This document shows, one piece after another, positions 1 through 32,000 of a stretch of 32,000 nt of DNA; the first letter of the stretch is position 1, and each line of letters begins with the position of its first letter. This DNA comes from Crocosphaera subtropica ATCC 51142 (lineage in GTDB: Bacteria; Cyanobacteriota; Cyanobacteriia; Cyanobacteriales; Microcystaceae), in contig NC_010547.1 in the NCBI RefSeq assembly GCF_000017845.1, forward strand, positions 30,001 to 62,000, in the 5' to 3' direction. A model generated the notes under the pieces. That model worked only from the letters and a program-made list of their open reading frames with translations. It made no database searches and had not been told where the DNA came from. Position numbers and translations under genes: made by a program.

Positions 1-1
1 T

Positions 2-1441
2 AATCAATTACAAATTGAGCAAGAAGGAAAAACATTAGAAATCCGTAGTATTGAAAATAAAGGAGACGGATTTATTGTTGTTAAAGTTAATGTGTCTCCT
101 GATGCTAATAAAGAACAGATTCATGATAGTTTCGTACAAAACTATGAACTAGCACTTAAGACAATTGAAGAAAAATACCAAGCCGAATTAAGGGGAAGAC
201 AAGGACAAATAGAACTCTATCGTCAACAATTAGAATACGAACGACAACATTACCGCAAACAAAATGCTAATTTACAAAAAATTATTGATTTACTCGCGAA
301 TCAACCCGTTAATGTATCTATTAATCTTCCCCAAGATGAGGTTGCCATAGCATCAAAAGAATCGATTGGTCAACTGTTTATTTTGACAATTAATCAGGGA
401 AGTTTAGAGCAAGGATTTTCTCCTGTGATTGGACAGATTTGGAGTCAAGGACGTTTATTACCGACTCAACATATCGGACAATTACCCCCAGCACCCGCTT
501 TAAAAGAACTCTATCAAGATTGGCTTTCAGTATATCAAAGTTTGAATGATAATTTTCGGACAATTCAACCCCTTCCTAGTAATACAAATGGATCTTGGCT
601 ATCTTTCACTGAAGCTTTTGAGGAATTGTTAAATAAATGGTTAAACTCTGATGAGTTTCGCCCCATCGATAAGCAGCTACGGGAAGTATTTAGTCGCTCT
701 GAAGAAATCCGAATTATTATTCAATCTCATGATTACTATATCAAAAGTTTTCCCTGGCATCTCTGGGATTTTTTGAAGTCCTATCGTCAAGCTGAAGTGG
801 CTTTTAATGAACCCTATTTTGAGCAGACAAATACTAAAGTTTCTCCAAGACATCTTGTCAGAATTTTAGCAATTTTTGGGAATAGTGAAGGTCTGAATTT
901 GGTCGAAGATAGACAAGTTTTAGAAAATTTATCTGAGCAAGCTATCATCGAATACTTAGTTGAACCGAGTTTCTTTGAGTTAAGTGAGACACTGCGTCAT
1001 TGTGAGGGATGGGATATTATTTGCTTTGCCGGACATAGTTATAGTTATGAACAAGGAAATCGGGGAATTATTCAAATTAACTCCAGAGAAAAATTAACCC
1101 TTGAACAACTAAAACACTCCTTAGAATTTGCGATTGAAAAGGGATTGAAATTAGCAATTTTTAATTCTTGTGATGGGTTAGGATTAGCACGACAAATGGC
1201 AAAAATGTCTATTCCTCAAGTCATTGTGATGCGCCAACCTGTACCAGATCGCGTGGCTCAAGTTTTTATTAAGAATTTTCTCAGTGCGTTTTTTCAAAAG
1301 AAATCTTTATACTGTTCTCTGAGAGAAGCGAGGGAAAGTTTACAGGGATTAGAAAGTGAATATCCTTGTGCAAGTTGGCTACCGATTATTTACCAAAATG
1401 TCTCCGAAATTCCCTTTAGTTTACAGAGTTTCAAGCAATAA
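2..1441 (+). CDS. CHAT-domain (caspase-like) protease, 5' end probably outside the window
   Basis: Track ORF 92..1441 starts at GTG, but the same frame has no stop back to nt 2 (NQLQIEQEGKTLEIRSIENKGDGFIVVKVN...), so the gene likely begins upstream. The C-terminal ~190 aa shows the CHAT His/Cys dyad context: CFAGHSY (His codon 1034-1036) and AIFNSCDG (Cys codon 1169-1171). A Q/E/R-rich coiled-coil-like stretch precedes it. Confidence 0.8.
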   Translation, partial: NQLQIEQEGKTLEIRSIENKGDGFIVVKVNVSPDANKEQIHDSFVQNYELALKTIEEKYQAELRGRQGQIELYRQQLEYERQHYRKQNANLQKIIDLLANQPVNVSINLPQDEVAIASKESIGQLFILTINQGSLEQGFSPVIGQIWSQGRLLPTQHIGQLPPAPALKELYQDWLSVYQSLNDNFRTIQPLPSNTNGSWLSFTEAFEELLNKWLNSDEFRPIDKQLREVFSRSEEIRIIIQSHDYYIKSFPWHLWDFLKSYRQAEVAFNEPYFEQTNTKVSPRHLVRILAIFGNSEGLNLVEDRQVLENLSEQAIIEYLVEPSFFELSETLRHCEGWDIICFAGHSYSYEQGNRGIIQINSREKLTLEQLKHSLEFAIEKGLKLAIFNSCDGLGLARQMAKMSIPQVIVMRQPVPDRVAQVFIKNFLSAFFQKKSLYCSLREARESLQGLESEYPCASWLPIIYQNVSEIPFSLQSFKQ

Positions 1442-1443
1442 GG

Positions 1444-2490
1444 CTAAACGATAAAAGATTCTAAAAAATTAGAATGTTCTAATTTAAGATAAATCTTAAA
1501 ATTATCACCAGGAGATGCGGTGAATTTTAATTGTAACCAATGATCTTCATCAGCTTTAGCCGCTAGATTTGGAATTTTATGATTGGATTGATCTAGTATC
1601 ATTAATTCGAGTTTTTTGGGTAAATAGATAGACTTATTGATTTTAGAAATGCGTAAATGAAGTTCTAATTTATTTTGAGCGATGCGTTGTTGTCTTATCT
1701 CTAAAGTCAAGGTTATATCAGGGGTTAAACTAATCTGTTTAATGCCACTGACCTCTGAATCATCTTCTTTTTCAGTAGTAAATTTTGTAGGTTTCCAATC
1801 ATGGAAAAATTGACCAGAAAACCATTTATCTAATTGAGTATTTGTTTGAGGAATTAACTGAACCGTTGAGGAAGTATTTACAATATTTTCTTCAAGAGAA
1901 TTGATGGAAAAGTATTCTTTAAAATTAATACTGTTAACTTCAATTTTAGTAATAAATTGATCACCTAATTCACTACTTAGTTGTAATTGAATTAAATTAT
2001 CTTGAGATTGAGTAGAAACTTGCTTAATAAGATTGCCAGCTTCATCTAATAGACTAAGTTTAAGTTGCTCTGGTAATGCTTTTTTATCGTCTGAAGAAAG
2101 AATTTGCAAGTGAATATTGTAGTGATCGAAGTCAATTGATTGAATAGTAACGCAAAAGATAATAAAGTCTTGCGTCAAATTGATTAATTTTGCTCTGGTA
2201 ACTGATGTTGTTTCTTGAGACGTATTACTGCGCCACGCAAACGCTGAGATTGTTTCTACAGGTTGCCAATTTTCTCCGAAAGAATTCTGAAACCATTGAC
2301 TTAAATTTTCCCATTTGTTTGTTTGAGAAATAGTTTTCAAACGAATATTGGTAATAGAAACACCTAATAATTTTTCAAGTTCTCCTGATTGCCAGAGTTG
2401 CTGTAAATATTCAAATGCTTCTGTTGTTCCTCTTAGTGTCAGTGAATTCTTGGGTTGATTTTCATTCATTTCCATCGTTGAATTCCTCAT
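1444..2490 (-). CDS. DUF1822-like protein built from two tandem modules
   Basis: 348-aa ORF with two ~130-aa internal repeats. Each has a W..W motif (NLSQWFQNSFGENWQP / LDKWFSGQFFHDWKP), then LP.L.L..LD (ALPEQLKLSLLDEAGN / YLPKKLELMILDQSNH), then G[DE].F...[IL] and a hydrophobic end (GDQFITKIEVN..KEYFSI / GDNFKIYLKLE..LESFIV). I recognise this pattern from the C-terminal half of cyanobacterial DUF1822 proteins (from memory, not searched). The start may be Met6 or Met8 (2475/2469). The ORF overlaps the upstream ORF. Confidence 0.6.
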   Translation of the reverse strand: MRNSTMEMNENQPKNSLTLRGTTEAFEYLQQLWQSGELEKLLGVSITNIRLKTISQTNKWENLSQWFQNSFGENWQPVETISAFAWRSNTSQETTSVTRAKLINLTQDFIIFCVTIQSIDFDHYNIHLQILSSDDKKALPEQLKLSLLDEAGNLIKQVSTQSQDNLIQLQLSSELGDQFITKIEVNSINFKEYFSINSLEENIVNTSSTVQLIPQTNTQLDKWFSGQFFHDWKPTKFTTEKEDDSEVSGIKQISLTPDITLTLEIRQQRIAQNKLELHLRISKINKSIYLPKKLELMILDQSNHKIPNLAAKADEDHWLQLKFTASPGDNFKIYLKLEHSNFLESFIV

Positions 2491-3148
2491 TGTTATTTAT
2501 CTCGATTTCTTGTAAGTCAACAAAGTCTATTTCATAGTGTTTTTTTAACTCCTCTAATAATTTGAATAGTTTAATAAGCTTCATTTTTTCTGGTGATTCA
2601 AGGGTGAATTCTTGAATATTTTTATCTTTTTGCTTTAATGTAAGAGGATAATTGAGTTTCAGATAAGTGAGAACTTGTACCCAAAATACTTTATTTTTAC
2701 ACAGAAAATCAGGATTTTGAAAATCAATAAATTCGGAAATAACTGGCTTGATTGACCTAGAAATATGGCTTTTGATATTATTCGTTTTCTTACGAATTTC
2801 TTCAGTCACAATTGTTTCTAGTGTAGCTTTGGAAGAGATAGATTGTCTGGCATACTTATTATAAAGATAAGCTTCGTATTTTTCCCTTGCAATTCCCTCA
2901 GCCTCAAAACCAGCTAGTAAATAGCAAATATATTCTTGATTAACTAGAGATAATTTTTTAATATCATCGCTTATATCCTGAAAAAAGAGACTAATGTCAA
3001 CTTCCCAAATTTTTTTGACGTCTTGGCAGATTTGACACATTAGAAATAGGGTTGGAACAAAATCTTCTTTGTCTATCTTAATCATGGAAGACCCATTTGA
3101 AACATTAATTCTGACAACTATCGTTGACTTAATTTTTTCAGTTGACAC
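2462..3148 (-). CDS. hypothetical protein, no recognisable domain
   Basis: 228-aa ORF from GTG 3148 (alternative ATG at 3085, MIKIDKEDF). K/E/I-rich and encoded by very AT-rich DNA. Its 3' end overlaps the next minus-strand ORF by 8-29 nt, implying one operon. Confidence 0.55.
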   Translation of the reverse strand: MSTEKIKSTIVVRINVSNGSSMIKIDKEDFVPTLFLMCQICQDVKKIWEVDISLFFQDISDDIKKLSLVNQEYICYLLAGFEAEGIAREKYEAYLYNKYARQSISSKATLETIVTEEIRKKTNNIKSHISRSIKPVISEFIDFQNPDFLCKNKVFWVQVLTYLKLNYPLTLKQKDKNIQEFTLESPEKMKLIKLFKLLEELKKHYEIDFVDLQEIEINNNEEFNDGNE

Positions 3149-3162
3149 AACGAGCGTTGTGT
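3145..3162. promoter_or_regulatory. perfect 18-bp palindrome ACACAACG-AG-CGTTGTGT in the divergent control region
   Basis: Read directly: 8-bp arms with a 2-nt spacer. It is overlapped by a TTGACA hexamer (3142-3147) and by the GTG start proposed for the 228-aa ORF. Confidence 0.4.
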
Positions 3163-3337
3163 TCCTTCTTTGCCCTCTTCCTTAATAATTATAGAAAGAT
3201 TAGCCTATCTAGTAAATCTATCTACATTTTATACAAAACGAACCACTGTCAGCTAATCCTAAACATAGCAGATTGTCCTTATAACTTCCCAAGTTTAACC
3301 ATTTATATTTTGTCAACCTTATCCTATAGTATGTGAT

Positions 3338-6300
3338 ATGAACCCTCAAGAGACAATTAACTGGATAAAAGCTCAGAGGAATAAACCATTGAGTTATCTA
3401 CAAAAAACTATCTTGCTCAAAAGTTGGGAAGGAAGAAAGTACGAGCAAATTGCGCAAGAAACTGGCTACGATTCAGAATATGTAAAAGATACAGGATATC
3501 GCTTATGGAGGTTGCTTTCCGAACTTCTTGGAGAACAAGTAAACAAAAAGAATTTTAAAGCTCACTTAGAACAATATAATCATTCGAGTTTCATTCCTAA
3601 ATCCTATCATAATTGGGGAAATGCGCCAGATTTACCGAACTTCTTTGGACGCACTCAAGAATTAGAAACTTTAAAACAATGGATTTTACAAGAAAGATGT
3701 CAGTTAATTGCTATTGTTGGATTGGCTGGCATTGGCAAAACCCAACTGTCAGTTAAGTTGGGAAAAGGTGGAATTGGAAAAACTGAGTTATCACTAAAAT
3801 TAGCTCGTAGCATTAAAGAAGAATTTGACTATATAATTTGGCGAAGTCTGCTCAATGCTCCCTCTGTAACTGATATAATTAGTGACCTTATTAAATATCT
3901 CTCCAATCAACAAGAAGTTACTCCGCCAAAAACCTTAAATGCTCAAATTTTGCAATTGCTTTCCTATTTACAAAAGTATCGTTGTTTAATCATTCTTGAT
4001 AATGCAGAAACCCTTCTACAAAAAGAAACGAATACCCTAAAATATCTTCAAGGATATGAAGGATATGGTCAGCTATTCGAGACAATCGGACAAGTTGCTC
4101 ATCAAAGTTGTTTCTTATTAACCAGTCGAGAAAAACCACAAACAATCTGTCAACTAACAGCCAAAATAAATACAGTTCGGTTTCTAGAATTACAAGGACT
4201 AAATTATTTAGAAGGACAAAAAATTTTTAAAAATATTGAAGATCCCAAATTTCCTTATATTGGATCAGAGCAAGAATGGAAAGAAGTTATTGATCTTTAT
4301 AATGGAAATCCCCTTGCTCTCAAACTGACGGCTCACCATATTAAAGAAGTCTTTTTTGGAAATATTGCTAATTTTCTCCAAAAAGGTAAACTAATTTTTA
4401 ACGATCTTCAAGAGTTATTGAACTGGCATTTTGAGCGTCTTTCTCTTCAAGAAAAAGAAATTATAATTTGGCTAGGGAATAATCGTGAATCTACGTCCTT
4501 GGAGCAACTCACAGAAGATTTAGTTTCTTCAAACGCCAAAGCACAAGTTGCCAGTAATCTACAATCATTACAACGGCGAATTCCCTTAGAAAAAAGTTTA
4601 ACTGGCTTTAGTTTACAACCAGTATTAATTGAATATATTACCGAAATTTTAATTGAAGAAGTTAGTGAAGAAATTATCCAAGGTAACATTGAAACATTAA
4701 ATCGCTATGCTTTACTAAGAGCGTTAGGAAAAGACTATCTCAGAGAAACACATATTCGTTTAATTCTTAAGCCAATTTTTGAACGACTTCTTGAATACTG
4801 GGGAGAACAAACTGCGCTAGAAAACCAGATTAAACAGATACTCGAAAAAATGCAATCGCAATCCTTTGTTGGTTATGGTGTTGGAAATTTACTCAACCTA
4901 CTTTGCCAAATGAATGCTGATTTGAAAGGGTATGATTTTTCTGGTTTAGAAATTCGGCAAGCCTATCTTCAAGGTATGAACTTAGCTCATGTTAACTTTA
5001 TCAATGCTGAGTTTAGCAAAACCGTTTTTACACAATCCTTTGGGGGGATTCATGGATTAGCGTTTAGTCCCGATGGTCAACGGTTAGCCGCTGGAGATTC
5101 TCAGGGGAAAATTCGGATCTTTCGAGTGGTAGATGGACAACAAATTCTAACCCTTGGTACGCATCGTTGGTGGACAGTTTCTGTTTCTTTTAGTCCTGAT
5201 GGCCAAAAATTGGTGAGTAGCAGTTTAGATCCCACGGTTAAATTATGGGATTTACAAACGGGTCAATGTCTTCATAATTTACAAGGACACAGTAAATATG
5301 TTTGGTCAGTGATCTATAGTCCCGATGGCCGAATCATTGCTAGTGCTAGTGATGACGAAACGATTAAACTGTGGGATAGTAACACAGGTCAATGCCTTAA
5401 AACCTTAACCGGTCATACTGATTGGGTTGTCGGAGTAGCTTTTAGTAGAGATAGTCAACATTTAATCAGTGGTAGTTATGACAATGACATTAAATTATGG
5501 GATATTGCGACAGGAAAATGTTTAAAAACTTTCCAAGGACACCAAGATGCGGTTTGGATAGTCAATTTTAGTTCTGATGGTCAAACTATCTTCAGTTCAA
5601 GTTGCGATAAGACTGTAAAAATCTGGAATGTTAGTACAGGAGAATGTCTCAAGACTTTACGGGGACACGCTAAAGAAATTAAAGCCATGTCTGTTAGTCC
5701 CGATGGAAATACTATTGTTAGTGGCTGTTTTGAACCAACTGTAAAGCTTTGGGATGCTAAGACAGGTAAATGTCTGAATACATTGCTTGGACATTTGACA
5801 GGAATACGAACTGTAGCTTTTAGTCCTGATGGTCAAATTGTAGCCACAGGCGATAATGACCAAACAATCAAGCTATGGAAAATTAAAACAGGAGAATGCT
5901 TACAGACTTGGCAAGGATACACTAACTGGATGTGGTCAGTTGCTTTTAGTTCTGATGGTCGAACCGTCGTTAGTGGGGGTGTCGATAAAATTTTGAGGCT
6001 TTGGGATATTCAAACAGGAAGATGTTTAAAGTCCTTAAGTGGACATGAGGCATGGATTTGGTCAGTAAATATTAGTGCTGATGGTCGCATAGTTGCCAGT
6101 AGTGGTGATGATGAAACCATCAGACTTTGGGATATAAAAACGGGACAATGTATCAGGACTCTACGACATTCAGTTGATCACTATCAAGGTGGAACTTGGG
6201 CAGTTGCCTTTAGTCTCAATGGTCAATATATTGCTAGTGGTTCTCAAGACTCCCTGGTGAAGCTTTGGGATGTACAGACGGGTGAACTGATTACAATTTT

Positions 6301-6907
6301 TGATGAGCATAAAAATTGGATTTGGTCTGTGGCGTTTAGTCCCGATAGTAAGATTTTAGCCAGTGGTAGCGATGACCAAACGATTAAACTTTGGGACATT
6401 AAAACAAAAAAGTGTATCAATACTTTAACTGGACACACTAATAAAGTTAGATCGATTGCTTTCGGTAATAATAGTCAATTTTTAGTCAGTGGAAGCGAGG
6501 ATCATACTGTTAAATTATGGGATATTACAACTGGAGATTGCTTAAAAACGTTTGAAGGACATCAAGGATGGATTTGGTCAGTAGATTTTAGTGCCAATGG
6601 TAAATATATTGCTAGTGCTAGTGAAGATACAACCGTTAAATTGTGGAATGTCGCTACAAGAGAATGTCTCTATACTTTTAGGGGACATAAAGGATTAGTC
6701 AGATCAACAGCTTTTAGTGCTGATAGTAAAGTGGTTCTTACTGGCAGCACTGATGGCACTCTTAAACTATGGGATGTCGTTACTGGTGAATGTTTGAAGA
6801 CTATGCAAGCATCTAGACCCTATGAAGGGATGAATATTACTGGAGTTAAAGGCCTTACGCAAGCACAAAAAATGATACTTAAAGATTTAGGAGCGGTAGA
6901 AAAGTAA
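3338..6907 (+). CDS. STAND NTPase: N-terminal HTH + NB-ARC/AP-ATPase + 14 WD40 repeats
   Basis: 1189-aa ORF. aa 1-75 form an HTH resembling sigma-70 region 4/LuxR ([40 protein letters not shown]). aa 120-330 carry NB-ARC-type motifs: Walker A GLAGIGKT plus a second GKGGIGKT, Walker [24 protein letters not shown]. aa 568-1147 are 14 WD40 repeats. Confidence 0.93.
5039..6778 (+). repeat. 14 tandem WD40-coding repeats (~126-nt period), enough for two 7-bladed propellers
   Basis: Fourteen units of the form ..FSPDG..[IL][AV]S.S.D.T[IV]KLWD..TG.C..T..GH.. were counted in the translation from [13 protein letters not shown] to TLKLWDV. Confidence 0.9.
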
Positions 6908-7069
6908 TTACTTTGAATTTGAAGGAGATTTTTTTTCCAAATCTTTACATTCGTTATTTAAACATTCTTCTCCCCAAAGCTGAGTCAGTCTCACTAAGTA
7001 GTAACTTTGCTCATCAACAGCTTTTTTATCCAGATGGCTATAATACCTTTGAAGTTCTTTCTTGTTCAT
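6908..7069 (-). CDS. possible small protein (53 aa), unknown function
   Basis: Hand-translated ATG 7069 to TAA 6908: MNKKELQRYYSHLDKKAVDEQSYYLVRLTQLWGEECLNNECKDLEKKSPSNSK. It is below the ORF-track size cutoff. Its stop abuts the stop of the WD40 gene (6905-6907). No clear Shine-Dalgarno. Confidence 0.25.
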   Translation of the reverse strand: MNKKELQRYYSHLDKKAVDEQSYYLVRLTQLWGEECLNNECKDLEKKSPSNSK

Positions 7070-7122
7070 GATTTTTATTCACTGATGTTTTTACCTACTT
7101 TATTGATGCCAAATTGTAGTTT

Positions 7123-7160
7123 GGGCATTAAATCAAATCTTAATATCTAATTTAATGCCC
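7123..7160. repeat. perfect 11-bp inverted repeat GGGCATTAAAT / ATTTAATGCCC with a 16-nt loop
   Basis: Read directly. A third partial copy (GATGCCAAA, 7105-7113) can pair with TTTGGGCAT (7120-7128) as a mutually exclusive alternative hairpin. Confidence 0.6.
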
Positions 7161-7194
7161 ATCGCTAAAAAACGAAAAACTACAAAAAATTACC

Positions 7195-8226
7195 TTACAA
7201 AGTTCGCTTTTTGAACTTTGAAGCTAATCCTAATCCACCCATTGCTAGAAAACTGAGAACAGTACCAGGTTCAGGAACAGACTCTGGATTCGGTTCTGGT
7301 TCATCTGAACTTTCAGAAAAAACTAAACCTGTGGGTGTTGTGATCCCACTGGCAAAAGTTCCAACAGGGATATCGTTCTCTACGTCAAACTCAAATACTT
7401 GACCTCCAAAGAAACTCGTTGCAAACAAGTTGCCATTGGGTCCAAAGGCAAGACCTCCAACGGCAAAACCACTAGCTCCGCTAACAGTTCCTAGAAAATT
7501 ACCACTACTGTCATATTTCAGTATATTCCTACTTCTTGATGCAACAAAGAGATTGCCATTAGAATCAAAGCTAAAATCACTAGGATCTAAAAATAGGGAA
7601 CTATCGCTAGGATTGGCTTGACCAAAAATTCCCAGGAAATTCCCATCAGGATCATATTCTAGTATCCCTTCAAATGTAACTGTAAATAAATTTCCATTAG
7701 GACCAAAAGACAAGTCTTCTGGTCCATCTAAAGAGTTATTAATATCTCCGCCAGTAGTGGCAAAAACACCAAGAAGATTACCGTTACTATCGTACTCCAA
7801 TATTTGATCTCGCAAACCATCAGAAACAAATAAATTTCCATTAGAATCGAAGTCTAAGCCAGTAGGAACGAATGGGAATGGACCGGGACCACTACCTGCT
7901 TGATCAGCATCAACAAACACACCGAGAAACGTTCCGTTTTCTCCATCAAATTCTAGTATATTTGAATCACCGCCACTAGTTACAAAGAGATTTCCATTAG
8001 GACCTATGATTAAAGAGTTAGGCCCATCTAAATCACTATCTGTACGATTAGCTTCGCCGAAAACCCCCAGCAAAGTTCCGTCATCATTGTATTCTAGTAT
8101 TTCACCATTATTAAGTGAACTAATAAATAAAGATGAAGCATCAGCGGGTTTGATGGCTAAAATTGTCAACATGGGTAAAAAAATAGATACCCACATATTA
8201 GCTATAACCGAAGCATTTTTACTCAT
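7195..8226 (-). CDS. PEP-CTERM-anchored secreted beta-propeller (NHL/SMP-30-like repeats)
   Basis: 343-aa ORF with a signal-like N-terminus (MSKNASVIANMWVSIFLPMLTILAIKPADA). About six repeats of GPNGNLF...ILE[YF]D..G.[FL]LG[VIT]F. C-terminal VPEPGTVLSFLAMGGLGLASKFKKR is a PEP-CTERM sorting signal. Confidence 0.85.
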   Translation of the reverse strand: MSKNASVIANMWVSIFLPMLTILAIKPADASSLFISSLNNGEILEYNDDGTLLGVFGEANRTDSDLDGPNSLIIGPNGNLFVTSGGDSNILEFDGENGTFLGVFVDADQAGSGPGPFPFVPTGLDFDSNGNLFVSDGLRDQILEYDSNGNLLGVFATTGGDINNSLDGPEDLSFGPNGNLFTVTFEGILEYDPDGNFLGIFGQANPSDSSLFLDPSDFSFDSNGNLFVASRSRNILKYDSSGNFLGTVSGASGFAVGGLAFGPNGNLFATSFFGGQVFEFDVENDIPVGTFASGITTPTGLVFSESSDEPEPNPESVPEPGTVLSFLAMGGLGLASKFKKRTL

Positions 8227-8533
8227 TTTCTTTGATTCTCCTCAATTGAAAAAAGACAACTTGACTAATTGATTTAGCTCTCTATTGCCGATGCAAAATC
8301 TTTGAGAGATTATTACATAGGCAATTACCCTGGAATTCTCATTCAAATTCTCAAATACTTCAAGGCAAAAAAGTCAGAAAAAAAGGTCATAAAAGTCATA
8401 GATTAATTAGTTTAAAGTGATTATTCATGATAAGATAAAGCCTTAAATATGACAGATTTTTGAGATACTTTCCAAGTATGCAATGGTGGTCTGGAAATTA
8501 CTTAAAACTTTGCTGTTTTTCACTCCTTGAGTT

Positions 8534-8699
8534 ATGACTCCCCAAGACGCAATCAATTGAGACTCAAACCACTAAACCGTTGAATTATCTACAACGAACG
8601 ATCTTGTTAAAAAATTGGGAAGGAAAAAGCTATGGGCAAATTGCTCAAGAAACTGGCTACGATCCAAAATATGTAAAAGATACAGGATATCGTCTATGG
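8534..8699 (+). pseudogene. decayed 5' fragment of a paralogue of the STAND/WD40 gene (HTH region only)
   Basis: nt 8574-8699 align without gaps to nt 3383-3508 with 108/126 identities by hand count ([42 protein letters not shown] vs [42 protein letters not shown]). The ATG 8534 frame hits TGA at codon 9 where the intact gene has TGG. A 5-nt length difference shifts the frame. Similarity stops abruptly after 8699. Confidence 0.85.
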
Positions 8700-8901
8700 A
8701 AACAAGGTTTTTATCCTGCTGCGAGCATATTGTAGCTTTTTTGACGAAGAACTACTTAAAATGTATAAATACACATAATAGAATGTAATATTTCTATTAG
8801 TATTTTTAATATAAGCAGACAAAAGACGGGAAACGTTGACTACATAGGAATTTCAGAAGATTTTCCATTTTACAGCGATCGCCTACATTCTGTACAGAGG
8901 A

Positions 8902-8910
8902 TGTTATAAT
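8902..8910 (+). promoter_or_regulatory. extended -10 element TGtTATAAT
   Basis: Read directly. It lies ~100 nt upstream of ORF 9008. The palindrome GGCGTTAACGCC (8924-8935) lies in the predicted leader. No good -35 was found. Confidence 0.3.
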
Positions 8911-9007
8911 CGATTCAACACAGGGCGTTAACGCCGACTCAAAGTGTTACCAGCACTAGGAGCCGACTTGCCCCCTTACTGAACACCCAGCAAGAGAACC
9001 AAAGAAT

Positions 9008-9400
9008 ATGTTAGCACATAGAAAGGCGTCCCCTTTGAGCCGCGCCTATCCAGAGTATGGATATTCAGAGAAAATTGACTATCCCCATTTCTTAAAAGCA
9101 AAAGAGATGAGTGGAATAGAGTTTATCCGAAAACTCTATGAAATCGATAAACTACCTCCCAATGTGAGGAAGCTATACGAAGCACAAGAAGATTTCAACA
9201 GAGAAACCAGACAGGTACTGGTTAAATTATTAAAAGTCACTGATAAGACCGTAAGGTCCTGGGGAAAAGAATATAACCGAATGCCAAAATGTTACCGGTT
9301 GACCCTAGGATATGTTTACCGAAGTCTTTGTCTTCAAAAAGAAATACACCTTAAAGCCCTTAAAAGCAAGGATTGTCAAGGGGATTTGAGAGCAGTGTAG
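9008..9400 (+). CDS. small putative HTH DNA-binding protein of the plasmid-like module
   Basis: 130-aa ORF. The segment RQVLVKLLKVTDKTVRSWGKEY resembles a helix-turn-helix. The start is uncertain (internal Met34, MSGIEF). It is the first gene of a co-directional block. Confidence 0.5.
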   Translation: MLAHRKASPLSRAYPEYGYSEKIDYPHFLKAKEMSGIEFIRKLYEIDKLPPNVRKLYEAQEDFNRETRQVLVKLLKVTDKTVRSWGKEYNRMPKCYRLTLGYVYRSLCLQKEIHLKALKSKDCQGDLRAV

Positions 9401-9716
9401 GGATCTATTCGGCCTAATGGGACGCTTTTGCAAAAAGAGAGCGTCCTTCGGGTCTAATCGAATGCACCCATCTCTTCAATGCACTAAAATTCCCTGATCG
9501 AACACTCATTGAGTATAAAACAGGACGAATAATAGTAGCAATAGGGAACTGGGAAAAGCCAGGCAAAGCCTCTCCCTTAATACAAATATGTACTCCAATC
9601 ATAACAAATCACTCCACGGATAACCACCGAAGCATTCTTATTGGTTTGAAGAATTCTCCACTCCATTTCATTTCGCTACGTTCAGTGCAAAAATACTAAG
9701 AATTGAGAAGACAAAC

Positions 9717-12700
9717 ATGGCTAATATTTTCAGACCCACTAAGAAGGGTTTATCCTGCCCTATTTGCGGAGACACCACTGGGGATTGTAGAATTCTACCC
9801 GACGACAGTGTGTTATGCCACGAAGCCGCCTATGAAACCGACTTAGTTGTTGACAATTACAAATTTATTAGAACCGTAGATCCTGCGCCTTGGGGATACT
9901 TTGTGCAGCAAGATGAGTGCGCTCGTGATGCAAGGCAGTTAGAGCGATTTTTAAGGCGAACTAAGACTGAGAAGAAGAAAAAAGACCAAAGACAGCTAAA
10001 GAATGCACTCGGCAGTAAGGACTTTGATAAGATTTTCAAATCACTAAGAAATCCCACTGGACTAGACAAAGACCATCGCCAGGATCTTATTCAGCGCGGG
10101 CTATCAGAAAAGGACATAGAACGTTTCGGCTTTTTCTCCTTAGAAAAAGATCAAGACACTGTCGTTGGAGTACATTGGACATTTCCAGGGGTTTATAAAA
10201 ATAAGTTTAGCCTCAGAGATAGAGGGTACAGTGTACCGGCCTTTACCAAAGAAGGGCTAGTCCAAGGATATCAAATCCGTCGAGATCCGAGTCAAGAGGA
10301 GAAGAAAGGGGCCAAGTACGTTTGGCCGAAAACTGCACTGAGTAGTCACGTGGTGGTTAATAAGGAATTAGAATTACCGTTAACCTACGTTGATTATTAC
10401 GGGAAAGGGGGTGATATTGTAATTCTCGTAGAGGGATTTCTAAAAGCGATTATTGCCTCGAAGATTACAGGTTATCCCGTAATAGGAGCAGCCGGGGGAG
10501 CGTTTGCCTCAAGTCCCAATCAGCTAAAAGCTTTGTTATATGACTTTGAAGAAGTTTGGATATGTCCCGATGGAGGAGACGCTATCAATCCTCGTGTTTT
10601 TGGACGAATGGTGTCCCAGTTCAATAAAATCGGTCAGATTCGATCAAATATTAAAGTAAAATGGTGGGGGCAAGTCACCAAAACAAACGGCGATGTCGAT
10701 GAAATCAGCAAAGAGACATTCGATAATGCAGAGACCCTAAAACCGCAAGAATTCATTCGTCTTTGTAACCGCGAACAACGTAAACATCTACTCAAAGAAG
10801 AACAAAAAGCACTCAGACAGCTTAGCCTCAAACCTTTTAAAACAATAGACGAACGTTACTTACCTGACTTGGAGACTCTTATTCCTGAGTTAAAGGGTAT
10901 TGTTGCCCTGAAAAGTCCCAAAGGAACAGGAAAATCTTATCAAATCAACAAAGTCATTGAACGAGCTAAGTTAGAGGGACGCAAAATCCTGACCATTACG
11001 CCGCGTATTGCCCTAGGACGAGAGCAAGCCATTAAATGGGATGTTGAGTGGATCGGTGATTTAAAAGGAAACACACGAACCCTACTATGGGAAAATATCA
11101 CAGATTTAGGGTTGTGTTGGGATAGCTTGTGGAAACTAAGTGAAAGTCAGTGGTCAAACACATTGATCATTATTGATGAAGCGGAACTTGCCATGAATCA
11201 TTTCTTACTCAGTTCAACTTGTAGTGAACGTCGGGCGCAGATTTTAGCTACCCTAGAAACCTTAATTCCAGAATGTTTGAAACAAGACGGGTGTTTATTA
11301 GTCGCTGACGCAGATTTAACCGATCTTTCCTTAAACTATTTTAGGACGTTAGCGCCTGGTACTGATACCAAACTAATCGTCAATAAAGGCTCCAAAGTAC
11401 CGACCTGGGATATCTTATTTTGGAAAGGAGGCAGCAAAGATGCCATTGTACAGCAAATCTTTGACCGGTTAAAAAGTCCCATACACGAAGAAAGTGGACC
11501 TCGCCAAAGACGCCTCGCAGTTGCTTGTGACAGTCAAGCAGAAGCAGAAGCTATTGAAAAAGCAGTGTTAGCTGACGATCCCACTATTAACGTGGTCAGA
11601 ATAGATCGCAAAACGACAGAAACCGACTTCGGTAAAGCCTTCATGGAGAACCCCAACGAATCTATCAAAGACCTTAGACCGACATTGTTCCTGTTTACTC
11701 CTTCGATGGGTGCTGGTGTCAGTATTGATGTGGACTGGTTCGATGAGATGTATGGGTTATTTTTTGGAACGTTAGTGCCGAGTCAAAGCCGTCAGATGTT
11801 AGGAAGAATCCGAACACCGATTCCTCGATATATCTGGTGTAAAAACAGGGGGATTATCAATCATGGTGTCATTCAAAACGAAGCCTTAGTAATGACCTCA
11901 GAAATTAAATCCCATCTATTTGAGTTCAATAAAACAACTGGATTACTCATTGATGTCTCAAAAGTTGTGGCAGGGGAAACCGCAGAAGATGCTGAATTAA
12001 TGAAGACCCTACTTACCAAGTTATGGGATGAAAAAAATGGGACTTGGGACAATGTTCATATCGAGTATTATGCCAAAATTATTGCTAGAAACAACTGGGA
12101 TAAAAAGCAGTTAGCCGATACATTAATCCGAGAGCTAAAAGCAGAAGGTCATCGCCTTGAAATTGTCGAAAAAGGGGGTAAAACCGATAAAGGAGAACAA
12201 GTCAGAGAAGCTAAGAAACAACTTCCTGGCTTAGAGGCAGAAGCCATCATGAATGCTAAGACGATCACCTTTGAAGAAGCGCAGATGCTTGAGAATAAGC
12301 TCACAACGACTGAGGAAGAAAGGTTACAGATAACGAAGGCGTATCTTATGCAAGAATTACCTGGATTACCTTTAACCAAAGAGTTTATCCAAAAAGCGAT
12401 CACTGAAAACAGGCGAAAGTGGCTCAATGGTCATAAAATGTGGTGGTATTGCACCCATCCTGAAGATACCGTCGAACGAGATTTAGCAATCTGGAAAAGC
12501 CATTTACACAGCTTCACTCAAGGGGTCGCCTTTTTGCCCGATATCAAAACCCTGAGTCTTCAAATCAAAGTATTGAACAACATCGGCATTATTAAATTAG
12601 TAAAGCACTTGATTGATAACCCTCAAGAAGTCATATCAAAAGACTCCCCCATGCTTTTAGAAATCCTTGCTAAAGCAAGACGTAGTAAAAATCTAAAAAC

Positions 12701-13256
12701 AGCCTATTCCATAACCGTAACAAAAAAATCTCAAGCCATTCGCACGATAAATAAGTTCTTAGAAAAAGTGGGAATGAAACTGAAATTTTACAAAGAGGGG
12801 CCAGACAAAGTTAGGTTGTATCAATTAGATAGAAGCTTAATTGATGACCCTGACCGCCAAGCTGTCTTAGCGAGTTTAGATGAAAGAAAACGATTACGAG
12901 AAGAAGCCAAAAAAGAACGAGAAAATGAAAATCTCAGAATTATCTTTGGGGAAGTGAAAGCAGAAAAGAAAACTCCCGTTTACACGACTCCTCTAAATAA
13001 AGTGGCTCAAAGACTAATCAACTCTATGGTAGAGGCAGCTAATGCTCCAAAAGAGTTAAGAGGGTTACTACGAAAGGCGATCGCATTGATTAAAGTTCAA
13101 CATAGTAGTATAAATATTTTACAATTTTGGAATACTATTCCACAGACTTTAAAAATTATTCTCAAAGCAAGTTGTAAAAAAGAAATGGCCTCACTCAAAG
13201 ATGCTATCCAGCGCACTAGAAGAACTTCAACCAATCCATCTTACCGTCCTATTTAA
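9717..13256 (+). CDS. primase-helicase-type replication protein (Zn finger + TOPRIM/DUF3854-like + P-loop NTPase), CyRepA-like
   Basis: 1179-aa ORF. Zn-binding CPICGDTTGDC...LCH at aa 14-35. TOPRIM-like acidic motifs ILVEGF (Glu239) and ICPDGGDA (aa 282-289). Walker A SPKGTGKS (aa 400-407) and Walker B LIIIDEAE (aa 483-490). The long K/E-rich C-terminal ~400 aa has no motif I recognise. Confidence 0.85.
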   Translation: MANIFRPTKKGLSCPICGDTTGDCRILPDDSVLCHEAAYETDLVVDNYKFIRTVDPAPWGYFVQQDECARDARQLERFLRRTKTEKKKKDQRQLKNALGSKDFDKIFKSLRNPTGLDKDHRQDLIQRGLSEKDIERFGFFSLEKDQDTVVGVHWTFPGVYKNKFSLRDRGYSVPAFTKEGLVQGYQIRRDPSQEEKKGAKYVWPKTALSSHVVVNKELELPLTYVDYYGKGGDIVILVEGFLKAIIASKITGYPVIGAAGGAFASSPNQLKALLYDFEEVWICPDGGDAINPRVFGRMVSQFNKIGQIRSNIKVKWWGQVTKTNGDVDEISKETFDNAETLKPQEFIRLCNREQRKHLLKEEQKALRQLSLKPFKTIDERYLPDLETLIPELKGIVALKSPKGTGKSYQINKVIERAKLEGRKILTITPRIALGREQAIKWDVEWIGDLKGNTRTLLWENITDLGLCWDSLWKLSESQWSNTLIIIDEAELAMNHFLLSSTCSERRAQILATLETLIPECLKQDGCLLVADADLTDLSLNYFRTLAPGTDTKLIVNKGSKVPTWDILFWKGGSKDAIVQQIFDRLKSPIHEESGPRQRRLAVACDSQAEAEAIEKAVLADDPTINVVRIDRKTTETDFGKAFMENPNESIKDLRPTLFLFTPSMGAGVSIDVDWFDEMYGLFFGTLVPSQSRQMLGRIRTPIPRYIWCKNRGIINHGVIQNEALVMTSEIKSHLFEFNKTTGLLIDVSKVVAGETAEDAELMKTLLTKLWDEKNGTWDNVHIEYYAKIIARNNWDKKQLADTLIRELKAEGHRLEIVEKGGKTDKGEQVREAKKQLPGLEAEAIMNAKTITFEEAQMLENKLTTTEEERLQITKAYLMQELPGLPLTKEFIQKAITENRRKWLNGHKMWWYCTHPEDTVERDLAIWKSHLHSFTQGVAFLPDIKTLSLQIKVLNNIGIIKLVKHLIDNPQEVISKDSPMLLEILAKARRSKNLKTAYSITVTKKSQAIRTINKFLEKVGMKLKFYKEGPDKVRLYQLDRSLIDDPDRQAVLASLDERKRLREEAKKERENENLRIIFGEVKAEKKTPVYTTPLNKVAQRLINSMVEAANAPKELRGLLRKAIALIKVQHSSINILQFWNTIPQTLKIILKASCKKEMASLKDAIQRTRRTSTNPSYRPI

Positions 13257-13297
13257 GAGCTTTGAGAGCCGTTAGCACGGCATCAACCTAGATATAG

Positions 13298-13344
13298 CTT
13301 CATCGAATTTGATGGCTTTCATAGAAAGTCTTACGGCGATGAAG
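13298..13344 (+). other. nested hairpins between the rep gene and the next gene
   Basis: Outer perfect 8-bp inverted repeat CTTCATCG (13298-13305) / CGATGAAG (13337-13344). Inner CTTTC (13316-13320) / GAAAG (13324-13328). Confidence 0.4.
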
Positions 13345-13371
13345 TACCTTGTACACTGACCAACTAAAACT

Positions 13372-14472
13372 ATGGCATTTAACCCTGGAAAGAAACGTAA
13401 CAAAACCATCGACACCTCAGCTTTTGACGGGCTAAAAGAGTTTGAAACTCGTGATAATTCAACGGCTTATTGTCAATTAGTTAATCCCGAAAGATTATCC
13501 TCTGAGAAGAAAATCCGCGATAGTAACTGTCCTTATGGAGTTTTCATTCCTTTAGAACAAGCAGAACGGGTGTCATTTACTCCTACTGAATGGTTTGAGG
13601 AAATTACATTGACATTCAATGAAGATTCTCCCAATCCAACAACGGTACAAGGATACATCACAAAGCGATTACGCTGTTGTATTATCCATCAGTCTGACAC
13701 GATCGAACTTCAGGAGAAAACAGCGAGGGGATGGTTTTACAAAGGACCTGCCTATAAATATGGAAAGCCGACTAAGTATAAAGAACTTCTCGATGGCGAT
13801 CGGGAAAACTACCGTATGCGAACTCGATATTTACTATTGTTTGTAGACGAAGATAACAACCCATTGCACGAAGTTCCCTTACAGTTGGGATTAGGTGCAG
13901 GAACTGGGGGTGCGATCGGCTCAGAAGTTAGTAGTTTGAGAGATGAGTTTAACCAAGCTTATTCGGAAGCGACTGGTAATAAAGGCGTGGCTCTTGAAGA
14001 TGAAGTTCATTCGTTAACTGTCTTAGACATGGAATTAGATTTCCATAAAAGCCAGGGTAAGTCACCTTTTGTCGTACCTATAAGACGACTACACCCGGTA
14101 ACAAAAGCCGAGCTAATTGACGTTGAACACGAAAAAGAGAATAAAGGTCGAGTAGTTACATTGATTGGAGAGCCTTTCAATAACATTTTAATCCCCAAAG
14201 GCTCTAAAGCTGGTGAGCTAATATTCTCTCTAAGAGAAACTCATAGCGATTTTCCTATTCCTAATGGGGGTGCTGAAGAAGATGAAACTTCATCCAAATC
14301 CTCTGACTCATCTAATCAAGAAAATGACACCTATTCTTGGGAGAATGATCCAGACTTCTTCGAGAAGTGTACCCCTACTCCACAACCTCAAGATAAACAA
14401 GTAACTGAGCGTCCGAAGGCAGTATCAAAAGTTGAGGAAACTGAAGAGGAAGAAACCCCTATCCCCTTCTAA
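13372..14472 (+). CDS. hypothetical protein with disordered acidic tail ending in an SSB-like tip (..EEEETPIPF)
   Basis: 366-aa ORF. The first ~290 aa look globular with no motif recognised. The last ~75 aa are S/E/D/P/Q-rich low complexity. The final residues PIPF follow an acidic run, like the D-D-D-I-P-F tip of bacterial SSB. Confidence 0.8.
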   Translation: MAFNPGKKRNKTIDTSAFDGLKEFETRDNSTAYCQLVNPERLSSEKKIRDSNCPYGVFIPLEQAERVSFTPTEWFEEITLTFNEDSPNPTTVQGYITKRLRCCIIHQSDTIELQEKTARGWFYKGPAYKYGKPTKYKELLDGDRENYRMRTRYLLLFVDEDNNPLHEVPLQLGLGAGTGGAIGSEVSSLRDEFNQAYSEATGNKGVALEDEVHSLTVLDMELDFHKSQGKSPFVVPIRRLHPVTKAELIDVEHEKENKGRVVTLIGEPFNNILIPKGSKAGELIFSLRETHSDFPIPNGGAEEDETSSKSSDSSNQENDTYSWENDPDFFEKCTPTPQPQDKQVTERPKAVSKVEETEEEETPIPF

Positions 14473-14480
14473 CTCAACGT

Positions 14481-14509
14481 GAGTAGTCCATTTGGGCTAC
14501 TCCTTTTTT
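14481..14509 (+). terminator. rho-independent terminator
   Basis: 9-bp stem GAGTAGTCC / GGGCTACTC (one G-U pair), loop ATTT, then C + TTTTTT (14504-14509). It sits 9 nt after the stop of the 366-aa ORF. Confidence 0.7.
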
Positions 14510-14536
14510 AATTCAATCATGAAACGAGGTTTAATT

Positions 14537-16651
14537 ATGGCAAAAAATGTTTTAGTAATCGAGGCGCCAGGAAAACGTAAAAAATTAGAGAAATTTCTAG
14601 GAGCAGACTGGACGGTGATTGCTACAGGTGGGCATATCCGAGAGTTTGATAAGTCAGGAAATCATAATCTTGGGTTTGAGCTAACACCCAAGGGGACGGT
14701 GATACCGAAGTTTGTGCCTCGCTCTGAGCGTAGCAAAAAGGTGATCCGACAATTACAAATGACGGCGAAAAGGACAAACAGTGAAAGAATTTTTATCGCC
14801 ACCGACCCAGACAGAGAAGGAGAGTGCATCGGGTGGCACGCGGCTCAAGTAATGGGAATCAAGAACCCTCAACGTATTGTGTACTCCGAAATTTCAGAGA
14901 AAGCAGTTAGGAGAGCTATCGCTAATCCTCGGTTTCTCGACACCAACCTTGTAGCATCTGCCCTCGGACGTTCCACCTTAGACAAACTGATCGGGTACAC
15001 CGGTTCACCTTTGTTGTGGGATTACGTCGAAGGAGCCAAAAGCATGGGGAGGGTTCAAACTCCGGTCTTAACTCTAATCTGTGAACGGGAAGAAACCATC
15101 CAAAACTTTAAACCAGAGACTTACTATTCTGTATGGAGTTTATATAAAGAGGGTCTCAAAGCGTTTTACGCAGGAGAAAGCAACGACAATTCCGAAGATA
15201 GCGAGGAAGAAAGAGATGATAGCCAAACTCCGAAAGAAACACAAAAAGAGTCCTTGCGGGTAACAAGTGAAGCAGAGGCTAATCGTCTTGTGGCGATCGC
15301 ACGGAACAACTCTCACAACGTCGTCTCCCTCGAAACCAAGAAAAGCAAGAAGTCCCCACCTGCACCGTTTACAACGAGTAACCTACAACAAGCAGCAGGG
15401 GCTAGACTCAAGTTTTCCCCTGACCAAACAATGAAGTTAGCTCAGAAATTGTATGAGGCGGGAGTAATTACCTATCATCGAACTGACTCAACAGTAATCT
15501 CCGGTGATTTCTGCAAAGTCATACGACAATATCTCAAGGCAAATGACCCTGAGAACCTACCTAAGTCAGTGATCAAGCATCGGCAATCTAAGAACGCTCA
15601 AGAAGCTCACGAAGCCATTAGACCTGTAGATTTAGCCAAAACCGAGACAGACATCGCTAGTGAACTAGGAGATGCGGCGGGAAAGCTATACCAACTAATC
15701 TGGTTTAGAACAGTAGCCAGTCAATGTAAGCCCGCCGAGTTAGATAAAACCACCATCACCACCCAGTCTGATACTGTGTTCTGGAAAGCAAAAGGACAAG
15801 TCGTAACCTTCGCTGGCTATCTTCGTTATTGGAGAGACTTAGGGGCGGATTCTGAATTACCCTCAGTAGAGAATCATCAGGTTGTAACGTTAGAAGATGC
15901 TCAGGCTGAAAAGAAGCAAACTAAGCCTCCTTCTCGCTTTACTGAGGCTCAAATGGTAAAGGTGAGGGAAAAGAAAGGAATTGGACGACCTAGCACGTTT
16001 TCACCGACAATCCAAACCCTCAAAGATAGAAACTACGTTGCGGTTGAAAAGCGAATGCTCAAACCAACCCAGGTAGGACTCAAAGTCTACCACTTCGTCA
16101 GAGAGCATTTAACGGAACTAGGGACAGTCGAGTTTACGGCTCAGATGGAGTCCCATCTCGATGCGATCGCCAAAGGTGATGAAAAATGGCAGCCCTATGT
16201 ATGTCAATTTCATTTTGACCATTGGCAACCCACCTTGATCAAGATAGCACAAACCCTAGGAAAGCCAGCCGTTAAATCGTTCAATGGTAATGGCAAATCC
16301 TTAGAAAAATCGAGGACTAAATGCCCAAAATGCAATGTTGCTATGAGTAAGGTTCCATCTAAGTCTAAGAAGTTACATCGACCTTATTTCCTCAAATGTG
16401 AAGACTGCGAAACAGTCATGTTTTACAACAAGGAACGTAAGCAATGGGAATCACCAGGAACCAAATCGCCGACGCAAGAAACTAAGGCAAGTTGTCCAAA
16501 GTGTCAAAAGCCACTGCACTTAAGAGAATATCGCAGTAAGAAAGACGGAAAGCAAAAGAAGTTATTGAAGTGTCTTGACTGCGACGATGTGGTGTTCTTT
16601 GAGTCACGTGGTTGCTTTTGGTCTAAGCAATTTGGAGAAATAAATCTTTAG
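14537..16651 (+). CDS. type IA DNA topoisomerase with two C-terminal zinc ribbons
   Basis: TOPRIM motifs VLVIEAPGK and IATDPDREGE. Active-site Tyr context VITYHRTDS. C-terminal CPKC..x..CEDC and CPKC..x..CLDC. I prefer ATG 14537 (MAKNVLVIEAPGK) to the track's TTG 14492, which lies inside the upstream terminator hairpin. Confidence 0.93.
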   Translation: MAKNVLVIEAPGKRKKLEKFLGADWTVIATGGHIREFDKSGNHNLGFELTPKGTVIPKFVPRSERSKKVIRQLQMTAKRTNSERIFIATDPDREGECIGWHAAQVMGIKNPQRIVYSEISEKAVRRAIANPRFLDTNLVASALGRSTLDKLIGYTGSPLLWDYVEGAKSMGRVQTPVLTLICEREETIQNFKPETYYSVWSLYKEGLKAFYAGESNDNSEDSEEERDDSQTPKETQKESLRVTSEAEANRLVAIARNNSHNVVSLETKKSKKSPPAPFTTSNLQQAAGARLKFSPDQTMKLAQKLYEAGVITYHRTDSTVISGDFCKVIRQYLKANDPENLPKSVIKHRQSKNAQEAHEAIRPVDLAKTETDIASELGDAAGKLYQLIWFRTVASQCKPAELDKTTITTQSDTVFWKAKGQVVTFAGYLRYWRDLGADSELPSVENHQVVTLEDAQAEKKQTKPPSRFTEAQMVKVREKKGIGRPSTFSPTIQTLKDRNYVAVEKRMLKPTQVGLKVYHFVREHLTELGTVEFTAQMESHLDAIAKGDEKWQPYVCQFHFDHWQPTLIKIAQTLGKPAVKSFNGNGKSLEKSRTKCPKCNVAMSKVPSKSKKLHRPYFLKCEDCETVMFYNKERKQWESPGTKSPTQETKASCPKCQKPLHLREYRSKKDGKQKKLLKCLDCDDVVFFESRGCFWSKQFGEINL

Positions 16652-16660
16652 GTAAAGTTT

Positions 16661-16689
16661 ACGGCTCGTAAGAAATGTCTACGAGTCGT
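16661..16689 (+). terminator. hairpin after the topoisomerase gene (possible terminator, poor U-tract)
   Basis: 10-bp stem ACGGCTCGTA / TACGAGTCGT (one G-U pair), 9-nt loop, followed by AGACTTAATTTG. Confidence 0.35.
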
Positions 16690-16705
16690 AGACTTAATTT
16701 GATCT

Positions 16706-16870
16706 GCTAGCGCATTTTAGCAAAAAGTTGTACATAAGGTTTAATAATGTCAACTAAACAACGAACCTTGGTGTTAGCCGATCTCGGTGGATCTTAAAAA
16801 AACAAGCTAGGAATTGATCTAACGAACCTAGACTCACTCTTAGAGACAATTTCTCTTCTCCTTCTTAACC
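16706..16870 (+). repeat. repeat unit A (promoter-like box + 16-codon mini-ORF)
   Basis: GCTAGCGCATTTTAGCAAAAAGTT... The core ~85 nt is ~85 % identical to unit B, and similarity fades over ~170 nt. Mini-ORF 16747-16797 encodes MSTKQRTLVLADLGGS*. Confidence 0.7.
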
Positions 16871-17039
16871 GAGCAGTATTGAGATTCATCATCGAAATCA
16901 AGCACGAAAAAATAGCTAAGTTTAAAGCATTATAAATCAAGCTATATTACAGTCTGGATAAGGATTATAAGCCTCCGCAGCAGTTACTATTTTTCTTATA
17001 AATAAACGTGGTTGCTGCGGGTGGAGTTGGATTTTTAAA

Positions 17040-17215
17040 GCTAGCGCATTTTAGCAAAAAGTTCTATATGAGGTTTTAAAAATGGCAACAAAACAACAAA
17101 CCTTGGTGTTAGCCGATCCGGACGGGTCTTCAAAAGTATTAGGATTGTGGTGTTTGACTCATAATTAAGACTACATGAGAGAGGGGGCGAAGGAGAAAAC
17201 AGAAAATCTCTCTTC
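17040..17215 (+). repeat. repeat unit B (promoter-like box + 28-codon mini-ORF)
   Basis: Same box 334 nt downstream of unit A. Mini-ORF 17082-17168 encodes MATKQQTLVLADPDGSSKVLGLWCLTHN*. Both units keep a 5-bp hairpin with changed pairs (GATCT/GGATC vs GATCC/GGGTC). Confidence 0.7.
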
Positions 17216-17264
17216 TTGCTCCGCACTTCCTGGGGTTAATTTCTAATAGCCTCTTCTATCTGTC

Positions 17265-18617
17265 TTAAAATGTGTACTGTAAACCTGCTGTTAATTGCCA
17301 ATCTGTTTCTAATTGTGGTCCTTGAAGAGCGCGATAAATGGGTAGTTCAAATTCAATGGCTAAACGACCACTTCTTAAGTCTCCTTCGGGGACAAAAAGA
17401 TTCAGTCCAAAACCAATATCAATTTGAGTTCCTCCCCGTCGAGTGGGATCAGCCGTTGGTACTAAATTAGGATTAAGACGGGAATCTTTGCCACTAATAT
17501 TTCCCCAGTTTTTACCTTTAATTCGTAAAGAAGTGCTGGCCCAATCGCTCCATTTTCTAGCCCCCCAGGCCGTTAACATGATTTCATCTCCAAATTTATA
17601 ACTATTGCTATTTGTCCCTAAACGAAGGGTTCCAATAATCTGACTTCCCCATGACCATTCATCGGTTTGTCCTAAATAAGTGATTCCTGGATGAAGATCG
17701 AGAGTTCCTGATCCGAGTTGCATCGGATAAGGTAACAGTTGATCGGGTCCGGCTGGAGTGCGATCGCGCGCTTCAATCGAACCGGTAGGAAAGCTAACCC
17801 CTGCATTGACATGAATTCTTTGTCGATTTTCGTTCAGAACTTGGTATAAACCGGTGAGTTTAATATCGCCAATGCCTTCAGAATCAGTATTAAAACCTGT
17901 ATTCATACGAGTAATATGATCCATATCCTTGACGACATAAGGCAACATGGCCATCAGGGTCAAATTGTTGGTGATACCATACATCATGCCAAACATATGC
18001 ATTTGCATGGTCATGCGAGTGGGAGTAACGGGATATTGCTCTAAAATTTTTTCATTGCTAATATCATCGACTCCCACGCGACTGCCATCCATTTCCATTA
18101 ACATATAGCGATAAGAAACCATAATTTCCCCTTCACTATGAATATGCTCCCCCATAACAGCAATGGGAGCATGACTATCAGGACGAGCAGGGTTCCAAAA
18201 AATGCCTTGTTGCGAAGGAGGTAACGGCTCGTCCGCTAACAGAAAATTGGTCTTTTCTTTCTCTGGTTTCTCGGAAGAATTGAGGTTACGAAAGTCTGGC
18301 AAGATGTAATCGGTTGAAAATTGATATTTTTGCAAACGATAATCCAGTTTAACTTTTGGATCAGGAATTACGTCCGATAAATTAAACCAATTATCATCAG
18401 AGACAAGCAACTCCCTAGTTTTCTCTTCCTCAATATTTTCTTGTAAGTCTTGATAATCCCAGGTATTAGTAAGGGATTCATAGTCAAAATCAATCTTATC
18501 TTGCTTCTGTTTCCCTGAATTTGTTTCTGCTTGAACAGAATCAAAAAGAGTATTTAGATAGATAAAATTAACTCCTATAAGTAATAAGCACTGTACTTTT
18601 TTCACATCAAAAATCAT
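17265..18617 (-). CDS. outer-membrane beta-barrel protein (transporter / MetA-pathway-like family)
   Basis: 450-aa ORF with a signal-like N-terminus and a C-terminal aromatic beta-signal (..GLQYTF). The segment HAPIAVMGEHIHSEGEIMVSYRYMLMEMDG resembles the family annotated as outer-membrane transporter / MetA-pathway of phenol degradation (from memory). Confidence 0.75.
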   Translation of the reverse strand: MIFDVKKVQCLLLIGVNFIYLNTLFDSVQAETNSGKQKQDKIDFDYESLTNTWDYQDLQENIEEEKTRELLVSDDNWFNLSDVIPDPKVKLDYRLQKYQFSTDYILPDFRNLNSSEKPEKEKTNFLLADEPLPPSQQGIFWNPARPDSHAPIAVMGEHIHSEGEIMVSYRYMLMEMDGSRVGVDDISNEKILEQYPVTPTRMTMQMHMFGMMYGITNNLTLMAMLPYVVKDMDHITRMNTGFNTDSEGIGDIKLTGLYQVLNENRQRIHVNAGVSFPTGSIEARDRTPAGPDQLLPYPMQLGSGTLDLHPGITYLGQTDEWSWGSQIIGTLRLGTNSNSYKFGDEIMLTAWGARKWSDWASTSLRIKGKNWGNISGKDSRLNPNLVPTADPTRRGGTQIDIGFGLNLFVPEGDLRSGRLAIEFELPIYRALQGPQLETDWQLTAGLQYTF

Positions 18618-18638
18618 GGATTTTGTAGAACATTCAAA

Positions 18639-18655
18639 TTCTTATTGAATAAGAA
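18639..18655. promoter_or_regulatory. 17-bp palindrome TTCTTATT-G-AATAAGAA upstream of the barrel gene
   Basis: Read directly. It lies 22-38 nt upstream of start codon 18617 on the gene's side. Confidence 0.35.
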
Positions 18656-18675
18656 CGATGACAAAAAATTTTTAG

Positions 18676-18700
18676 TTTGTCAAAAGACAGTACGTCAAAT
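18676..18700 (-). promoter_or_regulatory. TTGACG-TAC-TGTCTT site plus adjacent TTGACA (GACA/TGTC motif family)
   Basis: The minus strand reads ATTTGACGTACTGTCTTTTGACAAA. It matches the TTGACA-N3-TGTCTT sites at 26081 and 26113 with one mismatch. Confidence 0.4.
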
Positions 18701-18814
18701 AGGATATAAATGACAAGAAAAGTGCGATCAGAACGAAAAGGCTGAAAATCCCTGTAATCTTTTCACTGACTGAATTATCAGCGATTATCTTATATCAAAC
18801 TCAGGCCAGGAACT

Positions 18815-19498
18815 CTAAGTTGATCTTTTCTTAACCCACAAAAAACTCAATCCTAAGACACTTAAGGCTAAAATTCCTGTGGGTTCTGGCACGGGAGTTG
18901 CCATTAAAGGTTGTCCCAGTTCCTCACCAGCATTAGGATCATTGAGAACTTCGGACCTGGTACGGGTAAAAAAGGCAATATCTAAGTGGGGTCTTGCCCC
19001 TCTTGTAAACCCTTTAGGTAAGTCAAGAAACTCATTATCCCAGTCTGTTAAGTGTACATGGGGACTGGGATCATCATCATCAGGGAATAAGTCAGCCATA
19101 GGATCAGGTGCTGAAAAGAAATTAACCCCTTCTCCCCTTTCTCCACCAATACTAATACCATTGGGTTGATTCCACGCTCCTGTTTGTAAAATTTGCTTCG
19201 TATTAGTATCAAAATTGAAGTTAAACTCGGGAGAGTTGAGATGATTATCGAAGAATTTCTGAAAAATATTCCCATCAGGATCAATAAAAGCAATATCAAA
19301 GGAAGTTAAATCATCTTTTCGGACAATTCCATCTACATCAACTGCGTTTTCATCGTAACTAAAACTTCCTTTCACTTGATAGCCTAAAGTTTGTCCAGTC
19401 CAATGCAAACCAAAGGTAATAGCTTCGGCTGAACCAGCAGAAACTAGACCTAAACTTAAGAAAGTTGCTGCAAACAAACCAATACTTTTTTGCTTCAT
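18815..19498 (-). CDS. PEP-CTERM-anchored secreted protein
   Basis: 227-aa ORF. Signal peptide MKQKSIGLFAATFLSLGLVSAGSAEA. C-terminal PVPEPTGILALSVLGLSFLWVKKR. Confidence 0.85.
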   Translation of the reverse strand: MKQKSIGLFAATFLSLGLVSAGSAEAITFGLHWTGQTLGYQVKGSFSYDENAVDVDGIVRKDDLTSFDIAFIDPDGNIFQKFFDNHLNSPEFNFNFDTNTKQILQTGAWNQPNGISIGGERGEGVNFFSAPDPMADLFPDDDDPSPHVHLTDWDNEFLDLPKGFTRGARPHLDIAFFTRTRSEVLNDPNAGEELGQPLMATPVPEPTGILALSVLGLSFLWVKKRST

Positions 19499-19570
19499 TG
19501 GTCACTTATTCTCTGAAATTATATTATCGGTTGACTCTATGGTTCTAGCAAAATTGTTTCAGTCATTCCA

Positions 19571-19585
19571 CAGACAGATTGTCAA
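19571..19585 (-). promoter_or_regulatory. perfect GACA-GAT-TGTC site (minus strand TTGACAATCTGTCTG)
   Basis: Read directly. It lies 73-87 nt upstream of ATG 19498 and ~60 nt upstream of the riboswitch-leader -10 box on the other strand. Confidence 0.4.
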
Positions 19586-19642
19586 ACTTAAGTATGCCAA
19601 AAAACTTACTCAAGAATAAAAGATTTATTGGCGATGATATGC

Positions 19643-19648
19643 TACAAT
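19643..19648 (+). promoter_or_regulatory. -10 box TACAAT of riboswitch-like leader 1
   Basis: Identical sequence context to 27583-27588. The aptamer P1 strand starts ~10 nt downstream. Confidence 0.45.
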
Positions 19649-19657
19649 GCAAAAAAT

Positions 19658-19899
19658 ATCGGTTCTAGTGGACAGCAGCCACTAGAAGTAATGGGGAAAG
19701 TTCGGTGTAAATCCGTCGCTGTCCCGCAACTGTGATGAGACGTTTCAACTTCTCTTAGGGGTAAAGTTAACGAAGCTAGAAAAAACTGCCATCTAATATT
19801 AGTTGATAATGGTAACGAATTAATGGGCTTTCAAGAACTTGACAATTGGTGATAACGAAGCTATCCGCTTTGCGGATCTGGCGGAGCCAGCGCACTGAT
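19658..19899 (+). ncRNA. cobalamin riboswitch-like element, copy 1 (3' half divergent, no downstream gene)
   Basis: It contains the conserved core GGGAAAGTTCGGTGTAAATCCGTCGCTGTCCCGCAACTGT and the P2 hairpin CTAGTGG/CCACTAG. After 19758 it diverges from copy 2. There are two candidate B12-box-like closures: AGCTAGAAAAAACTGCC (19774-19790), or AGCCAGCGC + ACTGAT (19885-19899). ACTGAT can pair with ATCGGT (19658-19663). Confidence 0.6.
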
Positions 19900-20005
19900 T
19901 CATTCCTTCAAAGAGAAATAGGTTAAAAGCCTTATTCAGTAAAGGTTTTACTTCCAGTTGGCACAAGATCACACCCTCGTTAACTCTACTCCTATATGGA
20001 AATCA

Positions 20006-21517
20006 CTACCAGTTTCTTAAATGTTTTCCGACTCGCAAAGCGTTGGCAATAATGGTTAGGGTGGGATTAACACTCGCACTTGAGGGAAAAAAGCTGCCAT
20101 CAACCACATACAAATTCTCAACATCATGGGTGCGACAATTGAGATCAAGTACAGAAGTCGTCGGATCTTCTCCAAAACAACAGGTTCCGCAATGGTTAGC
20201 CGTAACTTGAACTGGGATTTCGCTACGGGGATAAATACTACTTCTGTTAAACAGAGAATGTTCCAGGGTTTTTTCGACTTGTTTTAACGTGCCGATCCAA
20301 CGATGAACTAAGCGATCATGAGCTTCAATGTTGTTCGGGGTATAATCGATGTACAATTTTTCTCCTTTGAGTCTGACTCGATTATGATGATTGGGTAAGG
20401 TTTCAGTTTGTACCCACCAACCAATAGAACGCTTGGCTAACTGTTCTAGGGCAATATCGGGGACGACTTTGGCTAAAACCGATAAAATAGGCGGAGATTC
20501 AGCAAAAATAAGCTCTTGGAGTAATCCCCCTGTATTTTGGATGTGACCCATGGGATAGGGAAAATCGCCCTCTCCCCAGTAAAAATCATTGAGATAAACA
20601 GTTCTCGGAAATTTGCCAGAATTAGGGGTGGTACTGAGTTGTACAATGGCTGTCATCAGGGGTTGCATCAGATTGCGTCCCACCTGATCAGAACTGTTGG
20701 CAAGTCCATTCGGATGTTTTTCATTAGCAGAACGCAAAAGTAGCGAAGCGGAATTAATTGCACCACAGGCTAAGACGACGACATCAGAAGAAAACAGATA
20801 TTTTTGTCCCTTTATCTCTGTTTCTACTGATTTGACCTGATTTCCTGAAGCATTCGTATGTAAACAAACCACTTTAGCATCGGTTTTGAGGGTAACGTTA
20901 GGAAACCCTAGCACTAGACTAATGCCAAACACTTCTGCGTCTCCTGTGGGATCATCGGTTTGACGGGTTAAGGATAAAGGTAGAGTAGCAGGGTGTAATC
21001 CAAGGGTGGCGATCGCATCGACAATTTCTTGAATCGGGGGTTCATGATTGACCGCAGGATAGGGATAATCGATACTACGGAGAGGATCACTCGGATCTTG
21101 ACCTGATTTTCCGTGAACTTTGTAGAGTTGTTCAGCTTCGGTGTAATAGGGTTCAAAATCTTGGTATTTTAGGGGCCATTCTGGGGAAATTCCGTCTTGG
21201 TGTTGGACGGCTTCAAAGTCTTTTTCCCGCATCCTTAAGAGGGCTGCGCCGTAGATTTTAGTATTGCCACCCACAGCATAATTAGTTTGAGGAGAAAAGG
21301 GTTCTCCTGCATTGTCGTACCATTTTTCGGATGGATGATACCATTCTCTTTTAAAAACATCTACGTCGCTTCTATTTTGGTCTTCTAAGGGCATAAAATT
21401 ACCCCGTTCTAAAATCAATATTTTTTTTCCAGTTGAGGCTAATTTATAGGCTAAAGTTCCGCCACCTGCTCCAGTTCCAATGATAATAATATCATAAGTT
21501 TGATCATCAATAATCAT
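20006..21517 (-). CDS. GMC-family FAD-dependent oxidoreductase
   Basis: 503-aa ORF. N-terminal Rossmann motif DIIIIGTGAGGGTLAYKLA..ILILERG. The C-terminal region is typical of choline/glucose dehydrogenase-like enzymes (..LYVVDGSFFPSS..NPTLTI). Confidence 0.85.
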   Translation of the reverse strand: MIIDDQTYDIIIIGTGAGGGTLAYKLASTGKKILILERGNFMPLEDQNRSDVDVFKREWYHPSEKWYDNAGEPFSPQTNYAVGGNTKIYGAALLRMREKDFEAVQHQDGISPEWPLKYQDFEPYYTEAEQLYKVHGKSGQDPSDPLRSIDYPYPAVNHEPPIQEIVDAIATLGLHPATLPLSLTRQTDDPTGDAEVFGISLVLGFPNVTLKTDAKVVCLHTNASGNQVKSVETEIKGQKYLFSSDVVVLACGAINSASLLLRSANEKHPNGLANSSDQVGRNLMQPLMTAIVQLSTTPNSGKFPRTVYLNDFYWGEGDFPYPMGHIQNTGGLLQELIFAESPPILSVLAKVVPDIALEQLAKRSIGWWVQTETLPNHHNRVRLKGEKLYIDYTPNNIEAHDRLVHRWIGTLKQVEKTLEHSLFNRSSIYPRSEIPVQVTANHCGTCCFGEDPTTSVLDLNCRTHDVENLYVVDGSFFPSSASVNPTLTIIANALRVGKHLRNW

Positions 21518-21570
21518 AATGAATTCTACCTTTACGAGATTATTTATACTGAGTCAACGCTCGTTGAACT

Positions 21571-22185
21571 CTACTGCCAAAGATAAAGCAGGACAAATAA
21601 GATAATCCAAATAACATCAACAAAATGCCAAAATAAGGAAGTTGCCATAATCCCAAAATGCCCTGTATCATAATTACCTGGAATAAAAGAACGACCTAAC
21701 ATAATGCCTTGCAAAAGAATCCCTGTAAAAACGTGCAAACCGTGAAATCCTGTTAATAAATAAAACATTCCCTCAAAGACACCAGAAGTAAAGCCAAATT
21801 TTAACCCATGCCATTCAATGCCTTGACCAACTAAAAAGTAAGTTCCCATTGCCATAGTCACTAATAAAAACAATCGAAAACCCCATAATTTATGACGTTC
21901 CAAAAATTGCTCAGCAACATAAATAACAAAACTGCTAGACACTAAAATTACTGTATTAATGGCAGGTTCTTTAATTTCTAATCCTGATACTCCAGTAGGC
22001 AACCAGTCAACGGTCGTTGTTTTATAGATAATATACCCTGCAAAAAAACTCAGAAAAATGATACTTTCTGATAACAAAAACACAATAAAACCAAACATAC
22101 TATTAGCTTGTTCATCATGTTCATGTTCTTGACTAAGATGATGCTCTAAATGGTCTAACTTCTCTGAGGTTAAAGAACTATCCAT
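21571..22185 (-). CDS. ctaE: heme-copper oxidase subunit III
   Basis: 204-aa polytopic ORF with FGFIVFLLSESIIFLSFF and FWHFVDVIWIILF motifs. It lies directly downstream of subunit I. Confidence 0.9.
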   Translation of the reverse strand: MDSSLTSEKLDHLEHHLSQEHEHDEQANSMFGFIVFLLSESIIFLSFFAGYIIYKTTTVDWLPTGVSGLEIKEPAINTVILVSSSFVIYVAEQFLERHKLWGFRLFLLVTMAMGTYFLVGQGIEWHGLKFGFTSGVFEGMFYLLTGFHGLHVFTGILLQGIMLGRSFIPGNYDTGHFGIMATSLFWHFVDVIWIILFVLLYLWQ

Positions 22186-22204
22186 AATTCAATTTTTCTC
22201 CTAA

Positions 22205-23893
22205 TTATTCAGATTTAACATGACCATTTGCAGTCAACGGTTCAGATTTTCCATAACCATAGGGTTCGGAAATAACAAGAGGAATTTCCTCAAAATTCTC
22301 AATATCTGGGGGGGAAGTGGTTAACCATTCCAAACCAATAGCCCGCCAAGGATTATCCCCTGCTGCTTGACCTTGTATCCAAGAACTAACCATATTTAAA
22401 ATGAAGGGTAAGGTAGACATTCCTAACAAAAAGCCCCCTAAACTTGCTATCACATTCCAAAAGGTATATTGAGGATCATAGGAAGACACACGACGCAACA
22501 TTCCTTGTAACCCCAAGGGGTGCATCGGTAAAAAATTGAGATTGGTTCCAATAAAAGCTAACCAAAAATGTAACTGACCTAAGCCTTCATAATACATACG
22601 TCCTGTCATCTTGGGGAACCAATGATAAAGGGCGGCATACATCCCCATCGTCACCGTTCCATACAAAACATAGTGAAAATGACCCACCACAAAATAGGTA
22701 TTATTAACATGAATATCTATCGGAACTGCAGACAACATAATGCCTGTAATACCCGCAAAGACAAACATAATTAATGCCCCCAACGCAAACAACATGGGAG
22801 TATTCAAACGCAGTTTACCGCCCCAAATTGTCCCAACCCAAGCAAATACTTTAATCCCTGTGGGAACGGAAACACACATGGTAGACAACATAAACACCAT
22901 GCGCATCCATCCTGGTGTCCCACTCGCATACATATGATGCACCCAAACTAACCCACTCACCCCCGCAATAATTAAAGAAGAAATTGCCACAACTTTGTAA
23001 CCAAACAGAGGTTTACGGGAATAAACAGGAAATATTTCCGAAAAAATGCCAAAGATGGGCAAAATAATCACATAGACAGCAGGATGAGAATAAAACCAGA
23101 AAAAGTGCTGAAATAAAACCGCATTCCCTCCCTTTGCAGGGTCAAAAAAGCTGGTTCCAACCGTTAAATCAAATAACAGCATCACGGCGCCGGCAGTTAA
23201 GGCAGGGAGTCCAAACAATTGAATAATCTGTGCGCTGAAGACTGTCCACACAAAGGCCGGCATTCGGAAAAAGGTCATGCCTGGGGCCCGCATTTTGACG
23301 ATAGTGGTGACAAAATTAACCGCCCCCATAATAGAAGATACACCCGATATGGCAACGGCTAAAATCCACAAAAATTGTCCACTAATTAAGTCTCCAGAGG
23401 GGTTTTGCAGACTCACAGGGGGATAAGACCACCATCCCGCTTGGGCCGAACCACTGGGGACAAAAAAGCTGGCCATTACCAAAATACCCACCACTGGAAC
23501 CATCCAAAAAGCGGCGGCATTGAGACGGGGAAAGGCCATATCTCGCGCCCCTATCATCAAGGGAACTAAATAATTAGCTAACCCGACTAAAGAGGGAAAT
23601 GTCCACAAAAACAGCATAATGGTGCCGTGCATGGTAAACATTCCATTGTAAAAAGTGCGGTCTACTAAATCAGATTCAGGGGTAATTAATTCTCCCCGAA
23701 TAATCATGGCGAAAATACCTCCTACTAAGAAGAAAAAGAAGGAAGTAACAAGGTATTGAATACCAATGACTTTATGATCGGTACTAAAACTAAAATATCG
23801 CTTCCAATCTCTTGCTGATGCTTGATGATGGTGTTCTATGTGAGTTTCGATCACTATTTTTTCCTGGGAATTATTATTATTAATTGTGGTCAT
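22205..23893 (-). CDS. ctaD: heme-copper oxidase subunit I
   Basis: Motifs FWFYSHPAVY, VHHMYASG and GHFHYVL. I prefer the ATG at 23893 (MTTINNN), which has AGGAGA 9 nt upstream, over the track start 23929. Confidence 0.92.
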   Translation of the reverse strand: MTTINNNNSQEKIVIETHIEHHHQASARDWKRYFSFSTDHKVIGIQYLVTSFFFFLVGGIFAMIIRGELITPESDLVDRTFYNGMFTMHGTIMLFLWTFPSLVGLANYLVPLMIGARDMAFPRLNAAAFWMVPVVGILVMASFFVPSGSAQAGWWSYPPVSLQNPSGDLISGQFLWILAVAISGVSSIMGAVNFVTTIVKMRAPGMTFFRMPAFVWTVFSAQIIQLFGLPALTAGAVMLLFDLTVGTSFFDPAKGGNAVLFQHFFWFYSHPAVYVIILPIFGIFSEIFPVYSRKPLFGYKVVAISSLIIAGVSGLVWVHHMYASGTPGWMRMVFMLSTMCVSVPTGIKVFAWVGTIWGGKLRLNTPMLFALGALIMFVFAGITGIMLSAVPIDIHVNNTYFVVGHFHYVLYGTVTMGMYAALYHWFPKMTGRMYYEGLGQLHFWLAFIGTNLNFLPMHPLGLQGMLRRVSSYDPQYTFWNVIASLGGFLLGMSTLPFILNMVSSWIQGQAAGDNPWRAIGLEWLTTSPPDIENFEEIPLVISEPYGYGKSEPLTANGHVKSE

Positions 23894-23936
23894 TAGTTGT
23901 TGTCTCCTAAGTGCTTGATATGGGAACAAACGACCT

Positions 23937-24818
23937 TTACTGATAATTCACGAGAGGCGGTTGGGCAGGTTTAATAGATGGCCAACCTGTTTTAATCATT
24001 TTTTGAGATTGTTGATTGTATTCAGAAAAAGCTTGATTATCGGCTAAAAAAGGGGTTTGTTTAGCTGCTTTTTTTAACCATGTTTCATAATCTTCTTTTG
24101 ATTGCACCACCACATTAGCGGTCATGGTGGCAAAATAAGTTCCACTAAATTGAGAGTCGGTTAATTGATAGTTTCCTTGACGAATGGGGGTAAATTCTAA
24201 CGCAATAGTTTCCTGGGGAATCATATCTTGTTTGACCCGAAAGGCAGGAATATAAAAACCGTGGAGAACATCTTGCGATCGCAATGCTAAATGCACTCTT
24301 TGATCAATGGGCAAATGTAATTCTGTACTGGTAATATTGCTCTCAGGATAATGAAAAATCCAAGCCCATTGTTTGGCAATGACTTCTATGGTTTCAAAAG
24401 GTTTATCGACTGTTTTAACAGTTTCTATATCTATCGATTGATGGGAGTGATGATGACCGCCTTGAATGCCCATTTGCTGATAAATTTGGTAGCTATATCC
24501 TGCAATCCAAAAAACTAATAAGATAGGAATAACTGTCCAAATAATTTCTAAGGTAACATTGCCTTCAATAGCCGGTCCGTCACTCCAATCATATTTAGCT
24601 ACTCGATTAAACATCACAAAATAAATGACAACTCCCGTTACACCGAGAAAAATAAATGACCCCAAACTTACCAAAAAGGTAAATAAATTATCAATTAAAA
24701 TGGCTTCTGTTGTTCCTTGGGGTGGCAACCAACCATAAGATAATTGTCCTATCCAAAGACTAATCAAACTTAAGGCGATCGCCGTTATCATTAGTAGCAA
24801 AATTCGTCGTTTTTTCAT
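23937..24818 (-). CDS. ctaC: oxidase subunit II lacking the CuA ligands (ARTO / quinol-oxidase-like)
   Basis: 293-aa ORF with two N-terminal TM helices and a cupredoxin-like DVLHGFYIPAFRVKQD. Where CuA subunits have C-x-E-x-C-G-x2-H-x2-M, this protein reads LTDSQFSGTYFATM (24123-24164). Confidence 0.85.
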   Translation of the reverse strand: MKKRRILLLMITAIALSLISLWIGQLSYGWLPPQGTTEAILIDNLFTFLVSLGSFIFLGVTGVVIYFVMFNRVAKYDWSDGPAIEGNVTLEIIWTVIPILLVFWIAGYSYQIYQQMGIQGGHHHSHQSIDIETVKTVDKPFETIEVIAKQWAWIFHYPESNITSTELHLPIDQRVHLALRSQDVLHGFYIPAFRVKQDMIPQETIALEFTPIRQGNYQLTDSQFSGTYFATMTANVVVQSKEDYETWLKKAAKQTPFLADNQAFSEYNQQSQKMIKTGWPSIKPAQPPLVNYQ

Positions 24819-24859
24819 GTAGCCTCTAAGATGTAGTTCTGCTATTGGGATATTGAAAG

Positions 24860-25465
24860 TTATTGAAGTAAGAAATTTGCCTGTTTTCCTAATTTCAATA
24901 AACCCGTAGCCGTATTATGAACCCCAAATTCAGCCGCTAATTGGGCGCCTAGTGTTCCGTGTAAAAACATTAAAAACAGAATGAAAACTCCTGTTAATAA
25001 ATAACTCCACTGCACTTGTATAGCTTCATCATTGCGCCACAAATAGCGTTGAAATCCTCGCCATACAGTCATTCCAATGATTAAACCTAAGAGAAAAACA
25101 CCCCCTACTCCATGCCATAACATGGTTTCCATTCCCTGCAAACCCCAAGCACTTTTTATTCCAGGAATGGGTTCAGCTAACATAATTTCATAGAACCCTG
25201 CTGCAACTGTAAACAAAGTAATAATTGCTGAGGCCAGCATATTGTACCAACCTACATCAAAAAAATTAGACCGAGTAGCCCGAATTGCTAACAGTTTGAA
25301 GATAGGTTTTTCTAAGGGAAAGAAAACGCCAACGAAATCAAAACCAATGGCAATAATAAACAACCCTAATGTGAGATGAACTAGGTTAGGATGAATGGGA
25401 ATGGGATAGGGAAGTCCATTTGCTCCTAGATGAGATTTAACTTGATTAATTAAGTCAGGATTCAT
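24860..25465 (-). CDS. DUF2231-like membrane protein with conserved His residues
   Basis: 201-aa ORF with ~5 TM helices. HP..VH motif (IHPNLVHLTLGLF) plus His in later helices (LWHG, FLHG). Its ATG overlaps the stop of the upstream paralogue (ATGA at 25462-25465). Confidence 0.7.
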   Translation of the reverse strand: MNPDLINQVKSHLGANGLPYPIPIHPNLVHLTLGLFIIAIGFDFVGVFFPLEKPIFKLLAIRATRSNFFDVGWYNMLASAIITLFTVAAGFYEIMLAEPIPGIKSAWGLQGMETMLWHGVGGVFLLGLIIGMTVWRGFQRYLWRNDEAIQVQWSYLLTGVFILFLMFLHGTLGAQLAAEFGVHNTATGLLKLGKQANFLLQ

Positions 25466-25962
25466 TGTAAAATTCCCTCTTTAACTGCTTCAACAATGGG
25501 AACTGTATGGAGTCCATATACCCAAACTAATTCATCACCAAGATAAACTTGAAAACTAACTAAAATCACTAAAATTAATGCCATTCCTAAATAGGCAATA
25601 GGTAATTTGTGTGAACTGCGTAACCGAATCACATAACGCCACCCTGTAAGAGTAGCAATAACCCCTGAAAGCGACCATCCTATTAGGGTGTGTAAATTTA
25701 AAACAGGTTTAACAGCAGCATAAGGTTGGGCTAAACCTGCTTCATATTGTCCAAAAACAATGGCAATAAAAATTGCAATGGTAGCAAAAAACATATTCCA
25801 CCAACTTACTTCATATAAACGAATATTACGGCTAAAATACCCGATAATGTCGCAAATAAAAGCAAATATTACCATTGCAATCACAAAATGGACAACGATA
25901 GGATGAATTGTATCAGGATAGGGTAAATTGTGATCGTTTAAAAGAAGAAAATAGGTAATCAT
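25462..25962 (-). CDS. DUF2231-like membrane protein, paralogue of the next gene
   Basis: 166-aa ORF with ~4 TM helices. Same N-terminal signature as its neighbour (NLPYPDTIHPIVVHFVIAMVIF vs GLPYPIPIHPNLVHLTLGLFII). Confidence 0.7.
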   Translation of the reverse strand: MITYFLLLNDHNLPYPDTIHPIVVHFVIAMVIFAFICDIIGYFSRNIRLYEVSWWNMFFATIAIFIAIVFGQYEAGLAQPYAAVKPVLNLHTLIGWSLSGVIATLTGWRYVIRLRSSHKLPIAYLGMALILVILVSFQVYLGDELVWVYGLHTVPIVEAVKEGILQ

Positions 25963-26080
25963 TCTACATTTTTGGACACAATCAAATAACCTGAACGAAG
26001 ATTCTTTTCACTCCCTTAATTTAGTCAAATATATGTAATCAATCAGTATCATTTAATACTAATTAACTCACTAATTTAGA

Positions 26081-26210
26081 TTGACAACCTGTCTTATTTA
26101 AAGTCTTAAAATTTGACAGTTTGTCTTACTTAAAATTTGACAGTTCGTCATAGTTCAGGAAGATATCTATCAAGAAGATGTCTTCATATTTGACAATAGG
26201 TCTTTTGACT
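26081..26210. promoter_or_regulatory. array of TTGACA-N3/4-TGTCTT (GACA-N3-TGTC) sites in a divergent intergenic region
   Basis: TTGACAACCTGTCTTA (26081-26096), TTGACAGTTTGTCTTA (26113-26128), TTGACAGTTCGTCATA (26137-26152) and TTGACAATAGGTCTTT (26190-26205). Extra half-sites are GTCTTA 26103, TGTCTT 26179, TTGACT 26205 and an inverted TTGTCAAAT at 26245-26253. Confidence 0.5.
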
Positions 26211-26280
26211 AACCTCAATGATTCTGCCAGAATCTCCAAGAAAGTTGTCAAATCATTATTGATTGTGGGAGTGACTAAAC

Positions 26281-27387
26281 GTGAATTTGAATTTCAATCG
26301 TACAGACTTTTCAGTAGGTGATACACCTCTATCTATTGCGTCAGGAAACTTTAACGATGATATTAATTTAGATTTAGTGGTCGTTAATTTAGAGAGCGAT
26401 AATATCTCAGTATTGTTAGGAGATGGAACAGGAGATTTTAGCGACCGTACCGATATCACTGTAGGAGAAGATCCGACATTTGTTGCAGTGGGAGATGTCA
26501 ATAATGATGGGATATTGGATCTAGCAGTTGCTAGTAATGCCAATAATAATGTTTCTATCCTTTTAGGAGATGGACTGGGGAATTTTTCTCTTCCCACTAA
26601 CTTTTCTGTGGGAAGTAGCCCTGTTCCCTTGACCGTTGGAGATTTTAATAATGACACTAATCTCGATCTCGCTGTGGTTAATTTTGAGGGAGATGATGTC
26701 TCAGTCTTACTTGGAGACGGTACTGGTAATTTCACCCTTAATCCTAATAATTTTTTAGTTGGAGACGGGCCTTTTTCAGTAGCAACCGGCCTTTTTGATA
26801 ATGATAATTTCTTAGATTTGGCAGTAGCTAACGCTTTCAGTGATGACGTTTCTATCTTGTTAGGAGACGGCATTGGTAACTTTGGTTCCCCCAACAATTT
26901 TGTTGTGGGGGATAGACCAGATGCTATCTCAGTGGGAGACTTTAATAGTGATGGTCAATTAGATTTAGCAGTTGGTAATGCTGATGATAACGATGTCTCT
27001 ATTTTGTTTGGAGATGGGTTGGGAAGTTTTGGCAACCGCACAGATTTTCCAGTAGGACTTTTACCCCCTTCTGTCGCAGTGGGAGACTTAAATAAGGATG
27101 GAAATCAAGATTTTGCAGTGGCCAACTTTCTCAGTAACAATGTTTCATTACTTTTAGGAGATGGACTAGGGAACTTTAGTAATCCTCGTAACTTGGATGT
27201 TGGTGATGCAGCCAGAGCCGTAGTGATTGGCGATTTCAACAACGATAATAGAGAAGATTTAGCGGTTGCTAATTTCAACAGCGATAATATCTCAGTTTTA
27301 GTTGCTACCCCTACCCCTGAACCTACCGCTCTTTTAGGATTCATTCTGCTAGGTTTATTAGGAATAAGCGCAAGATTGAGAAGATGA
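26281..27387 (+). CDS. FG-GAP/VCBS-type seven-repeat propeller with PEP-CTERM signal, no N-terminal signal peptide
   Basis: 368-aa ORF from GTG. Seven ~50-aa repeats (VGDFN.D..LDLAV.N...[DN].[VI]S[VIL]LLGDG.G.F). C-terminal TPTPEPTALLGFILLGLLGISARLRR. An in-frame stop at 26272-26274 excludes an upstream extension. Confidence 0.8.
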   Translation: MNLNFNRTDFSVGDTPLSIASGNFNDDINLDLVVVNLESDNISVLLGDGTGDFSDRTDITVGEDPTFVAVGDVNNDGILDLAVASNANNNVSILLGDGLGNFSLPTNFSVGSSPVPLTVGDFNNDTNLDLAVVNFEGDDVSVLLGDGTGNFTLNPNNFLVGDGPFSVATGLFDNDNFLDLAVANAFSDDVSILLGDGIGNFGSPNNFVVGDRPDAISVGDFNSDGQLDLAVGNADDNDVSILFGDGLGSFGNRTDFPVGLLPPSVAVGDLNKDGNQDFAVANFLSNNVSLLLGDGLGNFSNPRNLDVGDAARAVVIGDFNNDNREDLAVANFNSDNISVLVATPTPEPTALLGFILLGLLGISARLRR

Positions 27388-27582
27388 TAGACTATTTATA
27401 GGGTTTCAGGGATCTCATGCAAAAGATAGTCTTAGGCCAGTATCATTCTTAGATCAAGCTACATTCACGGATTTTTGTGGCGATCCCATTAGATTTTCGC
27501 AATCGCCGTTTAATAGTATATAAATTCTACATCCAGTACCGAATAATTTACAGGTGGAAAAGATTTATTGACGATGATATGC

Positions 27583-27588
27583 TACAAT
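27583..27588 (+). promoter_or_regulatory. -10 box TACAAT of the metE-operon riboswitch leader
   Basis: It lies ~10 nt upstream of the aptamer P1 strand, in a context duplicated at 19643. Confidence 0.45.
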
Positions 27589-27597
27589 GCAAAAAAT

Positions 27598-27715
27598 ATC
27601 GGTTCTAGTGGAGATCAGCCATTAGAGGTAACGGGGAAAGTTCGGTGTAAATCCGTCGCTGTCCCGCAACTGTGATGAGACGTTTCAACTTCTCTTAGTC
27701 AGAATGCCCGCCGGT
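27598..27715 (+). ncRNA. cobalamin (B12) riboswitch aptamer
   Basis: P1 is ATCGGT (27598-27603) / GCCGGT (27710-27715). Core GGGAAAGTTCGGTGTAAATCCGTCGCTGTCCCGCAACTGT. B12 box AGTCAGAATGCCCGCC (27697-27712). It is upstream of metE, the classic B12-repressed gene. Confidence 0.85.
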
Positions 27716-27881
27716 TAATTAATCCACGTTCATAATCATCTGCGAGGTACGGATTGTGGTCAATACGATTTTTCTGAGGAAGTATTATCCTCAAAAGCTT
27801 TTTACTCAAAAGATCCACATAGATTCTCTATGGAAGTCTCGCCCAAATCTATGGGATTTGTTCGCAACGATGACTTAGAAA

Positions 27882-28469
27882 ATGAAACAAGAATCTATTT
27901 CTAAGGCATTTTCTTGGGAGTCTGCTTGGAAAACCGTTTCTCAAGGGAGTTTTTGGCAATTTAGCCTAATTTTTGTAGGTTATGTTAGTAGCTTAGTTTA
28001 TCCCCATGCACCTTTAGTCGGGTTTTCTGCCGTAGCGGGTAACACGTTAACGCGCAAGAAAGCCTTAACCTGTGTCATGGCGATTTGGTTAGCGAATCAA
28101 CTCTATGGCTTTATTATTCGCCAATATCCTCAAACTTGGGAATCTTTTACCTGGGGCATCGTGATGGGACTGGGAACATTGTTCGTCACGGGGTTAGTTA
28201 CCCTAAGACCAACCTTTTGTCAGCGTTTCTGGGGACATTGCTTGTGGTTAGTCATAAGCGTTATCGGTGGCTATCTTCTATATCAAGGCGCAATTATTGT
28301 ATTTGCCCAGTTAATGGGAGGACACAGCCTAACTTTAGCGATTTTATGGCGAATTTTCCTCAAAAATTGTCTCTGGGGTATAGGTTTATCTCTTATTCAT
28401 GGTTGCGTTGTTGGTGCGATGATGCAATTTTTCCCCCAATATTCGTCCCAGTCAGCAGATAAGGTTTAA
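27882..28469 (+). CDS. polytopic membrane protein of unknown function (5-6 TM) under the B12 riboswitch
   Basis: 195-aa ORF with hydrophobic segments at about aa 24-40, 61-79, 89-108, 119-144 and 150-184. Five Cys residues lie in or near TM helices. It is the first ORF after the riboswitch and is co-directional with metE, 155 nt downstream. Confidence 0.7.
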   Translation: MKQESISKAFSWESAWKTVSQGSFWQFSLIFVGYVSSLVYPHAPLVGFSAVAGNTLTRKKALTCVMAIWLANQLYGFIIRQYPQTWESFTWGIVMGLGTLFVTGLVTLRPTFCQRFWGHCLWLVISVIGGYLLYQGAIIVFAQLMGGHSLTLAILWRIFLKNCLWGIGLSLIHGCVVGAMMQFFPQYSSQSADKV

Positions 28470-28624
28470 GGTTAATTCTCATAATCTGGGATTTAAAGCC
28501 TAAATCTGTCCTTTTTAAATTCATTTCACTTATCCCACTGACTTGTTCTGCAAGTGAGACAGAGTTTTTATGTCTTAATTTTTTGCAATGCCAAGTTTCA
28601 TATTCATTTGTTTTGAGGAAAAAT

Positions 28625-30889
28625 ATGTCAATTATTACTGCAACCCTTGGTTATCCTCGTATTGGAAAGCGTCGCGAAGTTAAGAAAGCTTTAGAGTCGT
28701 TTTGGCGCAATGAATTACCCTCTGAAGAATTATTACAAATTGTTCAAGAGGTAGAAGAAGCCAGTTGGACAAAACAAGCGGAGACGGGAATCGAACAGAT
28801 AGGAATAGGTGATGCAACCCTTTATGACCAAATATTAGACTGGTCGGTGCGTTTAGGCTTAATTCCTGCCCGTTTTCAACAATTTAGTGGTAAAGAGCGT
28901 TATTTCGCTATGGCACGGGGTAAAGATGGGGTTCCTGCCTTAGAAATGACCAAATGGTTTGATACGAATTATCATTATCTTGTGCCTGAAATTACGGCAG
29001 ATATTACCCCTATCGCTGATTTTAGCGATTTTATTACCGTTGTTAAGCGAAGCATCACCCATTTAGGGAAAAAAGCGGTTCCTATCATTATCAGTCCCCT
29101 TACCTTATTACAGTTGAGTCGTTTGGAGGGAGTGGTATTTGAGGACATTCTCAACCAATTATTACCCTTATACTGTGAATTATTGAAGGAATTAAAAGCA
29201 TTAGGGGTTAAAACTGTACAAATTCATGACCCCATCTTAGTTTTAAGCAATGCTTCTCACCTTAAAGCCCATTTTCAAAAGGTTTATACAGAATTCGGAC
29301 AAACAGGACTGAATATTCATCTTGTCACCTATTTCGATGATTTAGGTGATACTTACCCTTGGGTGATGGAATTACCAGTAAACACGATTAGTTTGGATTT
29401 TACACGGGGAAATAACCTAGAATTGCTCCAAAAATACGGATTTCCCTCCGATAAAATTTTAGGAGCCGGGGTGATCGACGGTCGCAATATTTGGTGTATT
29501 CGTCCACAAACTGTCATTTCTTTACTGGAAACCATTCAAACAGTCACCAATAACCTACTGATTCAACCTTCCTCATCTTTACAATTTGTTCCTTACGATG
29601 CGGCCCTAGAGGTTAAATTACCCGAACCCTTGCATAATGTGTTGAGTTTTGCTGAACAAAAATTAGAGGAAGTGGTCATTTCAGGGAAAACCTTAACAGG
29701 AGAAAATACGCAAACAGAACTGGCGTTAATTGAACAAAAATGGGATGAATTTGCTCAATTTAGTCCAGTGAATCAAGAAATTAAAACAAAGCTAGAAAAT
29801 TTAACTCCTGGCGACTTCCAACGTTCTTTATCCTACACTTCACGCATTGCTCAACAAATTTCTCTTCCTACCCTACCTACCACAACCATTGGTTCCTTTC
29901 CCCAAACCTCAGAAGTCCGTAAACTGCGATCGCAGTATAAACGAGGTGATATTAGCCCAGAAGACTATCAGAAAGCAATGGAGGCGGAAATTGCCAAATG
30001 TATTAAGATTCAGGAAGAAATCGGCTTAGATGTCCTAGTACACGGGGAATTTGAACGGACAGATATGGTGGAATATTTTGGGCAACAGTTAGACGGTTTC
30101 GCCTTTACCCAACAGGGATGGGTACAAAGTTACGGCAGTCGTTATGTGCGTCCTCCCATTATTTTCGGCGATGTGGTGCGAACTGCACCGATGACTGTCC
30201 AAGAATACCAATTTGCTCAATCTTTGACCGAAAAACCCGTCAAAGGAATGTTAACTGGCCCAGTCACCATTCTTAACTGGTCTTTCCCTCGTAGCGATAT
30301 TTCTCGTCAAGAACAAGCCTATCAAATTGCGATCGCTATACAAGAAGAAGTCACAGACTTAGAAAAAGCGGGTGCAAAAATGATTCAAGTGGATGAACCT
30401 GCATTTCGGGAAGGTTTACCCTTAAAACAGGAAAAATGGTCTGATTATCTTTCCTGGGCTGTGGATGCCTTTCGTTTAGCCACTGCCAGTGTACAACCCC
30501 AAACCCAAATTCACACCCATATGTGTTATTCCGAGTTTGGCGACATTATCCAAGACATTGAACGCTTAGACGCAGACGTGATTTCCATTGAAAACAGTCG
30601 TAGCAATAATCGTACCTTAGAAGAAGTCGCCGAAGGAGGCTATTCTCATCAAATTGGTAATGGAGTTTATGATATCCATTCCCCCGTTATCCCAACCGTA
30701 GAACAGTTAACCCAACAATTAAAAACCGGAATTTCTACTCTTCCCTTAGAACAAATTTGGGTCAACCCTGATTGTGGGTTAAAAACCAGACGTTGGGAGG
30801 AAGTGATTCCTTCATTGAAAAATATGGTCGAAGCAACCCGAAAAGTCCGAGAAGAGATTGATTTATCGACCCATCATCAAAATTTATAA
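28625..30889 (+). CDS. metE: cobalamin-independent methionine synthase
   Basis: N-terminus MSIITATLGYPRIGKRREVKKALE and C-terminal Zn-site region (..HTHMCYSEFGDII.., ..WVNPDCGLKTR..). I prefer ATG 28625, with GAGGA upstream, over the track start 28583. Confidence 0.93.
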   Translation: MSIITATLGYPRIGKRREVKKALESFWRNELPSEELLQIVQEVEEASWTKQAETGIEQIGIGDATLYDQILDWSVRLGLIPARFQQFSGKERYFAMARGKDGVPALEMTKWFDTNYHYLVPEITADITPIADFSDFITVVKRSITHLGKKAVPIIISPLTLLQLSRLEGVVFEDILNQLLPLYCELLKELKALGVKTVQIHDPILVLSNASHLKAHFQKVYTEFGQTGLNIHLVTYFDDLGDTYPWVMELPVNTISLDFTRGNNLELLQKYGFPSDKILGAGVIDGRNIWCIRPQTVISLLETIQTVTNNLLIQPSSSLQFVPYDAALEVKLPEPLHNVLSFAEQKLEEVVISGKTLTGENTQTELALIEQKWDEFAQFSPVNQEIKTKLENLTPGDFQRSLSYTSRIAQQISLPTLPTTTIGSFPQTSEVRKLRSQYKRGDISPEDYQKAMEAEIAKCIKIQEEIGLDVLVHGEFERTDMVEYFGQQLDGFAFTQQGWVQSYGSRYVRPPIIFGDVVRTAPMTVQEYQFAQSLTEKPVKGMLTGPVTILNWSFPRSDISRQEQAYQIAIAIQEEVTDLEKAGAKMIQVDEPAFREGLPLKQEKWSDYLSWAVDAFRLATASVQPQTQIHTHMCYSEFGDIIQDIERLDADVISIENSRSNNRTLEEVAEGGYSHQIGNGVYDIHSPVIPTVEQLTQQLKTGISTLPLEQIWVNPDCGLKTRRWEEVIPSLKNMVEATRKVREEIDLSTHHQNL

Positions 30890-31003
30890 CCTGTTACTCC
30901 CTTTCACCCAATCAAGCAAAAGCCCAATTCTTATAAGCGGAATGTTAGGATTAAGTCAACAACGCAAATACCAAAAATAACTTGTTGATAAGTGAGGAGA
31001 AAA

Positions 31004-31465
31004 ATGTTACCAAATAATATCCAAGATTGGCAACAAACCTTCATCGAAACTAACTTTATTGTTCTGGGTTTTAATGCTTGGAATGGGTATCTAAAATCTG
31101 GACGAGGGGTAATTGTGTGTAGTACCAATTCCCCTTCCATTAATCGTTTTGGGGAAAGCTTTAAAACTCATTTTGTTCCTCGTTCTCGCCTCGCTCCTTT
31201 TTTAAATGCTTGGTTGGCCGCCCCTGATACGGTCATTGTAAAAGGACATTTTATGACGGATCATATTTTAGAGGCAGTTGATAATTATGATCCGAATCGA
31301 GCTGTTATTTTACTGTTAGAGTTAGGAGAAAATTGTTCATTTTTTTATCTAAAAGAATTGCCCTTATCTCCTCCAAAGTGTCACCAAACAATTTTTAAAA
31401 CTTGGGATGAATTTAAGTTATCTCAAGGGAAATTAAAACCAACCTGTGACACAAAAAATCATTGA
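31004..31465 (+). CDS. hypothetical protein
   Basis: ORF with AGGAGA 5 nt upstream of ATG 31004 (the track start GTG 30992 includes the SD). No motif recognised. Confidence 0.6.
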   Translation: MLPNNIQDWQQTFIETNFIVLGFNAWNGYLKSGRGVIVCSTNSPSINRFGESFKTHFVPRSRLAPFLNAWLAAPDTVIVKGHFMTDHILEAVDNYDPNRAVILLLELGENCSFFYLKELPLSPPKCHQTIFKTWDEFKLSQGKLKPTCDTKNH

Positions 31466-31528
31466 TAATTTAGACTATGTTACAATTTAAAATTGGTTTT
31501 TAATTATACATAAGGTGTGAGTGATTGT

Positions 31529-32000
31529 ATGTCAAATTTATTTTTTGTTTTCAAAATATCAGCGTTTGTTTTTGGTATGATTTCCCTATCAACAACAGTA
31601 AACGCTTTACCAGAGGAAAATTTTCCCAGAAAACAGTTTCAGAACAGTTCCGTAAACTCTGAGACTGCTCAAAAAGCGAATGTTTCAGCCTCACAAGAAA
31701 CCTCCCCTGTTCTTACACTACCTAAACCCGATCACAACTTTCACTTAAGACAGTCTCGTGATGGCTTTTTAAACCCGGCCAGTCGTCGTCAACGTTCCAT
31801 GTCTCAAGTCACCAGTGTTTCGGAATTACAAGACATTTCCCCTACCGACTGGGCCTATGAAGCCCTGCGGGGACTGGTAGAACGGTATGGCTGTATTGTG
31901 GGGTATCCTGATCGTACCTTTCGAGGCAATAGGGCTTTATCTCGTTACGAGTTTGCTGCTGGCTTAAATGCCTGTATGAATACTATAGAACGATTAATCC
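31529..32000 (+). CDS. SLH-domain / OprB-type porin, N-terminal part (runs off the window)
   Basis: Hand-translated from ATG 31529 with no stop to the window end. Signal peptide MSNLFFVFKISAFVFGMISLSTTVNA, then an SLH motif SELQDISPTDWAYEALRGLVERYGCIVGYPDRTFRGNRALSRYEFAAGLNAC. It is not in the ORF track because it lacks a stop. Confidence 0.8.
   Translation, partial: MSNLFFVFKISAFVFGMISLSTTVNALPEENFPRKQFQNSSVNSETAQKANVSASQETSPVLTLPKPDHNFHLRQSRDGFLNPASRRQRSMSQVTSVSELQDISPTDWAYEALRGLVERYGCIVGYPDRTFRGNRALSRYEFAAGLNACMNTIERLI

Follow-up and report, generated by a model that had tools for sequence, protein, structure and literature searches.

A candidate protease-gated transcription module of Crocosphaera subtropica, a sigma-less variant of the EACC2-caspase/ECF-sigma/DUF1822 system

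We analyzed a 32,000-nucleotide stretch of DNA (the window) from a 429.7-kb replicon of Crocosphaera subtropica ATCC 51142 and propose that its positions 1-3216 encode a three-gene, protease-gated transcription module, a reading to which we assign a probability of about 60%. By sequence comparison, the CHAT protease, a small protein that we call X, and the partner encoded with X constitute a variant of the cyanobacterial EACC2-caspase/ECF-sigma/DUF1822 system, whose gene neighborhoods were described in silico by Kaur, Iyer, Burroughs & Aravind (2021, eLife 10:e70394, PMC8195603); the STAND gene that follows would lie outside the module. An earlier, sequence-only reading had treated all four genes as one candidate system and regarded their combination as undescribed. 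ORF calling and Pfam bore out the four ORFs and their domains, but the EACC2-caspase, ECF sigma, and DUF1822 combination already appears in Kaur et al. What is new here is the variant in which the X family takes the place of sigma. The ORFs are as follows (handles beginning with L, below, denote individual loci):

92/2..1441, plus strand: CHAT ORF, as called within the window
1444..2490, minus strand: DUF1822-like ORF (partner), longest form
2462..3148, minus strand: X ORF, longest form, with a GTG start at 3148
3338..6907, plus strand: STAND ORF

As originally noted, the CHAT ORF stops at 1441, 2 nt from the minus-strand stop at 1444. The 189-nt divergent gap holds between 3148 and 3338, but becomes about 297 nt if X starts at M37. 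The description of the two middle genes as AT-rich is accurate for total GC (0.30, versus 0.355 and 0.368 in CHAT and STAND) but not for GC3, which at 0.21-0.26 equals the CHAT and STAND level; all four genes differ from the remaining window, where GC3 is 0.33-0.44.

The sensor-protease gene

1..1441, plus strand: 3' part of the sensor-protease gene, whose start lies upstream of the window
365..1420, plus strand: EACC2 + caspase constant module (BLASTP, alignment A2, and an in-house HMM, aa 123-473)
1025-1039, plus strand: catalytic His in FAGHS
1163-1177, plus strand: catalytic Cys in NSCDG

Comparison with homologs showed that the CHAT gene encodes an EACC2-caspase of the TM-pentapeptide subfamily. 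An EACC2 alpha+beta domain is directly followed by a caspase/CHAT domain (Pfam CHAT, E=8e-14) whose His-Cys dyad is intact, as previously claimed, with both residues invariant in alignment A2. In BLASTP, this module shares 38-47% identity over about 350 aa (E 1e-63 to 1e-91) with the corresponding modules at the N-termini of CHASE2/CHAT proteins whose genes adjoin DUF1822 in various cyanobacteria. The window start truncates the gene; a Logan contig extends the product to at least 864 aa, and the full protein is probably about 940 aa long. From N to C terminus it comprises a multi-TM region, pentapeptide repeats, a coiled coil, EACC2, and the CHAT caspase, and its N-terminal 505 aa share 39-53% identity with 940-1100-aa proteins of the same architecture (L027, L008, L014, L043, L051, L060, L083, L041, and L017). 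The order reported by Kaur et al., with the EACC2-caspase N-terminal and a variable sensor C-terminal, is thus inverted here, an arrangement found in at least 12 other proteins.

The overlapping gene pair and its candidate operator

1444..2469, minus strand: partner protein, 341 aa from M8 (the longest ORF reaches 2490)
about 1836-1447, minus strand: DUF1822 C-terminal domain, copy 2 (Pfam, in-house HMM)
about 2307-1903, minus strand: DUF1822 C-terminal domain, copy 1 (Pfam, in-house HMM)
2445-2335, minus strand: TRADD-N-like stretch, second half of the domain (TRADD-like_N, E=0.009, profile positions 34-68)
2462..2469, minus strand: 8-nt overlap of X stop and partner start (ATGAATGA)
2462..3040, minus strand: X protein (cce_4801), probably 192 aa from M37 (homolog alignment; longest ORF from GTG 3148)
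2611-2465, minus strand: C-terminal beta-alpha-beta segment and acidic tail of X
2953-2885 and 2779-2726, minus strand: putative HTH-like segment of X
N-terminal in the 192-aa X, minus strand: CxxC
3115..3126: second, imperfect palindrome copy (CAACTATCGTTG), 33 bp from the first
3148..3159: palindrome CAACGAGCGTTG within ACACAACG-CT-CGTTGTGT, candidate operator upstream of X
3188..3216, minus strand: promoter-like TTTACT-17-TATAAT, a consensus match only, directed towards X and just upstream of the palindromes

Pfam DUF1822 (PF08852; E=2e-27) matches the partner twice, each time with the C-terminal half of the profile (178-369). Our in-house HMM of that domain, D1822C, likewise matches aa 59-196 and 215-348, while D1822N detects no N-terminal domain. 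The gene adjacent to the protease therefore carries the C-terminal DUF1822 domain only, in two copies. Ahead of them, the N-terminus is similar to the latter half of a TRADD-N domain: it aligns to positions 34-68 only of TRADD-like_N (PF20694), at 16.2 bits where the cut-off is 23.7. The homologous partners of L089 and L094 pass that cut-off (24.8 and 24.4 bits), and partner N-termini align to positions 34-67. In L002, a protein related to the window partner (BLASTP, E=5e-15) matches TRADD-like_N over its full length (46 bits, E=4e-12) and continues into DUF1822-C. The C-terminus of X, a separate gene product, may conceivably provide the half missing from the window partner; hhalign places X there in the right register with P=0.004, and the Pfam TRADD-like_N match obtained with concatenated X and partner does not extend into X.

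The sequence-only reading took X for a 228-aa orphan. Exhaustive phmmer recovered 8 homologs and a profile search 11 more, and because all homologs align from M37, X is probably 192 aa long. We consider it a member of a small, unannotated, and previously unrecognized family with DNA-binding-like features. X occupies the slot normally held by an ECF sigma factor; it has no sigma match in Pfam or NCBIfam, and its hhalign probability against the associated sigma family is 0.3%. Neither that family, the STAND HTH, nor either DUF1822 domain showed significant hhalign similarity to X, with P of about 0.01 at best when distant X members were used. hhalign places these distant members in the X family (98%, E 2e-14), and they match GerE (E=0.001-0.016) and Sigma70_r4_2 (E=0.02-0.13) below threshold; the window X matches neither GerE nor Sigma70_r4 profiles. 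AlphaFold2 models were of low confidence (pLDDT 56.6 for X, 48 for an X+partner fusion), and Foldseek returned no matches. In a word-indexed search of 5.8 billion proteins, X and the partner each had only itself as a close relative (one cluster each).

The genes of the pair are closely tied to one another. The partner probably starts at M8 (2469), which yields an 8-nt start/stop overlap as in homologous loci; the same geometry (ATGACTAA/ATGACTGA) recurs in L087, L089, and L092-L096, and an out-of-frame overlap of 14-17 nt is present in L110. This overlap implies translational coupling of X and partner. In every readable contig, X homologs overlap a DUF1822-C/TRADD-N-like partner, never one with the DUF1822 N-domain, and such pairs occupy at least 11 distinct loci. 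A CHAT gene comes next in 10/10 X-type contigs that extend far enough, and it is convergent, as in the window, in L093, L095, L103, and L108. More broadly, 67 of 90 sampled EACC2-CHAT genes have DUF1822 no more than 3 kb away, co-directional and upstream in 56. L014 shares the convergent layout of the window, and there the X slot holds a Sigma70_r2 protein. Transcription factor and DUF1822-C also occur in one polypeptide, as sigma + DUF1822-C in L049 and as an N-terminal region followed by full TRADD-N and DUF1822-C in L002. The earlier suggestion that the middle genes are parts of a system with CHAT rather than bystanders is upheld by the 67/90 DUF1822 linkage and by every readable X context.

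Upstream of X, the palindrome CAACGNNCGTTG is found in 7 distinct loci, the window included, and its exact occurrences in 109 fetched loci (about 1.6 Mb) are confined to sites upstream of X genes. Additional exact copies in the window lie at its cox gene cluster. The window X shares just 23-26% identity with the X proteins of the other palindrome-bearing loci. L110, the locus of the closest X homolog, contains no full palindrome in 438 nt of upstream sequence. Most of the close X-type loci are mutually related and have a common zwf neighborhood, so conservation of the palindrome may be partly shared ancestry. We regard it as a candidate operator for X, one that lends indirect support to a DNA-binding X.

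We envisage a module built around a membrane sensor-protease, with its multi-TM region, pentapeptide repeats, and coiled coil ending in the EACC2+CHAT caspase, and a convergently encoded output pair composed of X, a CxxC/HTH-like replacement for sigma, and its coupled partner. The two would form a complex, possibly sharing one TRADD-N-like alpha/beta domain made of two halves, which the DUF1822-C domains would offer to the EACC2-caspase. A signal at the membrane sensor would activate the caspase, and cleavage of partner or X would then alter the availability of X at the palindromic operator CAACGNNCGTTG and any further targets. The complex, its cleavage, and the binding of DNA are inferred for all members. 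The trigger may be phage or another stress.

The STAND gene and alternative readings

3338..6907, plus strand: HTH-NB-ARC-WD40 STAND, 1189 aa (Pfam, homolog contexts)
about 3338-3600, plus strand: N-terminal, sigma-r4-like HTH
about 3640-4340, plus strand: NB-ARC (Pfam E=3e-13)
3725..3766, plus strand: 14-aa insertion duplicating the Walker A segment (alignment A4)
about 5040-6800, plus strand: 14 WD40 repeats (Pfam, 14 stretches)

The fourth protein has the organization of a STAND NTPase, an NB-ARC domain followed by a repeat array, with Walker A present twice. Its proposed NB-ARC and 14 WD40 repeats were recovered by Pfam, but the HTH reached only E=0.014 with Sigma70_r4_2, below threshold. 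In alignment A4, 4 homologs with 42-45% identity lack the Walker A insertion; most differences between the two DNA copies are synonymous, and 9/11 residues are retained. By homology, the protein is self-contained and belongs to a family widespread in cyanobacteria.

Could all four genes nonetheless form one system, with the STAND sensing an invader and controlling the CHAT protease via the two small proteins, or with its HTH acting at the shared divergent promoter? We find this unlikely. The STAND does adjoin X divergently, with palindromes in the common intergenic region, and GC3 is similarly low in all four genes. Fusions elsewhere point the same way: in L015 and L016, an EACC2-caspase is followed by the STAND-type N-terminal HTH, together with an AAA_35 NTPase; X-type loci L087, L092, and L096 encode a fusion of EACC2-caspase with a NACHT STAND; and an NB-ARC protein in L106 begins with an X-like N-terminus and adjoins a TRADD-N gene. 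However, 84 other EACC2-CHAT loci contain no separate HTH-STAND gene within 10 kb, and the other X-type loci have none either. Homologs of the STAND on cyanobacterial plasmids have unrelated neighbors in 6/6 sampled cases, and 35-75 kb separate such a STAND from the DUF1822 gene on plasmids with both; moreover, NTPase function may suffer from the Walker A duplication. The linkage first suggested thus survives for X, partner, and CHAT but not for the STAND, which is probably no obligate component of the module, adjacent to it but independent. Still less plausible, and in our view very improbable, is that the locus is a decaying remnant, with a DUF1822 gene stripped of its N-domain, a fast-evolving functionless ORF, and a STAND damaged by its P-loop insertion. 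Low GC, the duplicated C-domain and Walker A, and the lack of close relatives of both middle proteins would fit such decay. Yet every ORF is intact, the catalytic dyad is invariant, the pair of X and N-domain-less partner persists across loci with its start/stop overlap conserved, and the Walker A copies agree at the protein level despite synonymous differences.

A more credible alternative, though one we hold to be less probable than not by some distance, concerns biological role: ordinary envelope or stress signaling, rather than conflict or cell death, through regulated proteolysis of a transcription-factor holder as in ECF sigma/anti-sigma cascades. Its mechanism is identical to that of the three-gene module, and the role alone differs. 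Canonical relatives bear CHASE2 extracellular sensor domains and are accompanied by ECF sigma and a DUF928 gene, X-type loci of one clade hold a stable chromosomal site beside zwf, PADLOC models give no match, and the extra palindromes lie at the cox cluster. Against it, the family shows much paralogy and variation (three tandem copies in L043, three in L084), is often plasmid-borne, and falls within the TRADD-N/caspase/STAND network that Kaur et al. (PMC8195603) assigned to conflict systems.

Comparison with known systems

PADLOC-DB v2 defence models yielded no match to CHAT, DUF1822, or X; the STAND gave a repeat-driven HEAT-ARM_XIII match and a weak PDC-S27 match (E=0.001). Cyanobacterial HTH-NB-ARC-WD40 STANDs related to that protein, such as WP_011153809 (Synechocystis PCC 6803 pSYSG) and WP_010999686 (Nostoc PCC 7120 pCC7120alpha), share its architecture and 42-45% identity over its N-terminal 290 aa, but the window STAND differs in its 14-aa Walker A duplication and in the caspase module alongside.

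With the system of Kaur et al., the proposed module has in common the constant EACC2+caspase module with intact dyad, a DUF1822 C-terminal domain encoded by the neighboring gene, a small gene upstream in the regulator slot, and a cyanobacterial distribution, often on plasmids or accessory replicons. It differs in that a TM-pentapeptide sensor precedes the protease module, which is C-terminal instead of N-terminal; the gene for the protease is convergent, not co-directional; the unannotated X family replaces the ECF sigma; and the DUF1822 protein lacks the N-domain and joins half a TRADD-N-like N-terminus to two C-terminal domains. The same authors described TRADD-N/EACC2-caspase pairs and reported HTH domains N-terminal to TRADD-N. 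The window partner resembles these proteins in matching the second half of TRADD-like_N, and full TRADD-N fused to DUF1822-C adjoins EACC2-caspase genes in L002, L013, and L107; in the window partner, only half the domain is detectable. A split TRADD-N arrangement is not described in Kaur et al. (PMC8195603).

Csx30, Csx31, and CalpT show no sequence similarity to X or partner, and the window module lacks the CRISPR components of those protease switches: our ORF and Pfam survey of the window found no cas gene or CRISPR array. Its sensor is instead a membrane pentapeptide-repeat region. In type III-E Craspase, Csx29 (TPR-CHAT) cleaves Csx30, which binds RpoE (PMC9825189); CalpT is cited in PMC12642450. 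Like Csx29, the window protease is of the CHAT family, and some X-type loci encode TPR-CHAT proteases (L089, L093, and L108). The logic of the proposed module would be analogous, as a functional analogy only, to that of Csx29-Csx30-RpoE and CalpL-CalpT-CalpS, in which a sensor-activated protease acts on a cleavable holder to yield a transcription-factor output.

Gene content and composition of the locus

The sequence-only reading had placed four adjacent genes at the left end of the window, and all four open reading frames lie where it put them. The features of this region and of the block that follows are:

1-1441, plus strand, CHAT protease gene
1444-2469, minus strand, DUF1822 gene, here called the partner
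2462-3040, minus strand, gene X, read within a 228-aa ORF
3338-6907, plus strand, STAND gene
3725-3766, within the STAND gene (aa 130-143), 14-aa in-frame duplication of the Walker A segment, without counterpart in four homologues
7195-8226, ScyF-like NHL/PEP-CTERM gene
9717-16651, plasmid-type maintenance block: CyRepA1-family replication protein, DUF5895 gene, type IA topoisomerase

Domain searches upheld most of the assignments. Pfam returned CHAT (E=8e-14), NB-ARC (E=3e-13), and DUF1822 (E=2e-27, in two stretches, each within the profile's C-terminal half), and the 14 WD40 stretches claimed for the STAND protein were counted again. The sigma-r4-like HTH proposed for the same protein does match a profile, but below threshold (E=0.014). 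An identical match to the 228-aa ORF is cce_4801 of Crocosphaera subtropica (Cyanothece) ATCC 51142, and the 429,701-bp replicon bearing the window is presumably the linear chromosome of Cyanothece ATCC 51142. Downstream of the four genes lie the CyRepA1-family replication protein (NCBIfam E=5e-103), the DUF5895 gene, the topoisomerase, a cox cluster, and metE.

The two middle genes had been singled out as AT-rich. Their total GC is indeed lower, but in GC3 they are level with CHAT and STAND. Across window positions 1-8226 (CHAT, DUF1822, X, STAND, and the ScyF-like gene), GC3 is 0.21-0.26; the genes to the right of 8226, from which all four locus genes differ, have values of 0.33-0.44. The left block as a whole may differ from the remainder in origin or age.

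EACC2-caspase loci and the neighboring STAND gene

The window start truncates the CHAT gene, whose product reaches at least 864 aa on the Logan contig L005; the extension places hydrophobic segments, pentapeptide repeats, and a coiled coil ahead of the protease. This sensor-first, protease-last order is common to a subfamily of 940-1100-aa proteins with 39-53% identity to the window protein across the TM-pentapeptide part; at the locus of one member (L014), the layout is convergent as in the window, and a Sigma70_r2 protein holds the slot of the 228-aa gene. Over their whole length, the last ~350 aa of the CHAT protein align with the ~355 N-terminal residues of CHASE2/CHAT proteins (38-47% identity, E 1e-63 to 1e-91) whose genes immediately follow DUF1822 genes on plasmids of cyanobacteria, and the alignment has the FAGHS His and the NSCDG Cys in every sequence. 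Judged by sequence, the CHAT module is what Kaur et al. 2021 (PMC8195603) describe as the "EACC2 + caspase" constant module.

A scan of species-representative genomes, for which the DUF1822 alignment was too divergent a query, gave at least 595 matches to the EACC2-caspase module, and all 80 retained loci were cyanobacterial. These and four plasmid loci made up the 84 loci analyzed with in-house HMMs. The canonical operon runs from a sigma factor through DUF1822 (N and C domains) to an EACC2-caspase-sensor gene, often followed by DUF928; of the 90 protease genes, 67 have DUF1822 no more than 3 kb away, in 56 cases upstream and co-directional. At L043 (231-10499) and at L084 (4986-17508), three paralogous EACC2-caspase genes stand in tandem, and one L084 protein carries two consecutive EACC2-caspase modules. 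At L010 (8938-9889), DUF1822 is divided between two overlapping ORFs (N-domain, 203 aa; C-domain, 143 aa), which could reflect a frameshift or a genuine split.

Membership of STAND in a single four-gene system, as the sequence-only reading suggested, finds no support in adjacency, which is not conserved. Searching with the N-terminal 116 aa of the protein gave 79 places distributed over 62 cyanobacterial plasmids, with NB-ARC/WD40 as the annotation of nearly all, and the neighbors of STAND homologues were unrelated in six of six sampled contexts. Among the 84 EACC2-caspase loci, the STAND HTH was never a separate neighbor and appeared only inside two fusion proteins, from Scytonema (L015, 7200-9827) and Brasilonema (L016, 4426-7011), in which EACC2-caspase is joined to the STAND-type HTH at aa ~415-505 and then to an AAA_35 NTPase (Pfam E=8e-148), with no DUF1822 gene nearby. 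At L106 (2229-6093), the N-terminus of an NB-ARC protein (aa 18-68) matches the X-family profile, and next to its gene come a Ser/Thr-kinase-like ORF and then a gene encoding a complete TRADD-N domain; by these matches, L106 joins X-type HTH, STAND, and TRADD-N in one neighborhood. Such modules can therefore combine, as the L015/L016, L106, and EACC2-caspase-NACHT fusions show. The STAND gene beside the module in the window is nonetheless probably independent, and its adjacency in an accessory region should be taken as no evidence for system membership. Most differences between the two DNA copies of its Walker A segment are synonymous, which suggests that the duplication is old or was gained by recombination; a tandem-repeat search did not flag it because the copies have diverged.

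The X family, its partner, and a candidate operator

Word-indexed searches with each middle protein returned self-matches only. Exhaustive phmmer found eight homologues of the 228-aa protein (147-240 aa), and a profile search added 11 more. All homologues align from M37 of the ORF, which makes 192 aa the probable length of the real X product. X matched no model in Pfam, NCBIfam, or PADLOC, a PDB sequence-profile search was blank, and a Foldseek structure search of the PDB gave nothing at E<0.1 (AF2 model pLDDT, 56.6). Distant members belong to the same family as close ones (hhalign 98%, E 2e-14); sub-threshold LuxR/sigma-r4 matches were confined to the distant members, and the close relatives carry a ~28-residue insertion within the LuxR/sigma-r4-like segment.

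The contexts of X were readable at 11 distinct loci. In all 11, the end of X runs into the beginning of the following gene, with an overlap of 8 nt (ATGAnTrA) in the window and a Planktothricoides-like clade and of 14-17 nt in L110. This next gene lacks the DUF1822 N-domain at every readable locus and carries the C-domain, except in L089 and L094, where it encodes a 145-148-aa protein instead. Wherever the contig is long enough, a CHAT protease gene comes after the pair, whether of the EACC2-caspase-NACHT (L087, L092, L096), TPR-CHAT (L089, L093, L094, L103, L108), or plain type (L095), and in four X-type loci it is convergent, as in the window. From this recurrence we infer that X, partner, and protease form a conserved triad in which X occupies the slot held by the sigma factor in canonical operons. 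In L087, the X-partner pair is separated from the EACC2-caspase-NACHT gene by an inserted BrnT/BrnA-like toxin-antitoxin pair (11186-11684).

Several other explanations of X and its junction were weighed. That the 228-aa ORF is the split-off N-terminal half of DUF1822 is contradicted both by a blank hhalign comparison with the DUF1822 N-domain profile and by the X family always being a separate gene; nor does hhalign support X as a divergent ECF sigma factor or a homologue of the STAND HTH. A programmed frameshift joining X to its partner would call for a +1 shift, and the junction holds no slippery site that fits it; termination-reinitiation would be the simpler account.

The candidate operator of X is written as ACACAACGCTCGTTGTGT. 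In seven distinct loci, the window included, an exact palindrome, CAACGNNCGTTG, precedes X by 47-190 nt; it was found nowhere else in the 109 loci examined (~1.6 Mb). The distribution of the palindrome, like the HTH-type matches of the distant family members, speaks for X as a putative DNA-binding protein. More distant X-like loci carry variants of the form CAAC-N4-GTTG (L103, L108), and the matches in L102, CAAC-N(2-6)-GTTG, are looser; the 438 nt of sequence upstream of X in L110 contain no full palindrome. The window has five matches with at most one mismatch, against 0.42 expected, among them:

3115-3126, one-mismatch copy, upstream of X
3148-3159, exact copy, upstream of X
21555-21566 and 22008-22019, exact copies at the cox cluster, one immediately after the stop codon of COX3 and the other within that gene

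The cox-cluster copies may be sites of an X regulon or a coincidence.

A possible split adaptor and proposed regulated proteolysis

In the partner proteins, the first ~45 residues correspond to positions 34-67 of the TRADD-like_N model, which has 69 positions. The L089 and L094 partners exceed the Pfam cut-off, and the window partner reaches only E=0.009; it also aligns (E=5e-15) with a Gloeothece PCC 7424 plasmid protein (L002) in which a full TRADD-like_N (46 bits) precedes DUF1822-C, an arrangement found again in L013 and L107. The C-terminus of X has a beta-alpha-beta pattern, like the first TRADD-N half that the partner is missing, and hhalign places it in exactly that register, at only P=0.004. 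Joining the X C-terminus to the partner N-terminus did not extend the Pfam match, and an AF2 model of X fused to the partner N-terminus (pLDDT 48) was too poor for judging the fold, so we put forward a split TRADD-N domain as a hypothesis only. Its fullest form is that X and its partner, made from translationally coupled genes, are halves of a split TRADD-N adaptor tethering the palindrome-binding transcription factor X to DUF1822-C docked on EACC2-caspase, and that caspase cleavage frees X to reprogram transcription, possibly including the cox cluster with the same palindrome; we give this about one chance in four. If true, it would describe a bacterial pathway leading from caspase to transcription, with a TRADD-N adaptor at its core, and provide a first function for DUF1822.

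Taken by its gene content, the locus is a three-gene variant of the described EACC2-caspase/DUF1822 module. The combination had been thought undescribed; modules of this kind were already reported by Kaur et al. 2021, but the X-bearing variant is new. EACC2-caspase/DUF1822 modules are very common in cyanobacteria and known so far from sequence alone. The window variant is a compact version, with a transcription-factor-like X, a recognizable candidate operator, and a partner reduced to the DUF1822 C-domain, and it opens the roles of DUF1822 and of the bacterial TRADD-N-like segment to direct assay. It could also reveal whether non-CRISPR bacterial caspases act via transcription rather than killing.

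DUF1822-C would be the part that couples transcription factor to protease. This is supported by a 467-aa covalent fusion in Floridaenema flaviceps (L049, 9924-11327), which joins a DUF1822-associated sigma factor to the DUF1822 C-domain, without the N-domain, and is encoded directly upstream of an adjoining EACC2-caspase gene. The mechanism we favor is regulated proteolysis, in which the caspase would control factor X, as inferred from the proposal of Kaur et al. and by analogy with two systems: Csx29-Csx30-RpoE, a precedent for a protease-controlled transcription factor (PMC9825189), and CalpL-CalpT-CalpS, a second precedent as cited in PMC12642450.

What the first reader, a model, noticed from the sequence alone, without database searches (positions are those of the whole stretch)
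13372..14472. Non-canonical protein carrying an SSB-type C-terminal acidic tip (..EETEEEETPIPF)
Seen: a ~290-aa N-terminal part unlike the ~110-aa OB fold of SSB as far as I can judge by eye. It is followed by a ~70-aa low-complexity S/E/D/P/Q linker, and the protein ends in an acidic run plus PIPF. Established: bacterial SSBs end in D-D-D-[IL]-P-F after a disordered linker. This tip is the docking site for many genome-maintenance proteins, including primase, Topo III and RecQ. Inference: this protein may be an ssDNA-binding or hub protein that recruits host SSB-interacting partners, or the neighbouring primase-helicase and topoisomerase, to the element. Equivalently, it may mimic or compete with the host SSB tail. 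The gene sits precisely between a primase-helicase and a type IA topoisomerase.
Basis: partly seen in the sequence, partly recalled or inferred. Interest (0 to 1): 0.65.

Follow-up and report, generated by a model that had tools for sequence, protein, structure and literature searches.

The report
Plasmid protein with SSB-type tail
A cyanobacterial plasmid gene between the replication helicase-primase and a topoisomerase encodes a protein of unknown fold (DUF5895) whose relatives mostly end in the docking peptide of bacterial single-stranded-DNA-binding protein, so it probably acts as the element's own SSB-like recruiting hub.

Summary
ORF 13372-14472 (+) encodes 366 aa. Residues about 20-298 form a confidently predicted globular domain. 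A disordered acidic linker of about 55 aa follows, and the protein ends ...EETEEEETPIPF.

The protein belongs to Pfam DUF5895, a family with no published function. I searched 1.84 billion representative proteins with the globular part only. Of the 120 full-length relatives, 95 end in F/Y/W and 41 end in [ILMV]-P-[FY]. The consensus tip is [DE][DE]-I-P-F. Only 1 of 120 neighbouring control ORFs has an acidic aromatic end.

The fold matches nothing in the PDB. It gives no Pfam SSB match and no profile match to T7 gp2.5.

Relatives always lie in replication modules of cyanobacterial plasmids, conjugative elements and phages. No canonical SSB was seen near any of them. The block of small ORF, CyRepA1, DUF5895 and topoisomerase IA recurs at 50% protein identity.

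Best reading (about 0.55): an SSB analogue encoded by mobile elements. Its core would coat ssDNA and its tip would recruit SSB-binding partners. ssDNA binding is inferred, not shown. I rate it a new variant of a known kind, interest 0.6.

The parts
13372..14472 (+). DUF5895 gene, 366 aa plus stop codon (the finding)
   Evidence: ORF list. Pfam PF19247 DUF5895, E 2.6e-18, 67.5 bits against a cut-off of 25, aa 23-177. 162 representative homologues found.
13372..14262 (+). Globular core, aa 1-297. It is a two-lobed alpha/beta domain: a beta-rich N-lobe (about aa 30-175), a long helix (176-201) and a four-stranded C-lobe with a terminal helix (216-290).
   Evidence: AF2 pLDDT above 90 for aa 20-298, pTM 0.78. 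The N-lobe folded alone gives pLDDT 94. No PDB match. Conserved basic and aromatic positions: R101, R148, R152, K226, R260, Y95, Y128, Y147.
14263..14433 (+). Disordered acidic S/E/D/P/Q-rich linker, aa 298-354
   Evidence: pLDDT 38-50. Across the family the sequence is not conserved and the length of the whole post-core region runs from 6 to 141 aa, median 71.5.
14434..14469 (+). Acidic tip EETEEEETPIPF, aa 355-366, resembling the SSB C-terminal peptide
   Evidence: PIPF is invariant in the five closest homologues at 43-95% identity (P0001-P0004 and P0154). The family consensus is [DE][DE]-I-P-F. The terminal F is kept in 86% of 88 aligned members.
9717..13256 (+). CyRepA1-type plasmid replication protein (1179 aa). 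It has an N-terminal zinc-finger and Toprim-like part and a helicase part.
   Evidence: NCBIfam NF042913, 346 bits against a cut-off of 200. PHROG families annotated as replication or helicase. Domain description taken from PMC10079941.
14492..16651 (+). Type IA DNA topoisomerase with C-terminal zinc ribbons. The true start is probably the ATG at 14537 (MAKNVLVIE...).
   Evidence: TIGR01051 topA_bact, 518 bits against a cut-off of 456. Pfam Toprim plus Topoisom_bac. Weak, sub-threshold zinc-ribbon matches.
9008..9400 (+). 130-aa ORF upstream of Rep, with no family match. A 131-aa gene occupies the same position in the locus of the 50%-identical homologue.
8735..16850 (.). Conserved replicon block: small ORF, Rep, DUF5895 and topoisomerase
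   Evidence: 91% DNA identity over 8136 nt to a Crocosphaera chwakensis CCY0110 contig (L002). The flanks do not align.

Best explanation
[quoted passage not shown] It is built on the DUF5895 fold instead of a recognisable OB fold.

Proposed mechanism:
1. The globular core of about 280 aa binds the ssDNA exposed when the adjacent CyRepA1 helicase-primase opens the plasmid. This step is inferred.
2. The flexible acidic linker holds out the C-terminal tip ...E-T-P-I-P-F. The layout is shown.
3. The tip copies the D-D-D-I-P-F peptide of bacterial SSB. It docks into the basic and hydrophobic pockets of SSB-interacting proteins. Candidates are host replisome and repair factors, and possibly the co-encoded type IA topoisomerase and the Toprim part of Rep. 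This would assemble them on the plasmid's ssDNA. This step is inferred from the established role of the SSB C-terminal peptide.

Shown here: the architecture, family-wide conservation of the tip, the constant replication-module context, and the absence of a canonical SSB gene nearby.
For: 1. Tripartite SSB-like layout of folded core, disordered acidic linker and acidic tip ending in F.
2. A profile search with the core only (tail excluded) found 162 representatives. Of the 120 that are at least 270 aa long, 95 end in F/Y/W (81 in F) and 41 end in [ILMV]P[FY]. At positions -5 and -4, D or E occurs in 55 of those 95. I occurs at -3 in 33 and P at -2 in 50. The terminal F is 86% conserved, which places it among the best-kept columns of the whole protein.
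3. Control ORFs from the same loci: 1 of 120 has an acidic aromatic end.
4. Context. The order 131-aa ORF, 1176-aa gene at the Rep position (no Pfam hit on record), DUF5895 and topoisomerase IA recurs at 50% identity next to a TraG/TrwB coupling protein. Other members sit beside RecD/PIF1-type helicases or DnaB. Others sit beside a Pol III beta clamp with terminase, ribonucleotide reductase and thymidylate synthase in phage contigs. Further neighbours are PolA with a DUF3987 primase-helicase, an RNase_T exonuclease with an SNF2 helicase, and a T4SS coupling protein.
5. No PF00436 SSB is listed in any of these neighbourhoods. phmmer with the E. coli SSB OB domain found nothing among 670 ORFs.
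6. Precedent. DUF669 and phage N4 SSB were assigned as SSBs on the same kind of argument: acidic tails and genomes without a known SSB (PMC4889955). T7 gp2.5 also ends in an acidic run plus F.
7. Weak Foldseek matches in BFVD to DUF669 proteins and to an annotated phage SSB (E 0.011-0.34).
8. Cyanobacterial host SSB is reported to have a tail like that of E. coli SSB (PMC3976300).
Against: - No ssDNA-binding fold could be recognised. Foldseek against the PDB gave a best E of 0.07 for the whole model and 0.48 for the N-lobe, with TM-scores of about 0.1-0.25.
- hhalign against a gp2.5 family alignment gave 0.8% probability.
- None of the 88 members hits any Pfam family other than DUF5895 at E up to 1. 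There were no meaningful PHROG hits (one family, one of 88 members, E 0.008) and no credible PDB sequence hit (one Fab heavy chain, E 0.93).
- The core of this protein is mildly acidic (net charge -7, pI 5.6; family median pI 6.2).
- About 21% of full-length relatives lack an aromatic end. Some of these may be truncated gene calls.
- There is no experimental evidence for any member.
Confidence: 0.55

Rival explanations
1. SSB-tail decoy or adaptor. The protein does not coat ssDNA. It uses the copied SSB C-terminal peptide to capture or sequester host SSB-interacting proteins, diverting them to the plasmid or phage through contacts of its core with Rep or the helicase, or blocking host repair or defence factors.
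For: The tip is conserved while no ssDNA-binding fold is detectable. The core is slightly acidic. The family is confined to mobile elements that must compete with the host chromosome.
Against: A long flexible linker plus tip is the typical SSB layout. The elements concerned show no other SSB gene, although phage replication modules usually need one. The neighbouring helicase differs from element to element (CyRepA, RecD-like, DnaB, DUF3987), which argues against a core that binds one specific partner.
Confidence: 0.13
2. The acidic tip serves element-specific partners only, as the tail of T7 gp2.5 serves T7 polymerase and helicase. In that case it would contact the neighbouring topoisomerase or Rep, or fold back on the protein's own core as an autoinhibitory DNA mimic, and host SSB partners would play no part.
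For: T7 gp2.5 and its relatives also end in an acidic run plus F. Members whose neighbourhoods show a RecD/PIF1-type helicase, DnaB or a polymerase end in acidic-x-F (SEF, DLF, YGF, EEF) rather than IPF. pLDDT rises slightly at the tip (57-65 against 38-50 in the linker).
Against: The exact I-P-F end is the signature of bacterial SSB. It occurs in members with quite different neighbours: a Rep with topoisomerase, a T4SS coupling protein, and phages that encode only a beta clamp. A shared host partner explains this more simply than many private partners.
Confidence: 0.15
3. A single-strand annealing or recombination mediator protein of mobile elements, functionally like the RecT/Erf/gp2.5 class, and not a replicative SSB.
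For: Some neighbourhoods hold an exonuclease (RNase_T) and recombinases (XisA-like). gp2.5 combines SSB and annealing activities (annotation seen).
Against: No member matched any Pfam family other than DUF5895 at E up to 1, so no RecT, Erf or Rad52 match was seen, and PHROGs gave only one marginal hit. Foldseek against the PDB gave nothing significant. The most constant neighbours are helicases, primases and topoisomerase, and an exonuclease partner is the exception.
Confidence: 0.08
4. The C-terminal resemblance to SSB is a coincidence of a low-complexity acidic tail, and the protein has an unrelated role.
For: Acidic low-complexity tails are common. No function has been demonstrated.
Against: The terminal F is 86% conserved and the positions before it are position-specific (P at -2, I at -3, D/E at -4 and -5), while the linker is unconserved. 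The query excluded the tail. Controls: 1 of 120.
Confidence: 0.02

Closest known systems
Bacterial SSB (Pfam PF00436; E. coli SSB, cyanobacterial All4779)
   Same: Folded DNA-handling core, then a disordered linker, then an acidic tip ending I-P-F. The presumed role is a hub on ssDNA. Encoded in a replication context.
   Different: The core is about 280 aa with a two-lobed alpha/beta fold, and shows no detectable OB fold or PF00436 match. The linker is acidic and S/E/D/P/Q-rich, not Gly/Pro/Gln-rich. The tip here is E-T-P-I-P-F, not D-D-D-I-P-F.
Phage T7 gp2.5-type SSB / annealing protein
   Same: A non-canonical SSB of a mobile element with an acidic C-terminal tail ending in F that recruits replication partners.
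   Different: No sequence-profile similarity (hhalign 0.8%). No Foldseek match to solved structures. gp2.5 relatives end in DF or PF, not in IPF.
DUF669 / phage N4 SSB group (Kazlauskas, Krupovic and Venclovas 2016, PMC4889955)
   Same: An uncharacterised family inferred to be SSBs from acidic C-terminal tails, the absence of other SSBs in the genome and a replication context. Weak Foldseek matches to DUF669 models (E 0.011-0.34).
   Different: None of the 88 members hits any Pfam family other than DUF5895 (so not DUF669) at E up to 1. DUF5895 proteins are about twice as long. The structural matches are below significance.
Plasmid-encoded SSBs of conjugative plasmids (for example F-plasmid Ssb in the leading region)
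   Same: A plasmid-borne SSB function. Two homologues sit near T4SS coupling proteins.
   Different: Those are ordinary OB-fold PF00436 proteins (my own knowledge). Here the gene is part of the Rep module, and no leading region was identified.

Membership tests
Pfam DUF5895 (PF19247) | Score above the Pfam gathering threshold | tested here: met
   67.5 bits against a cut-off of 25, aa 23-177. All 88 aligned relatives also match.
Bacterial SSB (PF00436) | N-terminal OB-fold ssDNA-binding domain that matches the family model | tested here: not met
   No PF00436 hit at E up to 1 for any of 88 members. Foldseek against the PDB gave no significant match for the whole model or the N-lobe.
Bacterial SSB (PF00436) | Intrinsically disordered linker after the core | tested here: met
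   pLDDT below 50 for aa 303-349. Sequence unconserved and length variable.
Bacterial SSB (PF00436) | Conserved acidic C-terminal tip D-D-D-[IL]-P-F | tested here: met
   This protein ends E-E-E-T-P-I-P-F. The family consensus is [DE][DE]-I-P-F, and 95 of 120 relatives end in an aromatic residue.
Bacterial SSB (PF00436) | Preferential, high-affinity ssDNA binding; homo-oligomer | not testable with these tools
   Needs EMSA or fluorescence titration and SEC-MALS.
T7 gp2.5-like SSB | Profile or fold similarity to gp2.5 (PDB 1JE5 is the gp2.5 entry, from my own knowledge) | tested here: not met
   hhalign of the family alignment A3 against an 8-member gp2.5 alignment A6 gave probability 0.8%. No gp2.5 chain appears among the Foldseek PDB hits listed.
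T7 gp2.5-like SSB | Acidic C-terminal tail ending in Phe | tested here: met
DUF669 / N4-type SSB | Sequence or structure similarity to DUF669 | tested here: inconclusive
   No Pfam hit. Only weak BFVD Foldseek matches, E 0.011-0.34 and probability 0.13-0.41.
CyRepA1 replicon (the neighbouring gene, for context) | Rep protein above the NCBIfam NF042913 cut-off | tested here: met
   346 bits against 200.

The most novel reading that the evidence does not exclude
DUF5895 is a structurally new, non-OB class of ssDNA-binding hub protein that has independently acquired the bacterial SSB C-terminal docking peptide. It has spread among cyanobacterial plasmids, conjugative elements and cyanophages, and structure-level relatives occur in invertebrate iridescent viruses. 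It would let these elements plug into the host's SSB interactome with a core unrelated to the host's SSB.
Probability: 0.3. Interest if true: 0.78.

Novelty: new variant of a known kind. Interest (0 to 1): 0.6.

Why it matters
If DUF5895 proteins are SSB analogues, three things follow.

1. A family of unknown function with more than 160 clusters at 50% identity gets a testable role. It would add a further non-canonical SSB lineage to those known from phages (gp2.5, gp32, N4/DUF669).

2. The copied I-P-F tip would be a clear case of a mobile element using the host SSB interactome through a core with no detectable relation to SSB. This bears on how plasmids and phages recruit or compete for host replisome and repair factors.

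3. CyRepA-type replicons are being developed as cyanobacterial expression vectors (PMC10079941, PMC10899382). An accessory SSB-like gene and a topoisomerase conserved next to Rep could affect the copy number, stability or host range of such vectors.

Tried and rejected
- OB-fold or SSB identity of the core. Rejected as undetectable: Pfam, NCBIfam, PHROGs and PDB sequence searches gave nothing. Foldseek against the PDB gave nothing with the full model or with an N-lobe-only model made for this purpose. A scatter of OB-fold proteins (RPA, MCM, LysRS) among the non-significant full-model hits disappeared when the N-lobe was searched alone.
- gp2.5 homology. I built an 8-sequence gp2.5 alignment from phage records. 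hhalign gave 0.7-0.8% probability.
- Word-index homologue searches found only 3-8 relatives. Only the exhaustive profile search gave depth.
- tblastn of three members against isolate phage genomes found no match. tblastn against PLSDB plasmids found one weak hit, in Leptolyngbya.
- The search for related loci failed on the diverse alignments because no conserved stretch was available. It found nothing in viral contigs.
- I looked for the annotated SSB of Tenacibaculum phage pT24, a weak BFVD hit. It was not in the first 50 kb and I did not pursue it.
- Literature. No paper on DUF5895 function. Kazlauskas and Venclovas 2012 on NCLDV SSBs is not held, so I could not check whether the iridovirus DUF5895 proteins are the 'gp2.5-like' SSBs described there.
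- Rfam and tandem-repeat scans of the module found nothing.

Full report
**1. Observation.**

The ORF listing gives an ATG-initiated ORF at 13372..14472 (+). It is 366 aa long and ends ...PKAVSKVEETEEEETPIPF. The coordinates and the quoted terminus are exact.

An AlphaFold2 model built on an 88-sequence family alignment is confident for residues about 20-298 (pLDDT above 90, pTM 0.78). It is disordered for 303-349 (pLDDT below 50), and confidence rises slightly in the last blocks to 57-65. The 69 residues after aa 297 have net charge -13.

**2. The neighbours.**

- Upstream, 9717-13256 encodes a 1179-aa protein that matches the NCBIfam model 'plasmid replication protein, CyRepA1 family' (346 bits, cut-off 200). 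It also matches phage replication and helicase PHROGs.
- CyRepA proteins are described as a Toprim-related DUF3854 domain joined to a DEXDc helicase. They are experimentally validated cyanobacterial plasmid Reps (PMC10079941; PMC10899382).
- Downstream, 14492-16651 is a type IA topoisomerase (TIGR01051 518 bits; Toprim plus Topoisom_bac). It has weak, sub-threshold matches to C-terminal zinc ribbons.
- The rest of the window carries ordinary cyanobacterial genes: WD40, CHAT, cytochrome oxidase, MetE and FG-GAP.
- Window 8735-16850 is 91% identical in DNA to a contig of Crocosphaera chwakensis CCY0110, and the flanks do not align. The block of small ORF, Rep, DUF5895 and topoisomerase therefore behaves as a unit.

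**3. What the protein is.**

Pfam assigns aa 23-177 to DUF5895 (PF19247, 67.5 bits against 25). NCBIfam, PHROGs and PDB sequence searches give nothing.

The only paper in the library that mentions DUF5895 lists it, without a function, among genes of Planktothrix phage contigs, next to a DnaB helicase and a Pol III beta subunit.

**4. Is the tail conserved?**

I searched all 1.84 billion cluster representatives with a profile of the globular part only (aa 1-299). The tail therefore could not bias the hits. The search returned 162 hits at E up to 1e-3 and 46 at E up to 1e-30.

Among the 120 hits of at least 270 aa:

| Feature of the C-terminus | Count |
|---|---|
| Ends in F, Y or W | 95 (81 in F) |
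| Ends in [ILMV]-P-[FY] | 41 |
| Ends in another residue followed by P-[FY] | 9 |

Among the 95 with an aromatic end:

| Position from the end | Residue | Count |
|---|---|---|
| -2 | P | 50 |
| -3 | I | 33 |
| -4 | D or E | 55 |
| -5 | D or E | 55 |

The last ten residues hold on average 3.0 acidic and 0.3 basic residues. In the 88-sequence alignment the terminal F is kept in 86% of rows. Only a handful of core positions are kept better.

The region between core and tip varies from 6 to 141 aa and is unconserved.

As a control I took 120 non-family ORFs of at least 150 aa from the same loci. Twelve end in F and one has an acidic aromatic end, against 73 of 120 in the family by the same rule. 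The tip is a selected, position-specific motif, and its consensus [DE][DE]-I-P-F is that of the SSB C-terminal peptide DDDIPF (PMC5872125).

**5. The fold.**

The core is a two-lobed alpha/beta domain (secondary structure).

- Foldseek against the PDB found nothing. The best E was 0.07, with TM-scores of about 0.1.
- A few OB-fold proteins appeared among those non-significant hits. I therefore folded the N-lobe alone (aa 26-178, pLDDT 94) and searched again. The best E was 0.48 and no OB-fold preference remained.
- An hhalign comparison with an alignment of T7 gp2.5 and seven relatives gave 0.8% probability.
- None of the 88 family members matches any other Pfam family at E up to 1.
- Against predicted viral structures, the model matches proteins of an invertebrate iridescent virus (labelled DUF5895), two other unnamed entries (E about 1e-14) and many uncultured tailed phages. 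It gives only weak matches (E 0.011-0.34) to DUF669 proteins and to one annotated phage SSB.

A highly diverged OB or other known ssDNA-binding fold is not excluded.

**6. Context of relatives.**

I examined eleven further neighbourhoods.

| Neighbourhood of the DUF5895 relative | Element type suggested |
|---|---|
| TraG/TrwB coupling protein, then 131-aa ORF, 1176-aa gene at the Rep position, DUF5895, topoisomerase IA (50% identity to the window protein) | conjugative or mobilisable plasmid |
| A RecD/PIF1-type helicase immediately downstream (two unrelated members) | not determined |
| Terminase, Pol III beta clamp, ribonucleotide reductase, thymidylate synthase (two members) | phage |
| DnaB helicase, on a contig of about 100 kb | phage |
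| PolA, a DUF3987 primase-helicase and a DEAD helicase, inside a chromosome | integrated element |
| An RNase_T exonuclease and an SNF2 helicase | not determined |
| A T4SS coupling protein | conjugative element |
| An AAA_25 ATPase, a pRha-domain gene and an HTH gene | mobile-element-like |
| An XisA-like recombinase and a Rep_1 gene | mobile-element-like |

No PF00436 SSB is listed in any of them. phmmer with the E. coli SSB OB domain found nothing among 670 ORFs of the window and loci.

The family is therefore a regular component of replication modules of cyanobacterial mobile elements that otherwise seem to lack an SSB.

**7. Mechanism.**

The most economical reading is an element-encoded SSB analogue. 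The core would coat ssDNA produced by the element's helicase. The flexible acidic linker would present a tip that docks into the pockets of SSB-interacting proteins.

Cyanobacteria do have a typical SSB whose tail is reported as nearly identical to that of E. coli SSB (All4779; PMC3976300). Host partners that read this peptide should therefore exist.

The same style of inference was used to assign DUF669 and phage N4 SSB: acidic tails, no other SSB in the genome, and a replication context (PMC4889955).

- **Shown:** the architecture, tip conservation and context.
- **Inferred:** ssDNA binding and the identity of the partners.

A small, suggestive pattern emerged. Members in the CyRepA1/topoisomerase replicon block or in phage contigs that encode a beta clamp end in I-P-F. 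Members next to RecD-like helicases, DnaB or PolA end in acidic-x-F (SEF, DLF, YGF, EEF), as gp2.5 does. The number of cases is too small to test this.

**8. Rivals.**

- A decoy or adaptor that copies the SSB tail without binding ssDNA (0.13).
- A tail that serves only element-specific partners or autoinhibition, as in gp2.5 (0.15).
- A single-strand annealing protein (0.08).
- Coincidence (0.02). This is effectively excluded.

**9. Novelty and score.**

Non-canonical SSBs with acidic tails are a known kind (gp2.5, gp32, N4/DUF669). What is new here is threefold:

- a large uncharacterised family (DUF5895) whose confidently predicted fold matches no solved structure;
- a tip that matches the bacterial SSB C-terminal consensus, [DE][DE]-I-P-F;
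- a fixed position inside the CyRepA1 plasmid replicon next to a type IA topoisomerase.

I rate it a new variant of a known kind, with interest 0.6. My confidence in the SSB-analogue mechanism is about 0.55. My confidence in the broader statement, a replication-module hub protein whose conserved tip recruits partners, is about 0.8.

Noticed in passing
window 16706-16800 and 17040-17135 (intergenic, downstream of the topoisomerase gene): Two copies of a segment of about 100 nt, 84-88% identical, about 335 nt apart, at the edge of the conserved replicon block. BLAST shows three overlapping matches of window 16589-17047 at different positions in the fetched Cyanothece/Crocosphaera loci (most likely the BG0011 contig, L001). 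Tandem Repeats Finder and Rfam report nothing. It could be an origin-associated repeat, a small mobile repeat or an ncRNA.
   Followed up: partly
BFVD hits A0A068QKW1, Q06VF5, A0A516M986: The DUF5895 fold also occurs in eukaryotic large DNA viruses. Armadillidium vulgare iridescent virus carries a protein labelled DUF5895, and two further unnamed entries match at E about 1e-14. This is an unusual distribution, shared between cyanobacterial mobile elements and invertebrate viruses. I could not check whether these are the 'gp2.5-like' NCLDV SSBs of Kazlauskas and Venclovas 2012.
   Followed up: partly
window 8735-16850 against L002 (Crocosphaera chwakensis CCY0110): The 8.1-kb block of 130-aa ORF, Rep, DUF5895 and topoisomerase is 91% identical in DNA between two genomes whose flanks do not align. 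This suggests a portable replicon cassette.
   Followed up: partly
window 9008-9400 (+): A 130-aa ORF with no family match lies upstream of Rep. A 131-aa gene sits at the same position in the locus of the 50%-identical homologue (L003) and a 130-aa ORF in L002. It may be a regulator or an accessory factor of the replicon.
   Followed up: no
window 14492 against 14537: The mechanical ORF for the topoisomerase starts at a TTG (MGYSFFNSIMKRGLIMAKNV...). The conserved Toprim N-terminus begins at the internal ATG (MAKNVLVIEAPGK), so the real start is probably 14537. That leaves a gap of about 64 nt after the DUF5895 stop codon.
   Followed up: no
loci L007, L008: In two distant DUF5895 members the gene is followed directly by a RecD/PIF1-type helicase (AAA_30 plus UvrD_C_2) and then a large ORF of 600-850 aa without Pfam hits. 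This is a second recurrent module type, different from the CyRepA/topoisomerase one.
   Followed up: no
window 92-8226: Upstream of the replicon block lie a CHAT-domain protein, a DUF1822 protein, a 1189-aa protein with 13 matched WD40 repeats and an NHL/WD40 beta-propeller protein. Such genes are often part of cyanobacterial conflict or signalling systems. They were not examined further.
   Followed up: no

Follow-up and report, generated by a model that had tools for sequence, protein, structure and literature searches.

The gene-less metE riboswitch leader beside the cta-GMC operon of Crocosphaera subtropica ATCC 51142 is very probably a scar of a 7.8-kb insertion

RESULTS

A partial copy of the metE riboswitch lies 7.8 kb from the complete one

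The window analyzed here, a stretch of 32,000 nucleotides of Crocosphaera subtropica ATCC 51142 DNA, carries the beginning of a metE cobalamin riboswitch twice. We consider it very probable that the left copy (copy A) is the severed 5' part of this riboswitch, that it has kept the native promoter and upstream flank and is blind to B12, and that it was left behind as a scar when a 7.8-kb block was inserted. Copy A lacks the parts that sense B12 and is therefore read as the scar of a rearrangement rather than as a new regulator.

Copies A (19618-19758) and B (27558-27698), both on the plus strand, form a direct repeat of 141 nt, reported by the repeat finder at 96% identity. A scripted count finds six differences (95.7% identity), at copy A positions 19631, 19673, 19675, 19682, 19687, and 19692; the final 66 nt of the repeat contain no mismatch, and the similarity breaks off sharply beyond both repeat ends. 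The near-identical copy of the metE leader, 96% over 141 nt, noted in the preliminary description is thus real. Copy A comprises the metE promoter region and the 5' part of a cobalamin aptamer and ends in CTCTTAG. Copy B is the 5' part of the working metE riboswitch, whose complete aptamer (27583-27729, plus strand; 47.7 bits against a cut-off of 31.5) is the one Rfam cobalamin match above the cut-off in the window. Its B12 box, AGTCAGAATGCCCGCC, lies at 27697-27712. Farther downstream, a terminator-like hairpin (27775-27793) with a T-rich tail (27775-27803 in all, plus strand), weak by energy and absent from copy A, is likely the expression platform. The intact riboswitch precedes orf195 (27882-28469, plus strand; 195 aa, no Pfam match) and metE (28583-30889, plus strand; Pfam Meth_synt_1 and Meth_synt_2).

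On both sides, copy A is flanked by minus-strand genes, as previously described: a 227-aa gene (18815-19498), the homologues of which are named PEP-CTERM sorting-domain proteins by their sources, and a GMC-family oxidoreductase gene (20006-21517). Beyond the GMC gene lie ctaE, ctaD, ctaC, and two DUF2231 genes, all on the minus strand. The plus-strand leader ends 247 nt from the GMC stop in convergent orientation, so that transcripts extending past copy A would enter the 3' end of the GMC gene in antisense.

Copy A is a truncated aptamer

Copy A was scored with the Rfam Cobalamin model (RF00174; 189 positions, curated cut-off 31.5 bits) both with and without the sequence that follows it. Cut at the repeat end (19450-19758 scored), 19643-19758 yields 37.6 bits as a 3'-truncated match to model positions 1-108 of 189, and the same shared 5' stretch of copy B alone yields 35.7 bits. 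Given its real 3' sequence, in a sensitive Rfam scan of 19450-20100, copy A drops to 27.1 bits (19643-19807). The real 3' sequence therefore costs copy A about 10 bits and adds 12 bits to copy B (35.7 to 47.7). The covariance-model scan that the preliminary description had proposed as a check thus leaves full-length copy A, at 27.1 bits, under the 31.5-bit cut-off. The same scan returned only noise, with E values above 5, for other Rfam families in 19450-20100.

Copy A keeps the P1 5' strand, P2, the P3 5' strand, P4, P5, and the P6 hairpin and breaks off inside P6. Model positions 109-189, with the B12 box and the strands that complete P3 and P1 on the 3' side, are missing from it, as is an expression platform. 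In the best alignment of copy A, five of the eight inner P1 pairs, one of the four outer P1 pairs, and one of the three P3 pairs are broken, and the posterior probabilities past 19758 are low. In all seven intact riboswitches aligned (copy B, BG0011, four metagenome-derived Crocosphaera relatives, and Hydrococcus), CTCT(T/C)AG is directly followed by the box AGTCAGAATGCCCRCC, an AGYCMGgAgaCCkGCc-type element 3' of P6; copy A has GGGTAAAGTTAACGAAGC there. The only match to the B12 box within three mismatches in the window is the one at 27697. A partner for the P1 5' strand was sought in 19759-20100, and none better than chance was found: the best pairing reaches -5.2 kcal/mol, shuffled sequences average -7.15, and 282 of the 300 shuffles pair equally well or better. 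The fold of the whole 310-nt RNA has a z score of -1.13.

We also considered a hidden 3' half, with 19759-19900 forming a large P6 insert and the aptamer resuming at, for example, GAGCCAGCGCACUGA (~19883). This possibility was rejected: cmscan produced no such alignment, and the missing P1 partner and the absence of a B12-box match within three mismatches count against it as well. What cmscan can align is a B12-box-like GAAGCUAGAAAAAACUGCC at 19773-19791, 20 nt beyond the break, with low posteriors and a drop in score. Because of this alignment, a degenerate ligand pocket in copy A is conceivable from the sequence alone. In cobalamin riboswitches, the walls of the ligand pocket are formed by the B12 box together with the junction that follows P6. 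Judged by the parts that it retains, copy A is predicted to be unable to form this pocket and not to sense B12; it would be blind to B12 because it has neither the pocket nor a platform. The preliminary description spoke of a promoter-plus-aptamer core. The promoter part of that description rests on a conserved extended -10 element, and "aptamer core" was an overstatement for a match that covers positions 1-108 of the 189 in the model.

Both changes private to copy A sit in the P2 loop, which reads GAGATCAG in copy B and five relatives, reads GAAATCAG in one other (L127), and is different in Hydrococcus. These changes are compatible with relaxed constraint and are too few to judge it.

Relatives carry the empty site

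The closest genome found is that of Cyanothece sp. BG0011, with a GMC oxidoreductase that is 98% identical and a homologue of the 227-aa gene that is 89% identical to those of the window. In BG0011, the 227-aa gene is divergent from orf195-metE, and the two are separated by a single 443-bp intergenic region, which aligns as window positions 19499-19758 joined directly to 27699-27881. In a blastn comparison with the respective BG0011 contig (L085), window positions 18806-19758 map to 8693-7741 and positions 27558-32000 map to 7881-3439; the two contig ranges overlap by exactly 141 nt. A second relative (L092), more distant than BG0011 (227-aa gene 84% identical, orf195 88% identical), shows no interruption of this arrangement either and shares the upstream flank. 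In a third (L127), a flank of the copy A type, starting from 19589, adjoins an intact riboswitch, and the upstream gene is cobW. Thus, in all three relatives, the left flank of copy A runs into one intact riboswitch and then orf195. The region 19499-19617, collinear with L085 and L092 and shared with the divergent PEP-CTERM gene, is the native upstream flank of the metE riboswitch.

Conversely, the upstream flank of copy B was found in no relative, and the orphan copy was found in no other genome recovered. No match to 19759-20005 was detected in 80 species-representative GMC loci from other genomes, and no cobalamin match lies beside GMC in the Crocosphaera relatives. Because the empty site of the relatives equals the left flank, one copy of the repeat, and the right flank, the comparison identifies 19759-27557 as an apparent insertion into the metE riboswitch, with a copy of the duplicated 141 nt on either side. 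The empty site in BG0011, L092, and L127 bears out what had been offered earlier as the alternative to a regulator, a dead duplicate that a rearrangement left behind.

The repeat could also be a chimeric join made by the assembler, given that short-read contigs of the same strain break inside it. However, independent contigs from Logan read assemblies of this strain (k = 31) span both novel junctions. One (L001) extends from the GMC gene past the left junction (19758/19759) and reaches 19729; another (L129) extends from the FG-GAP gene past the right junction (27557/27558) and reaches 27601; and a third (L003) extends from the PEP-CTERM gene to 19661. Each of the three ends exactly 30 nt beyond the last copy-specific base, where k-mers become shared, as expected at a true repeat. 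The contigs also show the bases that distinguish the two copies, with G at 19631 on the PEP-CTERM side and A at 27571 on the FG-GAP side. Since independent read assemblies cross both junctions, the repeat is not misassembled, and the probability of an assembly artefact is practically nil.

The order of events is inferred from parsimony over the three relatives, which favors an insertion in this strain over a deletion elsewhere. Loss of the block in the relatives by recombination between the repeats would be less parsimonious. A crossover within the identical last 66 nt would yield exactly the BG0011 arrangement and fits the pattern of bases, but two or three independent precise losses would be required.

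metE loci of other relatives

Several observations concern the metE loci of related cyanobacteria. In the distantly related Hydrococcus rivularis NIES-593 (L044, 7574-7721), orf195 is missing, and one strand carries, in a row, ctaCDE, GMC, a cobalamin riboswitch (61.4 bits), and metE. This arrangement was considered as a possible ancestral linkage between cta-GMC and the metE riboswitch and was rejected: the orientation is opposite, and the closer Crocosphaera relatives have no such linkage. The adjacency of GMC and the metE riboswitch in Hydrococcus is treated as coincidental or undecided.

In at least two Crocosphaera relatives (L092, 1143-2113; L127, 1802-2489), nearly all of metE has been deleted, and its last 100-230 nt are left; both keep the riboswitch and orf195, followed by a gene of 315-318 aa. 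About 60 homologues of orf195 were found in Chroococcales and Pleurocapsales, and orf195 may be the conserved first gene under this B12 switch. Another locus (L096, 5753-10078) encodes a 190-aa orf195 homologue without an upstream riboswitch, and a LysR-family gene is divergent from metE, which suggests that metE is controlled there by a protein rather than by an RNA.

The putatively inserted block and its transposon-like end

The inserted block (19759-27557), absent from this site in relatives, contains an element with terminal inverted repeats (TIRs); the GMC, ctaE, ctaD, ctaC, and two DUF2231 genes (minus strand); an FG-GAP gene (plus strand); and a 170-bp spacer. Its cta-GMC part (20011-26354) has a 97% identical counterpart on a different BG0011 contig (L005), where an ISAs1-type transposase follows the GMC gene and the FG-GAP gene is reduced to its first 25 codons. 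The cta-GMC neighborhood is clearly unstable.

At the left end of the block lies a 239-bp element (19756-19994) with 18-nt TIRs, TAGGGGTAAAGTTAACGA (19756-19773) and TCGTTAACTCTACTCCTA (19977-19994), which are complementary at 16 of 18 positions and stand 203 nt apart. Two matches to the terminal repeat occurred in none of 100 shuffles of the window. There is a TA at each end, if TA is taken to be the target duplication, and TAACGAA-type subterminal repeats are present inside. This noncoding element looks like a MITE, that is, a small nonautonomous transposable element. Its left end coincides with the left insertion junction, where the riboswitch identity ends, which suggests that a transposon end took part in making this junction.

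Neither a second copy of the TIR element (searched for in the window, 129 loci, a plasmid collection, and a metagenome scan) nor a related transposase (searched for in the same loci, plasmids, and metagenomes) was found. The metagenome scan returned 26 matches, which share only the terminal 18-28 nt with the element. On nine of the metagenome contigs (L103, L108, L110, L114, L115, L118-L120, and L122; JGI Ga0209780, Ga0209363, and Ga0049094), a repeated element starts with the same 18-20 nt as the TIR of the window (TAGGrGTAGAGTTAACGAAC). Its interior is unlike that of the window element and is conserved among the nine (…GGCCAATTrTTGGTGGGGCCAAATGCATTGTGGCCCACCC…). The nine may represent a related transposon-end family from another organism. 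A search with the FG-GAP protein for a donor-like arrangement was swamped by repeat proteins.

Compared to Crocosphaera sp. Alani8 (L007, 419-6559), the cta-GMC block (20012-26157) is inverted relative to the FG-GAP gene. Alani8 also carries a second copy of the cta-GMC block at 87-88% identity (L008), and upstream of its cta genes there is what we take, from a reading of unscanned sequence, to be the tail of a transposase gene. Upstream of the cta operon in the window, 26080-26150 contains repeated TTGACA(G/A)-N-TGTCTTA units (aaatttgacagtttgtcttac and aaatttgacagttcgtcat) that are also present in L007 and look like operator sites for a regulator. A simple inversion as the origin of the arrangement around copy A was rejected, because an inversion cannot create a direct duplication and BG0011 shares the orientation of the window.

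The window contains other repeats as well. A stretch of ~95 nt is duplicated at 16706-16800 and 17040-17135 (spacing of 334-335 nt, 84-88% identity) in the intergenic region between the open reading frames (ORFs) at 14492-16651 and 17265-18617. Two copies of a 138-nt sequence, 84% identical, lie at 3372-3509, at the start of a 1,189-aa ORF, and 5.2 kb downstream at 8563-8700. The 1,189-aa ORF also contains, at 5060-6744, at least eight units with a period of 126 nt, which we presume to be WD40-type repeats.

A proposed history of the duplication

These observations can be assembled into the following scenario. The ancestor would have resembled BG0011 today, with the PEP-CTERM gene and riboswitch-orf195-metE divergent from one intergenic region. 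In the lineage of this strain, the 7.8-kb block would have entered the riboswitch after aptamer position ~108, and the first 141 nt of the leader would have been duplicated on either side of the block. The right copy (copy B) would continue into the B12 box, P1, the terminator, orf195, and metE and remain a working switch. The left copy (copy A) would be the native left half, now running into transposon-like DNA. Copy A would most likely give rise to an unregulated transcript consisting of 100 nt of misfolded aptamer, then the TIR element, and then antisense sequence to the 3' end of GMC; such a transcript would be a by-product of the rearrangement.

Two routes to the duplication are possible. 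One is the fill-in of a 141-nt staggered break, which fits the direct repeats. The other is recombination with DNA of another background, anchored in the riboswitch and possibly involving the TIR end. Three of the four copy B differences (27622 T, 27627 G, and 27632 C) match the states in L094 and Hydrococcus, not those in BG0011. Recombination with a foreign background would explain these three bases, whereas a simple in-place duplication does not predict bases that copy B shares with L094 and Hydrococcus.

A further base of copy B deserves mention. A G-to-A change at 27571, compared to copy A and BG0011, creates TTGACG, which a consensus scan pairs with AAAAAT 18 nt downstream (27568-27597). 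This change might compensate for the lost native upstream context, but transcription from that site would begin within P1.

The promoter of copy A and read-through toward the GMC gene

An extended -10 element, TGCTACAAT, is located at 19640-19648 on the plus strand (consensus TGnTAnnnT), with its columns conserved in the alignment: the T-TG-TA---T columns are invariant in all eight aligned sequences, Hydrococcus included. A simple sigma-70 scan at copy A found no -35/-10 pair, and the promoter call rests on the extended -10. From this element, we infer that transcription starts near 19655. Because the -10 element is intact and all of the upstream DNA is native, the promoter of copy A is probably still active.

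Terminator prediction on the plus strand returned nothing up to the GMC gene or just past its edge. The weak hairpin at ~19926-19949 that had been pointed out earlier does exist (-6.7 to -8.2 kcal/mol, z = -0.59); however, neither it nor two small GC hairpins at 19862-19889 fold better than shuffles. The convergent geometry toward the GMC and cta genes, with no convincing terminator in between, is thus as originally described. Likewise, no plus-strand gene follows the leader, the only ORFs there being TTG-start ORFs of at most 26 aa. The earlier statement that the longest following ORF has 8 codons holds for ATG starts but not when TTG starts are allowed, which add ORFs of 26 aa (19846-19926) and 20 aa (19958-20020); neither of the two looks like a gene. 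To our knowledge, cyanobacteria lack Rho. Given this and the absence of a predicted terminator, read-through is plausible, and unregulated antisense transcription into the 3' end of GMC is possible.

On the minus strand, the consensus of a terminator-like site is matched at 19663-19687, where the P2 hairpin of copy A is followed by CCGATATTTT. The site, which comprises the P2 hairpin and the A-run of the P1 5' strand, has a 9-bp stem (-12.7 kcal/mol, z = -4.28) and is the best terminator-like site in the region. It falls between the cta-GMC operon, which it follows, and the PEP-CTERM gene, which it precedes.

Could copy A be functional? The proposal of B12-dependent antisense or small-RNA control, put forward in the preliminary description, is not supported, given the truncated aptamer, the absence of the B12 box, of the P1 and P3 3' strands, and of a platform, and the absence of the arrangement in the relatives recovered. 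In its explicit form, copy A would be a working B12 riboswitch in which the ligand terminates an antisense RNA against GMC and cta. The convergence with GMC, the intact promoter element, and the lack of an ORF behind the leader speak for it, and there is a precedent in Listeria, AspocR (PMC8079631). Nevertheless, with an aptamer that ends at position 108 of 189, a score below the cut-off once the real 3' sequence is included, no B12 box and no P1 and P3 3' strands, no terminator to switch, an arrangement present in no relative, and an obvious origin as an insertion scar, we regard this possibility as extremely unlikely.

An RNA that ignores B12 might still have been exapted: transcripts made from the orphan metE promoter, either constitutively or under whichever control acts on it, could measurably lower the expression of GMC and cta, by transcriptional interference or pairing. 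The promoter and the entire native upstream region are intact, and the lack of both Rho and a predicted plus-strand terminator before GMC makes read-through plausible. However, the arrangement occurs in one strain only, so that there is no conservation by which to gauge selection, and it is the 3' end of the operon's last gene that the RNA would overlap, a place where effects tend to be minor. We deem such an effect unlikely. A broader version, in which the orphan promoter and aptamer stub have been co-opted as a B12-blind antisense unit damping the 3' end of cta-GMC and the reverse complement of P2 serves as the terminator of the operon, appears quite unlikely. The cta-GMC operon would then have been placed beside the orphan promoter by the same rearrangement, and the scar would be a regulatory element observed very soon after it arose.

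DISCUSSION

The reading of copy A as the severed, B12-blind remnant of an insertion serves mainly as a warning: a riboswitch leader that is duplicated almost without change but has no gene behind it mimics an antisense regulator of the AspocR type. Two cheap checks expose the fragment, namely, scoring it with and without its real 3' sequence and looking for the empty site in a sister genome. The rearrangement also provides a natural experiment: foreign DNA now lies 25 nt upstream of the -10 element of the working metE switch, and the original context of the metE promoter points into a respiratory oxidase operon, so the pair of copies could show how much upstream context the metE promoter needs.

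AspocR and Rli55 of Listeria and EutX of Enterococcus are riboswitch-controlled noncoding or antisense RNAs with complete aptamers and a ligand-dependent terminator. Copy A resembles them in being a leader derived from a cobalamin riboswitch that has no ORF and converges with a neighboring gene, but it has neither a complete aptamer nor a ligand-dependent terminator and is a strain-specific scar. In the case of AspocR, B12 binding to the riboswitch terminates the transcript early, which yields 230-nt rather than 1,400-nt forms (PMC8079631).

The closest likeness within RF00174 is to the riboswitch that controls metE: copy A and the opening 141 nt of the metE leader in the same genome share 95.7% identity, and P2, P4, P5, and the P6 hairpin are intact. 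Copy A differs in having no positions 109-189, no platform, and no regulated gene and is accordingly a fragment of the family, not a member. The 239-bp element resembles cyanobacterial MITEs in its 18-nt TIRs, TA ends, and subterminal TAACGAA repeats, and it differs from them in that a single copy was seen within the sequences searched. Finally, like the relics found at rearrangement breakpoints, copies A and B are direct repeats around a block that is missing in relatives, each keeping one native flank, although their 141 nt far exceed the target-site duplication made by a transposase. Copy A is thus of an already known type, a fragment of a known riboswitch family produced by an ordinary kind of event.
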